Assembly: GCA_049297775.1 (NCBI GenBank)
Contig: JBAQUX010000017.1
Coordinates: 21,337 to 85,336 of the forward strand
Source: Minisyncoccia bacterium
Lineage (GTDB): Bacteria > Patescibacteriota > Minisyncoccia > Phycocordibacterales > UBA2100
Length of the DNA stretch: 64,000 nt
Direction of reading: 5' to 3'
The notes under the pieces: model-generated
The model's database searches: none
The model's input: the letters and a program-made list of their open reading frames with translations, nothing else
Told to the model about the DNA's origin: nothing
Part shown: piece by piece, positions 1-64,000 of the stretch
Numbering within the stretch: the stretch's first letter is position 1
How the letters are laid out: every line of letters begins with the position of its first letter
Made by a program: the position numbers and the translations under genes

Positions 1-1
1 G

Positions 2-1105
2 CGAGTTCCTACAGTAGCGATTATTGTCCCCTGCTACAACGAAGAAAAGACTGTTGCCGGGACCATACAGTCACTACTACACCTTGAATACCCAAAGGAT
101 AAGCTCTCTATCTTAGTTGTGGACGATGGTTCGAAAGACACCACATTTAGCGTTGCGTCACAATTTTGTAATCAAGCGCAGGTACAGGTGTTCCATAAAG
201 AGAATGGCGGAAAACACAGCGCAATGAACTTTGCATTACATAAAACAAACGCAGAGATAATTGGCTGTCTTGACGCAGACTCATTTGTCGAAAAAAATGC
301 ACTTCGCGCAAGCATTAAACAAATGATTGAAAGTAACGCTGACGCAGTAACTCCTGCGATTGTGGTACATGAACCTAAAAATATGCTCCAGCTCATTCAA
401 AAGGCTGAATATTCTTTGGGAGTCTTTATACGCCGTGCTTTTTCAGCGGCAGGTGCCATCTTTATTACTCCAGGTCCATTATCACTCTTTAAGCGTGACG
501 TCATTATTACACTTGGTGGCTGGAAACATGCGCACGGCACCGAGGATTTGGAAATGGGATTACGGTTACAGAACAATTTTTATAAAATTACTAACACTCC
601 CCGTTCTCATGTCCAAACAAAATCCCCTGACACAATTGTAAAGCTCTACAAACAACGCGTACGATGGACGTATGGGTTCATTATGAATGCCCTTGATTAC
701 CGTCATATGTTCTTTAACAGAAAGTACGGCTCACTTGGTATGGTGCTACTCCCTGCAGCATTCTTTTCTATTTTTACTGTTATTTACTTTACCATCACCA
801 TTGGTTCACATCTTATCTCTAATGGCTACAACACGTTGGTGAAGTACAGCATTCTTGGTGTGCACATGCCTTCGCTGTCGAACTTTGATATCTTCTTTGT
901 GAACACTTCTTCTATTGCGCTCCTCGCCTATGTCCTCTTCTCAATCGCGCTCACGCTTATGTGTATCGGGAAACGACTCTCTGGAGGCAGAATATTCGCT
1001 CTCGATGTACCTCTATACCTCACGTTTTACGGATTCCTAGCACCACTATGGATTGTAGGCGCCGTAGCACGTGCTATTACTCGCACGCAAGCTCCATGGA
1101 GATAA
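2..1105 (+). CDS. Processive family-2 glycosyltransferase (cellulose/chitin-synthase-like), 5' end truncated by window start
   Basis: Frame continues open to position 2 (..IIVPCYNEEKTVAG..); DDGSKD and DADS D-x-D motifs; QRVRW (QxxRW) processive motif; C-terminal TM helices. Confidence 0.8.
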   Translation, partial: RVPTVAIIVPCYNEEKTVAGTIQSLLHLEYPKDKLSILVVDDGSKDTTFSVASQFCNQAQVQVFHKENGGKHSAMNFALHKTNAEIIGCLDADSFVEKNALRASIKQMIESNADAVTPAIVVHEPKNMLQLIQKAEYSLGVFIRRAFSAAGAIFITPGPLSLFKRDVIITLGGWKHAHGTEDLEMGLRLQNNFYKITNTPRSHVQTKSPDTIVKLYKQRVRWTYGFIMNALDYRHMFFNRKYGSLGMVLLPAAFFSIFTVIYFTITIGSHLISNGYNTLVKYSILGVHMPSLSNFDIFFVNTSSIALLAYVLFSIALTLMCIGKRLSGGRIFALDVPLYLTFYGFLAPLWIVGAVARAITRTQAPWR

Positions 1106-1113
1106 TATAAACT

Positions 1114-1794
1114 ATGCATATTCAACGATACATAATGGCCTTTTTACTTACGAGCTTTCTCTTTGGGACAGCGCTTTTCGTAAGTAACTATTTCAACGAG
1201 CGCCGTGTACAAAACGTAAGAACAATTCAAGAGAATATGGCGATTGATATTCTTTCGCTTGAAACTCAATTCCAACTCCTGCAAGAACTATCTTGTAAAG
1301 ACATAAAGGAAAACTCTGTACTCTCGCGTGAGGTTGCAAATCTGTCTGCACGACTTTCGTACACAGAAGGTCAGCTCGGTTCCGACAATGAGGAGGTGTT
1401 ACGCCTAAAACGCCAATATTCACTTCTGCAGATAAAGGACATGCTACTCATGAAGCGTGTTTCTCAAAAATGTAAACTCGAACCAGTCTTCATCCTTTAT
1501 TTCTACTCCAATAAAAAGGATTGCCCAGAGTGCGTAAGACAAGGATTGGTACTCACCGCCCTTTCAGAAAAGTATCCTCGATTGCGCATCTACTCATTTG
1601 ATTACAACCTTGATGTACCTGCGTTGAACACGCTTATAAAAATTAGTGATGTTACTGGCGAACTTCCTGTCCTTGTTATAAACGAAAAAGTAGTGAACGG
1701 CTTCCAGTCAGTTGCAGATGTTGAGAAACTCATTCCAGAAATACAAACGCTCGTAGAGAAAGTTGAGCCTGAAAATACACCTAAGAAAAAATAA
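1114..1794 (+). CDS. Membrane-anchored coiled-coil protein with C-terminal thioredoxin-like CPEC (CxxC) domain
   Basis: N-terminal TM helix, central heptad-rich segment, C-terminal CPEC motif in Trx-like context; ATG at 1114. Confidence 0.6.
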   Translation: MHIQRYIMAFLLTSFLFGTALFVSNYFNERRVQNVRTIQENMAIDILSLETQFQLLQELSCKDIKENSVLSREVANLSARLSYTEGQLGSDNEEVLRLKRQYSLLQIKDMLLMKRVSQKCKLEPVFILYFYSNKKDCPECVRQGLVLTALSEKYPRLRIYSFDYNLDVPALNTLIKISDVTGELPVLVINEKVVNGFQSVADVEKLIPEIQTLVEKVEPENTPKKK

Positions 1795-1809
1795 CCTGCT
1801 CGCGTTACG

Positions 1810-1844
1810 TATTCAAAAGCATCCATAAAGGATGCTTTTGAATA
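1810..1844. terminator. Hairpin (attcaaaagcatcc...ggatgcttttgaat) downstream of the 1114..1794 CDS
   Basis: 14-bp perfect inverted repeat with 5-nt loop. Confidence 0.45.
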
Positions 1845-1936
1845 TCCGTCCAACTTAATGCAGCCGCTCAGACTAAACTGATGTACATGTGACCGCATTG
1901 CACTACTGCTGAACCTATCTACGCACTATATTTTCT

Positions 1937-2012
1937 TGGAGCCGCCTGTCAGATTTGAACTGACGACCTACTCATTACAAGTGAGTTGCTCTACCAACTG
2001 AGCTAAGGCGGC
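1937..2012 (-). tRNA. tRNA-Thr (anticodon TGT), CCA encoded
   Basis: Reverse complement folds as cloverleaf: acceptor GCCGCCT/AGGCGGC, D arm GCTC..GAGC, anticodon stem ACTCA/TGAGT loop CTTGTAA, T arm GTCAG TTCAAAT CTGAC, 3' TCCA. Confidence 0.85.
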
Positions 2013-2026
2013 ATTATGTCTGAACA

Positions 2027-2416
2027 TTACTGTTCCGACGCGGTATTATTACCTTTTTTTATACTCCTGTCTAGTGCCTCATCCTTAACATCTTCTAAGT
2101 AATGCGCCTGTTTGCGCACACGACGCGCTGTACGGTGCACAACTGTGCGTGCCCGATATTCGAGCATATGAGCAAAACGAGCCATAAGGCGGGCACCGTG
2201 GTGCGTTATATATGTTGCTATATGTTGACCATGTTGCAATAGTTTTTCAGGAGTGACATTTTCTTCGAGCCATGTCTGCAGTCGGGCAACATGTACATCT
2301 GCCCGCGCACGTATCGATTCAAAGTAGCGCTCACCGCGAGTAAGTTCGCGATGCCACACATAAAATAATATACCGAGTACTCCTGCAGATAGTACAAAGA
2401 GGTATATAAAAAACAT
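2027..2416 (-). CDS. Hypothetical membrane protein (N-terminal TM helix, basic/His-rich C-terminal part)
   Basis: 129-codon ORF with hydrophobic N-terminus; no recognisable family. Confidence 0.45.
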   Translation of the reverse strand: MFFIYLFVLSAGVLGILFYVWHRELTRGERYFESIRARADVHVARLQTWLEENVTPEKLLQHGQHIATYITHHGARLMARFAHMLEYRARTVVHRTARRVRKQAHYLEDVKDEALDRSIKKGNNTASEQ

Positions 2417-2427
2417 AGTATGCTCTC

Positions 2428-3006
2428 CTAGAGGGCAACGCGCTCTGCTCGAACGACCTCAACTTTTTCTCCAAACTTCTGCACTGCTTCTTCGATGAGT
2501 TGCTTTATAGTGTGTGAACCGTCTTTAACGAAAGTTTGCTCAAGAAGTACTTTCTCTTTCAAGTATGAGTCTACTTTTCCTGCAACTATTTTTTCGCGCA
2601 TCTCTGCTGGCTTTCCTGCTGCCTCTTCTTCAAAGACTGCCTTAGCCGCAACGACATCTGCATCAGATACTGATTCACGAGTAATGAATTGAGGTGCCAT
2701 CGCTGCTACGTGCATGGCTATGTCATACGCAAGCTTTACGAAATCTGGGTTACGCGCAACGAAATCCGTCTCACATGCGAGGGCAACAATTGCTGCTACG
2801 GTGTTATTACTGTGTACGTACGCCTGAATTGCACCTGCGCCAAGCACTCTATCGGCTTTTTTTGCAGCGGCTTGTGCACTGATTTTTCGCAATATAACTT
2901 TTGCCTTCTCTAAATCACCACCCGTTTCTTCAAGTGCTTTTTTGCACTGCATAACTGCGACACCTGTTTCATCTCGAAGTTGTTTAACAACATTCATGTC
3001 TACCAT
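2428..3006 (-). CDS. tsf: Elongation factor Ts (short form)
   Basis: N-terminal UBA-like region MVDMNVVKQLRDETGVAVMQCKKALEETGGDLEKA typical of EF-Ts; immediately downstream of rpsB as in the conserved rpsB-tsf operon. Confidence 0.9.
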   Translation of the reverse strand: MVDMNVVKQLRDETGVAVMQCKKALEETGGDLEKAKVILRKISAQAAAKKADRVLGAGAIQAYVHSNNTVAAIVALACETDFVARNPDFVKLAYDIAMHVAAMAPQFITRESVSDADVVAAKAVFEEEAAGKPAEMREKIVAGKVDSYLKEKVLLEQTFVKDGSHTIKQLIEEAVQKFGEKVEVVRAERVAL

Positions 3007-3065
3007 AAGAAAATATTTAAGATTATAAATTATGCAGAAAAGTGGTACAAAACCACAGTCCGCTA

Positions 3066-3755
3066 TTATTTCACACTTGCGTTCAACGCGCGTGCGATTG
3101 ACTGTGTCACGTGTGCAATACTCTTGTTTGTTGCGTCGTTTCCAGGGATTGGGTATTGGATTTTTGAGAAATCACAGTCAGAGTTTGCAAGTGCAATAAC
3201 AGGAATGCCAAGATCGTTTGCTTCAAGTACTGCATCCTCTTCAAATTTTGTATCAACGATGAATACTGCTTGTGGGCGCTCCTTCATAGACATGATGCCA
3301 CCAAACTTTTCAGTGAGCTTATCAATCTCGCGATCAATCATAAGACGTTCACGTTTTGTGTACTTTACCAGTGCACCAGACTCCTTGTCAGCCAAATGCT
3401 TCTCAAGTCTGTCCACACGCTTTTTTATTTCTTTAAAGTTTGTGAGCGTACCTCCTATCCAGCGACCTGACACATACGGCATTGCGCATGACTCAGCTGC
3501 AGAGCGTACGATTTCTCGCGCTTCGTTCTTACCACCGATGAAAAGTACCTTACCGCCATTCTTGTAGACATGAGTGACAAACTCAAGAGCCGCCTTAAGG
3601 TGCTCTGCTGTTCGTTCGAGCTCAAAAATATCGTTTCTGTTCTTCTGACTGTAAATAAATTTTTGTGCGCTTGGGTGTCTGCGTGTACGTGAATACCCGT
3701 AGTGAAGTCCCGCGTCAAAAAGTGCTTGTATTTCCGGCTGTACGTGTGTAACCAT
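3066..3755 (-). CDS. rpsB: 30S ribosomal protein S2
   Basis: MVTHVQPEIQALFDAGLHYGYSRTRRHP matches S2 N-terminus; start chosen at conserved MVT (ATG 3753-3755) although the ORF is open to 3797. Confidence 0.88.
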   Translation of the reverse strand: MVTHVQPEIQALFDAGLHYGYSRTRRHPSAQKFIYSQKNRNDIFELERTAEHLKAALEFVTHVYKNGGKVLFIGGKNEAREIVRSAAESCAMPYVSGRWIGGTLTNFKEIKKRVDRLEKHLADKESGALVKYTKRERLMIDREIDKLTEKFGGIMSMKERPQAVFIVDTKFEEDAVLEANDLGIPVIALANSDCDFSKIQYPIPGNDATNKSIAHVTQSIARALNASVK

Positions 3756-3797
3756 ATTGGGCAGGATAATATCAAATATACGTGAGGAAAGCAACAC

Positions 3798-4421
3798 TTA
3801 GGCACCTGGAACGACTGCGACAACCCTAATAGGACCAGCATCAGCCTCAAGCTTCATGGGAAGTGCCACAATTTGAAACGACTCTTCAGCAGTGAGCAGG
3901 CTCAGATTCGTGAGATTTTCAACTATGAGCACGTCATTTTTAAGTAGAATCTTATGAGTTGCAAAAGGCTGAGCGTCTGGGCTTGGTGTGTCCATACCTA
4001 TAATCAAAACTTCTGTATCAACTAAATATTCAGCACAATCTTCCGTAATATACGGATAGTTTGCAAAATAGGCTTCTGTGCCAAAGTGCGCACTGTGTCC
4101 GGTCATAAAAAGCACTATGTCTCCCTTCTGTATGCGAGCACCAACAATGGTCTCTTTTGAAATTTCATGTAGCCCGCGTGCGTCTACAAGCACACCTCGT
4201 CCAAAAAACTTTTTAACTTCAAACTCTGAGAGGCTCTTCCCTCCGCTAATCATATGCAGTGGCGCATCGATGTGTGTACCAACATGCATTGAGGTATGCA
4301 AGGTATGGTCGGTAAATCCGTCTACATCAATCGTTGCACTCTGGTGCAATTCGGTCTGTGGATCACCTGGATATACGGGCATGACGGATGAAAACGTGTG
4401 TGTGAGGTCAATGTATTTCAT
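3798..4421 (-). CDS. Cyclase-family protein (kynurenine formamidase-like metal hydrolase)
   Basis: HxGTHxDAPxH motif (HVGTHIDAPLH) and overall cyclase-family pattern; start at MKYIDL (ATG 4419-4421) inside a longer ORF. Confidence 0.75.
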   Translation of the reverse strand: MKYIDLTHTFSSVMPVYPGDPQTELHQSATIDVDGFTDHTLHTSMHVGTHIDAPLHMISGGKSLSEFEVKKFFGRGVLVDARGLHEISKETIVGARIQKGDIVLFMTGHSAHFGTEAYFANYPYITEDCAEYLVDTEVLIIGMDTPSPDAQPFATHKILLKNDVLIVENLTNLSLLTAEESFQIVALPMKLEADAGPIRVVAVVPGA

Positions 4422-4456
4422 GCGTAAACTGTAACACAGAATGAATTTGATACTGA

Positions 4457-4485
4457 AAACACCAATGCTACGCATTGGTGTTTTT
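4457..4485 (-). terminator. Intrinsic terminator hairpin (aaaacaccaatgc..gcattggtgttttt); a second GC hairpin lies at 4501..4525
   Basis: 13-bp stem followed by T-run on the minus strand, directly after the stop of the 4542..4940 gene. Confidence 0.55.
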
Positions 4486-4541
4486 AACAGGTAAAAGTTC
4501 GGGTCGCGGTGATGAAGCGCGACCCAGGCAAGGCGCATGGC

Positions 4542-4940
4542 TTAGCGCATAAGCAACCTTGGTCCAATCGTCATCGCAATGACGACAAGTGACAAGATTG
4601 TGACGCTTACGCCGAAAACCACCGCACCAGGCCTTTGAAGAGCAGGCCATCTACCGTCCGCCAACATCATGGCAGCACCAAACAAGGCAATGCAAACGCC
4701 GAACACGATAATGCCACTACTCAGGTACTTGGGGATGGGTCCCTTCCAGTGGTTCAACACAATCATCGCTCCGCCGATTAAGGCAAACACGATGCACTCC
4801 ATCGCAACATGCGCCCAAAACGAACCTTGCTCCCATATAGTAAATGTGAGAACAACGTAGCCGTAGGCGACTGCGAGGCAAATAAAAAGCAGGACCAGTA
4901 CCGCACGCACAGAATCACTCATGGCCATCTCCGGAACCAT
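4542..4940 (-). CDS. Hypothetical 4-TM membrane protein
   Basis: 132 codons, four hydrophobic helices, ATG start, own terminator. Confidence 0.5.
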   Translation of the reverse strand: MVPEMAMSDSVRAVLVLLFICLAVAYGYVVLTFTIWEQGSFWAHVAMECIVFALIGGAMIVLNHWKGPIPKYLSSGIIVFGVCIALFGAAMMLADGRWPALQRPGAVVFGVSVTILSLVVIAMTIGPRLLMR

Positions 4941-5001
4941 GTACGTGCCGACCCTCTGTCGGACACTAAAAATATTATAACACTAAATTTAAAAAAATCA
5001 A

Positions 5002-6933
5002 TTATAGAAGCACGCCCTTGATTCTGCGAATTCCAGCGGCTACCGCCTCCTCTTTCTGAATTTTAAATGTACCACCCTGCTCTATCTCTGAAGTATTCGT
5101 TACGTGTGGCCCACCACAGAACTCAATAGAAAATGCCTTATCGAACTGAGGGTTCTCAAGCGTTGCGCCAACAGGACCGAGTGAGTACACCGAAACAGTG
5201 TCAGGATATTTTGCACCGAACTCGTGTTCTGCATTCAACTTCTCTGCTTCTTCTTTTTGCATCGTTGAACGAGTCATTGGAAGATGTAACGTTATTTGTT
5301 CGTTCACGATATCCTCAACTCGCTTCTTCTCGTCGTCAGTCATTTTTGCCGTGTGTGAAAAGTCGATTCTGAGGCGCTCACCAGTGATATTACTTCCTCG
5401 CTGTTTTACCTGGGGGCCAAGGACTATCTGCAATGCCTTCAACAATAAGTGGTGCGTCGTGTGGAGACGTGTCGTTGCCTCAGACTGGTCTGCAAGTCCC
5501 CCTTTAAACTTTTGTTCTGCACCGGCACGTGATGCATCCTTATGGGCCTCCATTTCTTTCTTAAAGCCCTCTATGTCAACGGTAAGGCCTCGCTCGTGAG
5601 CAATCTCTTGTGTAACCTCAAATGGGAATCCGTGAGTCGTAAAGAGCACGTAGGCATCATGACCTGAGATGACCTTCCCTTCCGTTACTGCAGTTTTCTC
5701 AAACTCTTTCAATCCACGGGCAAGTGTCGCGCGGAATTTTGCTTCTTCATCAGAAACTGCTTTTTCAATATCTGCCGACTTCTCTGCAATTTCTGGATAG
5801 GCGTCTTTGTACATGTCAGAAATACTGCCAACAATCGCCGCAAACGCTTCATGCTTAACACTCAACTTATCTGCATGCATGACTGAGCGTCGAATGAGAC
5901 GACGAACGAAGTATCCTTGGTCAGCATTCGCTGGCAACACCCCATCAGCAATGAGAAACACCGCTGCCTTCATGTGGTCACAGATGATTCTGAAACTCTT
6001 TGTGTCTTGGTCGTTCTGTAAATAGACCTTTCCAGATAAATATTCGATGTAATTGATAACCGGCTTGTGGTTACACACAAAGACGTCCTTTGAATTTGTT
6101 GCGGCCATAACTATGCGCTCAAGTCCACCACCGAAGTCAACGTTCTGCTTAGGCAATAAGGCAAACGAGCCATCTGGCTGTTTCAAATACTGCATGAAGA
6201 CAGAGTTTCCGATTTCAACAAAACGTCCACAGTCACAGTTTGGATGACAGTGCTCGCCCCAAACTGGGTCATGCGGTGTGCCAAAATCATAGAAGACTTC
6301 TGAATCTGGTCCTCCTGGCTCACCTGCTGGCATATTTTCTGGGACACCTGCACGTGACCACCAGTTCTTTTTTGCATCGTAGGCAAAAATACGGTATTCA
6401 CTTCCATCACTAGCAATCATTCCTTTTTTGTACCCCTCTGCTTCACTTCCTATCTCTACATCATTTGCGATAATGTTTTTATTTGCAAATAACTCTTTCC
6501 AGACAGCAATTGATTCCGTATCTTTCGGCGTTCCGTTTTTCTCATCTCCGATGAAAGTGGTGACGTACAATTTTTTAGGATCGAGTCCGACACCATCTAC
6601 GGTGTCCGTAAGGAAATGGAAAAAGAATGGAAGTTGCTCTTTCTTAAAGTAATCACCGAGTGACCAGTTACCGAGCATCTCGAAAAAAGTTGTGTGACGG
6701 TTATCACCCACCTCTTCTATGTCACCTGAACGAAAGCACTTCTGTGAGTCACTGATACGAACACCTTCTGGGTGTGGAGCTCCCAAGAGATACGGCATGA
6801 ACGGTTGCATACCAGAACCAGTAAAGAGTGTTGTTGGGTCATTTGCAGGAACGAGCGATGCTGACGGCACAATAGCGTGACCGTTTTTTCTCATAAATTG
6901 TAAATACTTGGTGCGTACTTCGTTTGGGGTCAT
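5002..6933 (-). CDS. alaS: Alanine--tRNA ligase (short form; catalytic plus editing-type HxxxH domain)
   Basis: Class-II core SLVPANDPTTLFTGSGMQPF; later HTTHHLLLKALQIVLG HxxxH motif; alternative ATG at 6951. Confidence 0.85.
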   Translation of the reverse strand: MTPNEVRTKYLQFMRKNGHAIVPSASLVPANDPTTLFTGSGMQPFMPYLLGAPHPEGVRISDSQKCFRSGDIEEVGDNRHTTFFEMLGNWSLGDYFKKEQLPFFFHFLTDTVDGVGLDPKKLYVTTFIGDEKNGTPKDTESIAVWKELFANKNIIANDVEIGSEAEGYKKGMIASDGSEYRIFAYDAKKNWWSRAGVPENMPAGEPGGPDSEVFYDFGTPHDPVWGEHCHPNCDCGRFVEIGNSVFMQYLKQPDGSFALLPKQNVDFGGGLERIVMAATNSKDVFVCNHKPVINYIEYLSGKVYLQNDQDTKSFRIICDHMKAAVFLIADGVLPANADQGYFVRRLIRRSVMHADKLSVKHEAFAAIVGSISDMYKDAYPEIAEKSADIEKAVSDEEAKFRATLARGLKEFEKTAVTEGKVISGHDAYVLFTTHGFPFEVTQEIAHERGLTVDIEGFKKEMEAHKDASRAGAEQKFKGGLADQSEATTRLHTTHHLLLKALQIVLGPQVKQRGSNITGERLRIDFSHTAKMTDDEKKRVEDIVNEQITLHLPMTRSTMQKEEAEKLNAEHEFGAKYPDTVSVYSLGPVGATLENPQFDKAFSIEFCGGPHVTNTSEIEQGGTFKIQKEEAVAAGIRRIKGVLL

Positions 6934-6994
6934 AGTAGACACAGTATACATAACTACATATTTTTTTCACTATGTTCTTGTTGTACCATAGGGT

Positions 6995-7495
6995 ATGTCT
7001 AAAAAATCAGAAAAACTGGACACTGAGCCGTGCACAGCTCTACTCTACGACCCCACAATAGTATCGTGGGAAACAATTCGACATGACATTCTCAACATTG
7101 AACATGCGACATTCCCAAGCAAGCCGTTTGATGAGAAAGATTTAGAGGCTTTCTTCAAGAACAAAAGTTCTGTAATTGTCTTTCTAAAGGCGGGTACATC
7201 AATAGTAGGATATACATTAGGACACCCAGACCAAGAGCACTATAAATCCCTCTATATCTTTACTACGGGCATTGAGGAACGTTTTCAAGGCAAAGGTCAT
7301 GTAGCGGAACTGATGCGCACTCTTGAACATGAAGCGAAAAAGCGTGGGTTCACACATATAACGAGAGATGCACGAATAGATAATGGATACGCAGATGCAA
7401 TCAGTAGGCATTACGGTTCTCGGATTGATTCATTGCAGACGAGTGAACATGACTCTCCATGGGGTAGACAGCGTTTTTTTAAGATTGCTTTGTAA
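6995..7495 (+). CDS. GNAT family N-acetyltransferase
   Basis: Acetyl-CoA motif RFQGKGHVAELMRTLEHEAKKRG (Q/RxxGxG/A). Confidence 0.75.
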   Translation: MSKKSEKLDTEPCTALLYDPTIVSWETIRHDILNIEHATFPSKPFDEKDLEAFFKNKSSVIVFLKAGTSIVGYTLGHPDQEHYKSLYIFTTGIEERFQGKGHVAELMRTLEHEAKKRGFTHITRDARIDNGYADAISRHYGSRIDSLQTSEHDSPWGRQRFFKIAL

Positions 7496-9257
7496 CCAGT
7501 GCTTCAAATTCTGCAACATCTCTCTCCACCGCACGAATACCTTCTGTAAAGAAATCTTGCTTTGATACGTCAATGCCAATTGCTTTAAATATGTCTGCAG
7601 GACGAGCTGAACTTCCAGCGGAAAGGAATTTTTTTACCTTTTCAATATATGCTGGATCTTTCTCTACGCGAGCATACAGCGCACGCGCAACAATACTCCC
7701 AAAGGCATATGAGTAAAGATAATATCTGAGACGGAAATGTGAAATGTAAATAATACGATTACCATCCTCAGGGTACAGAGTAAGTGCGTCACCGCCAAAC
7801 TTTTTATTCTCGTCGACAAAGATGTCGCACATTTCACTAAATGGTACGAATCCCTTTGCGTACACGCTTTGATAGAAGCGGTGTTCGACGTTAAAATCTG
7901 CTACCGCATGAAAGATGTTATTCATATCTTCGAAAAGCACCTTCATGCGTAACGCTACCTGCTCATCGTGAGTAAGGGTAGGTAGTATATGCGCATAGTA
8001 CACCCTCTCGGTGAAGCGACTTGCGACTTCCGCTGCTGCAGTCGAGTAATCTTGATAGAGCGGTTTTTGGTTTTCTTCAGAAAGTGAGGAATGCACTAGA
8101 TGTCCCATTTCGTGGGCCAACGTAAATGCAGAGCGAAAATCGGGTACGTAGTTGAGCAAAATCACTCCTGGATTACCTAGTGTCTTAGAATGAAACCCAC
8201 CACCTGACTTTCCTTGTCGTGCGTACACATCAACATGCCCCTCTGCGAATGCACGGTCGAATATGCGAAGAAAGTCACTATCAAAGTTTTTTAGTGCCTC
8301 GCGTACTGTTCGATACCCTTCTTCAAACGGCATTGCTTTTTGTTTGTCGTTAAACGGCGCATTCAAATCTGAAATACGCATCTCGTTTATACCAAGCAAT
8401 TTTTTCTTAAGCGCAAAAAACTTTTGAGCAACATGCATGTGTGCATTGACTGCATCAACAAGAGCAAATACTGTTTTTGCATCCATTTCATGACTCTTGA
8501 GTGTTGCGTCATATGGATTTTTGTACCCGCGAAGTTCGTCAGAAATCTTCTTTGTTGTATAAAAGGCGTTAAGCTCAGACTCTGTAAAATCTTTGAGCGT
8601 ATCTAGTTCGGCAGAAATTCCCTTCCAGAGTGCATCTCTATCATCTTTTGATGCCAAGGTAGGCATTTTTGGTATAGCTTCATTTATTGGTATCTGCTCA
8701 CCCTTAAACGAGACCACTCTCTTGTTCAATGCGCGATCAACACCATCAACCCACATTCCATCCGTTTGACCCTTCAGGCTGAGTATTCGTTCTTCAGGCT
8801 CACTTAATGTGTACTTGCCGGAATCGAAAGTATTTTTAAGCATCTGTCTATAAAATGCGAGTTTTTTACTGGCAAGATATTTTTTTTGCAGAGGGAGAGG
8901 AGTTTTACTGAGCTGTATATCAAAGAAGAGTAGCTTATTTCCTGCTTTCGTCATACGCTCACCAAGTTGCGCAATCTGCGCAGAGACATACGCATCTGAT
9001 GAGTTCAATGCCTGCTGATAGTAAAAATATACTAACGGTTTTGCACCGCTCACCAACACATGCAATTTTTCAAATGTTTGAAGTGCCTCAAAGAGTGTCT
9101 TCTCGTTTTTTGTGAATTGCGTGCCACGGTATTTCTTTTCAAAGGTTGCGCATACGCGCTCAAGTGACTGCATATCCTTTTCAATCTGAGGATCTTTAGT
9201 GTTTGTATAGAACAACGTGAGGTCCCAAGCGGTCTGAATGTCTTTCTGCATATACAA
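7479..9257 (-). CDS. pepF: Oligoendopeptidase F (M3 family zinc metallopeptidase)
   Basis: HEMGH zinc-binding motif (TLAHEMGHLVHS) in M3B context, ~590 aa. Confidence 0.85.
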   Translation of the reverse strand: MYMQKDIQTAWDLTLFYTNTKDPQIEKDMQSLERVCATFEKKYRGTQFTKNEKTLFEALQTFEKLHVLVSGAKPLVYFYYQQALNSSDAYVSAQIAQLGERMTKAGNKLLFFDIQLSKTPLPLQKKYLASKKLAFYRQMLKNTFDSGKYTLSEPEERILSLKGQTDGMWVDGVDRALNKRVVSFKGEQIPINEAIPKMPTLASKDDRDALWKGISAELDTLKDFTESELNAFYTTKKISDELRGYKNPYDATLKSHEMDAKTVFALVDAVNAHMHVAQKFFALKKKLLGINEMRISDLNAPFNDKQKAMPFEEGYRTVREALKNFDSDFLRIFDRAFAEGHVDVYARQGKSGGGFHSKTLGNPGVILLNYVPDFRSAFTLAHEMGHLVHSSLSEENQKPLYQDYSTAAAEVASRFTERVYYAHILPTLTHDEQVALRMKVLFEDMNNIFHAVADFNVEHRFYQSVYAKGFVPFSEMCDIFVDENKKFGGDALTLYPEDGNRIIYISHFRLRYYLYSYAFGSIVARALYARVEKDPAYIEKVKKFLSAGSSARPADIFKAIGIDVSKQDFFTEGIRAVERDVAEFEALVTKQS

Positions 9258-9310
9258 TTAATTATCGAGTAAACGACTCTTGGGTTGGCCCGAGAGTATT
9301 GATACACATT

Positions 9311-10639
9311 CTAACTTTTTTCTTGTAACATTTCACGCACTTCTCGCACCAGATACAGTGAGCCACAGACACAGACAAGCGTACGTGGATCGCTCCCTAT
9401 GCACGCAGTATCAAGTGCCTGCGGTGTACTCGCCTGTACAGAAACAGAGGCGTATATATGCGCCGCAACGTTTTCTAGAACTGAGAGAGAAAGTCCTCGT
9501 GTATGCTCTATTTCTGTAATGACTATTGTTTCAGAAACAGCATGTAACTCACGTAACATCTCTTCAAATGGCTTTCCCGCGAGCGCGCTAAACAACAGCG
9601 TAACGTGTGATTCTAGCTCATGCTTTTTTATGTACGCGACAAGTGTACGTATACCATCAAGATTATGTGCGCCGTCTAATAATACGGGCGTATTTTTATA
9701 CATGCTGTACTCGAGGCGCCCAGGCCACTGCACACTTGCAAGCCCTGCACTATACGCATCAATCGGAATGGTAAGTCCACTATCAACAAGACGTTCTACC
9801 AGCATAATCGCGAGACATGCGTTCTGAACCTGATGCTCACCATGCATTTTGAGAACAATAGGATATGTGCCCTTCTCTGAAACGTAGGTAAACGCATAGG
9901 CACCATTACTATTGGTAACAGCTCGTACACTGTCTTGCATCGAGAGAAAGACTGGCACACCACCACGAGCAGTTATTTCGGTGTTCAGTACTTCGGTGCA
10001 CTCACCGTGTGGTTGGTATCCGATAATGAGTGGAATATTCTCTTTTGCGATTCCTGCTTTTTCTACAGCAATTTCAGTAATGGTGTCACCAAGAAAATCT
10101 TGGTGGTCATACCCAAGTGCAGCTATAGCGCACACGGTGGGCACACATACATTTGTTGCGTCGAGCCTTCCGCCGAGTCCTACCTCAAGAATCGCCACAT
10201 CTACTTGTAACTCGTTGAAATACCAAAACGCAAGGATGGTCATTTTCTCAAAAAAACTTAACTCATCGAGCAGACGCTCATCCGAAGCGAGTATTTCACA
10301 AGTCTCTTTAATACGCATTATTCCCCGACAAAAATCGTCATTTGAAATTGAAACGCCGGAAACTTGGATACGTTCATTAACGGATGAAATGTGTGGCGAT
10401 GTATATAATCCTGTCGCATACCCCGCAGAACGCACGATACTCTCTGTCATCGCAGAGGTTGAACCTTTACCATTTGTACCTGCTACATGCACTACGCGAT
10501 AGCCGTAATGCGGGTTCTGTAAGGCAGTAAGTACCATACGCACCCTTTCTAACCCAGGTTTCATTTTTGTTACCTCATCTCCAGCTTGTGAGAGATATGC
10601 GACTGCTTCATCATATGTCATGTGCCTCAACTCTATCAT
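9311..10639 (-). CDS. folC: Folylpolyglutamate synthase / dihydrofolate synthase (Mur ligase family)
   Basis: P-loop VVHVAGTNGKGST and Mur-ligase middle/C-terminal pattern. Confidence 0.82.
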   Translation of the reverse strand: MIELRHMTYDEAVAYLSQAGDEVTKMKPGLERVRMVLTALQNPHYGYRVVHVAGTNGKGSTSAMTESIVRSAGYATGLYTSPHISSVNERIQVSGVSISNDDFCRGIMRIKETCEILASDERLLDELSFFEKMTILAFWYFNELQVDVAILEVGLGGRLDATNVCVPTVCAIAALGYDHQDFLGDTITEIAVEKAGIAKENIPLIIGYQPHGECTEVLNTEITARGGVPVFLSMQDSVRAVTNSNGAYAFTYVSEKGTYPIVLKMHGEHQVQNACLAIMLVERLVDSGLTIPIDAYSAGLASVQWPGRLEYSMYKNTPVLLDGAHNLDGIRTLVAYIKKHELESHVTLLFSALAGKPFEEMLRELHAVSETIVITEIEHTRGLSLSVLENVAAHIYASVSVQASTPQALDTACIGSDPRTLVCVCGSLYLVREVREMLQEKS

Positions 10640-10663
10640 AGAGCTCGGCGCTGACGAGATTTT

Positions 10664-10686
10664 AAAAAATCCCCTTTCGGGGATTT
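10664..10686 (-). terminator. Intrinsic terminator (aatcccctttcggggatt followed by T-run on the minus strand) after rplU
   Basis: 7-bp GC-containing stem, 4-nt loop, TTTTTT on minus strand. Confidence 0.6.
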
Positions 10687-10688
10687 AA

Positions 10689-11045
10689 TTACGCTACTTT
10701 TTCAACGATAACTTTCATAAATGGCTGGCGATGACCATTCTTTTTGAAGTATCTACTTTTTTGGCGATATCTGATAACAACAACCTTCTTTGCGCGCCCT
10801 TCTACAGCAACCTTTCCTGTAACCTTTACACCTGAGAGGTATGGAGTACCTACTTTTTGAGTTGTCCCGTCGTCCACGAGGAGCACCTTATCAAAAGTGA
10901 CAGTACCACCCTCTTCTGCGCCGAAAATAGATTCAACAGTAATTGTAGTACCTTCATGCACAATGTATTGCTTGCCACCCGTCTCAACAATAGCCATTGT
11001 AGTTCCGAGCTTTTTTGTTTCTTTTTTAGCTGTTTTTTCTGACAT
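10689..11045 (-). CDS. rplU: 50S ribosomal protein L21 with basic N-terminal extension
   Basis: MAIVETGGKQYIVHEGTTI matches the L21 N-terminus; a K-rich extension precedes it, so the start is uncertain (alternative ATG 10997; ORF open to 11081). Confidence 0.75.
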   Translation of the reverse strand: MSEKTAKKETKKLGTTMAIVETGGKQYIVHEGTTITVESIFGAEEGGTVTFDKVLLVDDGTTQKVGTPYLSGVKVTGKVAVEGRAKKVVVIRYRQKSRYFKKNGHRQPFMKVIVEKVA

Positions 11046-11125
11046 GGGCGCTATACTAGCTGAAACTACTCGTAAATGCAAGGCTCCTAGCCCACCAGGC
11101 TTGTCGTGTTGCCTTGTTTTAACCT

Positions 11126-12277
11126 CTATTTGATAGCCTTCGCGACTGCTTTTGCTACACGTGGATCAAACGTCTTCGGAAGAATTTGCTTTGCGGTAGG
11201 TTTTGCAACGAGTTTTGCCAATGCCTCAGCAGCACGAACAAGCATACTATCAGTGATGTTGCGCACTTTATTATCGAGTGCGCCTCTAAATATTCCTGGG
11301 AATCCCAGTGAATTATTTACTTGATTTGGAAAATCAGACCGTCCAGTCGCAATAACAACTGCCCCGCCTCTTTTTGCCTCTTCAGGCATTATTTCAGGAA
11401 TTGGATTTGCCATGGCAAACACAATAGCGTTTTTATTCATAAGCTGTATCATTTCAGCAGTGACGGTGTTCCCTTTTGAAACACCAATAAAAACATCTGC
11501 TCCTAAGAGTGCATCAATGAGAGTGCCCACAACCAAATGCTTATTAGTTCGCTCAGCAAGAGATTTTTTATATCCGGTGAGGGTGATATCTGAAAGTGCG
11601 AGCACGCCCTTACTATCTACAACGAGCACATCGTGTATTCCGTACCCTAAAAGCATTTCTGTAATTGCAGCACCAGCGGCGCCAGCTCCAGCAACCACAA
11701 CCTTCACTGATTCTTTTTTCTTTTTTACAACTTTTAGCGCATTAATAAGCCCGGCAAGTACTACCATTGCAGTACCGTGTTGGTCATCATGCATTACTGG
11801 GATATCGAGCATTTCCTTGAGTCGTTTCTCGATTTCAAAACAACGAGGTGCCGCGATATCTTCAAGATTAATTCCGGCAAACGATGGTGCGATGTTTTTT
11901 ATTGTGGCAATGATTTCTTCAGTATCATGGGTTCCAAGGACGACAGGCACAGCATCAACATTTGCAAGTGCCTTAAAGAGATACGACTTCCCTTCCATCA
12001 CAGGAAGAGCACCTTCAGGACCAATATTACCCAACCCAAGCACTGCAGACCCATCTGAAACTACAGCAACAGTATTTCCGCGCCATGTGTAAGTATTTGT
12101 GTCTGCCTTGTTTTTTGCTACATGTGATGAGACAGCAGCAACACCAGGAGTGTACGCGAGGCGGAGCACTTCTTGCGTGAGTTTTGTCTTTGGCTTAATT
12201 TCAATTTTACCTCTATTTTTTTTATGAAATTCAAGCGCTAATATCTCAACTGATTTTTTATTTATTTTTTTCTTCAT
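11126..12277 (-). CDS. NAD(P)-dependent malic enzyme (short, MaeB-type catalytic domains)
   Basis: YTPGVAAVSSHVA motif and dinucleotide fold VVAGAGAAGAA. Confidence 0.85.
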   Translation of the reverse strand: MKKKINKKSVEILALEFHKKNRGKIEIKPKTKLTQEVLRLAYTPGVAAVSSHVAKNKADTNTYTWRGNTVAVVSDGSAVLGLGNIGPEGALPVMEGKSYLFKALANVDAVPVVLGTHDTEEIIATIKNIAPSFAGINLEDIAAPRCFEIEKRLKEMLDIPVMHDDQHGTAMVVLAGLINALKVVKKKKESVKVVVAGAGAAGAAITEMLLGYGIHDVLVVDSKGVLALSDITLTGYKKSLAERTNKHLVVGTLIDALLGADVFIGVSKGNTVTAEMIQLMNKNAIVFAMANPIPEIMPEEAKRGGAVVIATGRSDFPNQVNNSLGFPGIFRGALDNKVRNITDSMLVRAAEALAKLVAKPTAKQILPKTFDPRVAKAVAKAIK

Positions 12278-12497
12278 TGTTTTATCCTAGCACAAAAAAA
12301 GGGCCGTACTCTACACATACCGACCCACTACGCACTACGCTACTGACCTAAGATCCAAGTCGCAACTCCCAAAAGTGGACCACCTACCGCAGCAGCGACG
12401 ATGATCATGGCATTTTGAGCGAAGTAACCCATCGGGGTCTCCATCAGCTATACGCGCGCACAGATTAATACTATACAATAAATTTTTAAAAAAGCAA

Positions 12498-13556
12498 CTA
12501 ATCCTCCATCGGCTTATCAATGGTAAGTGGCGTTACGCCAATAGATTCCCCAGAAATTTTCAGTACATCTTTCTCAATTTTACCAAGCTCTTTATAGCCA
12601 GCATTGTAATGATTTACCGATGTTGAGAGTGTCGCCCCAAGTTTTTTATAATACTCTTCCCACTTCCCTATATGCTTCCCGAGATCTTCCACTCGCGCAC
12701 GTATCTCCTTTGCTGATTCCTCAATTTGCATAGCTTTCAGACCCTGAAGGACCGTTTGAAGATACGCTAAAAATGATGTTGGTGAAACAATGATTACTTT
12801 TCGCGCAAATGCATACTTAATAAGATCTTGTGCTGAAATGGCGGAACCAGTACCAATGAGTATGTCGTAGTACACACCCTCTGATGGTATGAACATAAAA
12901 GCGAAGTCCATCGTATTTTCATTCGGACGTACATATTTACTTGTTTCATCAATACGCATTTTAAGGTCTTGTTTGAACAACTTTTCGAACTGAGCTTTCT
13001 CATCCGCATTTTGTGCTTGTATAAAACGGTTGTAATTTTCAAGTGAAAACTTCGAGTCAACGGGTATGACTTTATCCTTTACAAATATTGCCGCATCAAC
13101 AATCTCGCCATTTTCAAAACCATACTGCATAACAAATGATTTTGGAGGAAGTACATTTTGCAAAACCGCTTCGAGATAGTACTCACCGAGGACTCCACGT
13201 TGTTTAGGGTTTTTGAGCACGTCCGAAAGTTGTTTTAACTGCTCGGCGAAAGAAACTACTTGTTTATTTGTCTCACCAAGCTTGGTCAGTCCTTCTGTTA
13301 CCTCTCGTACTATCTTTACAGATTCAGACAATTGCTTTTGCACAGAGGTATTTATGTCCCTCGATGCTTCGCCGATGCGCGTGTCAACTGAGCGGCGTAC
13401 GTCTTGGACATCACGCTGAAGAAATGACAGTGCATCAGTAAGTGCTGTGTCTGGAACCTTGGGTTTATTCTCTTTAAGTAAGAACCAGAGCATAAACGCC
13501 ACGTTTAATACGACGAGCAGTACTAGAAAAATGATTAGGATAAGAAATTCACTCAT
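12498..13556 (-). CDS. rmuC: DNA recombination protein RmuC
   Basis: N-terminal TM helix, long coiled coil, C-terminal RmuC domain (RGVLGEYYLEAVLQNVLP..). Confidence 0.8.
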   Translation of the reverse strand: MSEFLILIIFLVLLVVLNVAFMLWFLLKENKPKVPDTALTDALSFLQRDVQDVRRSVDTRIGEASRDINTSVQKQLSESVKIVREVTEGLTKLGETNKQVVSFAEQLKQLSDVLKNPKQRGVLGEYYLEAVLQNVLPPKSFVMQYGFENGEIVDAAIFVKDKVIPVDSKFSLENYNRFIQAQNADEKAQFEKLFKQDLKMRIDETSKYVRPNENTMDFAFMFIPSEGVYYDILIGTGSAISAQDLIKYAFARKVIIVSPTSFLAYLQTVLQGLKAMQIEESAKEIRARVEDLGKHIGKWEEYYKKLGATLSTSVNHYNAGYKELGKIEKDVLKISGESIGVTPLTIDKPMED

Positions 13557-13565
13557 ATATGCACA

Positions 13566-16217
13566 TTATACCTGATGGTGCAGTGTCCCACATGCTAATT
13601 TAGATGACTCTACAAAAAGAACACGAGCAAGCGCAAAGCTGAATGCAATAACGACGTATTCATAGCGAATCGGCACCAGGGAGAGAACCTCACGCAACCA
13701 CGGAATAGCAAAGACGCCAGCAAACAGAATGATACTAAACCCAAAACTTACAATTATCGTCCTATTCAGATTGGTCATATTCGTGAGCACTGTTTCCTGA
13801 ATATCTCTAAAGCAAAATGCGGAGAGTATTGCACTGAGAGAAAGACTCATAAAAATGATTGTTTTAATCTCAGCCTGATCTGTTAACATAAACGAAAGAA
13901 ACACATAGAGCAGAAGCAGAAGGACACCCGTTCCCACACTTGTAATCGAAACAAGCTTCATCAGTTGTGGTGTCAGGATATTTGTAATTGCAGGCTCTCT
14001 TCCAATCATGCTGTCTTTCCGAGCCGGATTAAGTGCAAACGGAAAACTCATAAACCCTTCCTGGACAATATTTGCCCATAAAATTTGTACTGGCACGAGC
14101 GGTAGCGCAAGCCCACTGATAAGCGAGCCAGTGATGAGCACGACTTCCCCAAGACTCACTGAGAGTAGATACACGAGTACCGTCCGAATATTTTGCAGGG
14201 CCCGCCGTCCTTCTTGTATCGCATCAATAATTACTTTAAAGTTATCTTGCAGAAGGACCATATCACTTGCCTCTTTTGCAATATCAGTAGCAGAAGATAA
14301 CGAGACGCCAATATTCGCAGCAGTGAGTGCAGGTGCATCATTTATACCATCTCCGGTCATTGCGACTATCTCTCCCGATTCTTGCAGTAAATGTACAATA
14401 CGCAATTTATGTTCAGGAAGAACGCGTGCAAATATCTTGTGCGTCTTTAGTGCTTCGTGCAATTCATTATCAGTCATCTTTTCAACCGCTTCACCAAGAA
14501 GTACGTTCTTATACTCTGGACCTGTAAGCCCAATTTGTTCAGCGATATACAGTGCCGTTCCCGGGTGGTCACCGGTCGCGATGCAGATCTGAATATGCGC
14601 CTTCTCGGCAGTTTGCACTAATTCACGGACGCCATCACGTAACGTATCAGAAAAGAAAACGAGTCCTAAAAAAACAAACCCGAGGCGCTCACCGTGTTGT
14701 GGAACTTTTACATCCTCGGAAATAAAACGTTCAGTTGAAGCACGATACGCAACAGCAATAAACCGTTTTCCTTCTGCTGCTGCAAGCTTTTCTTCGATCA
14801 AAAAATGATTCGTCACTGCATCGGTAACAGGCTCAACTCCAGATGCCGTGGCGTACTTGGAGCATACCGCAAGAATGTGCTCGGGAGAGCCAGTCAAATA
14901 CATGCGCGCACCATCTTCTGGATGCTCGTTTAAGGTAATCGCGAAACGGCGAGTTGGCTCAAATTGCACAAGTTCTTTTTGTTCATGTCCAAGTTCCTTT
15001 AGTGCACGCTTATCAATGCCATGATCTAACCCGGCTCGCACTATCGCAATTTCAATAGGCCTTCCGTGCACCTGTAATGCACCATGCTCGTCAACCTCAA
15101 TAAAGGCGTCAGAGGCACGCACTGCCGTGCTCAGTATTTCAATTCCAAGAGCGCTCAAGGCATCCTTTTTCTCAGGACCAATCCCTGTAGAAACGCCTGA
15201 GAAGTGCATCTCTCCTGTTGTAAGTGTTCCAGTCTTATCTGTAAGAATTGTAGAAACTGAACCAAACGTTTCAGCAGAGTAGAGTCGCTTAATTAAGCCA
15301 CCACTAGCATGCACAGATTGCATTGCGGAAGAGAGCACGACGGTCATAACCGCTGGCAATCCTTCAGGCATAGCAGCGATTGATACGGCAAGGGCAACGA
15401 GCAACATCGTATACAAGTCCTCACCTCGTAGTGTTCCAGTGGCAATTATAAGTACTGCAACTGCAAGAATGAAGTACACAATGTGATACGACAATGACTG
15501 TAAGTTTTTCTGTAAAGGAGTCTCATCTTCAAAGGAAGAGAGGACGCTCGACGCGATTGAGCCAAATCGTGTTGCCGTGCCCACAGACGTTACAAGCATT
15601 TTCCCGTAGCCTGATGAGATATACGAACTCCCCCATGCCATATTTGTCATATCTTGAGCACCAACATCACTACGAAGTGACGCAGTGGTCTTTGCTTGGG
15701 GTTTCCACTCTCCAGTTAATGCAGATTCATTTATTGCCAATTCATTTACTTCAATAAGTCTTCCATCTGCTGGTACTCGCACACCACCAGTAAGCAATAC
15801 GATATCACCGACGACAACATCTTCTGCTTGGATGTTTTTCTCCACACCATCACGAAGTACCACAGTCATGTGATGCACAGTTCCTTGTAAGGTTTCAAAT
15901 ATTTTTGACGACTGGCGTTCTTGATAGACACTCACTGAAACATTTATAAACACAACAAAAGCTATCACTGCACAGTCAACATAGGCACCTAAGAAAAAGG
16001 TTACGAGGAGTGCACCGAAAAGCACGAGCGCGAGTGGCTCTTTACATGCACGGAATACGGAACGTAGAAACGAGAACCCAAGCGCATTAGGTAGTATATT
16101 CTTTCCAAATTGTTTTGCGCGCAGCCCAAGCTCAGCATCTGGAACGCCTTGTAAAAGGTCAATATTAAACCTTGCTCCTATTTCAGAAACTGGCACATCA
16201 TGAAAGGTATTACTCAT
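13566..16217 (-). CDS. P-type cation-transporting ATPase (P2-type, Ca2+/Mg2+-like)
   Basis: PEGLP, DKTGTLT, TGDHPGTA and GDGINDAPAL motifs; about 10 TM segments; start taken at MSNTF (ATG 16215-16217), alternative 16235. Confidence 0.85.
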   Translation of the reverse strand: MSNTFHDVPVSEIGARFNIDLLQGVPDAELGLRAKQFGKNILPNALGFSFLRSVFRACKEPLALVLFGALLVTFFLGAYVDCAVIAFVVFINVSVSVYQERQSSKIFETLQGTVHHMTVVLRDGVEKNIQAEDVVVGDIVLLTGGVRVPADGRLIEVNELAINESALTGEWKPQAKTTASLRSDVGAQDMTNMAWGSSYISSGYGKMLVTSVGTATRFGSIASSVLSSFEDETPLQKNLQSLSYHIVYFILAVAVLIIATGTLRGEDLYTMLLVALAVSIAAMPEGLPAVMTVVLSSAMQSVHASGGLIKRLYSAETFGSVSTILTDKTGTLTTGEMHFSGVSTGIGPEKKDALSALGIEILSTAVRASDAFIEVDEHGALQVHGRPIEIAIVRAGLDHGIDKRALKELGHEQKELVQFEPTRRFAITLNEHPEDGARMYLTGSPEHILAVCSKYATASGVEPVTDAVTNHFLIEEKLAAAEGKRFIAVAYRASTERFISEDVKVPQHGERLGFVFLGLVFFSDTLRDGVRELVQTAEKAHIQICIATGDHPGTALYIAEQIGLTGPEYKNVLLGEAVEKMTDNELHEALKTHKIFARVLPEHKLRIVHLLQESGEIVAMTGDGINDAPALTAANIGVSLSSATDIAKEASDMVLLQDNFKVIIDAIQEGRRALQNIRTVLVYLLSVSLGEVVLITGSLISGLALPLVPVQILWANIVQEGFMSFPFALNPARKDSMIGREPAITNILTPQLMKLVSITSVGTGVLLLLLYVFLSFMLTDQAEIKTIIFMSLSLSAILSAFCFRDIQETVLTNMTNLNRTIIVSFGFSIILFAGVFAIPWLREVLSLVPIRYEYVVIAFSFALARVLFVESSKLACGTLHHQV

Positions 16218-16252
16218 TGCACGAAAGTATAGCATCCCGTAGAATAGAGCTC

Positions 16253-16711
16253 ATGATTAGTACACAACTTATTCGAGAAAAAATGAAGGATGCAATGCGC
16301 GCAAAAGACGCCCTTGCAACGGAAGTATTACGAGGAATGATGGCCGCGAGTACAAACGAACTTATTACACTGGGGAGAAAACCGAGTGATACACTTTCAG
16401 AACCTGAACTTGTTGCAGTAGTAAAACGAATGCTCAAACAACGTAAAGACGCTGCAGAACAATTCACTAATGGTGGCCGTGAAGATCTGGCATCAAAAGA
16501 GATTGCTGAACAAAAAATTATTGAACAATTCCTTCCCACACAAGCCTCTGAGGCAGAGATTGAGGTCGTCGTTCGAGAAAAAATTGCCGAATCAGGAGTT
16601 TCCGATAAAGCAGGCGCAGGAAAACTTATGGGAGCAGTTATAAAACATTTTGCCGGAAATGCAGACGGATCACTGGTCAAATCTGTTGTAGAACGCATAC
16701 TTGCCGCATAA
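16253..16711 (+). CDS. GatB/YqeY domain protein
   Basis: Full-length similarity pattern to YqeY; start at MISTQ (ATG 16253) inside a longer ORF. Confidence 0.7.
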   Translation: MISTQLIREKMKDAMRAKDALATEVLRGMMAASTNELITLGRKPSDTLSEPELVAVVKRMLKQRKDAAEQFTNGGREDLASKEIAEQKIIEQFLPTQASEAEIEVVVREKIAESGVSDKAGAGKLMGAVIKHFAGNADGSLVKSVVERILAA

Positions 16712-16714
16712 TCT

Positions 16715-17308
16715 ATGTCATTCACTGGTGAAGGCACATCCCCTTTCACTCACGAAGTGCCCGCACGCATCCCTTTTGAATTGGAGAGTCACAAAGAAGT
16801 TTTAGGTATCAAAAAAGATACCATCAAGTTCAAAGCGGCTAATCGTATACTTGAGGAACTCGCCAAAAGCGCAGAGACACTTTTACCTCCCCAGGTGGTA
16901 CGTCATGTTCAGGCGCGCACCGCATCGCTTTCAGAATATTTTACATACCCATTAATGTATGTAGATGTTTTTGCGAATAACCACACCGCGCGACGCGCCT
17001 GGAGGCAGTCCCTCGCACAAAACGATCCGCCAGCATTTACCCTCTACGAGCGGCAGCGAATAAAAAATAATGAACGTCAACGCCTTGGGGACATGGTATT
17101 TCTTATCATGCTTTTCAGTTCTCAATCTGAACAAGCGACCTCCTTACTGAATGAGGCGAACGAATTTCAAGATTCCTTACTTACTGCGGAAGCATACGGA
17201 CAACTCACCTCGGACGAAAAAATCGCATATGTCGATGAATTCGATAGAAATATTGTAAGATACATTAAGGGGCTCGGAGTCTGCGTTGGGTTGAAAATAG
17301 AGACGTAA
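16715..17308 (+). CDS. Hypothetical protein
   Basis: 197-codon ORF, co-directional and tightly spaced with neighbours; no recognisable family. Confidence 0.5.
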   Translation: MSFTGEGTSPFTHEVPARIPFELESHKEVLGIKKDTIKFKAANRILEELAKSAETLLPPQVVRHVQARTASLSEYFTYPLMYVDVFANNHTARRAWRQSLAQNDPPAFTLYERQRIKNNERQRLGDMVFLIMLFSSQSEQATSLLNEANEFQDSLLTAEAYGQLTSDEKIAYVDEFDRNIVRYIKGLGVCVGLKIET

Positions 17309-17340
17309 GTAGCATCGCTTCTGTGGTACATTAGTGACCT

Positions 17341-19098
17341 ATGGACCAGATACGCATAGTCTACCGTCAGTACGTACCTCATTTGCGCAATAATAAGCGG
17401 TATATAACGCTCACGCTGATAGGATTTGGAACAGCAACGATTGTTTCAGCTATCTTCTCTCCGCTCATCCTAAAAAGCATCATTGACACGGTATCAACTG
17501 GCACTCCAACTCCAGCAACCGCAACTACACTGTACTGGCTTTTTTTGGGACTCATTGCGACACGCACAATTACGTGGGCTTCGTACCGTATTGGCGATTA
17601 CTACACAACGTATTTTCAAGTTAATGTAATGCGAGATTTGTCGCATGCAATATTTACGCGCCTCACAAAGCACTCATACGAATTCTTTACACATCAATTT
17701 ACTGGATCACTGGTGTCGCACACCAATAAGCTCGTGCGTGCATTTGAGCAACTTGCAGACTTTATAACCTTCAACTTGTTCTCAGAAGGTATGCGTCTAG
17801 TAATTTCAGTAGCAGTACTCACATATATTGCTCCAATCCTTGGACTACTCTTTTTTGTACTCGTATCTATTTACTTTATAATTTATGCATACTACTTTAA
17901 GGAATCGTATGCCCTTAAAGAAGAATTAAGCACCACAGAGTCAAAAACTACCGGTGTTCTTGCTGACGCACTATCAAATATACTTTCGATAAAAATGTTT
18001 GCTCAAACAGAAGCTGAGTGGGCGCGCTTTAAGGACACTGTTTCCTACGAGAGTGACCGGCGACTAGCATCGTGGACATTTCAAGCAAAGCAAGGAACTA
18101 TTCAGCGCGCGAGCATGCTGCTCTTTGAGCTCCTAGCAATGGGGACAGCGCTTTACCTATGGGCTCATGCACAGATAACCGCGGGAACGATTGTGCTCTT
18201 GCAAATATATATCTTTGCAGCTCTCGATATCGTTTATAATGTCACCCGTAACCTCTCACGAGCACTTGGGTCTCTTGCAGACGCAACCCTCATGGCAACT
18301 GTTCTCGAAACTCCGGAATCCGTGCAAGACCCAAAAATACCGGAAGTGTTAAAAATCAAAGATGGTGAAATACGTATTAACAATATACATTTTAAATACG
18401 AGAAAAGCTCGGAGGTTTTTACAGACTTTTCTCTTGCCATTGGCGTAAAGGAAAAAGTAGGCTTAGTAGGTCATTCGGGTTCAGGAAAAACAACGATCAC
18501 CAAGCTCTTACTTAGATTTGCTGACGTCCAGTCAGGCTCCATAACGATTGATGGTCAAGATATACGAAACATAACGCAAGAAGACCTGCGATCTCAAATT
18601 GCGTATGTCCCTCAAGACCCACTTTTATTCCACAGAAGCATAAAAGAAAACATTCGATATGGGCGACCCACAGCGACTGATGAAGAAGTAATTGCGGTTG
18701 CAAAGAGAGCGCATGCGCATGATTTTATATCGTCACTCCCCCATGGATACGACACCCTTGTTGGCGAACGTGGCATTCGTCTCTCCGGTGGTGAGCGCCA
18801 GCGCGTCGCAATTGCGCGGGCAATGATTAAGAACGCACCAATACTTATTCTCGATGAGGCAACTAGTGCGCTTGATTCAATGAGTGAGCGCAATATTCAG
18901 CACGCATTTAAAGAGCTTATGTATGGAAAGACAGTTATCGTTATTGCACACAGACTTTCTACGATTCAAGAAATGGATCGCATTGTGGTCTTTGATTCAG
19001 GAGCAATTATAGAAGAAGGGACTCACAGTAAACTTGTTGAGAAAAACGGCGTCTACGCCGAGTTCTGGAAGGAGCAGACCAGTGCGTATATTGATTAA
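17341..19098 (+). CDS. ABC transporter, fused permease/ATP-binding protein (exporter type)
   Basis: 6-TM N-terminal domain; Walker A GHSGSGKTT, signature LSGGERQRVAIARA, Walker B ILILDEATSALD. Confidence 0.88.
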   Translation: MDQIRIVYRQYVPHLRNNKRYITLTLIGFGTATIVSAIFSPLILKSIIDTVSTGTPTPATATTLYWLFLGLIATRTITWASYRIGDYYTTYFQVNVMRDLSHAIFTRLTKHSYEFFTHQFTGSLVSHTNKLVRAFEQLADFITFNLFSEGMRLVISVAVLTYIAPILGLLFFVLVSIYFIIYAYYFKESYALKEELSTTESKTTGVLADALSNILSIKMFAQTEAEWARFKDTVSYESDRRLASWTFQAKQGTIQRASMLLFELLAMGTALYLWAHAQITAGTIVLLQIYIFAALDIVYNVTRNLSRALGSLADATLMATVLETPESVQDPKIPEVLKIKDGEIRINNIHFKYEKSSEVFTDFSLAIGVKEKVGLVGHSGSGKTTITKLLLRFADVQSGSITIDGQDIRNITQEDLRSQIAYVPQDPLLFHRSIKENIRYGRPTATDEEVIAVAKRAHAHDFISSLPHGYDTLVGERGIRLSGGERQRVAIARAMIKNAPILILDEATSALDSMSERNIQHAFKELMYGKTVIVIAHRLSTIQEMDRIVVFDSGAIIEEGTHSKLVEKNGVYAEFWKEQTSAYID

Positions 19099-19102
19099 AT
19101 CT

Positions 19103-20320
19103 CTAGCGAGAAAGGTAGACAGTAAAATGTCTTTTAAAAACAATAAGAAACAGGGTCACGAGCGCGGCACAAATAAAGACGCTGCGCATGGTGAAATATG
19201 TAAGTAACACTCCACAAACAAAGAACATGAGTATTTTACCCGTTTGATACGAAATTTCTGCAATTGTTGTGTACTCGTCTATGTAATGTCCGCTATCTGC
19301 TGCACCACTAAACCCCGTCACATTTCTTGAAAGTCGAGCAACAGAATCGCCAAATTTATGATATGTATCAACAATGTACACTTCAAATGGAGTGCCCACA
19401 AAAGCTTTGAGGAGCCAACCAGACATTGAGAGCAAGACACCGACACCCATCACCTTTTCTACTCCATACTTATCAATATAGCGACCAAGAAGGATGTTAA
19501 GTAATAAGATTGAAATGAGTGAGAGTGTGGTAACGATACCCACGGCAATATATTTTTCATTGAGCACCTCGAAAAGAAAGATAGGCCAAAGCACCGTTGC
19601 TACACCCAACTGCGCACCATCAGCTCCGTAACCAATCAATAACTTTCTATTTTTTTTGTGGAATAAACGACGAAAAGTTTCTAGGTATGTCCACGAAAAT
19701 CGCTCATATGTTTCATGTATGAAAAGCACTGGGAGAAGTGCGGTAAAACACAACAAAGAGACGAAGAGGAGCGTGTCATTAAAACCAGTAACAACGATTA
19801 AAATCGCACCTATAAGCGGAGTAGCGATTGAGACAAGTTCAAGCAAATCTTCGTACCATCCAAGAGTTACTCCTCTGTTTTGCTTTCCGAGTGCCTCCGC
19901 AAAATTCACATGATACGGCACCCAATACAGTGAGTGATGAATACCGAACAAAATCGCAAACAACATGGCTGCGGCTACTGGTGAAATATCAAAAAAAGAA
20001 AGCGCCCACACAGACATTGCCGCAAATGGTACCGAGAGAGCGATGAGTTTTCGTACGCCTACCTGTGCGAGCAATCGTGCAGATATCGGCGTACATATAA
20101 TTATTATTAATGATATAAGAATATATACCCCTAAAATTCTAATACCGAACAGCTGATACAAAAGTACTGGAACAAACACATTTACGAACCCAAATGCCAT
20201 TTTCAAAATCATTCTGTTTACCAAAAGAGCACCTGCGTGCTTTGAGAATGACGCGATAGCGCTTGAAGTGGTCTTAATCGCAGTATGAGGAGATTTTCTG
20301 CCACGAGTTCTATAAGTCAT
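19103..20320 (-). CDS. MFS-type transporter
   Basis: About 12 hydrophobic helices in a 6+6 arrangement. Confidence 0.65.
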   Translation of the reverse strand: MTYRTRGRKSPHTAIKTTSSAIASFSKHAGALLVNRMILKMAFGFVNVFVPVLLYQLFGIRILGVYILISLIIIICTPISARLLAQVGVRKLIALSVPFAAMSVWALSFFDISPVAAAMLFAILFGIHHSLYWVPYHVNFAEALGKQNRGVTLGWYEDLLELVSIATPLIGAILIVVTGFNDTLLFVSLLCFTALLPVLFIHETYERFSWTYLETFRRLFHKKNRKLLIGYGADGAQLGVATVLWPIFLFEVLNEKYIAVGIVTTLSLISILLLNILLGRYIDKYGVEKVMGVGVLLSMSGWLLKAFVGTPFEVYIVDTYHKFGDSVARLSRNVTGFSGAADSGHYIDEYTTIAEISYQTGKILMFFVCGVLLTYFTMRSVFICAALVTLFLIVFKRHFTVYLSR

Positions 20321-20391
20321 CTGCGCATTTTAGCGTAGATATTGCAAAAGCTCTTCGTTCGGCGGAGCGGAGCTGTGGACTACGTAGTATT

Positions 20392-20925
20392 TTATCTTAA
20401 AAATTTTATTAACGTTGAAGGGGACGCATCACACACACCTCCCTCAATGCAGATATCGATACCTTCCGGAAACTGTAGAAGTACTTCTTTTGTCGTAGTT
20501 GCTGGTGACTTCCCTTTCATGTTTGCTGATGTTGAAATAATAGGACCGACACGCTGTATCCACTTAATTAAGTCAGGGTGTTGCGGGAGTCGGCATGCAA
20601 GCGTTCCGTCTGAAGACAAATGATTCCATGTGTCAGAAATTCCTGAAAAAATAATTGAGACTGGCCCAGGCCACACTTGAGAAAGTACGTGCAACTGCCC
20701 TTCCGTAGGTACAATACCAAACATCTGTAGGTCATCTACTGAACCAATAAGGACAATGAGGTGCTTCTCGCTGTTTTCCCCTCGAGACTTCAATTGCTGA
20801 ATTTTAGCAATGGCACTCACGTCTGTAACAGCGCACGAAAGGCCATACACGGTATCAGTGGGACATGCAATTACTAGCCCTGCGGGCATAACGTGCACAT
20901 CATCGAATGATACAGTCTTAGTCAT
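20392..20925 (-). CDS. tsaC: L-threonylcarbamoyladenylate synthase (YrdC/TsaC family)
   Basis: YrdC fold signature LVIACPTDTVYGLSCAVTD; start at MTKTV (ORF open to 20955). Confidence 0.78.
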   Translation of the reverse strand: MTKTVSFDDVHVMPAGLVIACPTDTVYGLSCAVTDVSAIAKIQQLKSRGENSEKHLIVLIGSVDDLQMFGIVPTEGQLHVLSQVWPGPVSIIFSGISDTWNHLSSDGTLACRLPQHPDLIKWIQRVGPIISTSANMKGKSPATTTKEVLLQFPEGIDICIEGGVCDASPSTLIKFLR

Positions 20926-21913
20926 CGTCTTCTGCGTCTTCAACGTCACTATCACCCATCTCAGGAATTCGTGCCATTGCGGTTAACAACTTTCCTATAT
21001 CCCCCTCCATCATGAGATCTACACCAGAGAATGATTCTTTGAGTCGGTGGTCCGTAACTCTATCTTGTGGAAAATTATACGTGCGAATCTTCGCTGAACG
21101 ATCTGTCTTTCCCACTTGCTGCTTTCTGTTTTCTGAACGCTCAGCTGCTTCTGTTTCATCCTTTAATTCTTGAAGGCGCGACATAAGTAACAACATTGCC
21201 TTTTCACGGTTTTGTTGTTGGCTACGTTCTGAAGTACAACGCACGTCAAGACCTGTCGGCTTGTGAATAATGCGCACAGCACTTTCGACTTTGTTCACAT
21301 TTTGGCCACCTTTTCCACCAGCACGAGAAAACTCTATTTCGAAATCTGTTGGTGCGACGACAATGTTTGTCTTTTTGTAGATTGGCAATATCGCTACTGA
21401 TGATGTGGATGTGTGTACCCGGCCCATTTTTTCTGTTGCTGGGATTCTCTGCACACGATGCACACCTGTCTCAAAGCGCATTTTTTTGTAACAGTCCTTT
21501 CCATGTATCTCAAATGTTGCCTCCTTGTAACCGCCGAGCGCAGCACGTGATTCGTAAAGTATTTTCCACTGCCATCCAGAATTATCTGCGAAACGTAAGT
21601 ACATTCGCGCGAGCTCTTCAGCAAAAAGTGCCGCCTCTTCACCTCCTGCACCTGGCCGAACTTCAAGCACAATTTCATTTGGGTACTCCTTAGCAGGATT
21701 ACTACTCACGGCAATTTTTTCAATTTGCATTACGAGCGCTTCTTTCTGAGTACCAATGTCCTCAAGCTCCTTCTCAACAAGTTCTCGCATAGTAGGGTCA
21801 ACTTCAAGTAATTCTTCTGCTTCTTTTTCGCTTGCGCTCAGACGCTTCCATTCTTCCACAAAGTACATGACTCGAGGGTCTTGTGCATACTTTTCTGGAT
21901 TAAACGTTGCCAT
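20918..21913 (-). CDS. prfA: Peptide chain release factor 1 with acidic C-terminal extension
   Basis: GGQ motif (SRAGGKGGQNVN) and PAT tripeptide (RIPATEKMGRVHTS) typical of RF1, not the SPF of RF2; start at MATFNPEKY. Confidence 0.85.
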   Translation of the reverse strand: MATFNPEKYAQDPRVMYFVEEWKRLSASEKEAEELLEVDPTMRELVEKELEDIGTQKEALVMQIEKIAVSSNPAKEYPNEIVLEVRPGAGGEEAALFAEELARMYLRFADNSGWQWKILYESRAALGGYKEATFEIHGKDCYKKMRFETGVHRVQRIPATEKMGRVHTSTSSVAILPIYKKTNIVVAPTDFEIEFSRAGGKGGQNVNKVESAVRIIHKPTGLDVRCTSERSQQQNREKAMLLLMSRLQELKDETEAAERSENRKQQVGKTDRSAKIRTYNFPQDRVTDHRLKESFSGVDLMMEGDIGKLLTAMARIPEMGDSDVEDAEDDD

Positions 21914-21936
21914 AGATGTGTATATATTATAATTAC

Positions 21937-21993
21937 AAAAAAGCACTCAACGGAATATGGCACTACTGTACCACAAACCTATGAGTGCTTTTA
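21937..21993 (-). terminator. Hairpin (aaaagcactca...tgagtgctttt) with T-run on the minus strand after rpmE
   Basis: 11-bp stem with a large loop followed by TTTTTT on the minus strand. Confidence 0.4.
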
Positions 21994-22000
21994 TAGAAAG

Positions 22001-22258
22001 CTATTTCTTCTTTGAAGCTGCTGCACGCGTCTTAAATTTCTCAACACGTCCTGCGGTGTCAACCATTGTAGATTTACCTGTGTAGAATGGGTGCGATGCT
22101 GAAGAAATTTCAACATAGAAAACTGGGTACTCTTTGCCGTCTGTCCAAGCAGCTGTCTGACTTGTCTTAACTGTAGAAGATATCAAAAAGCGTTCTCCTG
22201 AAGTGTTATCGTGAAAAATCACGAGCTTATAGTCTTGTGGGTGTATGTCTGTTTTCAT
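22001..22258 (-). CDS. rpmE2: 50S ribosomal protein L31, type B (no CxxC zinc ribbon)
   Basis: [17 protein letters not shown]...SHPFYTG matches L31; Cys pairs absent, as in the type-B (YkgM-like) form. Confidence 0.8.
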
Positions 22259-22304
22259 GGACGATACTATACAGGATTACCCGAAAAATGCAAAATTACG
22301 CCAC

Positions 22305-23606
22305 TTATTGTCCGCGTACTGTTTTTATCTCTCTCTCGTATCGCTCAACATGTGCCATAACCTCATTTCCATAAAATTGATATGCGGGCTTTGTCGCATT
22401 TGCCCAACCAGCGAGATATCGCTGTGCGGCAAGGCGTTCAGCAGAGCGTGTTTGTGCTTTTGCGCCTGCATCCTTTAAGTAGAGTGCTGTTGCGAACACG
22501 GCAGTACGTGGATTCCAAGGATTTGGTGGATTTTCACCTGTTACTGACGCAACACGAGAACGTATCCCCTTCCATGTAGAAGGAATGAATTGCCCAGGAC
22601 CCATGGCCCCTCCATAGCCATACCACACCTTCTTTGAAACAGGCATCTTGTCTGGGTCGAGCCCAAGCTCAGCACAAATTTCTTTAAATACTGGCCTATC
22701 ACGTGTCGGGTGCATGTCTACAGTCCATGTGCCCTTACCTACATTTTTTCCAAGATTTGATTCAGTTGTTAAAATACCAAGTATCAGTTCTGCTCGAACA
22801 CCAGTAACCGCCTGTGCCTCATCTGCATACTTAAGCATCGTGCCGAAGGATACGGGACCGGTTGTAGAATCACGAAGAGAGAAAAGTGCATTTTTTATTT
22901 GTGACGCAGTTTTTTCCTGTTGCTTAATATAAGTTTCGTAATTCTTTTCTTGACCTTTTGTTACCTTCAAAATCTCTGCCTTCTCTCGTTCGCGAGCTTC
23001 TGCAACTTTTTTTTCTTGCTCCTGTACTAATCGCAGTTGCTCATGCTCTTCTTGCTTTTCTTCAAGTTCTGTTTTCTTAGCTCCAAGTGCACGCTTTGAG
23101 TGCTCAATCTCATCATATGCTTCACTCAGAGACTCTTGTACTGTGGCGACATTATCTGAGTCGGTAATCATTCCCGTGATAGATTCCCCGCGCAAAATAA
23201 CCTCGACAAGTGTTTGGTCATCACGTGTTCTCTTCTGCCGTATCATTTGTGCTAGCGATGCACGAGCACGCGTTGTTCTATCGCTAAGAGCACTGATTTG
23301 CTTTTCTGTGTGTTGAATATCTGAAACCACCCCACTGATCACCAAGTCTCTTCGTTTAAGTGAAAGCTTTGCTTCCTTAACCTTCCCATCAAGTATCGCG
23401 ATGTCCCGTTCGATACTTTTTCTTTCTTGCTTTTTTGAATCAAGCTGACCTTTATTTGTTTCAATATCCTTTTCGAGAATTTTAAGTTGTTGCTCCAGCT
23501 GTTCACGTGTAAGCCCTTCAATAGCTGTTTGAGCAGATACGAACGGCACATACATCAATATGCACAAGAAAAGACTTACAGACACGGAAGCAAGTTTCAT
23601 ATCCAT
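22305..23606 (-). CDS. Secreted coiled-coil protein with C-terminal MltB-like lytic transglycosylase domain
   Basis: Signal peptide, about 230 aa of heptad-rich coiled coil, C-terminal YGYGGAMGPGQFIPSTW motif characteristic of family-3 lytic transglycosylases. Confidence 0.7.
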   Translation of the reverse strand: MDMKLASVSVSLFLCILMYVPFVSAQTAIEGLTREQLEQQLKILEKDIETNKGQLDSKKQERKSIERDIAILDGKVKEAKLSLKRRDLVISGVVSDIQHTEKQISALSDRTTRARASLAQMIRQKRTRDDQTLVEVILRGESITGMITDSDNVATVQESLSEAYDEIEHSKRALGAKKTELEEKQEEHEQLRLVQEQEKKVAEAREREKAEILKVTKGQEKNYETYIKQQEKTASQIKNALFSLRDSTTGPVSFGTMLKYADEAQAVTGVRAELILGILTTESNLGKNVGKGTWTVDMHPTRDRPVFKEICAELGLDPDKMPVSKKVWYGYGGAMGPGQFIPSTWKGIRSRVASVTGENPPNPWNPRTAVFATALYLKDAGAKAQTRSAERLAAQRYLAGWANATKPAYQFYGNEVMAHVERYEREIKTVRGQ

Positions 23607-23662
23607 GAAGAGTAATGATAAAAGTGCCTGAGCGCAAGCGAGATTCCTTGTATAGTATGTAT

Positions 23663-23690
23663 AAAAAATGGACCCATTGGTCCATTTTTT
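23663..23690 (-). terminator. Intrinsic terminator (aaaaatggaccc attg ggtccatttttt) after rplY
   Basis: Perfect stem flanked by A-run and T-run, so bidirectional in principle. Confidence 0.6.
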
Positions 23691-23692
23691 AA

Positions 23693-24352
23693 TTAATCTG
23701 ATTTCTTTTTATCCTTGTCTGGGGCTTTTGCTGCTGCGGCTGCGGCTGCTGCAGCTTGAGCTTCAGCAACTGCAGGAATTACATCTGGAGCAAGGTTAGA
23801 TACAACTTCCTCAACTGCCTCTGATGCGAGTGCAATGATTTCATCCTGAGAAAGCTCAGCTTCAGCACTTGGTGGAAGTGGAAGGTCAGCAACAGTAATG
23901 TGATCACCCATCTTTGCAAGCTTAGCAAGATCTACATCAACATGTGACGGAAGCTCATTTGGCAAAACTTCAATAGTTATTTCGTGAAGCACTTTAACAA
24001 TAACCGCTCCTGATTTTTCAGCAGCTGACATACCGATAAAATGAAGTGGGATTGTCGCCGTGAGCTTTTTAGACTTGTCGAAAGCATAAAAGTCTACGTG
24101 GAGCGCGTCACCTGAAAGTGGATGTACCTGCACGTCATGGACGAGAACATCCATTGAAGTACCGAGGCCAGCAATTGATATAATTGTTGACTCACCAGCT
24201 TTCTTCCAGACCTTAGTAAATTCTTTTGTATTAAGAGTTATAGATTTCGCAGGAGTCTGTGGTCCATACACAACAGCCGGGACCATTCCTTGGTCTCGTA
24301 ATTGTGTTACTGACACACCATCTGTGCGCTCTGTTGCGGTTACGGTAAGCAT
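23693..24352 (-). CDS. rplY: 50S ribosomal protein L25 / general stress protein Ctc, with Ala/Lys-rich C-terminal tail
   Basis: L25 N-terminal domain (VTQLRDQGMVPAVVYG), Ctc-type C-terminal domain, tail AAAAAAAAKAPDKDKKKSD. Confidence 0.82.
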   Translation of the reverse strand: MLTVTATERTDGVSVTQLRDQGMVPAVVYGPQTPAKSITLNTKEFTKVWKKAGESTIISIAGLGTSMDVLVHDVQVHPLSGDALHVDFYAFDKSKKLTATIPLHFIGMSAAEKSGAVIVKVLHEITIEVLPNELPSHVDVDLAKLAKMGDHITVADLPLPPSAEAELSQDEIIALASEAVEEVVSNLAPDVIPAVAEAQAAAAAAAAAKAPDKDKKKSD

Positions 24353-24419
24353 GGGCGCTAGTATACCTATTTTTCCCTCCTCTGCAACATGCGACGCATG
24401 CTAACGTAAGAAAACACTA

Positions 24420-24447
24420 TTGACGCATACCTACACTACTATATACT
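24420..24447 (+). promoter_or_regulatory. Sigma-70-like promoter (TTGACG - 16 nt - TATACT)
   Basis: Near-consensus -35 and -10 hexamers about 130 nt upstream of the 24590 start. Confidence 0.5.
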
Positions 24448-24468
24448 CACTCTATGAAACAGTTTTTT

Positions 24469-24554
24469 GGTGCACGTCGTACAACAACCTCAGCCCTCGG
24501 CTAAGTTGTTTGTGTGCACCTCTCATATGAACACCCTAGCCGGACAGGCTGAGG
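24469..24554 (+). ncRNA. Structured 5' leader with alternative pairings (possible riboswitch or attenuator)
   Basis: Long imperfect hairpin ggtgcacgtcgtacaacaac[..]gttgtttgtgtgcacc encloses cctcagcc. That segment can pair locally with ggct or with ggctgagg 45 nt downstream, so the two structures are mutually exclusive. GGAGG SD follows at 24580-24584. Confidence 0.35.
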
Positions 24555-24589
24555 TGGTCTTTGCCTGACGGGAGCATATGGAGGCGAGC

Positions 24590-25060
24590 ATGCACAACAT
24601 GCGGAAAAGTGCGTTTGTGAAAGTGAGCGGTGACCTAGTTTTACATCGAAAGGTGCTGAAATGGGTACGTCGACTTGCTGGGCAGTTTCATGTTGTAATT
24701 TGCACCGGCGGAGGTACTCAGATTAACGAGGCCCTCATAGCTGCAGGTTATGAATTACGGAAACATGGCCCGCTCGGACGCGAACTCGGTACATTCGAGG
24801 AGCGTCAACTTGCACGAAACGTACTTGAGATGAACAAGGCGCAACTTGAAGATCGGCTTGCGATGGAGAACATCCATGCGCATGTCGTGATTCCAGTTTT
24901 GGAAGTCGGAGGTGTGCTCTGTCATGTGAATGGTGATACATTCCTTGAAACAGCATATATTGGATTTGATTTATTGTTCGTGGTAACTACAAAGGAACGC
25001 GAACAAAATAAGTCAGATACATTTAGACATCTTCCGAAAGTCCGAGTGCGTTCGTTCTAA
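24590..25060 (+). CDS. Short amino-acid-kinase-fold protein (UMP kinase / carbamate-kinase-like motifs)
   Basis: VKVSGDL and VVICTGGGTQI resemble the N-terminal AAK nucleotide/phosphate loops; GDTFLETAYIGFDLLFVVT resembles the AAK C-terminal motif; only about 156 aa. Start taken at the second ATG with GGAGG 5 nt upstream (ORF open from 24578). Confidence 0.55.
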   Translation: MHNMRKSAFVKVSGDLVLHRKVLKWVRRLAGQFHVVICTGGGTQINEALIAAGYELRKHGPLGRELGTFEERQLARNVLEMNKAQLEDRLAMENIHAHVVIPVLEVGGVLCHVNGDTFLETAYIGFDLLFVVTTKEREQNKSDTFRHLPKVRVRSF

Positions 25061-25072
25061 CCCCATACGACG

Positions 25073-25101
25073 ATACCCTGACGCTTCACACGTCAGGGTA
25101 T
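25073..25101 (+). terminator. Intrinsic terminator (ataccctgacg..cgtcagggtat then T-rich) after the 24590..25060 gene
   Basis: 11-bp perfect stem, T-rich 3' flank. Confidence 0.55.
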
Positions 25102-25154
25102 TCTTATTCATTATATTTTAAAAAAGAAAAATATATTACTTACTAACAAAAAAT

Positions 25155-25179
25155 CTCCCAGAGGGAGATTTTTTGAGAA
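25155..25179. terminator. Bidirectional terminator hairpin (aaaaatctccc aga gggagattttttg)
   Basis: 7-bp stem flanked by A-run and T-run; ends immediately 3' of the minus-strand micro-ORF at 25182. Confidence 0.5.
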
Positions 25180-25181
25180 GC

Positions 25182-25253
25182 TTATTTCTTCTTCTTAGCT
25201 GCTGCCTTTTTCTTAGCAGGAGCCTTTTTTGCTACCTTTTTCTTTGCTGCCAT
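25182..25253 (-). CDS. 23-codon Lys/Ala-rich micro-ORF (MAAKKKVAKKAPAKKKAAAKKKK)
   Basis: ATG..TAA open frame; own bidirectional terminator 3 nt downstream; AT-rich promoter-like region upstream; coding status unproven. Confidence 0.3.
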   Translation of the reverse strand: MAAKKKVAKKAPAKKKAAAKKKK

Positions 25254-25395
25254 AGTGCGGAGTTATCTTTGTAAATTTAGAGCTCGACCTCTACACATAA
25301 GTATACGTTCGATTGCGCATGAGAGAAATATTTTTTCATGCAAGGTGTGAATAACTTTTATAAAACAAAAGTACAAAAAATATTTTTATATTTTT

Positions 25396-26433
25396 TTATA
25401 CTGATAATATTTTTTGTATACCTTTTATTTTTCGCATTGATTGCAACATCTGTATTTTAAATTTTTCATCAGTAGATATTTTCTTAAGTATCATGTCATA
25501 TGCGCTATGCACATCTTTCGGGAACAGCGCAATGTCTGCTCCTGCGACGAGTGCATCTAGTGGTGCAGTAGATATATTTGAAACTGCTCCCATGTTAAGC
25601 GCATCGGTAATTACAATTCCAGAATAGTGCAATGTATTTTTTAAAAGCTTCGTCATAATAATAGGACTCAGTGATGCAGGGAGATGCTTACTATCCCACT
25701 CTCCACCTTTCACAACCAAATGACCCACCATCATAAATGGTACAGCATCAGCGATTGCCGCTTTAAACTGCGGCAGTTCTAAGAGTGTGCCGGGAATTGT
25801 TTGCAAGCTTGTGTGTGTATCACCAAGAGCCATACCATGACCAGGAAAATGCTTTGCTGTGGCGTACACACCTGCATCATGCGTACCACGTACATACGCG
25901 CGAGTTAAAGAAATGATGCTTTTGCTATCGCTACCGAATGAGCGTGTTCCTATTACTGCCTTATTCTTATTTGAATCGTACACAGGTGCAAAAGTAACCG
26001 TTACGCCTGAATCATGTAGTTTTTTTGCGATTTTTTGCGCCATTGCATATGCCTTTTTTTCCGTCGTTAGAGTTGAGGTTTTTTGTGCCACAAGTGTCGG
26101 CATTCTGCTTTTTAATAGTGATGGCTCTGCATCAATAGCAACAATGAGTAACCCACTTCCCTGTCCACAAAGTGCATCGTGCTCACTTTGGATAGTATCT
26201 ATCATTTTTTTATTCCAGTCAGGGCGTAAGAGCATGTAGCTTATTGCATGTACTTCGCACAGAGTCTGCGCAAACTTTTTTGGATCTACATTCTTTTCAA
26301 GCGCGGGCATAATCACTGCTCCAGCAATTTCAGCATTTGTGATTGTTGCTTGCGCAATACTCGGGTCAATTTGAGTAACTGCAGTGGCATGGTGTGCGAA
26401 AAACAATAGAGCTGTAACGAAAAAATATATCAT
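25396..26433 (-). CDS. Glycoside hydrolase family 3 beta-N-acetylhexosaminidase (NagZ-like), secreted
   Basis: KHFPGHGMALGDTHT motif (KHFPGHG..D.H) of the GH3 N-terminal domain; N-terminal signal peptide. Confidence 0.8.
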   Translation of the reverse strand: MIYFFVTALLFFAHHATAVTQIDPSIAQATITNAEIAGAVIMPALEKNVDPKKFAQTLCEVHAISYMLLRPDWNKKMIDTIQSEHDALCGQGSGLLIVAIDAEPSLLKSRMPTLVAQKTSTLTTEKKAYAMAQKIAKKLHDSGVTVTFAPVYDSNKNKAVIGTRSFGSDSKSIISLTRAYVRGTHDAGVYATAKHFPGHGMALGDTHTSLQTIPGTLLELPQFKAAIADAVPFMMVGHLVVKGGEWDSKHLPASLSPIIMTKLLKNTLHYSGIVITDALNMGAVSNISTAPLDALVAGADIALFPKDVHSAYDMILKKISTDEKFKIQMLQSMRKIKGIQKILSV

Positions 26434-26437
26434 ATAA

Positions 26438-28150
26438 CTACGATAACATACTCACGAGCCGCAACTCATCGTATGTATACGCACCCTTAAAGTGATCGAA
26501 CACAGGTTGTAGTTTTGAATCGTCTGTATCCTTAATAACTTTAATAATCTGCGGAAGCGCATCTTGCACTCGTTCTGGGAGAAGTGCGAGCACAGTATCG
26601 CGTTCAATTTTTTGTTGCATGTATAAATCAAACACATGTGAACAGATGGTGCCAACAGTAAGACCTCGCTCAGCTGAAATCTCTGCAAGTGACATCCCCT
26701 TCTGTATGCGTGCAAGTGTTTCATCTTTTGTGGTAACTGCACTTTTTTTCACTCCCTTTTTTTTCTTTATCTGAACCCCACCTTCCGGCTTTCCACCGCA
26801 CGCACGCACAAAGGCATCGACGAGTTTCGTGTGCTCATCATTATTCATTCCTTCAAATAACACGCGCGCTTCGGCTGAAAGCAGTTTAAATTGTGTGTCT
26901 TGCGCATACATATCTGCATGCAACAAAAGTGCCTGTTCGTTTATACCAATAATGTACAACTGGGAGAGTGATGTGACACGCGATAACGCAACGTATCCTT
27001 GCCCATATTCAAAAGTTCGCGACAAATCTATTACTGCTCCGGAGAGTGTCATGCCCTGGCTTTTGTGTATCGTAATTGCCCATGCAAGTCGTAGTGGGAT
27101 TTGTGTTATGCGTGCCAAAACTTTTCCGCCATCAGATAGTGTCCACTCTACAGGCACCGCAGTAATCGTTGTTCCACCAACAGTTTTGACTTCGGGATAC
27201 CCATGCGCATTAAATCCAGTTACCTCACCGGTAGTGCCATTTACATACGCACCATCGAGGTCATTTTTTGTAAACATAACACGTGCCCCTACCTTGAGTG
27301 TCAGCACTTCAGGTGAGAGGCACCCTTTCTTAAGAGATAACACGAGAGCATCGCTTCCTCTATCTGTCATTAAGAACGACTCTGATTGTTCAGTGATTTT
27401 TGCAAGCCGTGCGTTATTTACAGAATCTACAGAATCGTTGTGTGTATACAAATGAGGAACATCTGTTGGCACTGCATCACCACTCACCATTCTTGTCTGA
27501 AGAATTTCTAACGCAGCATCTGTTGATGCGCTCTTTCTTAAATTACGCAGTAGTGTAAATAATTCTGTATCACTTTGTCTATGTTGTTCGTGCAAATAAC
27601 ACACGATTGGATTCAACTCTGTCCACGATTTTGATCTAAAGGCAAAGGGTATTTTTGGTTCGTCATCATATTCCATATCAACACCGTCTTCAATTGATTC
27701 GTACGAACGACGCACGATGGGTGGTAATTGAAAAAAGTCGCCAACAAGCACAATTTGTATACCTCCAAATGGAATTTCGCGCTGTTTAACCGCACGGCAC
27801 ACAGTATCAACCATGGTAAGCGTTGCATCAGACAGCATGGATATCTCATCAATAACGAGCACATGCGTTTCTGCGATACGTCTGAATACTTTTTCTCGTG
27901 TAAGAATGGCTTCAATATCATATTCGGTAAGAAATTTTCTTATACCGATACCACTCCATGCGTGTATAGTCATTCCCCCGACGTGTGTTGCCGCAATTCC
28001 GGTTGATGCAGTAATTGCTGGCTCGATGCCGTGCGCACGCAACCATGCAATATACTGATTTACCACAAATGTCTTTCCACTTCCTGGCTCTCCAGTCAAA
28101 AAAACATGGGCACCTGTTTGGAGTACCTGTAGTGCAGTTGTCTGTAACAT
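26438..28150 (-). CDS. Pif1/RecD-family ATP-dependent DNA helicase with C-terminal HTH domain
   Basis: Walker A GEPGSGKT, Walker B VLVIDEISM, Pif1-type motifs (VLVGDFFQLPPI), C-terminal helix-turn-helix (SLAEISAERGLTVGTICSHV). Confidence 0.8.
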   Translation of the reverse strand: MLQTTALQVLQTGAHVFLTGEPGSGKTFVVNQYIAWLRAHGIEPAITASTGIAATHVGGMTIHAWSGIGIRKFLTEYDIEAILTREKVFRRIAETHVLVIDEISMLSDATLTMVDTVCRAVKQREIPFGGIQIVLVGDFFQLPPIVRRSYESIEDGVDMEYDDEPKIPFAFRSKSWTELNPIVCYLHEQHRQSDTELFTLLRNLRKSASTDAALEILQTRMVSGDAVPTDVPHLYTHNDSVDSVNNARLAKITEQSESFLMTDRGSDALVLSLKKGCLSPEVLTLKVGARVMFTKNDLDGAYVNGTTGEVTGFNAHGYPEVKTVGGTTITAVPVEWTLSDGGKVLARITQIPLRLAWAITIHKSQGMTLSGAVIDLSRTFEYGQGYVALSRVTSLSQLYIIGINEQALLLHADMYAQDTQFKLLSAEARVLFEGMNNDEHTKLVDAFVRACGGKPEGGVQIKKKKGVKKSAVTTKDETLARIQKGMSLAEISAERGLTVGTICSHVFDLYMQQKIERDTVLALLPERVQDALPQIIKVIKDTDDSKLQPVFDHFKGAYTYDELRLVSMLS

Positions 28151-28180
28151 GTGCGGAGTATAGCAGACTGCGCTTATGAC

Positions 28181-28906
28181 TTATTCAAGCAAATACACAG
28201 CGCGCACAGTAAGCATAACGTCTTTCTCACGAGTAGAAGTATCGTATTCACCATAATCGGAAACTGCGGTTGCGTTTGGCGCGAGTACTTGCACGACGCC
28301 ACTTGATGCACTTTTCATTTTACCCACCTTTTGTTCCATAGAGCCAGCAAGTTCTTGAGCTCGTTTTTGAGCATCTTTTACTGCCTCGCCAATAAGTCGA
28401 ATACGCATCTCAGGAAGTGTAGAGATAAGATACTCCGGAGTTCGTGCTGTAAAACGTATTCCCTCTTGCGCAAGTACAAGCGTGTTTTGGGAAACTGTTT
28501 CGACACGTGCAACATCTTTCGTTTCTATAGTAACAGTTTGCCGAACTGATGTTTTTCGTATTTGGTTTTCTCCAGAACCAGTATAGTAGTCACTGGTACT
28601 AATTGGCGACGTGGTAATCTCTTCTGGTTTAAATCCATTGAGCGCAGAGTATTTCTTTACTTTAGCAGTGTCTTCGGCAACCCCTTCATAGCCCTTAACT
28701 ACAGCACCTTCTTCAACAATACGTTCTACATCAATACTCCACTTCGCGCTATCAGACATGACGCGCTCCTTTGTAGATCCGGTCACACTCAGTGTGTTAT
28801 CGAGCGCATGTACAGAGTAAAACGCATATGCACCAACACAAGACGCAAGTAGTATCGAGATGCCTATGATAAAAGCTGAAAGTGGCTGCTGAACGTTAGT
28901 ATTCAT
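28181..28906 (-). CDS. SIMPL-domain (BP26/OMP28-like, DUF541) protein
   Basis: N-terminal TM/signal and overall SIMPL-family pattern. Confidence 0.65.
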   Translation of the reverse strand: MNTNVQQPLSAFIIGISILLASCVGAYAFYSVHALDNTLSVTGSTKERVMSDSAKWSIDVERIVEEGAVVKGYEGVAEDTAKVKKYSALNGFKPEEITTSPISTSDYYTGSGENQIRKTSVRQTVTIETKDVARVETVSQNTLVLAQEGIRFTARTPEYLISTLPEMRIRLIGEAVKDAQKRAQELAGSMEQKVGKMKSASSGVVQVLAPNATAVSDYGEYDTSTREKDVMLTVRAVYLLE

Positions 28907-28930
28907 ATATAAAGTATATCACTACTACAT

Positions 28931-30058
28931 TTAGTGTGCATGGCTATGCGCATGTCCGTGCCCCGCATGATTTCCTGATTTTCTTCCTTTAAGGAAATAG
29001 ACCGCAAGCGCGGTAGTAACCGGTACCGCCACAATAAGCCCGAGAGACCCGACGACTGAACGAACAATTTCCGTAGCAAACACTTCCATATTTATGATGT
29101 TGAGTGTAGCGAGTCCGCCTTGGAAGAAAAGGAGCAGTAGTGGTAACGATGCGCCGGTATACGCAAGCACAAGCGTATTCACTAGAGCGGCGACGTGTGC
29201 GCGTCCTACAGTAAGTGCGCGTGAATATACAGCCCTACGAGATAGTGATGGGTCAGTTGCATACAGCTCCTCCACCACAGCAACCTGTGTGGCGGCGATA
29301 TCGTCGAGCACACCGAGAGAGCCAATAATAAATCCTGCGAGGAGCAAACCAAACATATCGAGTTGACCCATTGAGCCCAAATTCAGGTACGCAGCTTCTT
29401 CTGAAGCCATGCCGGTTAATCGAGTACTATATGCAAACGCATACGAAAGTACTCCCGTAAACATAACGGCAATACTCGTACCAGCAAACGCAATACATGA
29501 CGACATGCGGATACCGTACGTAGCAAAAATTGCTACGAACAAAATTCCAGAAGCAACTGCAGTACTCGTCAGTATTGGCGAATATCCCGCAAGAAGCATT
29601 GGGATAAGCACAAAAACAATTGCAAGAAGACTTACGAGAAGTGCTATAAGTGAACGTAATCCTTGCATGCCACCAAAAGCAACAACGATTATGGCAAATA
29701 TCCCGAGTAAGAAGTAAATTGATGTACGTCTGTTATAGTCAAAAACGTTATACAATTTCTTTCCTGAAATATCTTGCAAACTATTTATAAAGAACGTATC
29801 ACCGGCACGAAGTTGAATGTAATCATTTTTAAACTGGACCTCCTCACCAGCCTCTGGCCCAGACATGATGCGCACTTTTAGTTCCTGCGTGGGGTACCCC
29901 GTACCATCTATGAGTGCGGTCGTGTCTGATGAAACTACCTCGAGCACTTTTGCGCTCCATGTTCCCTGCACATCATCATGCAATTCCTGCGCTGATGCGG
30001 GCGTGACCCAGAGACTCAGAAAAGCAAACGTAATGATTAGCGAGCGCATTTTGTACAT
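28931..30058 (-). CDS. YibE/F-family membrane protein with His-rich C-terminal tail (GNHAGHGHAHSHAH)
   Basis: Signal peptide, extracytoplasmic domain, then about 7 TM helices typical of YibE/F; metal-binding His tail. Confidence 0.7.
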   Translation of the reverse strand: MYKMRSLIITFAFLSLWVTPASAQELHDDVQGTWSAKVLEVVSSDTTALIDGTGYPTQELKVRIMSGPEAGEEVQFKNDYIQLRAGDTFFINSLQDISGKKLYNVFDYNRRTSIYFLLGIFAIIVVAFGGMQGLRSLIALLVSLLAIVFVLIPMLLAGYSPILTSTAVASGILFVAIFATYGIRMSSCIAFAGTSIAVMFTGVLSYAFAYSTRLTGMASEEAAYLNLGSMGQLDMFGLLLAGFIIGSLGVLDDIAATQVAVVEELYATDPSLSRRAVYSRALTVGRAHVAALVNTLVLAYTGASLPLLLLFFQGGLATLNIINMEVFATEIVRSVVGSLGLIVAVPVTTALAVYFLKGRKSGNHAGHGHAHSHAH

Positions 30059-30453
30059 AGGCCAAAAAATTCTAATGAGTGACTAGTAATAACTTTGAAC
30101 TTTTGCGATTCAATTCGGGCTTTCTTTAATACTGTTTCTGAGATGCACGAATCCACTTCTTCTCGCACACCACAGCCACTGCACGTCACATGATGATGGT
30201 GATGAGTCTGATACTCAAAAAAGGCTTTACCTTGTCTAAAATCTGCTTGGTAAACGATACCTTTTTCTACTAATTGTTTTAAAACTCGATACAGGGTTAC
30301 GTAATTTGCCTGTGAACCTACTTTTTTTTCAATACTATCAATTGAGCATGGACCATGTGTATCCATAAGTACACAAAGAACCGCGAGTCTACTTTTCGTC
30401 ACCGAAAGACCTGCGCGCGAAAGTATTATTTCTGCTTGTTCGGATGAATTCAT
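30037..30453 (-). CDS. zur: Fur-family metalloregulator, probably Zur
   Basis: Winged-helix N-terminus, HHHHH and CxxC..CxxC metal sites; zinc-transporter neighbours and palindromic boxes in the upstream region. Confidence 0.78.
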   Translation of the reverse strand: MNSSEQAEIILSRAGLSVTKSRLAVLCVLMDTHGPCSIDSIEKKVGSQANYVTLYRVLKQLVEKGIVYQADFRQGKAFFEYQTHHHHHVTCSGCGVREEVDSCISETVLKKARIESQKFKVITSHSLEFFGLCTKCAR

Positions 30454-30495
30454 AGGAAAAGTGTACCATATTAATATACTACATTTTTTTCTAAA

Positions 30496-30510
30496 TGCAA
30501 TTTAGTTGCA
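30496..30510. promoter_or_regulatory. Candidate Zur/Fur box 1 (TGCAAtttagTTGCA)
   Basis: Inverted repeat in the divergent zur / 30569 intergenic region. Confidence 0.45.
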
Positions 30511-30532
30511 AATAAATACGATATATGTAATT

Positions 30533-30549
30533 ATGCAACTTAATTGCAT
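30533..30549. promoter_or_regulatory. Candidate Zur/Fur box 2 (ATGCAActtaaTTGCAT)
   Basis: 6-bp inverted repeat ATGCAA/TTGCAT with 5-nt spacer, 20 nt upstream of the 30569 start. Confidence 0.5.
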
Positions 30550-30568
30550 TATTAATTAATAAAAAAGC

Positions 30569-31930
30569 ATGCGTTCATTAATTTTCTTGTTTGCGTTAGG
30601 TATATATTTATTTACTGCAGACCATGTATCTGCGCAAACTACATGCAACTACACAAGTAACAGAACATTGGGGCTAGGGTCACGTGGAGTCGATGTATCT
30701 GTACTGCAAAATATACTTAACGATTCTTTAAGTGATGGCGCTTCACCTCTTGCGGTTTCCGGGTATTATGGCTCAAAAACTCGACTGAGAGTAATTGAGT
30801 ACCAGAAAAAATTTCTTGGCATTTCTGTCTCAAACAGTTATGGCATTGTAGGTCCTAGAACAAGAGATCACTTGAAGAAATCCTGTGCATTAGCGGCGAC
30901 ATCAGTACAACTCAAAAATAGTTCATCTGGTGCTCAGGGTGAAACACCACACGGGGTCCGAGTGACGCAACAACATATTTCTGAAGGATTACTTCCCCCT
31001 GGAGCTTTGAGAGTCCCCTTTAACAAGGTTGCAATTACTTCAACAAATGAAGCCGTATCGGTTTCAAAAATTAAAATTGTACGCGCAGGGGTTGCAGCAG
31101 ACGGCATCTTTGAAAGTATTGTCATCCTCGATCATGAAGGCAACCCAATTTCAGACGAGAAAATCTTAACCGCAAATCATGATGCTGTCATACCGGTTGA
31201 CCTAACAATTAACGCTGGCAGTGAGGTAATAGTGATGGTTGCTGGGAACATTTCAAGTGAACTCACGGATTTTAGAGGTCAAAGACCAGAGTTGCATATA
31301 CAATCCATAGAAAGTACATCACAGATAGATACTCCATTCCCGCTACTTGGTACCACACATCTTGTTGTTGACTCCTTGAGCATCGGATCTCTTGACGCAT
31401 CACTTGCGGGAGAAGACCCTTCTTCTGACAGAACGATGTACATACATGACCCTAGAACAATATTCTCTGCCATACGTCTCACTGCTCGCAGTGCAGAGGA
31501 TATAATTCTAACGTCAATTTCGTGGGAGCAGAATGGTACCGCGAGCAGTGAAGATATTACAGACGTGGAAATTGTCATTGAGGGGCAAAATTTTGCAACT
31601 ACAAAAAATGGCAGGGAGTATTCTGCCGACGTTGGAGAAATTAAAATACAAAAAGGTCGTTCTATAGTGGCACAGATTCGAGGCGCTTTTACAGGAACCG
31701 GATCTGCGAGAACGGTAAAATTTGATATTGCAGGAAGTGATGCTATCGTTGCACGAGGATCGAGCTATAAGTTCCTTGTGCCCACACAGGCCTCAAGTAA
31801 TACAAGCACTTCAGGAAACTCAGTATTTCTTACTTCAGATGGCACAAGTGACGGCGACGCTCTCGAGCCGTTTTTTAGTGGCTCGCTGGTCACAATCAAT
31901 CCTGGCTCATTTAATTCAATATCAAAATAA
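30569..31930 (+). CDS. Secreted protein with N-terminal peptidoglycan-binding (PG_binding_1-like) domain and large beta-rich C-terminal part
   Basis: Signal peptide; GSRGVDVSVLQNILN...GYYGSKTRLRVIEYQKKFLGIS..GIVGPRT matches the PGBD repeat pattern; sits behind the Zur boxes. Confidence 0.65.
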   Translation: MRSLIFLFALGIYLFTADHVSAQTTCNYTSNRTLGLGSRGVDVSVLQNILNDSLSDGASPLAVSGYYGSKTRLRVIEYQKKFLGISVSNSYGIVGPRTRDHLKKSCALAATSVQLKNSSSGAQGETPHGVRVTQQHISEGLLPPGALRVPFNKVAITSTNEAVSVSKIKIVRAGVAADGIFESIVILDHEGNPISDEKILTANHDAVIPVDLTINAGSEVIVMVAGNISSELTDFRGQRPELHIQSIESTSQIDTPFPLLGTTHLVVDSLSIGSLDASLAGEDPSSDRTMYIHDPRTIFSAIRLTARSAEDIILTSISWEQNGTASSEDITDVEIVIEGQNFATTKNGREYSADVGEIKIQKGRSIVAQIRGAFTGTGSARTVKFDIAGSDAIVARGSSYKFLVPTQASSNTSTSGNSVFLTSDGTSDGDALEPFFSGSLVTINPGSFNSISK

Positions 31931-31940
31931 AAAATATCAT

Positions 31941-32762
31941 ATGACTGAATTTCTAACTACGTACGGATACGTACTACTCGCCGGACTTGTTCTGTTAGCC
32001 CCGACACTGGTCGGAGTACTATTTGGCAGTGCGCGAATTCAGAAATTTTTGCAAAGCCGAACACACACAATACTCGCCTTTTCTGTGGGCGTATATAGCG
32101 TTGTTGCATGGGGACTATTTTCAGAAGCATACGAACATATGCCGCTTCTACATGTACTTGGAGCAAGCTTAGGTGCTTTTCTCTTTTTAGAAATTCTTAT
32201 GCGCCTGTTAAGTAACACCCACCATCACCACCACAGCGACGGACACGACCACGAGCACGGCCCTGTAGATGCACGCGCAATGCTCATCTCCGACTCAGTA
32301 CATAATGTTACTGACGGACTATTGCTCGTACCTGCATTTGCCGTAAGTCCAATACTCGGTATTGCAACAACATTTAGTATATTTGCTCACGAATCAGTTC
32401 TCGAAACCGCAAAATACTTTGTACTTCGTGAAAGCGGGTACACACATGCACAGGCAATTGCTCGTGGGTTTTTTGCAGGATGCACCGTATTTATTGGTAT
32501 TGCGCTCGCGCTCTTTATTTCAGGGAGCGATACACTTGAACCATGGCTTCTCGCTGCGGCAACTGGTTCAATTGTATATGTATTACTACGCGACCTACTT
32601 CCAGACGTCTTCTTTCATACCTCAGAGGAAGAATCCTACACGAAAACACTCATAGCACTCATTCTAGGCGTAGTAACATTACTTGCAGTGCAAAGCATGC
32701 TCCCGCACGAACACGAATCTGAACATGCAGAGACAGGTGAAGCAGTGCACTTACTTGAGTAA
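31941..32762 (+). CDS. zupT: ZIP-family zinc transporter (ZupT-like)
   Basis: 8-TM ZIP topology, His-rich loop HHHHHSDGHDHEHG, conserved HESVLE motif; start at MTEFL (ATG 31941); the longer ORF from 31722 overlaps the upstream gene. Confidence 0.8.
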   Translation: MTEFLTTYGYVLLAGLVLLAPTLVGVLFGSARIQKFLQSRTHTILAFSVGVYSVVAWGLFSEAYEHMPLLHVLGASLGAFLFLEILMRLLSNTHHHHHSDGHDHEHGPVDARAMLISDSVHNVTDGLLLVPAFAVSPILGIATTFSIFAHESVLETAKYFVLRESGYTHAQAIARGFFAGCTVFIGIALALFISGSDTLEPWLLAAATGSIVYVLLRDLLPDVFFHTSEEESYTKTLIALILGVVTLLAVQSMLPHEHESEHAETGEAVHLLE

Positions 32763-33818
32763 GAAAGCGCAAATCTTTTTTATATCTGAAAGTGAGTGTT
32801 GTGGAAAATTCGCGATACGAATTTTTGTATCTTTATCTTTATTGTAACCAGATGCGATAAGAATACCTTTTGCTTTAATTGCCTCAATAATTGTTTTTGA
32901 GCCAGTAGGTGTAAGTGCAACAATGACTGTTTCTGAGCGCCACGCTGGATTTGAAATTGCTGGCGTCGCAATTTTTGATTTTGCGAGTGTTGCATAAACC
33001 AACTTAGCCTTCTCTTTCTGCTCCTTTCGCATACGTGTAACACCGAGCTTAAGCATCATTTTTATATCTTCATTGAGGAGATGCATGAAGAGCACATTAG
33101 GTGTTTCCAAGGTTTTACATTCACGGCCCTGCTTTACTAATGATGGAAACGAGTGAAATAAACCATTGTAGGTTCCTTCTGCAAAAAGACTTGCAGAATA
33201 TGCAATTGCACGTGGTGACAAAATCCCTACCCCAATACCAGCCGGTAACCCCATTCCCTTTTGGACAGAAAAGAACGTACAATCCATGAGTGCAGTAGGA
33301 ATATCTGCAGTCGGCGCAGATGACACAATATCAATTGCGATAAGCGCATCAGGAAATTTGCTTCGAATTGATTCAATAAACTTTCTTGGAAGCTGACTAC
33401 CGACACTAGTCTCAGAGTGAGTGAGAAATAATAGCTGAGGTCGTGACGATGCAGGGATATCATCAAGCGAGAAGGAGCCATCAGCCCGCGCATCAATACG
33501 CACAGCGTTTCTACCAGCAGTTTTGGCAAAAATATATGCTCGTTCACCAAAGTTACCGGAAACCAAGTGCAATGTTTCTGTGGTAGACATATTCTGAACG
33601 GTGCGTTCCATAAATTCAGTTGCAGACCCGAGAAATACTGTCTCAAAGTCCTTAGGTGCTTTAAATAATTTCTTTGTGTTCTCACAGAGTTCACGGTACA
33701 TGGTTGTAAAATATGCACTACGGTGAGATACAGAAGGTACATCTTTTTTAAGTGCCTCATCAAGATGCTTTTTAAAATACGCGTGAGTTTGTGAAGGGCC
33801 GACAGTAAAATATTTCAT
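32751..33818 (-). CDS. serC: Phosphoserine aminotransferase (class-V aminotransferase)
   Basis: FTVGPS...VSHRS N-terminal pattern and PLP-lysine context FFSVQKGMGLPAGIG; directly downstream of serA. Confidence 0.75.
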   Translation of the reverse strand: MKYFTVGPSQTHAYFKKHLDEALKKDVPSVSHRSAYFTTMYRELCENTKKLFKAPKDFETVFLGSATEFMERTVQNMSTTETLHLVSGNFGERAYIFAKTAGRNAVRIDARADGSFSLDDIPASSRPQLLFLTHSETSVGSQLPRKFIESIRSKFPDALIAIDIVSSAPTADIPTALMDCTFFSVQKGMGLPAGIGVGILSPRAIAYSASLFAEGTYNGLFHSFPSLVKQGRECKTLETPNVLFMHLLNEDIKMMLKLGVTRMRKEQKEKAKLVYATLAKSKIATPAISNPAWRSETVIVALTPTGSKTIIEAIKAKGILIASGYNKDKDTKIRIANFPQHSLSDIKKICAFLLK

Positions 33819-33819
33819 G

Positions 33820-35052
33820 TTAGTTGCAATGTATTACCCGAATGGTGCCTTTAATGTTTGATAAATCAGCAAGTAATTCTGGAGTGCATTTCCCTACAAA
33901 ATCAACAACTGCATACCCTACTTTTTCATTGGTACGCAATGATTGTCCGACGACGTTAATTTTCCTTTCTGCGAGCACTTCGTTGATTTGTGCAAGCATA
34001 CCCGGCACGTTTGCATGTATATGCACCAAACGAGCTGTCTTTTCTTGCTGAGGCATATTAGTTTGAGGAAAATTCACCGACAGCATGGAATCCCCAGTAG
34101 TACAGAAAGAAACGAGCTTGGCACTGACATACTGACCGATAGCGAGCTGTGCCTCCTCAGTACTCCCACCCACGTGTGGTGTAAGAATAACGTTTGGAAT
34201 GCCTTGTAATGGCGACAGAAACCTCTCGTCATTTCCCTTTGGTTCATGAGGAAAAACGTCTACCGATGCGCCAGCAAGTGCTCCGCTTCTAAGCGCCGCC
34301 GCGAGCGCATCGACAACAACAACGTGCCCACGACTCAGATTTAATAAATATGCACCCTTTTTCATAGACTTTAATTCTGGCGCATCAATTAAATCTGCAT
34401 TCTCTACTCGCCCATCAACATGCAGTGTTACCACATCAGCCCATGCAAGGAGTTCTTTTTGAGTTTTCATTTTTCTTGCGTTACCTAAGGCGAGCTTTTC
34501 TTGTATATCAAAAAATGCTACCTGCATGCCAAGCCCTTCTGCTACAACGGAAAGCTGTGAACCAATATTTCCATACCCAATGATGCCGAGTTTCTTGCCC
34601 CGAATCTCATAACTGCCTTTAGAAGATTTGTCCCAACCGCCTGCATGCGCTTCGATACTCTGAGAGAAAGTGCGACGCATCAGCATGATAATTTCTCCAA
34701 TCGCTAATTCGACTACCGAACGAGTGTTAGAGTATGGTGCATTAAAAACAGCAATTCCTTTTGCGGTACAGGTAGGAATATCAATCTGATTCGTGCCAAT
34801 ACAAAATGCACCAATCGCTCGTAACTGTGGTGCTGCAGAAATTACTGCCTGAGTAACTTTTGTCTTTGAACGAATACCCAAAAGTGCGACACCAGGAATT
34901 GCGGCAATGAGCTCTTGCTCACTGAGAGCCTTTGCGTGTGTCACAACCTGATATCCTGCATCTTCGAAGGTCTTTACTGCGTCACTGTTAATATTTTCTA
35001 GGAGAAGAACTTTTTGCTTAGTAAGCTTTTTTTGTTTCTTTACTGTAGACAT
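33820..35052 (-). CDS. serA: D-3-phosphoglycerate dehydrogenase with C-terminal ACT domain
   Basis: 2-hydroxyacid dehydrogenase fold, NAD motif GIIGYGNIGSQ, catalytic region, C-terminal ACT-like segment. Confidence 0.82.
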   Translation of the reverse strand: MSTVKKQKKLTKQKVLLLENINSDAVKTFEDAGYQVVTHAKALSEQELIAAIPGVALLGIRSKTKVTQAVISAAPQLRAIGAFCIGTNQIDIPTCTAKGIAVFNAPYSNTRSVVELAIGEIIMLMRRTFSQSIEAHAGGWDKSSKGSYEIRGKKLGIIGYGNIGSQLSVVAEGLGMQVAFFDIQEKLALGNARKMKTQKELLAWADVVTLHVDGRVENADLIDAPELKSMKKGAYLLNLSRGHVVVVDALAAALRSGALAGASVDVFPHEPKGNDERFLSPLQGIPNVILTPHVGGSTEEAQLAIGQYVSAKLVSFCTTGDSMLSVNFPQTNMPQQEKTARLVHIHANVPGMLAQINEVLAERKINVVGQSLRTNEKVGYAVVDFVGKCTPELLADLSNIKGTIRVIHCN

Positions 35053-35132
35053 CGGTATATCCTACCGCGCATAAGAACGCACCACAATACCAGCTTGATA
35101 TAAAGCTCTGCACATACTTGTGTGTGCTAGTA

Positions 35133-35618
35133 CTAAGAGTTTCGAAGGGCACAGACCACCTCAGGCTCAGATGCACGTAACGCAATGAGTCGCTCGCCAG
35201 CAGTAATAAATGTACGCATTTCAGATTGCATAAGTAGACGCTGTTCTGGAGATGCCTCGGAAAATTTCTGTGCAAGCTGATGTGAAGTTGCATAGTTATC
35301 ATCCTCGAGAAACGGCGCCACTACGGTCTTCGCGAGCTTTTCTGCCTCAATATAGGCAGGGTACTTTTGCGCCACGGTAACAGAGAGAACATTTTTTCCA
35401 TAACACGCTTTGTCCCACCCACCAAGAACTTCGTTTACGACACGTGCAACTTTTCTCATTAAGAGCTGTGGTGTCTCCTTTTGGCTTGATGGTGCACCTT
35501 CCTCCGTTGGAGAATTTGCGTACACACCTGCGGTAGGGACTCCCAACATCCATGCAGCAAGAAAGCCAGCACGAAATATTTTTCCTAACGTTGTTCCAGC
35601 TTTTTTTCGCTCAATCAT
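35133..35618 (-). CDS. Hypothetical secreted protein
   Basis: 161 codons, N-terminal signal-like segment, 4-nt overlap with the upstream gene (operon). Confidence 0.5.
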   Translation of the reverse strand: MIERKKAGTTLGKIFRAGFLAAWMLGVPTAGVYANSPTEEGAPSSQKETPQLLMRKVARVVNEVLGGWDKACYGKNVLSVTVAQKYPAYIEAEKLAKTVVAPFLEDDNYATSHQLAQKFSEASPEQRLLMQSEMRTFITAGERLIALRASEPEVVCALRNS

Positions 35619-36598
35619 TTTTGTAATTTAAATTGTTGTAGGTAGTATGATGAACGTGTAGGCTCAAATCCTCGCACGTAGTCTGTTCTCCCCTCCTTAT
35701 ATGTTGAAAACTCAGGGACATACGTTGGAGTAAATGTAACTTTTCCAGTACCAACTTCTTCTGTAATACCAATTGCATTCGCAGCTGCGGGCGACAAGTC
35801 GTAATTTCTCCCAAAACGATCGTAAAATGCACCGCTATTATTAACTACTATTGGAATTTCCTGACCATTTGGACCTTTCATAACACCAACAGTACCATCA
35901 GGATAGTGCTGACTGGCCATGTGATACAAATCGTCATCACGAATTGCTCCAGAGGCAGTCACTATACTACCTGCCATTTTGTCGCCCGGATCACCATAGC
36001 GCGATGCGATACCACTCTCCGGAACTCCAATCTTTTTTTCTGCTTCATCATTAGTAAGATATCGTCCATTGGTATTCCTTCGTCCCTCTTGTTTACCAAG
36101 GACGTCATCGAGAGCACTTCTTTTTTCCTCTTGTCGGCACATAACAATGTACCCATTCGTAGCTGTATCATCACACACTTCAGTACGTTTACTTGCTGCC
36201 GCAATACCCTGGGCTTGTGACTTTTTGTCACTACCAAAAAAACCTCGTGACATGACCGCAACTCCCTTCGTGCAATTTTTCTGACATTTTTCACCATAAT
36301 TATGTTTAATGTCTGTCTCTTTCATACAGCGTCTATGTTCAACTTTTCCAGTTTTATTTTTTATGACTAATTCAACACCTTCAAGTCGTGCATCCTCATG
36401 GCATTTTTTTAACTCCGCACCTTTGAGACGACGTTCATTACAGTCACTAATTCTTAGTTTTTCTTTTGCCTCGCATTGCGGATCCAGTGTGTCTGCCTTC
36501 TTTGTGTTTTGGGGCGCTGCCTTCTTTGTTTGTGCAAGAGCAAGCGAGCCAGAACAAAGAATGAGTACGAGACTGCACGCAAATAAAATTCTTTTCAT
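35615..36598 (-). CDS. RlpA-like lipoprotein with double-psi beta-barrel domain; Cys/Lys-rich N-terminal region
   Basis: Signal peptide from MKRILFACSLVLILCSGSLA; C-terminal GIASRYG..GSIVTASGA..DPBB pattern; start at ATG 36596-36598 (ORF open to 36745). Confidence 0.7.
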   Translation of the reverse strand: MKRILFACSLVLILCSGSLALAQTKKAAPQNTKKADTLDPQCEAKEKLRISDCNERRLKGAELKKCHEDARLEGVELVIKNKTGKVEHRRCMKETDIKHNYGEKCQKNCTKGVAVMSRGFFGSDKKSQAQGIAAASKRTEVCDDTATNGYIVMCRQEEKRSALDDVLGKQEGRRNTNGRYLTNDEAEKKIGVPESGIASRYGDPGDKMAGSIVTASGAIRDDDLYHMASQHYPDGTVGVMKGPNGQEIPIVVNNSGAFYDRFGRNYDLSPAAANAIGITEEVGTGKVTFTPTYVPEFSTYKEGRTDYVRGFEPTRSSYYLQQFKLQK

Positions 36599-36638
36599 GG
36601 GTGAAGTATAACAGAAGCACAGTAATGCAAAAGCAGTG

Positions 36639-37295
36639 CTAGAGTAATTTGAGCAACTGAGCAAAGTCAGTAATTTCATGGTCGGCAACTGCGACGACTG
36701 GCTCTCTTCGAGCGTGTTCAGTGTAGGCGATAAATGTACTAGCAACTCCTTGCCTCTTTACATCGTAATCAGTCATACCATCTCCTACCATATATATCTT
36801 TCCCGTAAGTCCGAGGGAGCGAATTTGTTCTGCTTTCCCTCCTTTCTGCGATGCTGGACGCATCGTATCTACGCCAACCACCCTACCCTCTGTATCGTAG
36901 ACAAAATTATTTGCAAATACATGTGACCGAGGAATAGACAACACGTCAGTGACGGGAAAAATAAGATCGTCAAAACCACCTGATACTACATATATAGTAT
37001 CTGCGTGCTGAGTAAAAAAATCTACATGTTCGCTAAATGAACGGGTCACGTACTTTGTCATGGTCGGCGCAAAAGCATGTACATCACTCACTGTCAGAGA
37101 CAAAAGCGGCATGCGACGCGAAAGTGATTCCTCATAGGGAATGGTCCCGTCCATACCCAAATTAGTAATTTCTTTCATTTTTTTGAGAATATCTTCTTTC
37201 TCTGAATTATTTCTGAGTGCGTATTCCGCGAGAACTTCAAGTGATTCTACGCTTGCAATAGTGCTATCAAAATCGAAAACAAGAATGGGATTCAT
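36639..37295 (-). CDS. serB: HAD-IB phosphoserine phosphatase-like hydrolase
   Basis: DFDST motif I, GDGMTD motif IV; in the same operon as serA/serC. Confidence 0.65.
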   Translation of the reverse strand: MNPILVFDFDSTIASVESLEVLAEYALRNNSEKEDILKKMKEITNLGMDGTIPYEESLSRRMPLLSLTVSDVHAFAPTMTKYVTRSFSEHVDFFTQHADTIYVVSGGFDDLIFPVTDVLSIPRSHVFANNFVYDTEGRVVGVDTMRPASQKGGKAEQIRSLGLTGKIYMVGDGMTDYDVKRQGVASTFIAYTEHARREPVVAVADHEITDFAQLLKLL

Positions 37296-37303
37296 ACGGT
37301 ACG

Positions 37304-38878
37304 TTACGAACGAATGATGTATTTCTCAATATGGGCTACAGTTCCACCTATTTTTTTTGAAGGATTAAAAATATTTTCTGCGTCGAATAGAGTTTTTATT
37401 GCACCGAAGACTCCATACGTCTCACTGCCATAAAATTTATCAAGAAATGGTGTACGAATAATGCCATCGCCATGGTCTGCGCTCATGTGCCCGTCCATTT
37501 CATTAACCAGAGCAAAAGTCACATCACAGAGCTCAACAATTTTTTGTGCCACATCGGGCAAAGACATATCGAACACGGGAATAATACGTAACGCCCCATC
37601 GCCAATATGCCCATGGAATCCATATGTTATGTGGCGGTCTTCAAGAATCTTTACGAGCTGAGGGACGAACTCATCAAACTTCTCTATAGGCACAATGATA
37701 TCTTCGATGCACGGCACGGCATGATGCGCCCCCTCATGACTATCACGCATTACTTTGAAGCTTGAACGACGTATTTTCCATAAGTTATCAGCAAGTACTG
37801 GGTCTGCAACTACATGCGATTCAATGCGTTTACGCGCTAACTCAGACATGCATCCCCATGCTTGTAAACTAGTCGCGTTTGCATTCTTTTCACTAAACTG
37901 CGCGAGAATCATTAAGTGTGCACCCGACATTAAGTCTGCGGTTGCGGCTGTTTCAGTGGGGAGTAATTGTTTTGCGTATTCATACGTATGTATATCAAAT
38001 GTCTCACACCCTTCTGGATTATGCGCCATAACAGTTAGGAGTACTTCCGGGAGATGCAGGAGGTCGAGCACAGGAATAGCGAGTAGCTGTGGATGCTGTG
38101 GAATTGGCACCAGTGTCAGTTGTGCGCGAGTAATAATGCCCAATGTCCCTTGTGAGCCGACAAAGAGTTTTGCCATATTTACTGTTCCATCTTTTTGGTT
38201 ATAGATACGCTCTATGCGGTACCCTGATGCGCACTTGGTCACGGGACGGTTTAGCGTGCGAAGTGCACCAGCACTGCCAAACAATATGTGTGCAATTTCT
38301 CTATATATTTCACCCTCAAAGCTTTCAAGTCCCTGCTTTTCTTGAAACTGCTCTGGGCTGAGCTGACCAAACTCGTACTCAACACCGTCTGAAAGAACCA
38401 CCCACACACGCTCAACGTTATCTATGGTTGCACCAAACCGCACACTTTTTTCACCAGACGCATTGTTACCAATCATGCCACCAATACCACAGACGTCTTT
38501 AGATGATGTATACGGTGCAAACATAAGACCATGAGGGAGTGCGATATGTTCAATATCTCTATAATACGCACCCATGTCTACGATTGCGCGTTTTTTTTCT
38601 ACATCTATCACCACTTGGTGCATGTACTTCTTCAAATCAACAATGAGCCCTTCAGTTAGCGAACCCCCAGACATACAAGTCCCTCCTGCGCGCGGTGAGA
38701 GCGTAAAGTTACCCGGAGCATTCTTCACCAAGAGGCCAAGCTCCTCGACCATGCGTGGATACACCACAGCACACGGAGGAACTACGAAAACACTTGAATC
38801 CTTTGAAGCAATTTTTATATCATCCGCATCCACTGAGAAATCAAAATTATTCTCCTCTAAAAATTGTACTGCGTTCAT
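37304..38878 (-). CDS. FAD-linked oxidase (PCMH-type FAD-binding domain plus FAD-oxidase C-terminal domain; GlcD/D-lactate dehydrogenase-like)
   Basis: FAD_binding_4 pattern (RAGGTCMSGGSLTEGLIVDL..CGIGGMIGNNASG), about 520 aa; start at MNAVQ. Confidence 0.75.
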   Translation of the reverse strand: MNAVQFLEENNFDFSVDADDIKIASKDSSVFVVPPCAVVYPRMVEELGLLVKNAPGNFTLSPRAGGTCMSGGSLTEGLIVDLKKYMHQVVIDVEKKRAIVDMGAYYRDIEHIALPHGLMFAPYTSSKDVCGIGGMIGNNASGEKSVRFGATIDNVERVWVVLSDGVEYEFGQLSPEQFQEKQGLESFEGEIYREIAHILFGSAGALRTLNRPVTKCASGYRIERIYNQKDGTVNMAKLFVGSQGTLGIITRAQLTLVPIPQHPQLLAIPVLDLLHLPEVLLTVMAHNPEGCETFDIHTYEYAKQLLPTETAATADLMSGAHLMILAQFSEKNANATSLQAWGCMSELARKRIESHVVADPVLADNLWKIRRSSFKVMRDSHEGAHHAVPCIEDIIVPIEKFDEFVPQLVKILEDRHITYGFHGHIGDGALRIIPVFDMSLPDVAQKIVELCDVTFALVNEMDGHMSADHGDGIIRTPFLDKFYGSETYGVFGAIKTLFDAENIFNPSKKIGGTVAHIEKYIIRS

Positions 38879-38961
38879 ATAGAAACATAGTAGCATTTAA
38901 TACATAAAGTTACAGACGCACAGCCTGGAAAATATATGGCTTCTGTGAGAATATACTGCTC

Positions 38962-40281
38962 ATGAACGAACAACTCGCGCGCATAGGTATATATGCTTTT
39001 TTTATCGGTAACGTCTGTACAATTATTTTTTTGTGGTGGAGCGGTTCAAGCTCACTTTTTCTTGCAGATACACCTGGAGCCCTAGTCTCACTCGGACGAC
39101 TGACGGGACTCATGGCACAAGCATGTCTCCTACTCCAAATTATATTGATTGCACGTGTAAAGTTTATTGAGCGTTTTTTTGGAAACGACAAAATGAATAC
39201 AGTACATCGCTGGCTCGGCTTTTCTCTCTTAGGATTTTTTCTTGCACATCCATTCTTCCTGGTACTTGGGTACGCATATAAAAATGAAGCTACGCTGGCG
39301 CATCAGTTTGTAGAGTTCCTCACTGACTGGCATGACGTTGCAAATGCGCTCCTTGCTGTAATTATTTTTATAATTGTTGGCATAAGTTCGCTTAAAATCA
39401 TCCGAAGTCGTGTACGTTACGAAACATGGTATCTAACTCATTTTCTTACCTATCTTGCTATTTTTCTTGCATTTGATCACCAGACTAAATTTGGTACGGT
39501 AAGTGATGGCGCACCACTCTACTACTGGCTCACACTTAACTTTGGCATTGGTGGCCTCTTCTTACTCTACCGATGGATTCGTCCGCTCTACCGCGGGTGG
39601 TACCACAAATTTTCTATTTCAAAAATCGTAAAGGAGAACGATACCATTACGTCAGTACATATTACCGGAAACGATCTCGCTTCATTCACGTTCGAAGCAG
39701 GACAATATGCAACGCTTCGCTTTCACCAAAAAGGGTTCTTCTTCCCCCACCCTTTTTCTTTTTCAAAGGCATATGACGGAACAGAGCTTCGTTTCTCTAT
39801 AAAAAATCTTGGCGACTTCACCAGTAAAATTCCAACACTTGCTGTTGGTACTCGAGTCACACTTGGAGGACCGCTTGGAAAATTTACGCGTGCATCTCGT
39901 AAAAAAAATAAAATTCTCTTAATCGCTGGCGGTGTTGGGATAACACCTATTCGCGCACTTGCTGAAGACTGTTCAAAAAATGGCGATGATGTGGTGGTTC
40001 TCTACTCGGCGCGAACTAAGGCAGACCTAGCGCTCAGCGCAGAGATGCGTGCCATGCCTCTACGCTTAGTATGTTTTTGTAGCGATGCAACACCAGAAGA
40101 TGGCGCAGGGTTTGTAAATGGCTTCCTTGACGGAAATGCTATAGAGAAGGCAGTACCAGACTTTTTGGAACGTGATGCATTTGTATGTGGCCCAGGACCA
40201 ATGATGGAAGCCATGATAACAGCTCTAAAAGACCGCGGAGTACACAAAGAGAACATTCACTTCGAGCGCTTTGCTTACTAG
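38962..40281 (+). CDS. NOX/ferric-reductase-family membrane flavocytochrome (bis-heme TM domain plus FAD/NAD(P)H domain)
   Basis: Two His pairs spaced 13-14 residues apart in TM helices (HRWLGFSLLGFFLAH; HFLTYLAIFLAFDH); HPFS FAD motif; GGVGITP NAD(P)H motif; CGPGPM. Confidence 0.8.
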   Translation: MNEQLARIGIYAFFIGNVCTIIFLWWSGSSSLFLADTPGALVSLGRLTGLMAQACLLLQIILIARVKFIERFFGNDKMNTVHRWLGFSLLGFFLAHPFFLVLGYAYKNEATLAHQFVEFLTDWHDVANALLAVIIFIIVGISSLKIIRSRVRYETWYLTHFLTYLAIFLAFDHQTKFGTVSDGAPLYYWLTLNFGIGGLFLLYRWIRPLYRGWYHKFSISKIVKENDTITSVHITGNDLASFTFEAGQYATLRFHQKGFFFPHPFSFSKAYDGTELRFSIKNLGDFTSKIPTLAVGTRVTLGGPLGKFTRASRKKNKILLIAGGVGITPIRALAEDCSKNGDDVVVLYSARTKADLALSAEMRAMPLRLVCFCSDATPEDGAGFVNGFLDGNAIEKAVPDFLERDAFVCGPGPMMEAMITALKDRGVHKENIHFERFAY

Positions 40282-40287
40282 CGCCAA

Positions 40288-41943
40288 TTAGACTCTCCTG
40301 TCTATATGCTTTAAAGATTCTTCCCAGGTGCCACCTACCTTCTTCCCTGGGTTAAAAATACCGAGAGGGTCAAATATAGATTTTGTTTCTTTGAATAGTT
40401 CAATCATCTGAGAGCTAAACATCATATGTAGAAATGGTGTACGTACTAATCCGTCATTGTGCTCACCTGAGATTGAACCATTAAATTCATGGATGAGTTC
40501 ATACACTTTTTCTGACAGTTCCTTGATGGTCTGAATTGAAACATCATCATGCAATTTCATAAGTGGTATGACATGTAAATTTCCATCACCTACGTGTCCT
40601 GCAATCGTGTAGATAAGCTTGTACGAATCGAGTAATTTTTCAAAACGAGGCATAAATGCTGGAAAATCCTTTGCATGTATAACCACATCTTCAATAAATG
40701 GTGCCGTGCGTAAACCCTTGAGCTTTGAGCGCAGTAAGTTGAAGCTCTCTCGTCTGAATGTCCAGTATTTTTGTGCTTCCCGTTCTGTGGTGATGCGTCG
40801 TACTGAAACACCTGGGTGTGTTTTCTTAAGTTCAGAAAGCGCGCTATATGCAGCGGATACTTCTGCTTCTACCTCAGCTTCGGTGGTTCCCGTAAATTCT
40901 GCGAGGAGTACCACTTTTGGTATACCACCGGTGAGAACCATGAGAAACTCTGGAATAAATTGTATACCCAGAGAAATAATATTTCCTCCCATACGCTTTG
41001 CAATATCGAAAAAGAAACGCATCGCGATTTTAAAGGTGTGGTCATCAAATAACTCAAAACTTTCTGGTGTATGTGCAAGCACTGCTTCGGTTACGGCAGG
41101 AATGAGAGATACGTCTTTCACCATCACTACCATCATCTTTGAAACAGGAGTAACTGGCACGAGTCCAATTTTCATTTTCGTGACCATACCCAAGGTCCCC
41201 TGTGCTCCACAAATGAGCTTTGATAGATCGAGTGTATCCGTAGCTTTGTCATACACTTCCCACAAATAATATCCCGACGAGTTCTTGCTTACGGTTGGGC
41301 GAGCATGTTCAATTTCTTCCGCATGCTTCTGTATCAATGCGTAGATTGCACGATGGATATCGCCAAAAAAGGTCGTGTCATTTTCTAAAATATTTTTTAA
41401 TTCGATACCAGAAAAAGCCTTAAATAGGTACTCATTCCCATCTGCGCATACCATTGAGACTTCACGCACATAGTTAAGTGTTTTACCATAACGCAATGTT
41501 TTTTCACCGCCGGAGTTATTATTTAAAATACCACCGAGCGCACATAATTCGCGCGATGCTGGATAACTTGCAAATATAAGTCCTTTTTTTAATGTTTCTT
41601 TTTCTAGGTCTCGGTAATAACAGCCCGGCTCAACAACTGCATAGTCTGGACCGATTTCATGAATCGCATGTAAATATTTTGTGCACGAAAGTACTACTGA
41701 GTCGGTAAGTGGTCCCCCAGACATATCTGTTCCTGCTGAGCGAGCGGTAAGCGATATTTTTGCGTCTCCCGCGATGCGTTCACTTCTCACCGCACGGACA
41801 ACGGCACAGACATCAGCGCTATTTTTTGGCTCTATAACCTCTGCGGGCGTAATTTCAAAAATACTTGCATCATGCGCAAATTGCGCAAGCACTTCGGGTG
41901 CACTACTTCGCGTACCTTCTAAAGTTAGATTTTTTAATGACAT
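40288..41943 (-). CDS. FAD-linked oxidase, second paralogue (PCMH-type)
   Basis: FAD_binding_4 pattern (RSAGTDMSGGPLT..CALGGILNNNSGG); start at MSLKNL (ORF open to 42015). Confidence 0.72.
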   Translation of the reverse strand: MSLKNLTLEGTRSSAPEVLAQFAHDASIFEITPAEVIEPKNSADVCAVVRAVRSERIAGDAKISLTARSAGTDMSGGPLTDSVVLSCTKYLHAIHEIGPDYAVVEPGCYYRDLEKETLKKGLIFASYPASRELCALGGILNNNSGGEKTLRYGKTLNYVREVSMVCADGNEYLFKAFSGIELKNILENDTTFFGDIHRAIYALIQKHAEEIEHARPTVSKNSSGYYLWEVYDKATDTLDLSKLICGAQGTLGMVTKMKIGLVPVTPVSKMMVVMVKDVSLIPAVTEAVLAHTPESFELFDDHTFKIAMRFFFDIAKRMGGNIISLGIQFIPEFLMVLTGGIPKVVLLAEFTGTTEAEVEAEVSAAYSALSELKKTHPGVSVRRITTEREAQKYWTFRRESFNLLRSKLKGLRTAPFIEDVVIHAKDFPAFMPRFEKLLDSYKLIYTIAGHVGDGNLHVIPLMKLHDDVSIQTIKELSEKVYELIHEFNGSISGEHNDGLVRTPFLHMMFSSQMIELFKETKSIFDPLGIFNPGKKVGGTWEESLKHIDRRV

Positions 41944-42070
41944 ATAGATTATTTTATCATGTGTTTTGCGCATTACTCTACGATAAATGTAGATACTGAA
42001 ATACGAATGCGCCACGCCTTTGTCCCTGAGTAGCGCAAGTGGGCTCAGATACGTATACTAACGACACGCT

Positions 42071-43378
42071 ATGTCACTCACTCACAGTACAAAAATTTGG
42101 GATGTAATCGTTATAGGTGGTGGACCAGCCGGGATGACGGCCGCTGCAGAAGCTGCCGCACTGGGCGCATCTGTGCTCTTACTTGAGAAGAACCCAAAGT
42201 TGGGTAAAAAACTACTCATTACCGGTGGCGGTCGTTGCAATGTCACCAATGCAGAGACAGACACACGTACATTACTCTCAAAATATAAAGACGCTCATAA
42301 ATTTCTCTACTCACCCTTTTCACAATGGAACGTTACTGATACCCTCACGTATTTTACTTCTCGTGGAATGGCAATTAAGGAAGAGAACGAAAAGCGTATC
42401 TTCCCTGTAAGTGACACTGCACAATCAGTATGGGACGTACTTGTGGCACACATGAAAGAAACAGGAGTGCGCATTCGACATACTGGAGTAAAGCAATTAA
42501 AAATAGTTCGAGGAAAGGTTACCGCAGTGCAGTTGGTGAACGGTGAGGAAATTCAAGCCCGCACCTATATTATTGCAACGGGCGGAACTTCACATCCAGA
42601 AACTGGGTCAACCGGTGACGCATATGCGTGGTTACAAAAACTCGGACATACGGTACATACACCATCACTAGCACTCGTACCTGTAGCACTCAAAGATGCA
42701 TGGATAAAAAAGTTACAGGGTACGACACTTTCGTCAATACGCATCTCTGTACTTCAAAACGGAAAGGTGTACCACAAAAAGGATGGGCGTGTCTTACTCA
42801 CCCACTTTGGTATTACTGGGCCAACTATTTTAAATCTCAGTAGCGATATCGGAGAACTTTTAAAATATGGCAGTGTCGAACTTGCCCTCGATTTGTTCCC
42901 GACCGAAGACTATGAATCTTTTGATAAACGCGTGATGGGAATAATACGAACAGACGCAAATAAAAAATTAAAAAATGTTCTCGCCACGCTCATTCCTTCA
43001 GGCGCCACTACCGCATTCATGGGACTCGCAAATATTCCAGAGGATAGTGTCTGTAATTCAGTCACCAGAGATGAACGGAGACGACTCACCCACATTTTAA
43101 AAAAAATACCTTTAACCGTTTCAGGACTACTGGGTACTGACAAGGCTGTCGTTTCAAATGGCGGCCTTGATTTGCACGAGGTAGACACTCGTACGATGCA
43201 ATCGCGTCATCATCCGACCGTCTTTGTAATTGGTGACATGCTCAATATCGATAGACCTTCTGGTGGATACAGCCTTCAATTGTGTTGGACTACTGGAGTT
43301 GTTGCTGGTCGCGCTGCTGCACAGCTTTCTTTGCATCCTGAATCTCATCAAACAGACGCACCAAAAACCAAAGCGTAA
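42071..43378 (+). CDS. HI0933/BaiN-family NAD(P)/FAD-dependent flavoprotein
   Basis: VIVIGGGPAGMTAA dinucleotide motif and TGGGRCNVTN signature of the HI0933 family. Confidence 0.8.
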   Translation: MSLTHSTKIWDVIVIGGGPAGMTAAAEAAALGASVLLLEKNPKLGKKLLITGGGRCNVTNAETDTRTLLSKYKDAHKFLYSPFSQWNVTDTLTYFTSRGMAIKEENEKRIFPVSDTAQSVWDVLVAHMKETGVRIRHTGVKQLKIVRGKVTAVQLVNGEEIQARTYIIATGGTSHPETGSTGDAYAWLQKLGHTVHTPSLALVPVALKDAWIKKLQGTTLSSIRISVLQNGKVYHKKDGRVLLTHFGITGPTILNLSSDIGELLKYGSVELALDLFPTEDYESFDKRVMGIIRTDANKKLKNVLATLIPSGATTAFMGLANIPEDSVCNSVTRDERRRLTHILKKIPLTVSGLLGTDKAVVSNGGLDLHEVDTRTMQSRHHPTVFVIGDMLNIDRPSGGYSLQLCWTTGVVAGRAAAQLSLHPESHQTDAPKTKA

Positions 43379-44024
43379 GCGCCGACAGAACAAAAGTCCA
43401 TGAAAACATAAGCGGTATTGCGCGTTCACCTAAAAGAGATACCACTACTCCCCAAAAGCTACACCATGCAACAGTAGCCATGAGCCCAATACTTAAAAAA
43501 CGAATTGTGGGCATCTGTAAAATTCCTGCAGCAGTTGCAGTAAATGAACCAAGACCAGGATTCCAAAAACTCAGAAACAGCGCGCGCTCACCACGCTGTT
43601 CAAGATTCTTCTTCGCATCATCTAATTGTTGTCGTAACCCCAATTTCAGAAAAATGGTATACCATCCATATTTACCCAACAAAAAACTGCAGATGTACCC
43701 CATATATAAACCGACAGCAACGACGCATACAGATATAACAGCAACGAGTGTTGTAGGCGCAGTGATGACAGATATAAAAATCAAAAAACTTCCTGGAAAG
43801 TACCAGCCGATAACAAGTAGTGCCTCGAAGAACGAACCTACAAGTATTAACGGTAGACCATACTGCTGTATGTACTTTGTAAGCATCGCTATCTCTCCAC
43901 TTTGCTCAGGCATACCGAGCAATAGCCATACTACACGGAGTGAAATAACTACAAGCAGTGCATATACAGGCAATCGTACCGCGCTCAAGACTCTTTCTTT
44001 CGTTATAAATTGTAAATAGTGCAT
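43290..44024 (-). CDS. DedA/TVP38-family membrane protein
   Basis: DedA signature region (GSFFEALLVIGWYFPGSFLIF); convergent 89-nt overlap with the 3' end of 42071..43378. Confidence 0.65.
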   Translation of the reverse strand: MHYLQFITKERVLSAVRLPVYALLVVISLRVVWLLLGMPEQSGEIAMLTKYIQQYGLPLILVGSFFEALLVIGWYFPGSFLIFISVITAPTTLVAVISVCVVAVGLYMGYICSFLLGKYGWYTIFLKLGLRQQLDDAKKNLEQRGERALFLSFWNPGLGSFTATAAGILQMPTIRFLSIGLMATVAWCSFWGVVVSLLGERAIPLMFSWTFVLSALTLWFLVRLFDEIQDAKKAVQQRDQQQLQ

Positions 44025-44025
44025 G

Positions 44026-44715
44026 TTATTTCTTTATTTTCTCTGTCCGCTCTACAATCTTTTTTTTCTGCGCAATGGGAGCTGTATCAAGTGACCGCCA
44101 TAAATACAACGCAGCGACACTCCGATAGGGTGCAAATGGAAGTCCTGCTTTCATAAACATTTTCTCTTTCTTCTTTCCTTTGAGTCGTTTACTTTTTTTC
44201 TCCACTTCTGGGTAATGCATCTCTAATGCACGCTGAATACCTAAATCCCCCGTTGGCCAAATATCCGGCATTTCCAAATGAAACAATGCAAACATGTGTA
44301 TGGTCCAATGACCGATACCAGGAACAGCAATAAGCGCCGTATGAATCTCATCAAATGTATGTGTGGCAAAATAACTGTCTGAAATATGTGCATCAATGAA
44401 CCATTGCGCGAGCGCTTTACAGTAGGTTGTTTTTTGTGCGGAGAGACCAGCACTTCGTAAGGTAGTGGTATCTAAGGCAGCAACACATTCTGGTGTTACC
44501 TCACCACCACACACCTCTCCTACCCTTTTCCAGACACTTGCAGCTGCAGATGTAGAAATTTGCTGACCAACGATTGAGCGCGTGAGCGCCTGGAAGGAAG
44601 TTCTTTGCTCTCGTTCTTCTATTTCAATTTTTGAACTGAGTATCTTGGCAAATACTGCATCACTTTTTTTTAGATGTTGTAGTGCGTCGTTCCAATAGTC
44701 TTTACGAGAGTGCAT
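44026..44715 (-). CDS. HhH-GPD DNA glycosylase (AlkA-like 3-methyladenine glycosylase II)
   Basis: Helix-hairpin-helix GPD motif (VPGIGHWTIHMF..D) with catalytic Asp; start at MHSRKDY. Confidence 0.75.
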   Translation of the reverse strand: MHSRKDYWNDALQHLKKSDAVFAKILSSKIEIEEREQRTSFQALTRSIVGQQISTSAAASVWKRVGEVCGGEVTPECVAALDTTTLRSAGLSAQKTTYCKALAQWFIDAHISDSYFATHTFDEIHTALIAVPGIGHWTIHMFALFHLEMPDIWPTGDLGIQRALEMHYPEVEKKSKRLKGKKKEKMFMKAGLPFAPYRSVAALYLWRSLDTAPIAQKKKIVERTEKIKK

Positions 44716-44716
44716 A

Positions 44717-45496
44717 TTATTTTTTAGGGAACCACGGAACAAACATGCTTGTCCGAGCGGCATACACCTCCCACTCTGGCACTCCTTTAAAATGCGCCTC
44801 GAGCAGTGGTACTCCAGAAACTTTGAGCAAGAGAGTGGTAATAAGCATAGGACTAATAAACACTACGTACGAAAATATGCCGAGAGGAGAAACCGCCCAG
44901 GCAGCAAGAGCCATGCCCCACCATATAAGTGATTCTCCAAAATAATTTGGGTGTCGTGAGTACTTCCACAAACCAGTAGTGAGTATTTTCTCCGTGCGAT
45001 TCTTTGTGCTTAAAAATACATCGAGCTGGTAGTCAGCCACAACTTCACAGATGTATCCGCAAATAACACCTGCAACACCAACAAAAAAGAGTACTGGCAG
45101 TGTGTCACTGAATACGGTCAGATTAGTCATGATGAGTGGCAATGATACAAGGCTGATGACGACACCTTGCAACATATAAATCTGAAAAAAGCTTCGCAGT
45201 GCAAAATTTCTTCCCCATGCCTCTCGCCATGCACGGTAGCGAAAGTCTTCAGTCTTTCCTCTATTTTTTAAGTAAATTCTTGCAGAGAGTCGCACTCCCC
45301 AAAAAATTGATAGCACCGTGAGTATGCATGCAGGTTCGTACTGGAAGCCAAAAAAGTGCGTGGATATCGCGAGTAGCACCACGCCTCCGCCATATGCGAT
45401 GTCTGCCACACCATTATCGGACCGTACCAGTGATACTACATATGCACCACACATATAGATACAAAGAATGGTGCCGGCAATCAGTGCTGAAGTCAT
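44717..45496 (-). CDS. DUF1295 / steroid-5-alpha-reductase-like membrane protein
   Basis: [15 protein letters not shown] motif characteristic of the DUF1295/ICMT-like family; multiple TM helices. Confidence 0.65.
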
Positions 45497-45499
45497 AGA

Positions 45500-45910
45500 T
45501 TACAAATGAAGAAAGTTCTTCCCAATGAGAAAGCTTACGGATGCGACGGTTCCTGAAAGGACCATACCCCAGAGTATGTCTATGACAGTGATGGTAAGTG
45601 GCCAATCACGCAGTGTCGCTAAGTTGGTAAGGTCGTATGTTGCATACGTAAAAAAACCAAATAACGCTCCATATATAATGGCGCTCTTCAGAGAACCCTC
45701 ATGCAACGCTGGAATGACCGCGAAATATAAAAGCCCAACTAAGAAAATGAAGTAAAAGAGAAACGCTGCGCTCCAAAGAATTGGCGTGCGCATTAAGTGC
45801 CCAAGGTATTGTACATATGTTGTCCGTGCAACTACCCCAAGCCACAGCATATCTACTGCAAAAAAGACCGGCACCGTTGCGAGATATAAATATATATATG
45901 AGAGAGTCAT
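45500..45910 (-). CDS. Hypothetical 4-TM membrane protein (DUF2177-like)
   Basis: 136 codons, four hydrophobic helices, in an operon with neighbours. Confidence 0.5.
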   Translation of the reverse strand: MTLSYIYLYLATVPVFFAVDMLWLGVVARTTYVQYLGHLMRTPILWSAAFLFYFIFLVGLLYFAVIPALHEGSLKSAIIYGALFGFFTYATYDLTNLATLRDWPLTITVIDILWGMVLSGTVASVSFLIGKNFLHL

Positions 45911-46596
45911 TACATCTTTGTAACAGTCAGTGAGTCTATATGCAAGAGAGAGCCATCTTGACCGAGATTGATGAATACTACTTTTGTAGGATTATGGGCA
46001 AAAACTTGGAAAAATCGTTGTCCATTCGCAGAAACGCCATATTCACCACATTCATCTTCTGGGACTTCTGCACGCTCGTTTGATGCCTCCATGCGAGCCT
46101 GGCGTGCACCAGTTGGTACAATTTCAAACACATCAAACAGCGCTGACGATTGCGCCACATTTTTTTCCATCACACATTCTGTCGCTGGTACACCAAGTAC
46201 CTGTAGTCGTGCAAGGATAGAATCCATGTCCTCATCTACCCCTTTAGTAAACACTTCAAGCTCACGAGAAAAAACTTTTTTATTGTTCGTCAGATTAAAC
46301 CCAGCAAATGTTCCCTGTTCATGATCCCAGATATCTGCACCATAAATACATTTTTCTGCCCAGATACCAACGCCAGAGATTTCTTTCCAGACCCATGTAC
46401 ATCGCTCATCAGAGTTAAAGACAGGCTGTGGAGGCCGTACCAGTCCCATTACCTCAGGAGACTCTATCTGTGGGGTCACGGTTGTTGGTGACTCAGTTTT
46501 TTCTTGACTTAAACTACGCACGAGAGTAATGCCAAGTGCGATAACCACTAATGCACCTGCGATAATAACTGAGTACGATACTTTGTTGAGATTCAT
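45910..46596 (-). CDS. Hypothetical secreted/membrane-anchored protein
   Basis: N-terminal TM/signal segment, 228 codons. Confidence 0.5.
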   Translation of the reverse strand: MNLNKVSYSVIIAGALVVIALGITLVRSLSQEKTESPTTVTPQIESPEVMGLVRPPQPVFNSDERCTWVWKEISGVGIWAEKCIYGADIWDHEQGTFAGFNLTNNKKVFSRELEVFTKGVDEDMDSILARLQVLGVPATECVMEKNVAQSSALFDVFEIVPTGARQARMEASNERAEVPEDECGEYGVSANGQRFFQVFAHNPTKVVFINLGQDGSLLHIDSLTVTKM

Positions 46597-46654
46597 GATA
46601 CGTAAAGTATATCATGTACGTGCAGACAGCAATGTAACACTGTAGAATACGCGC

Positions 46655-47308
46655 ATGTTTCATTCTATAACCACACTTTTATTTGATATTGACGGCACCT
46701 TGCTTGATACGAGCGAATTTATTATCCAAGCATACGAACATACGTTTAAAGCACACGGGCTACCGGCACCTTCGCGAGATGTGATACGAAAAAGCATCGG
46801 AAAACCTTTGACAGAGTGCTACCAGTCCTTCGTTCCAGAACAGAAAAAAGATGCGCAAGTGTTTGCAGAAACGCATAGACAATTCCAACTCAACAACTTA
46901 CAGCTTTCACAGCCATTCCCTCACACGCACGCGACACTTACACAGTTACGCGACGCCGGATTTAAAATGTCTGCCTGTACTACACGTTCGAAAACTACTG
47001 CCCTAGACACGTTGCGAAATGCCGGACTTTTAGAATATTTTGAGGTGGTTCTTTGTCTTGAGGATACATCCCTTTTAAAACCACACCCCGAACCGTTATT
47101 AAAAGCGCTCGCCCATATGCACAAAAAAACAACTGACGCGGTCATGATTGGCGATTCGCATGTTGATGTGGTCGCAGGAAAAAATGCAGGTACAAAAACT
47201 ATTCGTGCACTCTACGGCGTAAACCAAGAACATCTGCACAACCCAGAACCAGATGCGAGTATTCACGATATCAGTGAGTTGGTTGCACTACTTCCTGCGC
47301 GTATATAA
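46655..47308 (+). CDS. HAD-family hydrolase (phosphoglycolate phosphatase / PpaX-like)
   Basis: LLFDIDGTLLDT motif I, conserved Thr/Ser motif II, GDSHVDVVAG motif IV. Confidence 0.75.
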   Translation: MFHSITTLLFDIDGTLLDTSEFIIQAYEHTFKAHGLPAPSRDVIRKSIGKPLTECYQSFVPEQKKDAQVFAETHRQFQLNNLQLSQPFPHTHATLTQLRDAGFKMSACTTRSKTTALDTLRNAGLLEYFEVVLCLEDTSLLKPHPEPLLKALAHMHKKTTDAVMIGDSHVDVVAGKNAGTKTIRALYGVNQEHLHNPEPDASIHDISELVALLPARI

Positions 47309-47450
47309 AAGATGGCTCCTCAAGTCGCGATGACGAGAGGAGCCGAGAGACGGAACGAGGGGAACCGGGTAGTCGACGAGCGAAGCTACGATCGGGTAAC
47401 CACGTTACGCGCCAACTAAAAGCCTAGCATTGAGAACTACAAAGTCAAAC

Positions 47451-49436
47451 CTACTCCTCTTCTGTAATTCCTCCGTCCCAATCAGGGTTATAAACTATTT
47501 CCTGTACGTTTTCAGGCCACGGTGGCAAGTTCATTGCAGGGGCGGCTCTGTTGTAGTGACGCTTTGGAGTCTCGGGCTCAAGGATGAGCGACTCTATGAG
47601 TAAGAGTGTTTTCTTTGGATCATCGCTCGGGAATCGGTTGGCACTTGCTCTAATGCTTAACAACTTCATAAATGTTGCCGCCTGTTGTTCAAGGAAAAAT
47701 TCAACATTGTAGTTTGTACGATATGAATCACCAAAGCGCTCACGGACAAAATAATCTACGAGGAGTCTTCCCTGCTCTATGTGCTGTTCAGTATTAATGC
47801 CACTACCGAACAATGCATAGTAGAGACCAAAAACAGAATCGGAAGCTTCTGCCTTTTTTATGATTACTTCAATATCCTCATGCGTCGCCTCTGTCTCACC
47901 TTTCGTTATATCTGGCTGTGTCCGTTCGAGCTTGCCATAAACACGCTTAATTCTATCAAATCGCTTTTTTTCATTGTTAATGTATCTATTGATACGATTT
48001 TCCTTTTTTTCACTTTGCGTCGGATTACTTCCTTTTCGCGGATTTTCTTCAATAAGGCGCCTCAGGAGTCTCCGTCGTGCACCTACTGAAAGTGCTACTC
48101 CTTTCTCCTTTGCCTTATCGAGTGCCTCCTCTAATTGCGCTCGCGCATCGTTCAAAATACGCTCATGTAGTTTTTCTGGTCTGCGCACCACCATATTAAA
48201 AATTACTGACTGCAATTCATAGGTTTCAAAAAGTGGCTTGTCGGTATTACCACATAACTGCTCTGTGCACGGCTCAGTCGCAATCAATGCTTCTGCTTTA
48301 GTATTAAATTTTGAGAGTGCCTTTTCAAACCCATCTGGACTTGAACAACATTCACGCACGATAACATCATGAGGAATATAAGGATACCGCTGTGACAAGT
48401 CGTCGAAATGAACCTTTGTCATAGCGAGCCCCTCCACCACACTATGAGGATACATAAATATCAAATCGCGGAGACGCTCTTCGCTCGTCATCCATGGCAT
48501 CCGCTTACGCTCAGCTTCGTCTTCAGGACAGTATGTCGCTTTTAAATGTTGCCACACGTCTTTATACACTTCAAAGCGCACAAGTACCTGACTTGGATAG
48601 TATTTGAGTACGTGGGAAATTGTGCGCGGATCAAGTGGGTTCGGCTCCCCTTCCATTTTCTTAAATACATCTGCGCCAAAGCCGTATGCATGCGATGCAA
48701 TATTTGCCACATCTTCGATGGGTAAATTCCTCTGCATTGATGCGGTGACCAAAGGAAAAAACTCTGTGGCAAATAGGCGCAACTGTTCAACTGCGTACGC
48801 TTCTTTTGCTTGAGAGAGTTGTGCTGGTGAAAGTTGTGCTGTTTCTGTCTCAGCAATGCCATATTTTTTTGCAGCTCCACCTAACAGCTTTTTATGCAGT
48901 AACTCATGAGGCGTTGGCTGTTCGTCACGATAGAGAATCATGCGCCCGGTCTGGGAGTCCTTTGCTCGCTTTTGTGGATTTTGCACCCATTTTTTCTGCT
49001 CCTCGTTAAGACCGTAGCGATATCTAAATTTCAAAAAGAGCCCGAACCCGAACCAAAAGGCATCACCAATTTTCTTCTCAAATTCTGAGTGAGAAAGATG
49101 TTTTCCATTATATTCATGCTGTACCGTCACTGCCCCTTCTCCATCTCGTACAAAACACTGTTCGTTATAAATGGTTCGTATCGCACGGGTAAATGCCTTC
49201 TTGTAACGTAACCGCAATGCACCAATTTCTGAGTCTCTTCCGGTGTCAGGTGCCGCACGATGACTTTCAATTTTGCCCAAAAGCTCATCGAGAAATGGTC
49301 CGGGCTCTGCTTTTACCACCACCGGGTCCGAATTGCGTCGAGAGCTATCTTCACGCTCAGCGCGCATCACTGCCCTATCTCTCAAAATTGCATGTATTCC
49401 TGGCTTTTCTGCGGTCATTGCATACGAGTATACCAA
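47451..49436 (-). CDS. Hypothetical 661-aa protein (charged, helix-rich; no recognisable family)
   Basis: Long uninterrupted ORF; sits between the core genes and the tRNA-Gln/integrase junction. Confidence 0.55.
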   Translation of the reverse strand: MVYSYAMTAEKPGIHAILRDRAVMRAEREDSSRRNSDPVVVKAEPGPFLDELLGKIESHRAAPDTGRDSEIGALRLRYKKAFTRAIRTIYNEQCFVRDGEGAVTVQHEYNGKHLSHSEFEKKIGDAFWFGFGLFLKFRYRYGLNEEQKKWVQNPQKRAKDSQTGRMILYRDEQPTPHELLHKKLLGGAAKKYGIAETETAQLSPAQLSQAKEAYAVEQLRLFATEFFPLVTASMQRNLPIEDVANIASHAYGFGADVFKKMEGEPNPLDPRTISHVLKYYPSQVLVRFEVYKDVWQHLKATYCPEDEAERKRMPWMTSEERLRDLIFMYPHSVVEGLAMTKVHFDDLSQRYPYIPHDVIVRECCSSPDGFEKALSKFNTKAEALIATEPCTEQLCGNTDKPLFETYELQSVIFNMVVRRPEKLHERILNDARAQLEEALDKAKEKGVALSVGARRRLLRRLIEENPRKGSNPTQSEKKENRINRYINNEKKRFDRIKRVYGKLERTQPDITKGETEATHEDIEVIIKKAEASDSVFGLYYALFGSGINTEQHIEQGRLLVDYFVRERFGDSYRTNYNVEFFLEQQAATFMKLLSIRASANRFPSDDPKKTLLLIESLILEPETPKRHYNRAAPAMNLPPWPENVQEIVYNPDWDGGITEEE

Positions 49437-49527
49437 ATAATGAAGGCTCGTCAGCGTAAAAATTTCTGCGAACGTGGAATAGTATACAGATTGGCATCTG
49501 CATTTTTTTTTGCTATTCTACCCGTAT

Positions 49528-49598
49528 TGCTAGATCGTCTAATGGTAGGACAGCGCCCTCTGAAGGCGTTTATCTTGGTTCGAGTCCAAGTCTGGCAG
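49528..49598 (+). tRNA. tRNA-Gln (anticodon CTG), CCA not encoded
   Basis: Acceptor TGCTAGA/TCTGGCA with U1-A72, D arm GTCT..GGAC, anticodon stem GCGCC/GGCGT with loop CTCTGAA, T arm CTTGG TTCGAGT CCAAG, discriminator G. Confidence 0.75.
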
Positions 49599-51275
49599 CA
49601 AAGTAAACGAGTGAGCATCTAAACTGCTCTCACAGGCTTGTATAGAGCCAATTCTTTGTGGTTCTAACCTCGCATTAAGCGATTCTGCTACATTTGATAC
49701 GTTTTTAATGCCCAGTAGTGCTGCGGGCAAGCAAATACTGAGTTTTTTATCCTTGAGCGTGAGGTTCGAGCCAAGACCTTCAAGAACTTCTTTTTTAGCT
49801 TGCGGGTCGTTACTCGTAAGTTTCTCTTTTGCGTGTGTTGCAAAGTCTAAATATCCATTCGCAATGCCGGCCCAGTCGATTGCACGTTCGTGTACTTGTT
49901 GTGATGTATAGCGCACGTTGTTTAACTCCTTCTCTACTACACCTCGAGTTGCCAGTAGTTGCTCTGAACTAATCTCACCACTTGCTCGCATCATAACGAG
50001 GTTGTCCAGCTTTTTCATAAGTTCTGTCTCGCGCTTGCGGTTCTGCTGCACGATATGCTCTTGGTCATCAATTTCATTTCTGTGCAGATACTTTATTCCC
50101 TCGATTGCCCATTCATAGAAATCCTTCTCAATATGAATCTTTTGAACTTCCGCGAGTATCTGTGCTTCTAACTCTGCGGACTCCATGTACGGCTGCGCAC
50201 AGGCACCTCGCTTTTGCGTACAACGGTAATATGTTTTGTCTACAACCTTTAAACCTTTCATATCACTCGCATCGGTCCCACAGCGCGGGCACGCTGTAGA
50301 AATACGCATCGAAAACTTTTCTTTGCATTTGGGGCATCGAGCGTGCACTTTTCGTTCTGCCGTAATTGAACAGCCACATTCGCCGCAGTGTATATTTCCC
50401 CTAAATGGAAAAGTGTAAGTATTTATTTTTGTCGGCTTTCCACGCCTTCCAAGGAGTCTCTGGACCGTATTGAACTCGTATTCAGACACCATCACTTCAT
50501 GCTTCCCAATAAATTGGCCCTTATTGCCCTCTTCATCGTTCCACTCGAAATGCCCATAGTAGAAAGGGTTTGTGAAGATGTTGTAATAGCTTGCACGCGA
50601 ATAGATTTGACCACTCTTGTTCTTTAAGCCCAAAGCATCTCCCTCGCGCTTAATATCTGGCACAGAATACTGCCCAGAAATCATCTTCTTCCAAAGAACT
50701 TTCACAATTCCAAACGAATCAGACCGAACAATCTGATCTCCAAGCTTACCTTTGCCGCGGTGCGCGTAGCCTGGCGGCAATACAGACGCAGGGAACCATC
50801 CAAGTGAGGCTTTATATCTCTGACTGCGCTTTACGTCCGTACTTAAATCTTTTACATATTGATTCGACATGCCAAGCTCTACTGCCATCATCATGATATT
50901 GTCTGCAGGCTTGTAGACCCCAGAATGTGTTTGTATGTAAGCAATTTTTCCACTCTGCAACATGTGAATGATCTTCCCGCCATCTACAAAGTTTCGCGCG
51001 AGGCGATTTATCTTCCAACAGATAATCCCATTTGCCTCACCCTTTTCAATCCTTTTCAACATTGCATTAAAGGCGGGCCGTGCCTCTGGCTCTTTAGCGG
51101 ACTTGCTTTCCAAAATAACGTCGAGGATGTTTATCCCTAGTTTTAAAGCTAGGGACTTCATTTCACTTACTTGGTTATCAAGCGACAGGACCTGCTTATC
51201 CTCAGTGTCCGTAGACTTTCTTCCATACAGAAAGCACTTTATATCTCTACTTTTCAGGGGGTTAAAGTTGTTCAT
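49539..51275 (-). CDS. Large serine recombinase (integrase), 3' end overlapping tRNA-Gln
   Basis: N-terminal resolvase-type catalytic domain (FLYGRKSTDTEDKQ with catalytic Ser; ICWKINRLARN), recombinase domain, Cys-rich zinc-ribbon (CGECGC..CPKC..CPRCG), C-terminal coiled coil. Confidence 0.85.
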   Translation of the reverse strand: MNNFNPLKSRDIKCFLYGRKSTDTEDKQVLSLDNQVSEMKSLALKLGINILDVILESKSAKEPEARPAFNAMLKRIEKGEANGIICWKINRLARNFVDGGKIIHMLQSGKIAYIQTHSGVYKPADNIMMMAVELGMSNQYVKDLSTDVKRSQRYKASLGWFPASVLPPGYAHRGKGKLGDQIVRSDSFGIVKVLWKKMISGQYSVPDIKREGDALGLKNKSGQIYSRASYYNIFTNPFYYGHFEWNDEEGNKGQFIGKHEVMVSEYEFNTVQRLLGRRGKPTKINTYTFPFRGNIHCGECGCSITAERKVHARCPKCKEKFSMRISTACPRCGTDASDMKGLKVVDKTYYRCTQKRGACAQPYMESAELEAQILAEVQKIHIEKDFYEWAIEGIKYLHRNEIDDQEHIVQQNRKRETELMKKLDNLVMMRASGEISSEQLLATRGVVEKELNNVRYTSQQVHERAIDWAGIANGYLDFATHAKEKLTSNDPQAKKEVLEGLGSNLTLKDKKLSICLPAALLGIKNVSNVAESLNARLEPQRIGSIQACESSLDAHSFTLLPDLDSNQDKRLQRALSYH

Positions 51276-51328
51276 GGTTTTTGACTAGGTTGTTAAAGTA
51301 TACAAGAAAGTTTTGACTGGCGAAAATA

Positions 51329-51550
51329 TTACAATTTCCCCGAAACATTTTTCACAGAACTTATAAAGCGCATTAACCTCAATCCCTCTTCCTGAGCACA
51401 TTCATAGGATATATCTACACCAAAGTGTAACTTGTATAAACTCATGTATTTGAGTATATGTTCCTTTGGTAATACCATGTTTGTTTTGAAAACTTCTCCC
51501 TGCTTCTGGAGTATCAAAGGAATACGGTGAGGGAAGCTGTGTGTGGGCAC
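51329..51550 (-). CDS. Hypothetical small protein (73 aa)
   Basis: Only ORF between integrase start and a 340-nt ORF-free stretch; weak support. Confidence 0.25.
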   Translation of the reverse strand: MPTHSFPHRIPLILQKQGEVFKTNMVLPKEHILKYMSLYKLHFGVDISYECAQEEGLRLMRFISSVKNVSGKL

Positions 51551-51889
51551 AGATTCTCTTGTGTTGTCATTTTCTTCTCCCTGCCCCTGGATACACCATT
51601 AGGTTTCCGGCGATTTAGAAGACATATCAGCATTGTCTCCGTTGGGAAGTTTCTCTGTTTATGCCGCGTGTCAGTTTGGATTATATGCTGTGTTTATGGC
51701 GGGCATACGAGTACCACAAACACCAAACTGATCTATTTTAAAGTGCTCATCCCTCGGTCCAAGCACTTACGATGTTGACAACATCACGTATATTTCACTC
51801 GCTACACACACATCGCGTAGTAATGCGAGGTCCTTTAGCCTTACTCCTGCAAGGCATGGTCAAAGAATATATTTTGCTAGGTTAAAAAA

Positions 51890-51925
51890 ATATGCAAAAT
51901 AAGGTCGCGACCTTATTTTGCATAT
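51890..51925 (-). terminator. Perfect 36-nt palindrome (atatgcaaaataaggtcgc|gcgaccttattttgcatat) overlapping the stop of 51913..52665; T-run on the minus strand
   Basis: 18-bp perfect stem without loop spacer, followed by TTTTTTT on the minus strand. Confidence 0.55.
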
Positions 51926-52665
51926 TTCCTTATTTCGTCCCTTATTTCCTTGCGTATTCTTAATATATGAGCCTGCTCATACTTTTTCCCAAACTTTGAT
52001 TTCACGCTGTCACTAAGTTTACCGATACCCAACTCGACATTCTTCCGAATATGCTCCCTCAACTCTTGGGATGATTCCTTTGGCCTTCGTGCTATTCCGA
52101 GTTTCACCTTAGGATTTTTGTGATATTTTTGCATCGGCAAAATCTCTCTCTGGTACTGATTCTTTACAAAACTAAGAATATCTTCCTTTGACACATATGG
52201 TGAAATGAGAATGGCGACAGGGTGATTTTGTACATTATGGCGAAGACCGTCTTCAAAAACTTGCTTCTCCTCTTTGTCCCAGTGCGGACCATTCAACTCT
52301 AACTGTATATTTACAGTTTGGATAAGTCCGTGCATTTGCAAATCTAGAGAGCCGCTCGGAAGCCAATCGTTGTAACATACATAATAAGAAAAAGTTTCAA
52401 CCCATATTGGCTCGAGCTTGAGCTTTTCGAAAACAATCTTTTCTATATCCTGGTAGAATTGTTTAGGAAGCGATGGTGTAGTTATGTTTTTCTCCTTACC
52501 GGGGAATCCTTTAACGCGAGCAAATGTTTCGTACCCACCCAACGGGATACCGTACTTTTTTCTTATCTTCCTAATTGATTCTGAAAGAGGGCGTTTTTCA
52601 ACCGTACTCATTAAATAGCTCCACACTTTTTGGTTTGGGTCTTGCATACGGATTGTGTCACTCAC
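51913..52665 (-). CDS. Hypothetical protein (250 aa, Lys-rich C-terminus)
   Basis: Clean ORF with strong terminator; no recognisable family. Confidence 0.5.
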   Translation of the reverse strand: MSDTIRMQDPNQKVWSYLMSTVEKRPLSESIRKIRKKYGIPLGGYETFARVKGFPGKEKNITTPSLPKQFYQDIEKIVFEKLKLEPIWVETFSYYVCYNDWLPSGSLDLQMHGLIQTVNIQLELNGPHWDKEEKQVFEDGLRHNVQNHPVAILISPYVSKEDILSFVKNQYQREILPMQKYHKNPKVKLGIARRPKESSQELREHIRKNVELGIGKLSDSVKSKFGKKYEQAHILRIRKEIRDEIRKYAK

Positions 52666-52897
52666 AATTTTAGTCCCTATATGATAAAATAACCAGTACG
52701 CCCTGGAAGGGGTGGCACCTAACCCTATTCATCTCACGATGAGCAGGTATGGTGCACAGTCGCAAAAAGCATAGAAAACCCGTCATTGGGGTGCTTTTTG
52801 CGCCGTACAGGGAAACTTGTATGAGGGAGAAATCCCTACCTTCAGTGGCGGGTTTTTTGAGTGCCACGTTTTGCTTATCAATTTTCATTACAAAAAC

Positions 52898-53092
52898 ATG
52901 AATATAAAATGCGCACTCATTGCATTCATTGCCTACCTGGTACTCCTTATGATCGTAGTCACCTCTGGCATGGCGCATGGATCATCCGACATCGTAAGTA
53001 TGTTACTTGTTCTGGTTGCGATAGGAGTATATAAGCTGTGCGCAGTATACGAACCTAATGACAAGCAAGAGGAGAAAACAATCAAAGAATAA
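52898..53092 (+). CDS. Small 2-TM membrane protein
   Basis: MNIKCALIAFIAYLVLLMIVV.. start at ATG 52898 inside the ORF 52817..53092. Confidence 0.35.
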   Translation: MNIKCALIAFIAYLVLLMIVVTSGMAHGSSDIVSMLLVLVAIGVYKLCAVYEPNDKQEEKTIKE

Positions 53093-53094
53093 CT

Positions 53095-53478
53095 GTGAAA
53101 GACCCCGACTCGCTTTTATATGAATATTTGCAAGCATGCGCTGACCTATTACATGCGCAGTCTGTGAAAGATAAGTTCAAATGCAAACAGTATCTAGTCA
53201 TAACGACAATCCTCTTTTTTGCGGTCGCATGTATTGTGTTCGCAGTGGTTGACCGCTTATCATTCTGGGACCTAAGCATAATCATACTGCCCCTCTTATT
53301 TTTGGGCGCACCCCTTCCGTTCGAAGCTCACAGCAGCTATAGCCATAACAAATCCAATGCACTGGAAATTGAGGGTATATTGAGCAAATGGCAACGCAAA
53401 TATTCAGACGAAAGGATTACAGCAGAAATACATATCCTCAGGAAAGAAGCCGAGTCCATACTAAAAAAATATGAATAA
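53095..53478 (+). CDS. Hypothetical membrane protein (2 TM)
   Basis: 127 codons, 8-nt overlap with the next gene (operon). Confidence 0.45.
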   Translation: MKDPDSLLYEYLQACADLLHAQSVKDKFKCKQYLVITTILFFAVACIVFAVVDRLSFWDLSIIILPLLFLGAPLPFEAHSSYSHNKSNALEIEGILSKWQRKYSDERITAEIHILRKEAESILKKYE

Positions 53479-54211
53479 CGAATCCGGACTAGTGGCACTG
53501 ATGAAGTACGTTGAAGGCTCGGGCATGTGTCTCGAACACACCTGCACCACCTGCGGCAACCAAGACTTCCGCACCGCTCTCGCTTTTGTTGCCTATGGCC
53601 ACAGTCCCGCGAATAAACAAGACTGGACAGAGACAACGAAAAGCCATGACAGCACAGCGATACCGCTTTTGTATAGAGGTAACACGCAAACCCACCTACA
53701 AAACAAGCTGCTAGAGGCGATAAAAGGCACTCTCTGGCACGAAACTGTGCGTGTAGCACCAAAGTCCTGGTTCGATATGATGCGCATCATTCTGGACAGT
53801 TTTAGGGGTAATAAACGAGCAAAGGATGTCTCAATGGTTATCGCACGTGACATGCTGCAAGTTGCCGTACCCGGGACCGAACTGCATACACAGCTTGAGC
53901 GAGTCGCAGCAGTTGATACTGCTGATGTTCTCACAGGCACGCTACTGCTACTGTTTGCGCGAGAGGACAGAAGAAACGACACGCCGGAGAGCATGAATAG
54001 ACTCGAAGAGATAAACAAGCGCGCAGGCTCGCTATCACTTGCAGATGTAGAGATTCTCACCGATGCGGAGGTTTTGAGTATGTCGGTCCCACGCCCGGGG
54101 CACCCGACACATCGTGGTTTTATGCTCAATCCCAAGTATTTCAAAGACCAAGAGCACTTCTCGCAGATTACTCACACGCTCATGCAGCGACTAATGCGTA
54201 TCAAGCACTGA
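53471..54211 (+). CDS. Hypothetical protein with CxxC cluster (CLEHTCTTCGN)
   Basis: 246 codons, no recognisable family. Confidence 0.5.
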   Translation: MNNESGLVALMKYVEGSGMCLEHTCTTCGNQDFRTALAFVAYGHSPANKQDWTETTKSHDSTAIPLLYRGNTQTHLQNKLLEAIKGTLWHETVRVAPKSWFDMMRIILDSFRGNKRAKDVSMVIARDMLQVAVPGTELHTQLERVAAVDTADVLTGTLLLLFAREDRRNDTPESMNRLEEINKRAGSLSLADVEILTDAEVLSMSVPRPGHPTHRGFMLNPKYFKDQEHFSQITHTLMQRLMRIKH

Positions 54212-54440
54212 TTTTGTACGTAACCGTCACAACTCAGACAATTCCTTCAGGCCTGGTCTTTTCCGTCACTTTCCGTCATGACGGATTGCAACTTAACTTT
54301 TACACTTCTACGGCTTAAGTCTTGGAGGCTGGGTGACGGATTCTCCCACAAAACCTTCAGTCCTAGCGAATAATCTAAGCTGTATGTGCAGATTCGGCTC
54401 GTGTAGTTGTATCGTCTCGATTTAGGTCTATACTTGCCCT

Positions 54441-54659
54441 ATGTATATCCTCACACAGTACTTCATAACCTTCGGTTGGGCACTTACCGCCGCCCTCTCT
54501 ATGGCTGTTGCTATTAGCATTGGTCTTAAGATATTCACCTACCTTTCTCCTATTGATGAATGGGGAGAAATAAAGAATGGCAACATGGCTATGGCTGCAA
54601 TTCTTGTCGCCACCATTCTCGGTATGGCATACGTAGTAGCTGCTACCATTAACGCATAA
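54441..54659 (+). CDS. DUF350-like small 2-TM membrane protein
   Basis: 72 codons, two hydrophobic helices separated by EWGEIKNGN loop. Confidence 0.45.
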   Translation: MYILTQYFITFGWALTAALSMAVAISIGLKIFTYLSPIDEWGEIKNGNMAMAAILVATILGMAYVVAATINA

Positions 54660-54661
54660 CT

Positions 54662-54985
54662 ATGAAAGCTGTGGTGTGTCTCACTCTTGTACTTCTTGTC
54701 GCTCCCGCGGTTACATTTGCACACCCGGGTAGAACAGATGCTAGTGGGTGCCACACTAACAAGAAGACCGGTGAGTATCACTGTCACGGCACTACCCCAG
54801 ATGTTCGCACCGCCCGGACCGAGGCACGATCAGAAGCTCGTAATATCTATGACAAGGATTGCAAAGACTTCCATACACAACAAGAGGCGCAGGACTTCTT
54901 TATTTCACAGGGAGGTCCCACTTCAGACTCACATGACTTGGACCGAGATCATGATGGTGTGGCATGTGAAGACTTACGGAAATAG
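54662..54985 (+). CDS. Secreted protein with C-terminal Excalibur calcium-binding motif (DLDRDHDGVACE)
   Basis: Signal peptide; DxDxDGxxCE motif at C-terminus. Confidence 0.6.
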   Translation: MKAVVCLTLVLLVAPAVTFAHPGRTDASGCHTNKKTGEYHCHGTTPDVRTARTEARSEARNIYDKDCKDFHTQQEAQDFFISQGGPTSDSHDLDRDHDGVACEDLRK

Positions 54986-54987
54986 CC

Positions 54988-55497
54988 ATGAAGGGTATGT
55001 ACATAGTCGTAGGTGTTTTGGTATTGCTCGCAATGCTTTCCGGCGGCACGAACACTGTTGAAAAAGCCGGTGAAGCAGAGTCTGAGGCACATTCATTTGC
55101 AGTAAGCACACCTACCGCAACCCCGAGTACATATAACAACTACACGGGAGAGTACGATGAGCCCGAAGACATAACAATAGATCGTGTTGATGCAATATAT
55201 GATCATTGGGACGAGATCCGTGAGTATGTTAATGGCTCAGAGACAATAGAGGCATGTTCCTCCTCAAGTGGTAACTGTTATGACTTGGATGCTGATATAT
55301 CATCCGGCTCTATAGAGCAGATAGGCTTCGAGAATGGAGGATATCTCTACTTTTCAGCAGAGATTGATTCAGATGGAAATGCATCTGACACTGATGTGCG
55401 AGGTGACAGTTGGGATTTTACATTAGATATGGACTCTTCTATCGTTGATGATGCCGTACAGGAGTGGGCAGACTATGAAGGGTATGAGGTGGAGTAG
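54988..55497 (+). CDS. Secreted acidic (Asp/Glu/Ser-rich) protein
   Basis: Signal peptide, highly acidic low-complexity body. Confidence 0.5.
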   Translation: MKGMYIVVGVLVLLAMLSGGTNTVEKAGEAESEAHSFAVSTPTATPSTYNNYTGEYDEPEDITIDRVDAIYDHWDEIREYVNGSETIEACSSSSGNCYDLDADISSGSIEQIGFENGGYLYFSAEIDSDGNASDTDVRGDSWDFTLDMDSSIVDDAVQEWADYEGYEVE

Positions 55498-55499
55498 TC

Positions 55500-57791
55500 T
55501 CACATATTGTCAACCGTTGTCGCTTCATTTGCCAACGAGATACTCCCAGGACCTTCATCTGTTGAATCTTCCTTATCTAAAAAGAGCAACTCTCTTTCGT
55601 TCAATTTAGCTATGACTGGCTGTTTCAACTTCAATGCCTTTCCGATTATTATCGCATGTCTATCATCAAGTGTGGGAAGAATATTAGAGAAATCTGAACC
55701 GATATAGTTTTCTAGAAACTGTTTACCAGTGTCATCGAATACTCGCAAAGCGAATATTGTATTGCACTGATTCAAAATACTTTTACTTATATTTGCAGTG
55801 CGCTGAGTAACTACCATACTACCAAGACCGTACTTTCTTCCTTGCAATATAACTCTCGCCGTACCATTTGCAGCACTCTTGTCACCCTCATTTGCAACTG
55901 AGTTCCATTCTGGTATCAACGAATGAGCCTCTTCGTACACCAAAAATGCTTTTGCCTTTTCGGTTAAACCAGAGTCTCTACAGATTTCTAAAACTGTCTC
56001 GGACAATATCCGCGTAATCTCTGCAACAGACATCTCAGAGAATGGTGCGTACATCGACCAATTTTTCCCATCAAGTTGTCCGTTTTTTACATTCTCTTCT
56101 TGCTTCAGCGCAGTGATCTCCTCTGGATTTACTACTAAAACTCTTTTGGTGTTTTCTGTACTAAAAAATGCACCAAGCGCAGACCTCAGACATTCTTTGA
56201 GCAATTCAATGTCTCCACCGTCATGCTTAGAAACTTTTGGGATAGTTCTTGTTGTTTGCGTCGCAAGTTCGCTATTTAGTGTGGAAGTATCGAAAACCTA
56301 AAGTGCATCTTCTTGCAGGTATCGAGGTAAGCCGTGACTTTTATTCGCATACTGTCCTGTAATATCTATACATATTATTTTTGTCTCAGTTTTAGCACAA
56401 AGCTTTTGTATAAGTTCAAATGTTAAACATGACTTTCCTACACCAAGAATACCCAAAATAGCAGTATTATGTGTCACCAACGCATCGTAATCAGCAATTT
56501 GCATAACAAAATCTGTCCCCGGAAGTCTGCCGATACTATCTCCAGGTTTTATTTCCGCATGATTTTCCTGCGCGAATAGAGGCGCATACCCGTCCGGAAC
56601 CCATTTTGCCGTTAGTATTTCCTTTTTCTCTACGCTATATGTGCCAAGTTTTCTTGCGACACCCACAAGATATGAGTCGTTGTCGTGCCCAATGAGGTCA
56701 TCTCGTTTAGTAAATCCATCAAGTACTTGATATAGAACGTCTACGTTTCTAACCATAGAGCTCACAATCATCCCTTCTGTGATTTGAGAGCCCACATCGT
56801 TATTAAATATTCTAAACTGGACTTTATTAATATGTGAGTCTGGTAGAACATACCCTACGAGTGACTTACGGTTTTTGTATAACTCTGTGTTTTGTATGCG
56901 CCCCAGAGTTTCTGAATCAATATCCGCAGCATTCATTTTATATGCCTTATGGCTCGAGGTAATGTTTGTAGTTTCTGATTCAAAAACTTCACTGGTTAGC
57001 TCAGAAAGTACATGAACTAAAATCCAATTTTTGTCCAGTAGCATATTTTTTTGTACGACCACACCAAAACTCTTCTCCCCACGCTCATGAATCCTAACAA
57101 GGTCGCCCAAAGACACACTTTCTTGTGTATTCCTTGGATCTATTTCAACCTTAAATACGTATTTACTCTCATTACCAATTACTTTTCCTAAATATGTTTC
57201 TCGATCCCAAAGATTTCTCAAAAACTTAAATATGCCATCAATGACGTTTTCAACCAGGAAGCCTGAGATGAATACTACCCAAAAAGAAAAGAGTAAAATC
57301 TGGGCCACTTTATCTGATTGAAAATATGAGAATGTGGTGCTCAAGTAGATAACCGAATAAGCGACTTTTGATCTACCGAAATAAGTTAAGATGTTGCCGA
57401 AGATGTCAAAATATTTTGAATGTTCATATTTCCTAACAAGTAGTATGTAAAGGACGGAAAGTCCAACAAGCATTGAGGCGCACCCAATGAGAAAATCTCG
57501 CCCAATATATGCGTCAATGTCGTTTATGCCTAAGAGGAAGAGCAGGACACCAGTTGCATTAACCAGAACATCTGTAACTTTTGTAAAAAAAGGCTCGGCA
57601 ACATATGCGCCAAAAATAAGGAGTAGTCCGCCTGACACAAATATTTTGTTATACTGTGTTGAACTATCCAATATTGCCCAGAAATCTCCACCGGTTAGGT
57701 ACGTCAAGATTCCTAGTAGTACAAGTATATACACAACCACAACTAAAATCCTTTCTTTGAATCCCAGCTCTATTTTGGCTAGTGAAGACAT
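55500..57791 (-). pseudogene. Membrane-anchored HerA/FtsK-superfamily P-loop ATPase interrupted by a single in-frame TAG (56298-56300)
   Basis: N part (56298..57791): six TM helices, HAS-barrel-like segment, Walker A GILGVGKS. C part (55500..56204): Walker B FLVYEEAH and VVTQRTANISKS (TQRP-like) motif. Both parts are in the same frame; 31 sense codons lie between the TAG and the called TTG start. Confidence 0.7.
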
Positions 57792-57879
57792 GTCGAGAAG
57801 TATATCACTTTGCTTTATTTTTCGCCTTGGATGATTTTTCTACACTCATCCGTCCGAGAGAATAACGATCCTAACCTCC

Positions 57880-58284
57880 CTAAGGGTAGAGACTCGCGTA
57901 GTATTGTGCAATCTTCGTCATATCCGACTCAAAACGTTCCTTATCATCTTTGAATAAGCTCTGGGAACCAAACAGCGGTGAATCTGGCTCTGAAAAAACG
58001 TAAAAATCCCCCTGTACTGCTTCGCAGTGTGGGCATACATTTGCCCAATATTCACTATCACTCATTTGTGTGTAGCTTACTTTTACAGTTTTCGGTATTG
58101 GCTCAGGAGGTACTGATGGCTCATCTGCCCACTCATCTTCAGGCCACACGAACGCAACCATCTCCCCTTTACATTTCCAGCATTTATAGGGAGCGTAGCG
58201 GTATTTATATCCTTCAGGTAACGACACCTTAGTTGCCTCAGATATACGATTTATTACCAATAGAAACTGTTCGAGATTTTCCAT
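57880..58284 (-). CDS. Small zinc-ribbon protein (CWKC ... CPHC)
   Basis: 134 codons with two CxxC pairs; co-oriented between the 1011-aa gene and the ATPase. Confidence 0.55.
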   Translation of the reverse strand: MENLEQFLLVINRISEATKVSLPEGYKYRYAPYKCWKCKGEMVAFVWPEDEWADEPSVPPEPIPKTVKVSYTQMSDSEYWANVCPHCEAVQGDFYVFSEPDSPLFGSQSLFKDDKERFESDMTKIAQYYASLYP

Positions 58285-58333
58285 ATTTTATGATAGATCA
58301 CTGAAACTATTGCTTGCAAATAGATTTATTGCT

Positions 58334-61300
58334 CTAGTCTTTCTTAACAATATCGACCAGCGGCCAAAATGGCTCACTGCCTGCGGCGACTAAATCATTC
58401 ACAAGATCTCTCACAGCAGGCCTCAATTTTTCATTAGAGTAGAGGGCTGTAAACGCCTCTTCCCATGTTTCGTCAATATAGACCCACCGCAATTCATCGT
58501 TGCGTAACTTGTTATCACTTCCAAGGAAGTGTAGACGAATGATTGTAAGCGTATCTTCCGGTGCTGCGTTTGCCAGCAATGGGAGTGACTTGGTCATACC
58601 GTGATCCCAACTGAGGAGTCCCGAGGTCTTCTCCATAGTTGCTCTCAGGTGCTTTGCTAAATAAGGTAAGGATATCACACCCTCCTCCGCATCAACCCAA
58701 AGCCCAAACGACGAGAGTATTACTCGACTTTCAATATGCTCATTTGCCCAAGTCCAAAATGCGAGCAAACGTTCGAGGAAGAAGTGGTTGTTTTTTGTTT
58801 GTTCTTCTATCCATTTTTTGGCACCTGACCTTGAGAAGGCCTGCCCGCCAATAAACTTAATAAACTCTGAGAGTCTTTCTTCATTCTGTGTGTCAATAAA
58901 CCTCTTTAGAATCTCACTATTCTCCGGTGAAAAATTGTCGTAGTGCATGAACGCCAAACCGAAGTGCGTAGCAAGGCCTTCGTCTAGATCACGGAAGTAT
59001 TTGCGCTTCGTGTACCGATCTTTATTCAACTCCATTAGGTAAGAGTATTCGGGCTGCATTGCCGTGAACACGTCGTACCACAGACCAGACGTTAAATATC
59101 CCTCCATAGCGGCAAGGTACAAATCGTTATTATTTCTATCGAAAATCATCCCAAAATGCTCTTGCATCCATTTCGGGTCTCGTAGGTAAAATGTTGCGAG
59201 ATACTTACCAAACAAGAATCTAACCGCACGAGTCTTCTCATTCTGAGCTAGCAGTACGTAGATAGACTTCACATCATCGCTTAAACGTATTTCGTCAGTC
59301 TTCTTACCTTTCTTTTCCTGCAACTGCACGTCCTTATCCACAAACATTGCAAGTGCCTGAAAGGCACGGCCACGAACAGAGTTTATAGCCTTTGTAAAAG
59401 GATCTGACTCCGAATACTCCTCTTCACCATCGTACTTAGTTCTGAGCTTAGGAATCTCTTCCTCTGGCGTAGGATCACTACTGACAAGCAGATATGCAAG
59501 GGTCTCGATGAAAAATTGCCTATTCTTTTCAAAACTGACAGGCTCACCGTCATACCTAAGCAGGTGGTGCAATAAATCTGTCAATGCCACACAAACCCCA
59601 TCCCAGTCAGACAAAAAGAAATCCTGGTTATTCTTATCACGAGTAACCTTAGAAAAAGGATTCGATTTACCAGATTCAATTATTTTTTGAATAAAAGTTA
59701 TTACACTGCTCTGTTGGTCAGGAGTGAGCTTGCCGTCTTTTTTTAAGTAACCAATAACACCCCAAATATATTTGTATGTATAGCCGGGGTCGATACTTTC
59801 CCGATCAAAGAAGGATGCGGCATTGTCGAGGTATTCAGACGGTCTCTCCGCAAAATCCTCTTCAATTTCTGCCGCAACCCCAGAAGCACTAATTGGCCTC
59901 AGGAAGTTTTGACTTGTATCTTTAATATTTTCAGGCCTAAGACGAGTCTTAAGCAGCTCGATCACTTCGTTAAGTGGCTTACCCTTTACAGACTCTGGTG
60001 CCTGTGGAATAACAGTGCCACCTGTCACTCCACTCGACATTGGTGTAGGTATGTAGTTTGGGTCTAACTTCCAACCTAACCCTTGCATTTTTGCCTTCAG
60101 CTCTTCGTTTAAATGACTGTGAATACATGACGCAATGCGAGAGGCACGAATAAGCGAAAATCTTTTTTCGTCCTCTTTTTCATCAGCGGGAAAGAGCTTG
60201 AACAGGCCATCTATATATTCACTTTGTTGTTCATGAGACAGAAAGTTGAAATGTCGCTTTAGCAAAGTTGCATACTCAGCGCCATACATTAAGTCGTGCA
60301 GCTCTTCCTTATTCTTTACGTATAGTATTCGCTGAATTGCCTCCACGATTACATCCTTAAGTGCATCTGGAGTCAAAGACATCAGTGAGAGCTTTAGTCT
60401 CCATGTTGTCTCACTTTCAGTCAAAGCTCTTGGAAACTGTTCGTATACGTGCACAATATTTAGAGCAAAAGCATTCTCAACAGCCTTCTTATACAGCAAC
60501 TTGTAAACTGCAAAAAGACTTCTGATATCTTCCTGCGAGTAGCTCTCTATATTTAATACATCCAGTTCAAAAAAGTCTACATCGGAAAAATAAAGCCCAT
60601 CATCGAGTCCTGATTTTGATTCTTGAGGATACATTTCCATTGCGAGTTTTACTACACGGTTGAGTGCATCATGCACAATATTCAAGCTCTGCTCAGGTTC
60701 ATTTGTGGAGAGTAGTGCTTCCACAACTCCCGTTCGTTTAAGATCATCTACATAAAACCAGCGTCGTGAATACGAATGTTCAACGTCGCTATTCTTCTCG
60801 ACACCTTTTACCGTAAGGACAATTTGTGCCAACTTGTTGATGGTGGTATCGTCACCCGCACTCTTTAAAGTCTTAAACATTTCATCATACTCAAATCCCC
60901 AAGTTCTGTAAGCTGCAAGCCAGTGCACCCAATCTTCGGCAACCATTTTTTCAACAAACTTTGCAAGATTTTCTGGTGAAAACTTAGTGGCAATACTGCG
61001 GAAGCGAAGCGGGATATTCACATTTACATTTCCCTCTTTCAGAGGTAGCGATAGAATGTGCTTTGCAACCAAATCTTCATCAAACTCAACCATTCTTTCT
61101 AAAAAACGCATCTCGGGAGAGAAATATGTTTCTTTACCTATTGTATCAAGACTGAACTTTTCAATTGTCAGAAACTGATTTTCAATCAACCACAACAGCC
61201 ACTCTTTGCCAATTGTCGAAAAAATAAATCTTCTAGCATCTAAACTTGGGTTAGAAAGTTGAACAAACAATTTCGCGGCGGAGTTACTGTTAAAGTCGCC

Positions 61301-61369
61301 GTTCACGATCTTTGTAATCTCATTATGAATCTGAATTGGATCAGTTGCCATATTGGTTGTTTTCTTCAT
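58334..61369 (-). CDS. Large hypothetical protein (1011 aa, predominantly alpha-helical, no recognisable catalytic motif)
   Basis: Uninterrupted 3-kb ORF, 29-nt overlap with the upstream 250-aa gene. Confidence 0.6.
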   Translation of the reverse strand: MKKTTNMATDPIQIHNEITKIVNGDFNSNSAAKLFVQLSNPSLDARRFIFSTIGKEWLLWLIENQFLTIEKFSLDTIGKETYFSPEMRFLERMVEFDEDLVAKHILSLPLKEGNVNVNIPLRFRSIATKFSPENLAKFVEKMVAEDWVHWLAAYRTWGFEYDEMFKTLKSAGDDTTINKLAQIVLTVKGVEKNSDVEHSYSRRWFYVDDLKRTGVVEALLSTNEPEQSLNIVHDALNRVVKLAMEMYPQESKSGLDDGLYFSDVDFFELDVLNIESYSQEDIRSLFAVYKLLYKKAVENAFALNIVHVYEQFPRALTESETTWRLKLSLMSLTPDALKDVIVEAIQRILYVKNKEELHDLMYGAEYATLLKRHFNFLSHEQQSEYIDGLFKLFPADEKEDEKRFSLIRASRIASCIHSHLNEELKAKMQGLGWKLDPNYIPTPMSSGVTGGTVIPQAPESVKGKPLNEVIELLKTRLRPENIKDTSQNFLRPISASGVAAEIEEDFAERPSEYLDNAASFFDRESIDPGYTYKYIWGVIGYLKKDGKLTPDQQSSVITFIQKIIESGKSNPFSKVTRDKNNQDFFLSDWDGVCVALTDLLHHLLRYDGEPVSFEKNRQFFIETLAYLLVSSDPTPEEEIPKLRTKYDGEEEYSESDPFTKAINSVRGRAFQALAMFVDKDVQLQEKKGKKTDEIRLSDDVKSIYVLLAQNEKTRAVRFLFGKYLATFYLRDPKWMQEHFGMIFDRNNNDLYLAAMEGYLTSGLWYDVFTAMQPEYSYLMELNKDRYTKRKYFRDLDEGLATHFGLAFMHYDNFSPENSEILKRFIDTQNEERLSEFIKFIGGQAFSRSGAKKWIEEQTKNNHFFLERLLAFWTWANEHIESRVILSSFGLWVDAEEGVISLPYLAKHLRATMEKTSGLLSWDHGMTKSLPLLANAAPEDTLTIIRLHFLGSDNKLRNDELRWVYIDETWEEAFTALYSNEKLRPAVRDLVNDLVAAGSEPFWPLVDIVKKD

Positions 61370-62093
61370 GTTCTGATTCTAGTATCAAGGAGTACATTTG
61401 CTCGTCGATTTTATTGAAGACATGCTCAGTCAACTCCTTGTGACTTTCAAGCTTGTTATATCCATTGATCAAATCTTTAAACTTATTTAGACTCTCAGAG
61501 GTAGGGAGTAAGCATTCCTTTCTTGCAATTTCTCCTAGGAAACTTATTGCACTAACATAGTCCTTTCTATCTACACATCCACATGCACTCTTATATGATG
61601 TAATCGAGGAATTGTAACTGTAGATCTGTGGCATCTTTTCAATTATGTAGCTACGTCGCCCGCTTACTTTAAATGCTTCAGGCTCTGCACTTAGACTTCC
61701 AATACCACTTGACACAGGGCCGAAAAAAATACTTTCAATTGGGCCATTAACAACTGTTTGATGCACAGTCGATTGTTCGTTTGCAGAAGCGACTGCACTG
61801 GCCTTACTGAGGTCGGCATTGCCAGCTCCTATTGTATCTTCTCTTCTAAAAAAGCTCGTTGCGAGGCGATGAAAACCTGTGCCCATCAAGAACGTCGCGA
61901 ACAGCGTCATTGCGTATTGATAAGTAAAATCGTCTGCTTGAAAATCAGGGAAGAGAATATTATGTAGAAATGGGTATGCGATTGCAAAAGTCTGCCCGAA
62001 GACAAGTTCACCAGCACTAACAAGCCAGGGTGCAGAATCAACCGATTGATTCGCATCTGAGAACATTTTTTTAACTGATTCGAGTGCATTCAT
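61341..62093 (-). CDS. Hypothetical protein (250 aa, one hydrophobic segment)
   Basis: First gene of the minus-strand operon; preceded by a 380-nt AT-rich region with a palindrome. Confidence 0.5.
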   Translation of the reverse strand: MNALESVKKMFSDANQSVDSAPWLVSAGELVFGQTFAIAYPFLHNILFPDFQADDFTYQYAMTLFATFLMGTGFHRLATSFFRREDTIGAGNADLSKASAVASANEQSTVHQTVVNGPIESIFFGPVSSGIGSLSAEPEAFKVSGRRSYIIEKMPQIYSYNSSITSYKSACGCVDRKDYVSAISFLGEIARKECLLPTSESLNKFKDLINGYNKLESHKELTEHVFNKIDEQMYSLILESEHEENNQYGN

Positions 62094-62194
62094 CGATGGT
62101 CTGACTTAGATACACATTATACCACGCGCATAATACAGGTTCTAACCTTCCTAAGTTCTGCCAGCACATGAGCGGAGCGAAAGTGATGACAGAA

Positions 62195-62216
62195 GTTATC
62201 AAATAGTTTTGATAAC
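62195..62216. promoter_or_regulatory. Perfect 9-bp inverted repeat with 4-nt spacer (GTTATCAAA tagt TTTGATAAC), candidate operator
   Basis: In the intergenic region upstream of the 61341..62093 operon. Confidence 0.35.
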
Positions 62217-62270
62217 GCCTTGGACTCGAAGACCGGAGCGATGTTTTTGTTTGCAGTACTCTGCAAGGCA

Positions 62271-62292
62271 AAAACCGCGAGGTCCGGTTTTT
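62271..62292. terminator. Bidirectional terminator hairpin (aaaaccgcgaggtccggttttt)
   Basis: Stem aaaccg/cggttt flanked by A-run and T-run, downstream of the 62476 gene. Confidence 0.4.
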
Positions 62293-62475
62293 GGAAAAGT
62301 GAGTCAACACTTTTACCAAAAAGAGTCGAGTCTGGCAGCCAAGTTTAGTTAATAGAAGATAAAAAAAACGTTTATAAATAGTGTTTTTTATTAGAAAATT
62401 ATTTTTTCACTTTTACAATAATTTTTCATTACTGCCCAACTTTTGATACCCTGACAACAATTATCAATTTTATAA

Positions 62476-64000
62476 TTAATACTTGTTGTTAGCAGGAAAC
62501 AACTTTCTTGCTTCTGCCAAGTTAACTCTGAATTTATAGCCGTGCTTTTCTAGTAGCCCAAGTAGCTTTGCACCATCAAGCAATGTTATTGGTTTGTTTT
62601 GAACGAAAGCATAAGCATCTGCTCCAAAAGTACTAGTGGTAACAAGTATTCCTCTTGATGCACCTTCATGAGCGACAACTGCGACCAAGTCTCTTACAGC
62701 ACTCACATCTACAGTGTTTGTATATCTTTTAGCTTGAATTACATACTTACCACCCCTAATAGGGTCAGGATTAAAGACAATAGCATCGACGCCTTTATCA
62801 CGGCTCGATTGAGTTAATTTAATCTCTGTTCCTTCTTCAGAAAACTCTTTTTGGAAAAGCTCAGCAATAAGGTTTTCAAAATCCTGCCAATCCATTGATG
62901 CAAGGTTGGTTTGCGCATCTAGTGTTCCAATCACTTCCTTGGTCTTAATAAACCTCTTATCCTTTTTATCCAAAGACATTACAGGAGACACAGGAATAAT
63001 ATCTATCAATTTACCTGCAGACTTTCCTTTAAGACCTAAGAATGCCGACAACGGATCGAGCTTAGATAACTTAAGTTGAACTATTTGCTCTTTGGTTGTT
63101 GCAAGTGAAGCTGTATATGTACGAGTTAAATTACCTGTCGCAGGATCATCAAATTCTACCCAGCCATTAAGGACAAGGAGTTTAATTTTATCTGCATCAT
63201 CGTTGCGAAATATTTCATATGCAATTCGCAGCATAACAGAAGGATGTATATTCGGAATTAATTCCTTACCTTCTTTAATCGTGAGAGGTTTCTCAACTGT
63301 CTCCCTTTTGAGATGGACTTCCTTTAGGACTTGATTGTGTACAACATCAGGCAACTTTATTTCGACAATTGCAATACCCTCGTTAACGTCAAAGTCTATA
63401 TCCCAAACTTTAGGAATAGATGCTGGAACAGTGATGTTATCAATGACAAAGTTAAATCGTTTGATAACGTCTTCTTTTTCGCCTTTTTCATAACCACTTC
63501 TTATAGCTTTGAAGAAAGCTTTCGCTTCATTTCCTTCTTGAATATCCTTCTCGATTGTCTTATTAAACTCTGCTATTTCATTATTTAAGGCATAAATTGA
63601 AGCAAGGTTTGTAAGCTTGTTGCTCTCAACCTTTGAAGAAAACGACGGGAAAGGCTTGGTCTTATGCGGTTGTTTAACCAAATCTTTTTCAAGTTCATCC
63701 CAAGGGTGCAAATCGGCAGAAAGTATTAGAGGTATATCCTCAATACAAAGACTACCCTTCTCTTTTCTCTGTCGAGTTGATTTTAACTGTGAAGAATCTT
63801 TTCTTTCTGCTTTAACCTTGGCAAATTCTGCTCTATACCTTTTTACGTTACGCTCAACTTCTTTTATTGTTTCTTCCTGCTCCCATCTTTCCATTCTTAA
63901 TTTTCTTTCCTTTTCTGCTCGCTCATTATCCTCGGCTTGGTTTCGAGCTGTAATTATATCTTTTTCTGCTTGTAATTCTTTTTTTCTGTCAGCAAAGGCA
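62476..64000 (-). CDS. Mrr-cat (restriction-endonuclease-like) domain protein with long coiled-coil/charged N-terminal region; 5' end beyond window
   Basis: C-terminal MDWQDFENLIAELF...GVDAIVF...VIQAKRY...RGILVTTSTFGADA matches the Mrr N-terminal catalytic domain pattern. The reading frame stays open upstream of the called ATG (63894) to position 64000. Confidence 0.7.
   Translation of the reverse strand, partial: AFADRKKELQAEKDIITARNQAEDNERAEKERKLRMERWEQEETIKEVERNVKRYRAEFAKVKAERKDSSQLKSTRQRKEKGSLCIEDIPLILSADLHPWDELEKDLVKQPHKTKPFPSFSSKVESNKLTNLASIYALNNEIAEFNKTIEKDIQEGNEAKAFFKAIRSGYEKGEKEDVIKRFNFVIDNITVPASIPKVWDIDFDVNEGIAIVEIKLPDVVHNQVLKEVHLKRETVEKPLTIKEGKELIPNIHPSVMLRIAYEIFRNDDADKIKLLVLNGWVEFDDPATGNLTRTYTASLATTKEQIVQLKLSKLDPLSAFLGLKGKSAGKLIDIIPVSPVMSLDKKDKRFIKTKEVIGTLDAQTNLASMDWQDFENLIAELFQKEFSEEGTEIKLTQSSRDKGVDAIVFNPDPIRGGKYVIQAKRYTNTVDVSAVRDLVAVVAHEGASRGILVTTSTFGADAYAFVQNKPITLLDGAKLLGLLEKHGYKFRVNLAEARKLFPANNKY

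Follow-up and report, generated by a model that had tools for sequence, protein, structure and literature searches.

This locus raises the question of what signal is read by the structured leader in front of a short gene with an amino-acid-kinase fold, and whether the RNA itself or a translating ribosome does the reading. An earlier note on the window (the whole 64,000-nt stretch of DNA that was analysed) had left both options standing, naming riboswitch or attenuator control without assigning a known riboswitch class. We propose that attenuation here is ribosome-mediated, through a leader peptide, and that the leader thereby monitors how much charged tRNA-Arg is available; we put the probability of this reading at roughly 0.78. 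The coordinates of its features are collected in Table 1.

Table 1. Features of the leader and of the gene downstream of it (positions in the window)
Feature	Position	Strand	Description
Sigma-70-type promoter	24420..24447	+	-35 box TTGACG (24420-25), 16-nt spacer, -10 box TATACT (24442-47)
Leader ORF, MKQFFGARRTTTSALG*	24454..24504	+	16 codons and TAA; ATG 6 nt 3' of the -10 box; without Shine-Dalgarno
CGU CGU, proposed sensing codons	24475..24480	+	Two consecutive Arg codons; Arg run at the same position in 29/29 non-redundant leaders
Segment 1	24469..24495	+	5' arm of hairpin 1:2; holds the Arg codons; CCUCAGCC at 24488-95
Segment 2	24498..24520	+	GGCUAAG (24499-505, stop UAA 24502-04) and UUGUUUGUGUGCACC; pairs with segment 1 or 3
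Inner hairpin P2	24507..24533	+	UGUUUGUGUG (24507-16) / CAUAUGAACA (24524-33); CU-rich loop CACCUCU; apical part of the 2:3 antiterminator
Segment 3	24524..24542	+	CAUAUGAACA and CCCUAGCC(G); partner is segment 2 (antiterminator) or segment 4
3:4 terminator-like hairpin	24532..24565	+	CACCCUAGCC-GGACA-GGCUGAGGUG (24532-56), U-poor tail GUCUUUGCC
4:5 hairpin	24540..24571	+	CCG-CAGGC-GAG pairs with CUU-GCCUG-CGG; competes with 3:4
Shine-Dalgarno GGAGG of the kinase-fold gene	24580..24584	+	Read from the sequence; 5 nt 5' of ATG 24590
Putative regulated gene, ~155-aa truncated amino-acid-kinase fold	24590..25060	+	Further in-frame ATGs at 24578 and 24599

The near-consensus promoter described earlier, TTGACG-16-TATACT, is present and matches the consensus at 10 of 12 positions when scored on the sequence. 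What had been overlooked is the short ORF with two adjacent Arg codons that abuts it, together with the inner hairpin P2 and the 4:5 hairpin. The leader transcript is probably leaderless, because the ATG of this ORF lies so close behind the -10 box and has no Shine-Dalgarno sequence. The arrangement TTGNNN-16-TA(T/C)A(C/T)T, followed after 6-7 nt by ATG, is kept in all 10 leaders of the window clade; in most of the more distant leaders a -10-like hexamer was found 6-10 nt before the leader ATG, by automated scan or by eye, and only one of the 29 leaders has an SD-like motif 5' of that ATG. At least 6 of the 33 long ORFs of the window, that of the neighbouring L25 gene included, show the same arrangement of promoter and ATG. 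A search of both strands of the window (128 kb) for the full signature, a promoter and ATG leading into a small ORF with a pair of adjoining Arg codons, gave two matches only. One is this leader; the other falls within a long ORF (575 aa) of the opposite strand and is a chance match, so that no second genuine copy was found elsewhere in the window.

The ORF and its Arg codons recur in homologous loci. Relatives of the ~155-aa kinase-fold protein were collected from 141 loci, giving 114 non-redundant upstream regions, and 29 non-redundant leaders among these share one design: a promoter-abutting ATG, an Arg run, four pairing segments, a stop codon and a 3:4 hairpin (duplicates, one 5'-truncated copy and one copy with ATA replacing ATG are excluded from this count). 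In all 29 the ATG-initiated ORF is kept open, over 16-29 codons, and it carries two (16 leaders), three (11) or four (2) consecutive Arg codons, as in CGU-CGU, CGA-CGA-CGA, AGG-AGA-AGG and CGG-CGU-CGA-AGG. Across these runs CGT is used 36 times, CGA 14, CGC, AGA and AGG 7 times each, and CGG twice; since all six synonymous codons occur, it is the identity of the amino acid that is conserved and not the RNA sequence. The peptide N-terminal to the run varies both in length (7-10 aa) and in sequence. In most leaders segment 1 begins within a few nucleotides of the last Arg codon (-9 to +13 nt by automated estimate), and in each of the 28 leaders that could be scored for it the stop codon falls within segment 2 or 3' of it. 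A translatable ORF with two to four synonymously varying Arg codons suggests that the sensor is a ribosome translating the leader rather than a ligand-binding aptamer. Comparison of the loci establishes, at the level of sequence, the ORF with its tandem Arg codons, where these lie with respect to the helices, and the competing helices as such, and it supports an Arg sensor well.

From clade to clade the sequences of the helices change wholesale (CUCAGCC/GGCUGAG in one, GCCUCAA/UUGAGGC in another) with complementarity kept. An nhmmer search of the first 52 loci with the window leader as query matched only two close relatives, and a covariance model of 13 leaders from the distant clades missed the window leader with default filters and with filters off, picking up generic terminators only. 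We therefore assign the window clade to the wider family on the basis of synteny, a common design and short blocks of sequence. The distant leaders also carry a second hairpin module, seen by eye and in minimum free energy (MFE) folds.

Within the window the long hairpin of the earlier note holds up as helix 1:2 (24469-24520), in which GGUGCACGUCGUACAACAAC (24469-24488) pairs with GUUGUUUGUGUGCACC (24505-20) and encloses CCUCAGCC. The alternative pairing claimed for CCUCAGCC is likewise possible, either with the local GGCU (24499-502) or with GGCUGAGG (24547-54), the latter being the pairing in the MFE structure. The statement that GGCUGAGG lies just before the Shine-Dalgarno sequence needs correcting: it ends 25 nt before the GGAGG. 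The mutually exclusive helices 1:2, 2:3 and 3:4 have energies of -22.2, -18.2 and -12.8 to -13.3 kcal/mol respectively, and the MFE has a z-score of only -2.28, with 3 of 200 shuffles folding equally well. In ribosome-free RNA the MFE structure is a nested 1:4 + 2:3 (-39.6 kcal/mol) and not 1:2 + 3:4 (-35.5 kcal/mol), so the basal state depends on folding kinetics. The 4:5 helix lies outside the classical attenuator model.

We infer translation of the ORF, the start of transcription, the leaderless transcript, stalling on Arg limitation and an output by intrinsic termination from this arrangement, which would work as follows. Transcription would begin at or beside the A of the leader ATG, and a ribosome would translate the leaderless 16-codon ORF. 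With Arg-tRNA plentiful, the ribosome would reach the UAA and cover segment 2, because the stop codon sits inside the GGCUAAG of that segment. Segment 3 would then pair with segment 4, followed by GUCUUUG, and transcription would stop or the message would stay off. With Arg-tRNA scarce, the ribosome would stall at CGU CGU, within the 5' arm of 1:2, and cover segment 1; the 2:3 antiterminator (24498-24542) could then form, 3:4 would be blocked and the kinase-fold gene would be expressed.

Folding with a ribosome mask gave this switch in window RNA ending at 24556, in which a mask at the Arg codons leads to 2:3 and in which 3:4 forms only with the mask at the stop codon. In the full-length window leader the MFE structure under the stall mask retains 3:4 and has no 2:3. 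The same pair of outcomes, stall to 2:3 and stop to 3:4, is clear in the distant full leaders that were inspected (e.g. L032, L036, L037, L043, L044, L050 and L133). The 3:4 hairpin of the window contains a C.A mismatch, its U tract is poor (GUCUUUGCC), and a terminator scan with a simple criterion does not call it. Across the family, at least four U residues occur in the 9-nt tail after the 3:4 hairpin in 28 of 29 leaders, the one at locus L058 having failed the automated search, and the tails of the distant leaders are canonical, with 5-7 U per 9 nt (e.g. UUUUUGAUG, UUUUUGUUC and UUUUGUUCU).

Judged by comparison of sequences, the structure of the leader goes beyond chance. Nine orthologous leaders retain the element at 60-92% nucleotide identity, and in the same nine comparisons leader identity (0.60-0.92) is about equal to or above that of the coding sequence. 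Leader identity also lies well above that at the third codon positions of the gene downstream, which have reached saturation in eight of the nine comparisons (31-43%; 73% against the closest relative, L053). In the two relatives that were inspected for it (L001 and L002), conservation sets in exactly at the -35 box, and the element accompanies the kinase-fold gene, including into loci with unrelated upstream genes, and not the divergent L25 gene. The earlier note had held that its structure would fall if homologous loci carried no compensatory changes; such changes are present. Two pairs in the outer stem of 1:2 show them (UA:5/CG:2 and GC:6/AU:2), and in the distant clades seven pairs of P2 and the terminator stem are changed on both sides, the P2 counterpart there covarying as UA:7/AU:6, GC:8/CG:4 and AU:9/GC:4. 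The window P2 was equated with that distant-clade hairpin by position and by shared GUUUGU/ACGAAC blocks. For the 2:3 helix, 90% of cells are paired in the 10 window-clade leaders with zero variation, so covariation lends no support there. The 4:5 helix has 98.2% of cells paired and four pairs changed on both sides, and none of 500 shuffles was as good; RNAalifold likewise predicts it.

One other explanation for these data keeps the Arg-stalling sensor and changes the output. In the window clade control could be translational, in the manner of ermC, with segment 3 or the CU-rich P2 loop hiding the Shine-Dalgarno sequence unless 2:3 forms, and with 4:5 as a scaffold that places segment 3 beside it. 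The weak U tracts of the window-clade 3:4 hairpins would fit this, as would the fact that 4:5 is the helix best supported by covariation, which RNAalifold closes by pairing the CUC of segment 3 with the GAGG of the Shine-Dalgarno sequence (CG:10, UA:8, CG:8). In the window, moreover, CCUCUCAUAUG (24519-29) is complementary to CAUAUGGAGG (24575-84), and this duplex between the loop and the Shine-Dalgarno region reaches -19.5 kcal/mol (z -3.6). However, in none of the nine other leaders does the duplex reach significance (z -1.5 to +0.3), and the helix between segment 3 and the Shine-Dalgarno sequence is without covariation, slid controls pairing nearly as well (75% vs 87.5%). Forced-state and ribosome-masked ensembles gave no consistent difference in accessibility of the Shine-Dalgarno sequence (means of 0.27, 0.35 and 0.29 for stall, stop and free states), and the distant relatives have canonical terminators. 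We consider translational output unlikely on this balance.

The other explanations change the sensor or the gene served. A metabolite-binding riboswitch, in which a ligand selects the helix and the short ORF is incidental, would account for mutually exclusive helices 5' of a metabolic-looking gene and for the strong conservation of the leader, but would leave unexplained an ATG fixed 6-9 nt past the -10 box, an ORF open in 29 lineages and the synonymous swaps between CGN and AGR codons. The wholesale swapping of helix sequences between clades also speaks against it, and informal inspection of the compared leaders revealed no conserved unpaired core or block that would suggest a ligand pocket. 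Rfam offers no riboswitch class: no family reached its gathering score in 20 homologous loci or anywhere in the window, the sole match at E<=10 in 24300-24700 was a spurious miRNA (16 bits vs a threshold of 100), and no T-box was matched in the window, in that region or in the 20 loci. Of the two options in the earlier note, attenuation is favoured by the conserved exclusive helices 1:2, 2:3 and 3:4, while the riboswitch is disfavoured by the lack of an Rfam match and by the translatable Arg-codon ORF, and we regard it as very improbable. Arrest by the nascent peptide, sensing free arginine in the ribosome tunnel as do the fungal arginine attenuator peptide, TnaC and SpeFL, would reverse the logic, with stalling at high arginine. 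The upstream peptide does contain Arg, and a motif RR(R)-T/A/N-x-S is partly conserved following the run; however, the codons that follow the run form part of segment 1, so that RNA pairing constrains the residues which they specify, and the exit-tunnel residues N-terminal to the run vary over 7-10 aa. As a stall favours the antiterminator, high arginine would then induce a gene that looks biosynthetic by its fold and neighbours, and we think this reading highly unlikely. It could also be argued that the element, which lies in the 225-nt gap between the minus-strand start of L25 (ctc) at 24352 and the kinase-fold gene, is an autoregulatory ribosomal-protein leader for L25 or an independent small RNA. 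Against this, conservation begins at the plus-strand -35 box (L001 and L002) and the element follows the kinase-fold gene; L25 has a promoter-like TTGCAG-16-TATACT of its own 7 nt 5' of its ATG, which leaves no room for an L25 leader; and between the element and the kinase-fold gene there is no terminator apart from the attenuator hairpin. We find an L25 leader or a small RNA extremely improbable, and the L25-leader or minus-strand reading was rejected on conservation and synteny, both of which track the plus-strand gene.

If a ribosome-mediated attenuator responding to Arg-tRNA is the preferred reading, the function of the gene that it would control becomes of interest. A terminator-like hairpin (25072-25102) directly after the stop codon of this gene suggests a one-gene unit. 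The best PDB fold matches of the model of the protein (pLDDT 92) are N-acetylglutamate kinase (NAGK), NAGS and LysZ; the Pfam AA_kinase match is weak (E=0.03), and a profile of the protein family searched against PDB chains gave marginal similarity to NAGK only (E=0.31). The protein is without most of the ATP-binding lobe, and its C-lobe is truncated. The gene adjoins argC at loci L003 and L064 (TIGR01850, 300 bits vs a cutoff of 233.6) and argC-like genes at L040 and L130, argC adjacency being found in at least three loci overall. Tblastn found no argC homologue in the 64-kb window, and no Arg leader was found 5' of argC in L003 or L130. We suggest tentatively that this orphan, half-size (~155 aa) kinase-fold protein provides a function induced by arginine starvation, and it could be a minimal N-acetylglutamate-kinase-like enzyme. 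The mini-kinase-fold protein is widespread in Parcubacteria and is sometimes paired with argC.

Leader-peptide attenuation is a textbook mechanism. Our literature search found no described bacterial Arg leader-peptide attenuator on a biosynthesis-like gene and no attenuator of any kind reported for Patescibacteria, and the leader is most likely a leader-peptide attenuator in an Arg-codon version that we have not found described before for these ultra-small bacteria, the Parcubacteria (Patescibacteria). Its confirmation would define a cis-regulatory RNA element in uncultivated, genome-reduced bacteria, give indirect evidence that transcription is coupled with leaderless translation in Patescibacteria, and make arginine limitation a functional lead for a conserved, uncharacterised family of mini-kinases. 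Should the response to Arg starvation be real, gene control in these organisms would rely on translation coupled to transcription, by way of leaderless leader peptides; should the kinase-fold protein be NAGK-like, it would suggest that bacteria commonly regarded as without amino-acid biosynthesis have an arginine/ornithine route that has gone unrecognised. The locus also advises caution, in that conserved alternative helices 5' of a metabolic gene call for a look for a leader ORF before a riboswitch is named.

The classical leader-peptide attenuators are those of E. coli and Salmonella (trpL, hisL, leuL, thrL, pheL and ivbL/ilvL), for some of which Rfam leader families exist. This leader resembles them in its short ORF, where codons for the amino acid to be sensed stand in tandem, in its four segments forming 1:2, 2:3 and 3:4, in a 3:4 hairpin that in its distant relatives runs into a canonical U tract, and in its layout, with the regulatory codons inside segment 1 or immediately 5' of it and a stop codon at which a terminating ribosome would mask segment 2. 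It differs from them in arginine as the proposed signal, in an apparently leaderless ORF where theirs are SD-led, in its Parcubacteria/Patescibacteria lineage, in having no sequence or Rfam similarity to them, and in the weak U tract and covarying 4:5 helix of the window clade. In translational attenuation of the ermC/cat type, stalling in the leader ORF depends on an antibiotic and is not amino-acid sensing. There, as here, leader-ORF stalling would remodel downstream hairpins, which could serve as a model for the window clade, with the P2 loop or segment 3 masking the Shine-Dalgarno sequence, although such sequestration is not consistently supported in this leader. The ermC leader is mentioned in the study that describes, from a comparative analysis of premature terminators, His leader peptides 5' of hisS/hisZ paralogues in Firmicutes (PMC2965389). 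Those provide a leader-peptide attenuator outside the Proteobacteria and Actinobacteria, as this one would be, and differ in amino acid, phylum and target genes. Arginine is involved in the Salmonella speF leader, where orf34, of 34 codons within a long leader, controls polyamine synthesis and has two consecutive Arg codons at which ribosome pausing in low arginine selects an alternative mRNA structure, with outputs in Rho-dependent termination, unfolding of the RBS and sensitivity to RNase G (PMC6386406). Unlike the present leader, it is without the 1:2/2:3/3:4 intrinsic-terminator design, and there is no homology between the two. The mycobacterial short ORFs, described as polycysteine, leaderless and Cys-responsive attenuators (bioRxiv 10.1101/834739), belong to another phylum and have Cys where this leader has Arg, and the likeness is drawn from that description. 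As there described, a leaderless short ORF forms the first cistron and consecutive codons for one amino acid tune the downstream genes by its supply, which is the arrangement that we propose here for arginine.

The structured leader of the kinase-fold gene is a real finding, and its reading as an attenuator is most likely right while that as a riboswitch is not supported. The earlier note had offered both; the attenuator half stands on a leader ORF with tandem Arg codons, which that note missed, and the riboswitch half falls with the Rfam check, in which the leader matched none of the families, known riboswitch classes included. The ORF runs from ATG 24454 to TAA 24502-04 and encodes MKQFFGARRTTTSALG, and we hold with high confidence that its Arg codons are the sensor. 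The promoter already noted, TTGACG-16-TATACT at 24420-24447, was recovered by a scan with 10 of 12 matches, and the leader ATG lies 6 nt downstream of the -10 box with no upstream Shine-Dalgarno (SD)-like motif. The -35 box, 16-nt spacer, -10 box, 6-7 nt and ATG are kept in 10/10 leaders of the window clade (the window and nine relatives), an arrangement that, as sequence, is the one expected of a leaderless mRNA. It recurs at at least 6 of the 33 long ORFs in the window, L25 included, and such starts suggest that leaderless mRNAs may be common in this organism. These six (L25, 24352-24400, and the gene starts at 11045, 23600, 35052, 37295 and 46596, all minus strand) have TTGNNN-16/17-TANNNT 5-8 nt before the ATG, and five also lack an SD.

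Leaders at distant loci have almost no sequence similarity to that of the window and the same design, with peptides such as MLSMTHNARRTASFEAV, MQSAISNIQRRRTDSFEAV, MKIKSLKLSIRRRDSNQNLRLVCVV, MNIKQTVQISIRRRNSNNLRLFVSV and MEHTILKIMRRRRNSSQCLRLFDSVQKLK. Of 29 non-redundant leaders, 16 have a run of two Arg codons, 11 of three and 2 of four, with every one of the six synonymous codons represented (CGT 36, CGA 14, CGC 7, AGA 7, AGG 7, CGG 2); 28 of the leaders lack an SD-like motif before the ATG. The synonymous switching of CGN and AGR codons, with an N-terminal peptide that varies, indicates that it is the codon meaning of the run that is conserved; the same two features disfavour a conserved RNA motif or a specific arrest peptide. 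In 128 kb of window sequence, only two places combine a promoter, an ATG and a small ORF with an adjacent pair of Arg codons; besides the leader itself there is one match inside a long ORF on the opposite strand. Of 114 non-redundant upstream regions, 35 have in the sense direction an ATG-started ORF of 12-32 codons that includes an adjacent pair of Arg codons, against 12 in the reverse complement. One otherwise typical leader (L024, starting about 230 nt upstream of the gene) has ATA in place of the ATG of its close relative L014, which may be a non-canonical start, a defective leader or a sequencing error.

The element belongs to the kinase-fold gene. The leaders of nine non-identical relatives, whose proteins are 64-91% identical to that of the window, align to the window leader over its full length, promoter included, with an identity of 0.60-0.92 against 0.63-0.87 for the whole CDS; third-codon-position identity is saturated for eight relatives (0.31-0.43) and stands at 0.73 for the ninth and closest, L053. 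The -35 box marks the onset of similarity in two relatives (L001 and L002), and the element accompanies the gene into loci whose upstream genes are unrelated; both observations make the element a plus-strand feature of the kinase-fold gene, and on the same grounds we rejected its assignment to the divergent L25 gene.

Features of the leader and its flanking genes
Feature	Positions	Strand	Remarks
L25/Ctc gene	23693-24352	minus	divergent; other flank of leader
Segment 1	24469-95	+	5' arm of long hairpin; holds Arg codons and CCUCAGCC
Tandem Arg codons CGU CGU	24475-80	+	within leader ORF
Segment 2	24498-520	+	GGCUAAG (with leader stop codon) + UUGUUUGUGUGCACC
Segment 3	24524-42	+	CAUAUGAACA + CCCUAGCCG
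Segment 4	24546-56	+	GGCUGAGGUG, then GUCUUUGCC
Kinase-fold ORF, ~155 aa	in-frame ATGs 24578, 24590, 24599; end 25060	+	downstream flank of leader

The long hairpin described earlier folds as claimed (24469-24520, -22.2 kcal/mol), as do its alternative pairings of CCUCAGCC (24488-95) with the adjacent GGCU (24499-502) or with GGCUGAGG (24547-54), the latter being used in the minimum free energy (MFE) fold of the whole leader. GGCUGAGG does lie upstream of the GGAGG SD (24580-84), at a distance of 25 nt rather than directly adjacent. Helix energies are -22.2 (1:2), -18.2 (2:3) and -13.3 kcal/mol (3:4). When the window RNA was ended where polymerase has just made segment 4, and ribosome-covered nucleotides were masked, stalling at the first or the second Arg codon gave the 2:3 stem and no 3:4 hairpin, and a ribosome at the stop codon gave 3:4; with the full leader and the stall mask, the MFE retained 3:4. 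The result was clear in the distant leaders, which formed a long 2:3 antiterminator under the stall mask and, with the ribosome at the end of the leader ORF, a 3:4 hairpin whose tail was, for example, UUUUUGAUG, UUUUUGUUC or UUUUGUUCU. Segment 1 starts within a few nt of the last Arg codon in most leaders (automated estimate -9 to +13 nt), and each of the 28 scorable leaders has its stop codon inside segment 2 or past it, which is the geometry of the trp, his and leu attenuators. Six distant leaders (L032, about 2900-2975, L004, L036, L037, L043 and L044) have a second three-strand module after the first terminator, for example GGAUGCGU..ACGCAUCC..GAUGCGUUCUUUU, with a conserved G(U/C)UCUUU(C/G)A directly before the SD; a second stage of attenuation may be encoded here.

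The leader fold is modest against shuffles (z -2.28), and for a structure not due to chance the comparative evidence from sequence is the stronger. Compensatory changes, on which the structural claim had been made to depend, are present in both the window clade and the distant clades. In the distant alignment (A3) seven pairs in the 2:3 inner hairpin and the terminator stem have changed on both sides (UA:7/AU:6, GC:8/CG:4 and AU:9/GC:4, for example), and in the window-clade alignment (A2) the 1:2 outer stem has two compensatory pairs. The long-range 1:4 pairing of the earlier note is 93% paired in A2 with one compensatory pair (CG:5/UA:4), a complementarity that any likeness of 1 to 3 and of 2 to 4 brings with it. 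In A2 the 2:3 helix (90% paired) does not vary and so is uninformative for covariation in that clade. The pairing segments differ by clade with all complementarities kept (CUCAGCC/GGCUGAG, GCCUCAA/UUGAGGC, GGUCUCAAG/CUUGAGAUC).

The most likely output is intrinsic termination, which we prefer because most relatives have canonical terminators; the window 3:4 hairpin itself, with its C.A mismatch and its poor U tract, was not called in a terminator scan of the window. For the window clade, the main rival is an output at the level of translation. Of all the helices, the best supported is an extra one, 4:5 (24540-53 with 24559-71; 98% paired, four compensatory pairs, 0/500 shuffles as good), which competes with 3:4 and can form only after polymerase has passed the putative termination point. 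In the RNAalifold structure it is closed by pairing of CUC in segment 3 with GAGG of the SD, and the CU-rich loop of the window's inner 2:3 hairpin shows striking complementarity to the SD (z -3.6), both of which suggest a translational layer. However, covariation was not found in the segment 3-to-SD helix, nor conservation of the loop-to-SD duplex among window-clade relatives, and ensemble SD accessibility did not differ consistently between states.

The ~155-aa family was studied in 140 loci drawn from genomes, metagenomes and exact-protein look-ups, and is assigned by the names of its sources to Parcubacteria, Paceibacterota and wider Patescibacteria. Its invariant motifs are KxSG, GGGTQIN, GPLGRE and CHVNGD. 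Pfam AA_kinase matches the window ORF weakly (E=0.03), and the family profile is marginal against solved N-acetylglutamate kinase (NAGK; E=0.31), aligning KxSG, GGG and NGD opposite KIGG, HGGG and NAD, which we take to be NAGK N-lobe motifs. The AlphaFold model (pLDDT 92) has yeast N-acetylglutamate kinase, NAGS and LysZ as its top PDB matches (query-normalised TM-score about 0.6-0.7), and, relative to full-size kinases (250-300 aa), most of the ATP-binding C-lobe seems to be missing. The gene directly follows argC in L003/L064 (TIGR01850, 300 bits, cutoff 233.6) and adjoins ArgC-like genes in L040 and L130; a tblastn search of the 64-kb window for argC homologues was negative. A putative ArgB-like role would fit induction on Arg-tRNA shortage. 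Between the gene and a GH3 hydrolase gene lies a candidate 23-codon ORF encoding MAAKKKVAKKAPAKKKAAAKKKK (25182-25253, minus), followed on that strand by a GC-stem/T-run hairpin at about 25150-25175.

Other RNAs in the window are a LOOT RNA match (RF03000; 52716-52837, plus; 74.3 bits, gathering score 46.4, full model length) and two Rfam tRNA genes (1940-2012, minus, 74.8 bits; 49528-49598, plus, 59.1 bits). Among the homologue loci, L044 has a glmS ribozyme (2487-2676, minus, 56.9 bits) on the strand opposite its Arg leader and about 90 nt upstream, and in L015 about 500 nt separate the leader from an upstream tmRNA gene (1189-1555, minus). Two loci without an Arg leader, L006 and L016, have other upstream structures; that of L006 (about 2840-2990) is a terminator-like hairpin flanked by perfect inverted repeats of ~25 nt (CCAATACCAGCCGCGCCTGACACCAC ... 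GTGGTGTCAGGCGCGGCTGGTATT).

In the literature searched we found neither a leader-peptide attenuator for arginine that controls a biosynthesis-like gene nor any attenuator from Patescibacteria. A 2010 survey (PMC2965389) placed the leader-peptide systems then known in Proteobacteria and Actinobacteria only, added a Firmicutes His leader of its own and did not mention arginine. The significance of the Arg leader lies in its amino-acid specificity, its lineage and the lead towards the function of an orphan protein family. In its predicted working it is like the classical leader-peptide attenuators; it has two adjacent Arg codons in common with Salmonella speF orf34 (PMC6386406) and, probably, leaderless initiation in common with the mycobacterial poly-Cys short ORFs (10.1101/834739).

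Follow-up and report, generated by a model that had tools for sequence, protein, structure and literature searches.

A predicted zinc-starvation locus in a Minisyncoccia bacterium links a Fur-family regulator and a ZIP importer with YibE/F and wall-anchored beta-sandwich proteins

In the model Zur regulons, a Fur-family repressor acts at palindromes that lie over the promoters of zinc importers, as for ycdHI-yceA/znuABC and yciC/zagA in B. subtilis and znuABC and zinT in E. coli (PMC6103462). Cell-wall proteins under Zur control are also known, namely ShyB of V. cholerae (PMC6381278) and ZrlA of A. baumannii (PMC7812711). The locus described here likewise combines a Fur-family regulator with palindromes at the promoter of a predicted importer, and the regulator gene stands in its own operon beside transporter genes. 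Furthermore, an AdcA/YcdH-type binding protein is encoded in related genomes, COG0523 genes with the same box are found in other lineages and, as with ShyB and ZrlA, a cell-wall-associated protein appears to be controlled by a zinc-starvation regulator. In contrast, the operator, TGCAA-N5-TTGCA, is unlike the E. coli Zur motif TRWNAYRWTATAWYRTNWCA (PMC6103462), the regulator lacks the sensing-site cysteine of characterised Zur proteins, and neither YibE/F nor a peptidoglycan-anchored beta-sandwich protein is a described member of the model regulons. The kind of regulon is already known; two of its members are uncharacterised.

The window, a 64-kb stretch of DNA from an ultra-small (CPR/Minisyncoccia) bacterium, contains two divergent operons, zur-yibEF on the minus strand and the gene of a 453-aa protein followed by a ZIP gene on the plus strand, which are separated by a 115-bp intergenic region (Table 1). 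The four genes form a metal homeostasis cluster in which zinc is most likely the metal. A preliminary description of this DNA had the genes and their coordinates right, and Pfam backs all four of its gene calls (YibE/F, Fur family, PG_binding_1 with an unassigned body, and ZIP). The two His-rich stretches that it reported, in the YibE/F tail (GNHAGHGHAHSHAH) and in a ZIP loop (HHHHHSDGHDHEHG), are both present.

Table 1. Coordinates of the genes, operator boxes and inferred promoters in the window
Feature	Position	Strand	Details
SIMPL/DUF541 secreted protein	28181..28906	-	PF04402, 72 bits; 24 nt downstream of yibEF
YibE/F-family membrane protein, 375 aa	28931..30058	-	PF07907, E 4e-65
Fur-family metalloregulator, inferred Zur, 138 aa	30037..30453	-	PF01475; first gene of zur-yibEF operon
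Inferred zur promoter	30473..30500	-	TTGCAT (30500-30495, half of box 1), 16-nt spacer, TATATT (30478-30473)
Operator box 1, ATGCAATTTAGTTGCA (30495-30510) / ATGCAAtttagTTGCAA	30495..30511	.	core TGCAA-N5-TTGCA at 30496-30510, exact match
Inferred promoter, 453-aa/ZIP operon	30506..30534	+	TTGCAA (30506-30511), 17-nt spacer, extended -10 TGtAATTAT (30526-34)
Operator box 2, ATGCAACTTAATTGCAT / ATGCAActtaaTTGCAT	30533..30549	.	core TGCAA-N5-TTGCA, exact match
453-aa secreted, wall-anchored protein	30569..31930	+	signal-peptide-like N-terminus; PG_binding_1
ZIP-family metal importer, 273 aa	31941..32762	+	PF02535, 74.2 bits vs 35.1

The YibE/F protein matches PF07907 over profile positions 1-240 of 241 (220 bits) and has an N-terminal signal/extracytoplasmic segment, with its His-rich tail encoded at about 28934-28975. 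Because zur overlaps the start of yibEF by 22 nt, the two genes are probably co-transcribed. YibE/F genes lie in or beside the zur operon in five related loci (L006, L007, L036, L136 and L139), and the homologue in L012 also ends in a His-rich tail. Membership of the downstream SIMPL gene in this unit is uncertain; a SIMPL neighbour is also found in L012, 690 nt from a YibE/F remnant, and a promoter-like site ahead of the gene (28940-28913, minus strand) suggests that it may be transcribed alone.

On the other strand, the ZIP gene starts at the ATG at 31941, not at 31722 where the longer ORF begins. It follows the 453-aa gene after 10 nt and is probably co-transcribed with it; its His-rich loop is encoded at 32220-32261. 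The protein had been called ZupT, but it falls far below the curated ZupT equivalog (NF003243, 27.4 bits vs a cutoff of 252), and by its sequence we class it as a ZIP-family member, probably not a ZupT orthologue. A ZIP gene adjoins a homologue of the 453-aa gene in seven other loci (L002, L004, L005, L009, L012, L137 and L139).

The regulator matches the FUR family (PF01475) over aa 14-129 of 138, with 63.7 bits against a gathering score of 23.1. It contains E80, H84-H88, a CSGC motif (91-94), H125 and a CTKC motif (133-136). Eleven related regulators all keep the two CxxC pairs of the structural Cys4 zinc site, C91-x2-C94 and C133-x2-C136. However, many Fur and PerR proteins share these pairs, so the site does not discriminate for Zur. 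The name Zur, as given in the preliminary description, lacks the backing of curated models, since the Zur equivalog NF008646 gave 34.5 bits against a cutoff of 167 and the best NCBIfam scores were those of Fur (62.6) and PerR (56.5), all below their cutoffs. The closest sequence matches in the PDB were gamma-proteobacterial Fur proteins, followed by M. tuberculosis FurB/Zur. In a phmmer alignment to the latter (2o03), tyrosines (Y68 and Y81) stand in place of the sensing-site residues, which we take to be D62 and C76, and the Fur-like E80 is kept. The regulator is not assignable to Zur from its sequence alone, and its assignment to zinc comes from gene context: orthologues with 32-39% identity head zur-znuACB or zur-zip operons.

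The two inverted repeats that had been reported between zur and the 453-aa gene are present, and each carries the exact core TGCAA-N5-TTGCA. These are the only two exact matches in the 64-kb window, where 0.26 would be expected and 4 of 100 shuffles reached two; both lie within the one divergent region, 38 bp apart. Aligned as direct repeats they share 88% identity, and they can also be read as an inverted pair of 17 nt. With one mismatch allowed, five matches were found against 5.19 expected. The three additional ones, at 2235, 47524 and 55893, are all inside long ORFs and their number fits chance, so no other gene in the window carries a box, and this search gave no second regulon target within the 64 kb. 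Box 2 precedes the ATG of the 453-aa gene by 21-35 nt and covers the end of the predicted -10 element and transcription start. The two halves of box 1 double as -35-like hexamers for both divergent promoters. Both promoter positions are inferred from sequence; that of the 453-aa/ZIP operon scores 8/12, and a sigma-70 consensus scan of the window listed neither. To our knowledge, the box also differs from that of B. subtilis Zur, and a full-text literature search linking TGCAA-N5-TTGCA to a zinc uptake regulator found nothing.

Six other Parcubacteria-type loci carry TGCAA-N5-TTGCA directly upstream of a homologue of the 453-aa gene, with invariant half-sites and varying N5 spacers; the encoded homologues are 35-38% identical where measured (L006, L007, L097 and L137). 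In five of these loci (L006, L007, L097, L136 and L139), two boxes stand 51-56 bp from each other, the second in L136 with one mismatch, and enclose a TTGAC(A/G)-N15-18-TAnnnT promoter that is clearer than that of the window. A single box is found in L137. The associated operons are zur-znuA-znuC-znuB-yibEF (L006 and L136), zur-znuACB (L007), zur-zip-yibEF (L139) and zur-zip-453-aa homologue (L137), and a zur-yibEF operon is found in L036. Because invariant half-sites recur before zinc genes in other genomes, the two palindromes are supported as predicted operators of the adjacent Fur-family regulator. The preliminary description had made its reading depend on such recurrence at other zinc genes, which was seen in other genomes; in the source genome, the 64-kb window was covered. 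In four loci (L002, L004, L005 and L009), a ZIP gene adjoins the 453-aa homologue with no fur nearby, and no box was found with two mismatches allowed upstream of the homologue (nor, in L009, upstream of zip). Five further short-form loci have no zinc neighbour. Given these boxless and unlinked loci, Zur control is not universal for the 453-aa family.

The 453-aa protein begins with a signal peptide (about aa 1-23), followed by a PG_binding_1 domain (PF01471, aa 39-102; 28.2 bits vs a cutoff of 23, fold confirmed) that is flanked by a Cys26...Cys106 pair. A low-confidence linker (about aa 113-125) leads to a beta-rich body (aa 126-444), and no other Pfam match was found in the protein, as the preliminary description had it: a PG-binding N-terminus and an unassigned body. 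Structural modelling indicates that the body consists of tandem beta-sandwiches, probably cohesin/Ig-like, and is non-enzymatic, a fold class shared with adhesins and scaffolds. Its resemblance to known modules (2vo8, 6kgc, GH123 N-terminal domains, MSCRAMM CNA/FnBPA) is distant, with identities of 6-15% and low TM-scores of 0.2-0.3 for two-domain matches. Unlike cohesins and MSCRAMMs, the protein has no dockerin partner or known ligand, and it is anchored by PG_binding_1 instead of LPXTG or SLH. The protein represents the short form of a large family of CPR surface proteins that is dark to Pfam. Long forms of ~1,200 aa, whose N-terminal part has the complete 453-aa architecture, prevail in this family (94 of the 164 top representatives; 608 clusters at E<=1e-30). 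The short forms have a C-terminal motif of their own, SGNSVFLTSDGTSDGD...PFFSG (aa 415-438). Among 17 distinct loci of the short form, 12 have fur, ZIP, ZnuABC or YibE/F as neighbours; the orientations vary, and the surroundings are otherwise unrelated. The earlier view that such a protein is not a standard regulon member is right for the textbook Zur regulons; on the other hand, the family is a recurrent member in Parcubacteria-type genomes, and ShyB and ZrlA are precedents for cell-wall proteins under Zur control.

What might this protein do? It was initially suggested to be a zinc scavenger, which would itself bind zinc and hand it to ZIP or ZnuA. The streptococcal Pht proteins (with AdcAII) and ZinT/YodA are surface or extracytoplasmic proteins that are encoded beside, and co-regulated with, a zinc importer, and the idea draws on this functional analogy. 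The 453-aa protein is extracytoplasmic and wall-anchored, its family is co-transcribed with or adjacent to ZIP in eight loci and lies behind predicted Zur boxes in seven, and an acidic loop specific to the short forms, TSDG(T/S)xDG(D/E), could bind a cation. However, all-carboxylate loops suggest Ca2+ rather than Zn2+, and a median pI of 4.7 is nothing unusual among secreted proteins. In Pht and ZinT, the zinc ligands are conserved His motifs, whereas the 453-aa protein has an unrelated fold and no body His or Cys conserved above about 67% in the family (only H204 reaches that value), nor any His motif of the His-triad type. Direct scavenging has thus gained no positive support, and we regard it as unlikely.

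Alternatively, the protein could be an envelope-remodelling paralogue of the ~1,200-aa proteins, made under zinc limitation to alter the surface (host or partner adhesion, wall porosity) rather than to handle metal. The prevalence of long forms that contain its architecture, the adhesin/scaffold fold class and the conserved polar residues common to both forms (D283, E310, Q321, D329, R381 and D386) agree with this. The single ~1,200-aa paralogue whose neighbourhood was checked lies outside a zinc context. Against the remodelling view stands the tight pairing with ZIP, which is independent of orientation and persists even without fur or a box, and therefore suggests a functional tie with the transporter rather than general starvation signalling. 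Remodelling, too, appears improbable as the main role. We tentatively favour a non-enzymatic accessory of extracytoplasmic zinc uptake, a wall-bound module that may work with ZIP or ZnuABC.

The metal itself has to be considered as well, as the regulator could instead sense iron or manganese, like Fur, Mur or PerR, in a locus that handles those metals. Its best NCBIfam and PDB matches are to Fur and PerR, E80 is present while the Cys and Asp of the actinobacterial Zur sensing site are absent, and PF01297 and ZIP both include manganese and iron transporters; ZIP transporters are broad in specificity. In contrast, the linked genes encode binding proteins of the zinc type: that of L007 has a His-rich loop (GDEHEHEHEEDEH) and a three-His ligand pattern, and its best solved relatives are the zinc-binding YcdH of B. 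subtilis (E 7e-78) and AdcA of S. pneumoniae (5e-64), with manganese-binding proteins scoring far lower. Both the window ZIP and the window YibE/F carry His-rich segments, and no box was seen to adjoin a siderophore, ferritin, Feo or Mnt-type gene. In a scan of metagenomes, the double box was found at 120 loci, among which W-flanked boxes adjoin Fur-family genes (10 loci), ZIP (2), ZnuA (2), COG0523 GTPases (3), DUF1826 (1), a TonB-dependent receptor (1) and MerC-like genes (5). Genes of COG0523 and of DUF1826 are known to accompany Zur sites (PMC2770081), and the occurrence of the same box before them argues further against an iron or manganese sensor, which we consider distinctly improbable. 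Some of the loci are on Flavobacteriaceae-like contigs (Winogradskyella- and Psychroserpens-like L068, L077, L099 and others), where the double box of a predicted Zur has the same core and, as in the window, a spacing of 36-39 bp; a Fur-family gene and genes of zinc type lie beside it. These regulators differ from the window protein (21-25% identity, with extra Cys residues before the HxH motif), as do their targets (MerC-like, COG0523, DUF1826 and TonB-dependent receptor genes).

Two further alternatives have very little in their favour. In metagenomes, the double-box pattern also picks up many unrelated sequences, repeat arrays and GGGTGCAAT...ATTGCACCC sites among them, but invariant half-sites with variable spacers at the same promoter in seven genomes, strong enrichment beside Fur-family and zinc genes and an expectation of 0.26 boxes in the window make chance AT-rich symmetry, or the site of another factor, a highly improbable explanation. 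That the 453-aa protein is a Zur-controlled, metal-dependent peptidoglycan hydrolase, as had also been suggested, is equally hard to credit; ShyB and ZrlA are peptidoglycan peptidases, whereas this protein lacks a catalytic domain or fold, be it of the M15, M23, amidase, SleB or lytic transglycosylase type. Neither Pfam nor NCBIfam gave a catalytic match (the SleB model reached 18.7 bits vs 236.5, in the PG-binding part only), and a body-only model matched no hydrolase.

Taken as a whole, the locus probably serves a Minisyncoccia/Parcubacteria bacterium as a Zur-type regulon island for zinc starvation. The Fur-family repressor would bind the two 7-1-7-like palindromes (WWTGCAA-N5-TTGCAWW), probably as one dimer per box. 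The boxes lie over the -35 elements and the -10/start region. The metal-loaded regulator would shut off both zur-yibEF and the 453-aa/ZIP operon. When zinc falls, the repressor would leave, and the ZIP importer, the 453-aa protein and the His-tailed YibE/F would be made; YibE/F is probably a second transporter of metal or an accessory. The 453-aa protein would be exported, tied to peptidoglycan through its N-terminal PG_binding_1 domain and display its two cohesin/Ig-like beta-sandwiches. More speculatively, and with considerable doubt, the short-form proteins might represent a new class of partner for ZIP or ZnuABC in wall-bearing CPR bacteria, capturing zinc, a zinc-bearing ligand or a host surface without His ligands, with YibE/F (PF07907), an uncharacterised but widespread family, as a Zur-controlled zinc transporter or transporter accessory.

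The locus consists of two divergent gene pairs (see the table), with a Fur-family gene (zur) leading into yibEF on one side and the gene of a secreted 453-aa protein leading into a ZIP transporter gene on the other. The Fur-family gene and the start of yibEF overlap by 22 nt, and the ZIP gene starts 10 nt past the end of the 453-aa gene. The YibE/F protein has the C-terminus GNHAGHGHAHSHAH, and the ZIP protein carries the loop HHHHHSDGHDHEHG. Gene calls, Pfam matches and direct reading confirmed the coordinates and sequence features that the preliminary description had assigned to the locus. Within the 64-kb window the 453-aa protein has no paralogue, ZnuA is absent, and the Fur-family gene is the only one of its kind.

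Directly downstream of yibEF lies a gene for a secreted SIMPL/DUF541 protein with weak NCBIfam similarity to 'oxidative stress defense protein'; a SIMPL gene is also found near the YibE/F remnant of a related locus, L012. A promoter-like site sits just upstream of the window SIMPL gene, which may or may not be part of the zur-yibEF unit. The helicase gene upstream of the locus is unrelated to the finding. Elsewhere in the window, a full-length match to the LOOT RNA lies on the strand opposite a 102-aa ORF; the ORF is thus probably spurious.

Coordinates of features in the window and in related loci (L numbers) from other assemblies and metagenomes
Feature	Sequence	Position	Strand	Match or remark
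PIF1-like helicase, 570 aa	window	26438-28150	-	C-terminal HTH_40
SIMPL/DUF541 secreted protein	window	28181-28906	-
YibE/F gene, 375 aa	window	28931-30058	-	PF07907, E 4e-65
Fur-family gene, 138 aa	window	30037-30453	-	PF01475, 63.7 bits
Box core, first copy	window	30496-30510
Box core, second copy	window	30534-30548
453-aa gene	window	30569-31930	+
ZIP gene, 273 aa	window	31941-32762	+	PF02535, 74 bits
102-aa ORF	window	52670-52978	-
LOOT RNA	window	52716-52837	+	Rfam RF03000, 74.3 bits (gathering score 46.4)
Single exact box	L004	5117-5131
P-loop ATPase	L007	6345-7088	+
PG_binding_1 + PKD protein, 532 aa	L009	2195-3793	-
YibE/F-homologue junction	L012	4600-5260
P-loop ATPase	L036	3036-4022	+
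MerC-family gene	L068	3516-3929	-
PG_binding_1 + PKD protein, 532 aa	L137	6444-8042	-

The two inverted repeats previously proposed for the intergenic region between zur and the 453-aa gene are indeed present, both as exact copies of the core TGCAA-N5-TTGCA, and they are the only two in 64 kb, where 0.26 would be expected. Both lie inside the 115-bp stretch separating the two start codons, at a spacing of 38 bp that is tighter than in relatives. Copies with one mismatch occur elsewhere in the window at chance frequency, all within long ORFs. The boxes match one another as direct repeats (88% identity over 16 nt) and also form an inverted pair. Fur-family operators usually have a 7-1-7 layout, and each box can be read as an imperfect element of this kind (TGCAATT-T-AGTTGCA and TGCAACT-T-AATTGCA). 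Zur boxes of the 7-1-7 type are mentioned in the literature (PMC6103462).

Homologues of the 453-aa protein were followed into other assemblies, and a DNA-pattern scan was added. Boxes were found directly upstream of the homologue in six further loci (L006, L007, L097, L136, L137 and L139). All of these except L137 have the window's arrangement, in which the homologue and a Fur-family gene diverge, with two boxes that are here 51–56 bp apart; L137 has one box ahead of a zur-zip-homologue operon. In the five double-box loci the half-sites are those of the window, except at a single position of the second box in L136, and a good promoter, TTGAC(A/G)-N15-18-TA(T/G)nnT, lies between the boxes such that box 1 abuts the −35 and box 2 begins a few bases past the −10. 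The five spacer bases vary between loci. Because the half-sites are invariant in otherwise unalignable intergenic DNA, and proteins at box-bearing loci share only 31–39% identity, we read the box as a phylogenetic footprint and putative conserved operator. The half-sites of the window boxes may themselves serve as −35-like hexamers of both divergent promoters; judged visually and from the pattern in the related loci, the candidates are TTGCAA-17-TGtAATTAT on the plus strand and TTGCAT-16-TATATT on the minus strand. A sigma-70 consensus scan of the window listed no promoter in the divergent region, and neither assigned promoter was among its matches.

The distant homologue loci L001, L002, L004 and L005 lack the palindrome, and a scan allowing up to two mismatches found no box in the checked regions upstream of the homologue in these four or in L008, L009, L010, L135 and L138. 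A single exact box does occur in L004 just beyond the 3' end of ZIP, upstream of a minus-strand glycosyltransferase operon and with no fur gene near it; it could be a chance occurrence or a further target.

The NCBIfam Fur, PerR and Zur models all score far below their cutoffs for the window regulator, with Fur the best; among solved structures it is closest to the Fur proteins of enterobacteria and Vibrio, followed by M. tuberculosis FurB/Zur. It has two CxxC motifs, a five-His run and H125; Tyr occupies the positions of the sensing Asp and Cys of actinobacterial Zur, and the Fur-like Glu80 is kept. The regulator sequence by itself would leave the effector metal unsettled. Gene context favors zinc. 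Orthologous regulators lead zur-znuA-znuC-znuB(-yibEF) operons in L006, L007 and L136, and zur-zip(-yibEF) operons in L137 and L139. The binding protein of L007 has the loop GDEHEHEHEEDEH and a His-His-His ligand pattern; among solved structures it best matches the zinc proteins YcdH (E 7e-78) and AdcA (E 5e-64), whereas manganese binders reach only ~1e-24 to 1e-31. We consider it likely that the regulator is an autoregulated, Zur-type repressor controlling the importers, which at its two operators would cover the back-to-back promoters of its own operon and of the 453-aa/ZIP operon. If this regulatory part is right, zinc is very probably the effector. Such logic is that of a standard Zur regulon and is ordinary. 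No usable paper on Zur in Patescibacteria was found in the literature searched.

Scanning metagenomes for the double box gave at least 120 loci. Many were palindromes or repeats unrelated to the box (CACTGCAA...TTGCAGTG arrays, GGGTGCAAT...ATTGCACCC) and were set aside by a W-flank (A/T-flank) filter. The A/T-flanked boxes adjoin further Fur-family genes in at least 10 loci and MerC-like membrane proteins in at least five; among the matches listed, they also adjoin ZIP (L110, L124), ZnuA (L026, L060), COG0523 GTPases (L059, L079, L120), DUF1826 (L062) and a TonB-dependent receptor (L058). COG0523 and DUF1826 are recognized companions of Zur sites (PMC2770081). Several double-box contigs resemble flavobacterial DNA; Fur-family proteins of Winogradskyella share ~78% identity with the L068 regulator, whose clade is only 21–25% identical to the window regulator. 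The boxes recur on such contigs beside regulators this divergent, so TGCAA-N5-TTGCA is apparently used as an operator by distantly related Fur-family clades of two or more lineages, one CPR-type and one Flavobacteriaceae-like. In the library searched we found no paper tying the motif to the phrase 'zinc uptake regulator', which is weak evidence of absence.

In the Flavobacteriaceae-like loci L044, L068, L077, L099 and L129, the double box has a 36–39-bp spacing, as in the window, and adjoins the gene of a ~130-aa membrane protein of the MerC family (PF03203, E 1e-19); in L068, L077 and L099 that gene and the Fur-family gene diverge. The product is a candidate for a small, Zur-controlled protein of zinc uptake.

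The closest database protein to the 453-aa protein is 100% identical, comes from a Minisyncoccia bacterium and is named peptidoglycan-binding protein by NCBI, which places the organism in the candidate phyla radiation (CPR). A signal peptide is followed by a Cys-flanked PG_binding_1 domain (aa 39–102), a disordered linker and a predicted beta body of ~320 residues, in agreement with the beta-rich body noted in the preliminary description. The structure models are confident (pLDDT 84 at full length, 90 for the body alone), and the body alone resembles cohesins, CBM-like N-terminal domains of GH123/sialidases and tandem Ig-like adhesin/integrin domains. In an exhaustive profile search the family comprised 608 representative clusters at E≤1e-30. 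Long forms of ~1,150–1,250 aa make up most of it; they contain the whole 453-aa architecture N-terminally, then more, weaker sandwich repeats, with no Pfam domain besides PG_binding_1. The one long form whose neighborhood was looked up lies outside a zinc context. Gly, Pro and Phe account for most invariant residues of the family; among polar positions, D283, E310, W319, Q321, D329, R381 and D386 are conserved and common to short and long forms, and no body His or Cys is conserved above ~67% in the family alignment. A C-terminal motif, SGNSVFLTSDGTxDG(D/E)EGxPFFSG, is largely specific to short forms, and its acidic loop may be likened, as a lead only, to calcium-type loops. Net charge, pI and His content were uninformative between short and long forms.

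We compared the neighborhoods of 17 distinct short-form loci (the window, L001, L002 (= L003, L011), L004–L010, L012, L097 and L135–L139). A Zur box and fur gene lie directly upstream of the short form in 7 of the 17, ZIP is adjacent or in the divergent operon in 8, ZnuACB is in the divergent operon in 3, and YibE/F is in or beside the cluster in 6; five have none of these, two of them on contigs under 3 kb. Since ZIP accompanies the short form in every orientation (divergent, upstream or downstream of it) and in otherwise unrelated neighborhoods, some with neither fur gene nor box, the pairing points to a functional tie between the short form and the ZIP transporter itself, beyond shared regulation.

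Some neighborhoods hold further features. In L012, the closest relative of the window locus (identity 58% for SIMPL, 69% for YibE/F, 47% for ZIP), YibE/F aa 244–360 (minus strand) abut the final 64 aa of the 453-aa homologue. No zur gene and neither box is present, and the YibE/F N-terminus is missing along with most of the 453-aa gene; the junction is either a ~2.9-kb deletion orphaning ZIP or an assembly artefact. A CbiA/ParA/Mrp-type P-loop ATPase, absent from the window, follows the homologue in L007 and lies behind the double box, divergent from zur-yibEF, in L036. The two share GKGGSGK(S/T)T and then C-x-H-S motifs (28% identity, E 7e-20) and may represent a CooC-like metallochaperone belonging to the zinc regulon of CPR bacteria. 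Convergent with and just downstream of the homologue in L009 and L137 is a PG_binding_1 + PKD protein, another wall-anchored surface protein of the same neighborhood.

For the 453-aa protein, we tentatively prefer a non-enzymatic, wall-anchored binding module that helps ZIP- or ZnuABC-mediated uptake. Direct scavenging of zinc overlaps with this accessory role and seems unlikely; the ZIP pairing speaks for it, the lack of a well-conserved His or Cys in the body against it. Equally doubtful is a short paralogue of the major wall protein serving surface remodeling or adhesion; the architecture shared with the long forms speaks for this reading, the ZIP pairing against it. The metal-dependent peptidoglycan enzyme of the preliminary description did not hold up, as domain models and structure comparison of the predicted body found neither a hydrolase fold nor a catalytic domain, which makes a PG hydrolase highly improbable. 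With its His tail and its recurrent position at the end of zur operons, YibE/F probably transports a metal or assists a transporter; in the library searched, no paper was found on the function of YibE/F (PF07907) or its link to zinc.

Zur-controlled cell-wall proteins have precedents in V. cholerae ShyB (PMC6381278) and A. baumannii ZrlA (PMC7812711). As far as our tools show, the operator sequence TGCAA-N5-TTGCA and its use in CPR are new, as is the finding that a Pfam-dark surface-protein family and YibE/F recur as members of such a regulon. CPR/Patescibacteria account for a large part of bacterial diversity and have tiny genomes, and to our knowledge they have almost no experimentally grounded regulons. 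The locus offers a directly testable regulator-operator pair with a footprint clear in seven genomes, and an operator common to Parcubacteria and Flavobacteriaceae Fur-family regulators would be useful in metagenome regulon reconstruction. The context of the locus also gives functional leads for two "dark" families, YibE/F and the Pfam-less wall-anchored beta-sandwich family, which, with hundreds of clusters, is apparently a major component of the CPR surface.

Follow-up and report, generated by a model that had tools for sequence, protein, structure and literature searches.

Among the closest described systems is SpNOX, the NADPH oxidase of Streptococcus pneumoniae (PDB 8QQ7 and 8QT6; Hajjar 2017, Dubach 2024, Petit-Hartlein 2024), in which the outer heme is exposed, cytochrome c is reduced directly and O2 may not be the physiological acceptor (PMC11564096, which also gives the heme-ligand roles of H69 and H83). 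MsrQ-like proteins that combine PF01794 and PF00175 co-occur with ApbE and FMN-binding genes, and flavinylation is reported to be conspicuously scarce among members of the candidate phyla radiation (PMC8238504). Among flavin-dependent 2-hydroxyacid enzymes, coupling between SerA and D2HGDH has been described (PMC9504171) and serA is among the commonest d2hgdh neighbours (PMC8651671). In human D2HGDH, mutating either His441 or Glu475 abolishes activity.

We analyzed a 64-kb stretch of DNA (the window) from a Patescibacteria bacterium (Minisyncoccia), the label that the exact NOX-like protein also carries. The NOX-like gene lies among three further flavoprotein genes (Table 1), which the initial annotation had joined into a compact electron-transfer route. 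Our preferred reading, to which we assign a probability of about 0.62, is that separate transcription units with a common cofactor theme stand side by side here as a feature of the lineage and do not make up one machine, with the NOX-like protein a functional FRD-FNR member and FADox1 part of a ser operon.

Table 1. Features of the flavoprotein locus and its surroundings (window coordinates)
Feature	Position	Strand	Remarks
YibE_F	28931-30058		6-10 kb from NOX, with ZIP and FUR
FUR, Fur-family regulator	30037-30453		6-10 kb from NOX, with ZIP and YibE_F
ZIP transporter	31941-32762		6-10 kb from NOX, with FUR and YibE_F
serC-like class-V aminotransferase	32751-33818	-	PF00266
serA, D-3-phosphoglycerate dehydrogenase	33820-35052	-	410 aa; 2-Hacid_dh + 2-Hacid_dh_C + ACT
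Variable insert in serine operon	35133-36598	-	two ORFs, 327 aa + 161 aa
161-aa ORF	35133-35618	-	part of serine-operon insert
Weak DPBB/RlpA-like ORF	35615-36598	-	327 aa; part of serine-operon insert
serB-like HAD-IB phosphatase	36639-37295	-	PF12710; 8 nt downstream of FADox1
FADox1	37304-38878	-	524 aa by gene callers; longest ORF to 38896, 530 aa
Divergent spacer FADox1/NOX-like	38879-38961	.	83 nt
NOX-like	38962-40281	+	439 aa; predicted bis-heme six-helix membrane domain fused to cytosolic FAD/NAD(P)H dehydrogenase domain
His82 codon, His96 codon	39205-39207, 39247-39249	+	helix 3; putative inner, outer heme ligands; span 39205-39249
His160 codon, His173 codon	39439-39441, 39478-39480	+	helix 5; putative inner, outer heme ligands; span 39439-39480
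HPFS FAD-binding motif	39748-39759	+	residues 263-266
GGVGITP NAD(P)H-binding motif	39928-39948	+	residues 323-329
CGPGPM motif, NAD(P)H lobe	40186-40203	+	residues 409-414
FADox2	40288-41943	-	551 aa by gene callers; longest ORF to 42015
HI0933-like / TIGR00275 'aminoacetone oxidase family' FAD enzyme	42071-43378	+	435 aa

All four flavoprotein ORFs sit where they had been placed initially, and the genes are real. Both oxidase genes had been called divergent from NOX; this is correct for FADox1, whereas FADox2 and NOX converge, with a 6-nt spacer between them. The HI0933-like gene is in turn divergent from FADox2 (127 nt). This alternation of strands gives at least three transcription units for the four genes. 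A search of the 83-nt spacer between FADox1 and NOX revealed no palindrome, no operator and no strong sigma-70 match.

The NOX-like protein matches Ferric_reduct (1.6e-18), FAD_binding_8 (4e-6) and NAD_binding_1 (7e-11) in Pfam, and its top match in a PDB sequence search is SpNOX (8qq7/8qt6, E 3e-18). With the AF2 model (pLDDT 89.9, pTM 0.84), Foldseek also places SpNOX first (TM 0.69/0.76), followed by DUOX1, NOX2 and NOX5; neither Pfam nor the model indicates docking or additional domains. The complete NOX/FRE signature described initially proved exact, comprising His82/His96 and His160/His173 (14 and 13 residues apart), HPFS, GGVGITP and CGPGPM. Across 18 aligned homologues (37-57% identity) there is no variation at any of the four histidines, nor at H263, P264 and F265 of HPFS or at C409, G410, P411 and M414. 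In the PDB sequence alignment the two pairs align with the first and second His pairs of SpNOX, of which the first would be H69/H83 from the order of the histidines and the second is taken to be H129/H142. The eukaryotic O2-site histidine is absent. Judged by its sequence, the protein is a genuine bis-heme NOX/FRE-type flavocytochrome with a complete NAD(P)H site in a reduced-genome bacterium, and it falls within a three-domain FRD-FNR family of bacteria that was known before (SpNOX-like, 'long bFRE', 'MsrQ-like with NAD-binding domain'). To our knowledge, heme synthesis is not known in Patescibacteria.

A homology search indicates that NOX-like homologues are widespread in Patescibacteria. 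The neighbours across the family are FMN_bind and ApbE in Actinomycetes, Chloroflexota and Dormibacterota, and cupredoxin, Cyt-b5-like or rubrerythrin genes in Patescibacteria and others; some Patescibacterial members have no such partner gene. The partner proteins carry N-terminal anchors or signal peptides, plus type-1 Cu ligands. Phylogenetic placement, which had been proposed as a check, nests the window's NOX clade among cyt-b5 and cupredoxin clades in an NJ tree, with the FMN_bind- and ApbE-linked homologues (32-38% identity) as the sister group. We sought an extracytoplasmic partner (cupredoxin, cyt-b5-like, rubrerythrin, FMN_bind or ApbE) throughout the window and found none.

On the model of SpNOX, and given the domain architecture and ligands found here, NAD(P)H would bind the cytosolic C-terminal domain and transfer hydride to FAD, from which electrons would pass singly to the inner heme b (His82/His160), the outer heme b (His96/His173) and an acceptor at the outer face. 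Because the gene adjoining NOX in the nearest other Patescibacteria clades encodes a membrane-anchored cytochrome-b5-like or type-1-copper protein, we infer a general role in exporting reducing equivalents independently of quinones, with extracytoplasmic acceptors or, by default, O2 receiving them, rather than that of a dedicated ROS generator.

As the initial annotation had it, two GlcD/D-LDH-like FAD oxidases flank NOX: both match FAD_binding_4 and FAD-oxidase_C (E 1e-23 to 1e-43), and they are only 32% identical to each other. The top NCBIfam match of FADox1 is the N-terminal half of the YdiJ D2HGDH, at 258 bits where the cutoff is 1350; the match spans positions 17-538 of the 1018 in the profile. 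Its active site is non-canonical, with H..R and D-H in place of H..H and E-H, and the Arg and Asp align with His441 and Glu475 of human D2HGDH. FADox1 belongs to a Patescibacteria-wide PCMH/VAO-type clade in which this altered site is invariant. FADox2 matches the YdiJ N-terminal half (251 bits) and glcD (201 bits), has glycolate oxidase 9qgz as its top PDB match with LctD also among the best, and retains the canonical R..H..H..E-H set; it is a predicted canonical GlcD/D-LDH-type FAD-dependent D-2-hydroxyacid dehydrogenase and would act as a stand-alone dehydrogenase or oxidase. The flavoprotein that follows is of the HI0933/BaiN type, as annotated (HI0933_like, 4e-76; TIGR00275, 385 bits against a cutoff of 184), and is probably a generic TIGR00275 flavoenzyme.

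FADox1 heads the proposed serB-rlpA-serA-serC operon, being followed on the same strand by the serB-like HAD gene (TIGR00338 67 bits, under the 144 cutoff; TIGR01488 over cutoff), the DPBB-like ORF, the 161-aa ORF, serA and the serC-like gene. The 'rlpA' call, however, falls under threshold (DPBB_1, 23.7 bits against 28.8; TIGR00413, 18.7 against 82). Where the window has this insert, L083 and L087 carry a Ddl-Ddl fusion and the congener L168 a 94-aa ORF. The FADox1-serB-(insert)-serA-serC order is kept in the window, L168, L083 and L087/L018. Its place at the head of this operon, on the known pattern of d2hgdh-serA, accounts better for FADox1, which most likely oxidizes a 2-hydroxyacid made in serine synthesis, for which D-2-hydroxyglutarate from SerA is the known precedent; with the altered active site, any one substrate is only a candidate. 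A role in D-2-hydroxyglutarate oxidation is only a lead because of that site and because most FADox1-family genes lie away from ser genes.

The whole four-gene block recurs only in L168 (~75% amino acid identity), and FADox1 and NOX are again neighbours in a small clade, within a much longer syntenic stretch. On neighbourhood conservation, whose lack in all relatives the initial annotation would have counted against the block, the result is mixed: a pairing of FAD oxidase and NOX is absent from 78 of the 80 species-level NOX-family loci and from 78 of 80 FADox1-family loci. When the 80 species-representative NOX loci were searched by tblastn, each with 10-kb flanks, FADox1 accompanied NOX in just one, the closest (L018), where FADox2 is absent and the HI0933-like gene, near no other NOX gene surveyed apart from L168, lies 5 kb off; a GlcD-type oxidase stands within three genes of NOX in one further locus. 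Across the FADox1-family loci, NOX occurs only in L089, there are no ser genes elsewhere, the HI0933-like gene falls within the searched flank once in 80, and no neighbour gene is conserved. A different paralogue, FADoxB (44% identical to FADox1, 30% to FADox2), follows NOX on the same strand in L083, L084, L087 and L089, and in L083 and L087 the block lacks the HI0933-like gene. Four of the five clade genomes (the window, L168, L083/84/89 and L087) combine head-to-head FADox1 and NOX with a FAD-oxidase paralogue beyond NOX; L018 lacks the latter, and its DNA is 98.6% identical to that of L087 with a 3.4-kb indel exactly at the slot after NOX. FADox2 and the HI0933-like gene would fill this variable slot. 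Its occupation by non-orthologous paralogues (FADox2 and FADoxB) might be a sign that the pairing is selected. Because the whole ZIP-to-DUF2177 region is syntenic throughout these relatives, the FADox1-NOX adjacency can be inherited.

These results make it quite unlikely that the four flavoproteins form one compact route, in which the FAD oxidases would oxidize 2-hydroxyacids and the electrons would leave through the NOX-like protein for extracellular reduction or ROS production. The gene order kept in L168, the constant head-to-head arrangement within the clade and the downstream paralogue in most of its members speak for such a route, as does the need of FAD oxidases for some acceptor in a Patescibacterial host that probably lacks quinones and ETF. 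Against it, neighbouring genes lie on opposite strands with no shared operon or co-transcription, the pairing is rare in both surveys, the slot after NOX differs between near-identical strains, and the HI0933-like gene is not part of the block in L083, L087 or L018. The flanking enzymes cannot be the outer-face acceptor because all three are without signal peptides or membrane anchors, and they are no obvious donor because FAD-dependent 2-hydroxyacid dehydrogenases do not yield the NAD(P)H for which the NOX-like protein keeps a complete site; nor does that protein have docking or extra domains. The three surrounding flavoenzyme genes are lineage-specific neighbours, and we therefore take the NOX-like gene to add one more ordinary member to a known family, with no new four-part electron-transfer machine.

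We also consider it unlikely that the divergent genes form a serine redox module, co-regulated from the 83-nt spacer, in which the unfavourable NAD+-dependent step of SerA would be pulled by FADox1 recycling D-2-hydroxyglutarate and by the NOX-like protein discarding NADH electrons outside. Five genomes keep FADox1-serB-serA-serC with a divergent NOX, even though NOX identity among them falls as low as 46%; other bacteria have an established coupling of SerA to D2HGDH (PMC9504171, PMC8651671), and SpNOX oxidizes NADH as well as NADPH (PMC11564096). This conservation nevertheless falls inside the larger syntenic block of close relatives, the spacer has no operator or palindrome, the FADox1 active site is non-canonical, and ser genes are not near NOX homologues elsewhere in the 80-locus survey. 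An assimilatory ferric reductase supplying the nearby ZIP transporter under the Fur-family regulator, analogous to plant FRO2 with IRT1, is very improbable. ZIP, FUR and YibE_F do share the syntenic block in L018, L087 and L168, and iron assimilation has been proposed for some MsrQ-like systems (Meheust 2021, PMC8238504). However, the whole serine operon separates ZIP and Fur from NOX, ZIP is near NOX in none of the other 78 loci, SpNOX has very weak ferric reductase activity (PMC11564096), and ZIP and Fur could just as well serve zinc.

The HI0933-like protein is a full-length match to TIGR00275 (BaiN-like) over the curated cutoff, with no functional link to its neighbours. FADox2 has the strictly conserved Arg, His, His and Glu-His of the GlcD/D-lactate dehydrogenase subfamily (LDHD, LctD), but no GlcE/GlcF, ETF or Fe-S partner gene adjoins it. 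Like the SerA-coupled D2HGDH (P. stutzeri D2HGDH, E. coli YdiJ), FADox1 is an FAD enzyme of the PCMH/VAO type whose gene sits with serA, serB and serC; it differs in lacking the C-terminal half of YdiJ, in its Arg for His441 and Asp for Glu475, in having no ETF gene nearby, and in that most of its family is unlinked to ser genes. The NOX-like protein shares its Pfam architecture with the MsrQ-like PF01794+PF00175 proteins (Meheust et al. 2021, eLife), whose adjoining FMN_bind and ApbE are seen in the actinobacterial, Chloroflexota and Dormibacterota homologues, whereas the window has neither gene and Patescibacterial members have cupredoxin, cyt-b5-like or rubrerythrin genes as neighbours, or no partner. 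It likewise resembles the bacterial 'bFRE long form' (Zhang et al. 2013), in which both canonical His pairs lie in an FRD joined to FAD/NADPH domains and the NOX-specific His-119 is missing, although that class is defined by architecture alone and has no assigned function. From SpNOX it differs in sequence (only 23-24% identity, a distant outgroup in the NJ tree), in having ~16 more residues between helices 3 and 4, and in an FAD motif of HPFSF instead of HPFSI. Nevertheless, SpNOX is its top PDB match by both sequence and fold, both lack the eukaryotic O2-site His, and both carry the four heme His and the FAD and NAD(P)H motifs in a single three-domain chain of ~400-440 aa, free of regulatory domains.

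The four adjacent flavoprotein genes of the locus are present where the initial annotation placed them (see table). Both FAD-linked oxidases, FADox1 and FADox2, contain the Pfam domains FAD_binding_4 and FAD-oxidase_C, the NOX-like protein encoded between them combines Ferric_reduct, FAD_binding_8 and NAD_binding_1, and the fourth protein matches HI0933_like. The two oxidase genes had been described as divergent around the NOX-like gene; this holds for FADox1, but FADox2 is convergent with it across a 6-nt spacer. No operators, palindromes, promoters or terminators were found in the three intergenic spacers beyond shuffled expectation. A minus-strand ORF with a VTT domain (DedA-like) overlaps the 3' end of the HI0933-like gene by 89 nt (43290-43378), and its real start may lie further downstream.

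Coordinates of the flavoprotein genes, of genes adjoining NOX-like genes and of variable segments (L-numbers are homologous loci from other genomes)
Feature	Locus	Coordinates	Strand	Remarks
FADox1	window	37304-38896	-	longest ORF; gene callers: start 38878, 524 aa
NOX-like gene	window	38962-40281	+	ORF, 439 aa
FADox2	window	40288-42015	-	longest ORF; gene callers: start 41943, 551 aa
HI0933-like gene	window	42071-43378	+	ORF, 435 aa
Variable serB-serA slot	window	35133-36598		DPBB-like ORF and 161-aa ORF
Variable serB-serA slot	L083	2626-5001		791-aa Ddl-Ddl tandem fusion (L083 and L087)
Variable serB-serA slot	L168	6007-6291		94-aa ORF
3.4-kb indel	L087	9338-12771		versus L018:11338; immediately downstream of NOX-like gene
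Cyt-b5-like neighbour of NOX	L003	9559-10008		
Cyt-b5-like neighbour of NOX	L008	317-730		
Cyt-b5-like neighbour of NOX	L006	8476-9387		
Cyt-b5-like neighbour of NOX	L007	421-1491		
Cyt-b5-like neighbour of NOX	L013	4820-5197		
Cupredoxin neighbour of NOX	L042	9471-9911		
Cupredoxin neighbour of NOX	L009	5223-5918		
Cupredoxin neighbour of NOX	L012	204-656		
Cupredoxin neighbour of NOX	L015	9490-9951		
Cupredoxin neighbour of NOX	L027	7707-8144		
Cupredoxin neighbour of NOX	L005	8666-9187		
Rubrerythrin beside NOX	L010	9249-9914		clear N-terminal signal peptide
Rubrerythrin beside NOX	L036	8740-9360		clear N-terminal signal peptide

The motifs quoted earlier for the NOX-like protein are exact, and its paired-His geometry is present: His82-X13-His96 (14 residues apart) and His160-X12-His173 (13 apart) are followed by HPFS at residue 263, GGVGITP at 323 and CGPGPM at 409. 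The two pairs lie in different helices of the model (67-108 and 153-176) and pass the bis-histidyl filter of Hajjar et al. (2017), which asks for two His-X12-14-His motifs, each in its own transmembrane helix and 20 or more residues from the other. They align with the pairs of Streptococcus pneumoniae NOX (SpNOX; 8QQ7, 8QT6), which we take to be H69/H83 and H129/H142. Among 18 homologues with 37-57% identity, there is no variation in the four His, in HPF, in the NAD(P)H-motif glycines or in C-G-P, which argues that the motif set is a functional signature and excludes a chance match. The sequence HPFSF agrees with the FAD filter of Hajjar et al. (H[PSA]F[TS][LIMV]) at positions 1-4 and has a Phe outside the listed set at the fifth, and the NADPH-motif filter is matched by GVGITP inside GGVGITP (residues 323-329). 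A confident AlphaFold2 model built from an 18-sequence alignment (pLDDT 89.9, pTM 0.84) places six long helices ahead of residue 215 and, after them, a beta-barrel and a Rossmann-type (FNR-type) domain, as the fold filter of the same study describes (three to seven, ideally six, transmembrane helices, a C-terminal dehydrogenase domain and a NOX fold). A Foldseek search of the PDB returned SpNOX first (TM 0.69/0.76), followed by DUOX1, NOX2 and NOX5. The closest solved relatives by sequence are three S. pneumoniae NOX entries (E ~3e-18), which align over the full length and at the heme His residues.

The NOX-like assignment is therefore sound, and the remaining question of class can be addressed from individual residues. 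Zhang et al. (2013) proposed that a His at position +4 from the helix-3 outer-heme ligand (NOX2 His-119) distinguishes ROS-generating NOX enzymes from ferric reductases. The window protein has Leu100 at this position (His96+4), where the family consensus is HPLLL, and SpNOX likewise has no equivalent of NOX2 His-119. Proteins of the YedZ/MsrQ/STEAP type have a conserved Arg in place of the first canonical heme His, and MsrQ has no fused FNR domain; this type was rejected because the protein keeps an invariant His82 and carries its FAD/NAD domain as a fusion. On the basis of the fold, motif and filter results, we assign the protein to the already known bacterial three-domain FRD-FNR family, of which it is a predicted member.

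The initial annotation also suggested that the four genes form an electron-transfer block. The strands of the genes alternate (-, +, -, +), so they occupy at least three transcription units. The exact arrangement of the window is found in a congener, L168 (identities of 77% for FADox1, 77% for the NOX-like protein, 75% for FADox2 and 71% for a partial HI0933), so that the neighbourhood is indeed conserved in a relative, but its composition varies within the clade. In L083, L084 and L089 (NOX 57-59%) and L087 (NOX 46-49%), FADox1 remains head-to-head with the NOX-like gene, which is followed on the same strand by a different FAD-oxidase paralogue, FADoxB, in place of FADox2 and then by genes for a thioredoxin-like membrane protein of 405 aa and for a NUDIX protein. 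We considered the FADoxB of L083 and L087 as a FADox2 orthologue and rejected this, since FADoxB is 30% identical to FADox2 versus 44% to FADox1. The DNA of L018 is 98.6% identical to that of L087 and lacks exactly the 3.4-kb FADoxB segment. This indel carries FADoxB, the thioredoxin-like protein (CxxC, polytopic, no Pfam match) and the NUDIX hydrolase. The slot downstream of the NOX-like gene thus behaves as a variable region. Apart from this slot, the order ZIP-serC-serA-serB-FADox1-NOX-VTT-DUF1295-DUF2177 is syntenic in these relatives, so that inheritance can account for the adjacency of FADox1 and NOX.

A scan of one genome per GTDB species gave 80 NOX-like loci (32-46% identity). When all neighbouring proteins of the window were searched by tblastn in the 10-kb flanks, FADox1 was found at only 1 of the 80 loci; this is L018, the closest, where FADox2 is absent and HI0933 lies 5 kb away. 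Outside the clade, a GlcD-type oxidase within three genes of NOX occurs at one locus and BBE-type oxidases at two; these (L032, L046, L052) were rejected as independent recurrences, being consistent with chance. Conversely, among 80 metagenome loci of the FADox1 family (39-66% identity, family-alignment search), a NOX-like gene occurs only in L089. No ser genes were found at these 80 loci beyond two weak 2-hydroxyacid-dehydrogenase matches, and no conserved neighbour emerged among the 71 with callable neighbouring ORFs, so the family is neither always with serA nor always with NOX. These surveys gave no co-localisation of the components in independent lineages beyond what inherited synteny explains. 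The FADox1-NOX pairing is limited to a single small clade of Patescibacteria, inside which its composition varies; the block is a lineage-specific arrangement, not a recurrent system.

The properties of the proteins also bear on whether electrons could pass between them. The intact GGVGITP/CGPGPM site implies NAD(P)H as the substrate of the NOX-like protein, and the flanking enzymes, being FAD-dependent oxidoreductases, do not make NAD(P)H. FADox1, FADox2 and HI0933 have neither a signal peptide nor a membrane anchor in their sequences, which excludes them as acceptors at the outer face. No docking domain is visible in the AlphaFold2 model of the NOX-like protein. A direct electron path between the flanking flavoenzymes and NOX is therefore unsupported. 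With separate transcription units, a clade-restricted pairing and no supported electron path, the four-flavoprotein machine fails as a claim, and the locus itself is for this reason of modest value.

FADox1 does stand at the head of a serine operon, a position kept in five genomes. Five ORFs come after it in the same orientation, at successive spacings of 8, 40, -4, 80 and 1 nt; they encode a serB-like HAD-IB phosphatase, a 327-aa weak DPBB-like protein, a 161-aa protein, SerA (410 aa, with an ACT domain) and a serC-like class-V aminotransferase. The operon had been read as serB-rlpA-serA-serC; FADox1 is its first gene, but 'rlpA' scores below both curated thresholds. The best match of FADox1 (258 bits) and FADox2 (251 bits) is the N-terminal half of YdiJ D-2-hydroxyglutarate dehydrogenase, followed by GlcD, and in the PDB they are related to LctD, glycolate oxidase, LDHD and D2HGDH. 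Neither is a full-length YdiJ, a ~1018-aa protein with a cutoff of 1350 bits (NF049975), because FADox1 covers only positions 17-538 and FADox2 22-553 of the 1018 in the profile. According to the human D2HGDH structure paper, Arg386, His434, His441, Glu475 and His476 show strict conservation in D2HGDH, D-LDH and GlcD, and mutation of His441 or Glu475 abolishes activity. FADox2 keeps the whole Arg/His/His/Glu-His set (FRRESF, GHVGDGNLH, SGEHNDG), as does E. coli YdiJ. FADox1 does not: it has GHIGDGALR (His441 to Arg431) and SADHGDG (Glu475 to Asp468), changes confirmed by pairwise HMMER alignments to LctD, 3pm9, LDHD and human D2HGDH. The same Arg and Asp are found in FADoxB and in 18/18 sampled Patescibacteria homologues, which places FADox1 in a divergent, Patescibacteria-wide clade whose chemistry may be different, for example metal-independent. 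In the FADox1-family alignment, FADox1 residues 424-431 and 468-469 mark a large Patescibacteria clade of GlcD-like FAD oxidases in which Arg replaces the second metal-binding His and Asp the otherwise conserved Glu. The HI0933-like protein belongs to the aminoacetone oxidase family TIGR00275 (384.9 bits against a cutoff of 183.8, profile 1-401 of 401).

Elsewhere the window carries housekeeping genes such as small genomes typically have (EF-Ts, S2, AlaRS, RF, L25, malic enzyme, a P-type ATPase and ABC/MFS transporters). A metal-homeostasis cluster at 28931-32762 comprises genes for a Fur-family regulator, for a secreted protein with PG_binding_1 and for two proteins rich in His, namely YibE_F (in its C-terminus, HAGHGHAHSHAH) and a ZIP transporter. 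Synteny of this cluster with the serine operon takes in YibE_F, Fur and ZIP in L168, and ZIP in L018 and L087. A 661-aa ORF without a Pfam or PHROG match (47451-49436) lies just before a junction at which tRNA-Gln (49528-49599) and the 3' end of the gene for a large serine recombinase/integrase of 578 aa (49539-51275; phrog_95) overlap. Over the next ~13 kb most ORFs could not be annotated; terminase-like and HerA-like fragments and a 1011-aa ORF are among those present, and GC falls to 0.37-0.40. The region (49528-64000) probably represents an integrated mobile element or prophage that continues past the end of the window.

What, then, might FADox1 do beside the serine genes? In PMC9504171, SerA is described as reducing 2-oxoglutarate to D-2-HG, which an FAD-dependent D2HGDH recycles, driving serine synthesis; PMC8651671 names serA among the most frequent d2hgdh neighbours. 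The position of FADox1 in the operon matches this pattern. By analogy, FADox1 would be a SerA-coupled, D2HGDH-like recycling enzyme, the best available functional lead, to which we give a probability of roughly 35-40%; the altered active site and the many family members unlinked to ser genes argue against it. A broader reading, drawn from synteny among close relatives, is that the NOX-like protein and the FADox1-led operon together act as a respiratory-chain-free redox valve for serine synthesis. The NOX-like conduit of this clade would have given up the adjacent extracytoplasmic partner (cyt b5 or cupredoxin) of its nearest relatives and would now form a fixed head-to-head pair with the serine operon, whose first gene encodes an FAD oxidase of non-canonical active site (His to Arg, Glu to Asp). 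It would discharge NADH from SerA across the membrane, while FADox1 would re-oxidise the SerA by-product, D-2-HG or another 2-hydroxyacid. Were this so, an otherwise unfavourable biosynthesis could run in an organism without quinones or ETF, but we regard such a valve as improbable.

The NOX-like family itself is of wider interest. Patescibacteria are not known to have respiratory chains, quinones or heme synthesis. In them, a widespread and well-conserved bis-heme, NAD(P)H-driven transmembrane electron exporter would give these fermenters quinone-free NAD(P)+ regeneration or, alternatively, would power redox chemistry outside the cell, and would imply heme scavenging. NCBI labels the protein identical to that of the window 'Minisyncoccia bacterium'. 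Homologues 40-60% identical to it occur in Taylorbacteria, Paceibacterota, Magasanikbacteria, Peregrinibacteria and other Patescibacteria, and the 80 scanned loci are spread over Patescibacteria, Chloroflexota/Limnocylindria, Dormibacterota and many Actinomycetes (Streptomyces and Amycolatopsis among them). The literature searched yielded no paper describing the family in the candidate phyla radiation; as far as it shows, this is a gene of a known family in a phylum without prior discussion. In a neighbour-joining tree rooted on SpNOX, the window protein groups with L168, L083 and L018/L087 in a small clade that is nested among cyt-b5- and cupredoxin-associated Patescibacteria clades, to which a group associated with ApbE and FMN_bind is sister. 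At one further locus (L085:2771-5231), a NOX-like gene (50% identical) has 19 nt downstream of it a gene for a dihydroorotate dehydrogenase (DHO_dh) of 371 aa. In NCBIfam, the window protein's dehydrogenase domain also scores against the PyrK electron-transfer subunit, and a link to pyrimidine synthesis is possible.

Lineage-dependent pairing with cupredoxin, cyt b5, rubrerythrin and FMN-binding proteins is the more useful lead for candidate acceptors. We clustered the four genes on each side of the NOX-like gene and named the clusters by Pfam. In Patescibacteria, a small cupredoxin occurs at 6 loci, 5 of them directly upstream on the same strand, and a cytochrome-b5-like protein at 5; rubrerythrin adjoins the NOX-like gene at 4 loci in Patescibacteria and other lineages. 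The cyt-b5-like proteins, small and membrane-anchored, and the cupredoxins lie immediately before or after the NOX-like gene, mostly on the same strand. Because the partner proteins carry an N-terminal membrane anchor or signal peptide, they are placed to accept electrons at the outer face, and the cupredoxins keep the type-1 copper ligands His/Cys/His/Met. The pairing, for which we found no describing paper, suggests that these are protein acceptors for the outer heme; signal-peptide rubrerythrins beside NOX similarly suggest NAD(P)H-driven peroxide reduction outside the membrane. HMMs built from the homologues' neighbours detected no ApbE, FMN_bind, cupredoxin, Cyt-b5 or rubrerythrin in the 64-kb window, the ApbE/FMN_bind search covering all window ORFs of at least 50 aa at E<=1.

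These loci can be compared with two known systems. In the actinobacterial/Chloroflexota/Dormibacterota group, the genes directly downstream of the NOX-like gene are FMN_bind (at 17 loci) and ApbE (at 19). These loci correspond to the 'MsrQ-like' system, associated with flavinylation, of Meheust et al. (2021; PMC8238504), who counted 1437 clusters in which a PF01794 protein has a PF00175 domain and noted that flavinylation is rare in the candidate phyla radiation. The window protein fits their description of a PF01794 protein, often with PF00175, but the ApbE/FMN_bind component of that system is missing from the window. For SpNOX, the structural papers leave the physiological acceptor of bacterial NOX-like proteins open; its cryo-EM structure (PMC11564096) has a solvent-exposed outer heme and no recognisable O2 site, cytochrome c is reduced directly, and O2 may not be the physiological acceptor. 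The pairing of Patescibacteria NOX-like genes with predicted extracytoplasmic partners fits this picture.
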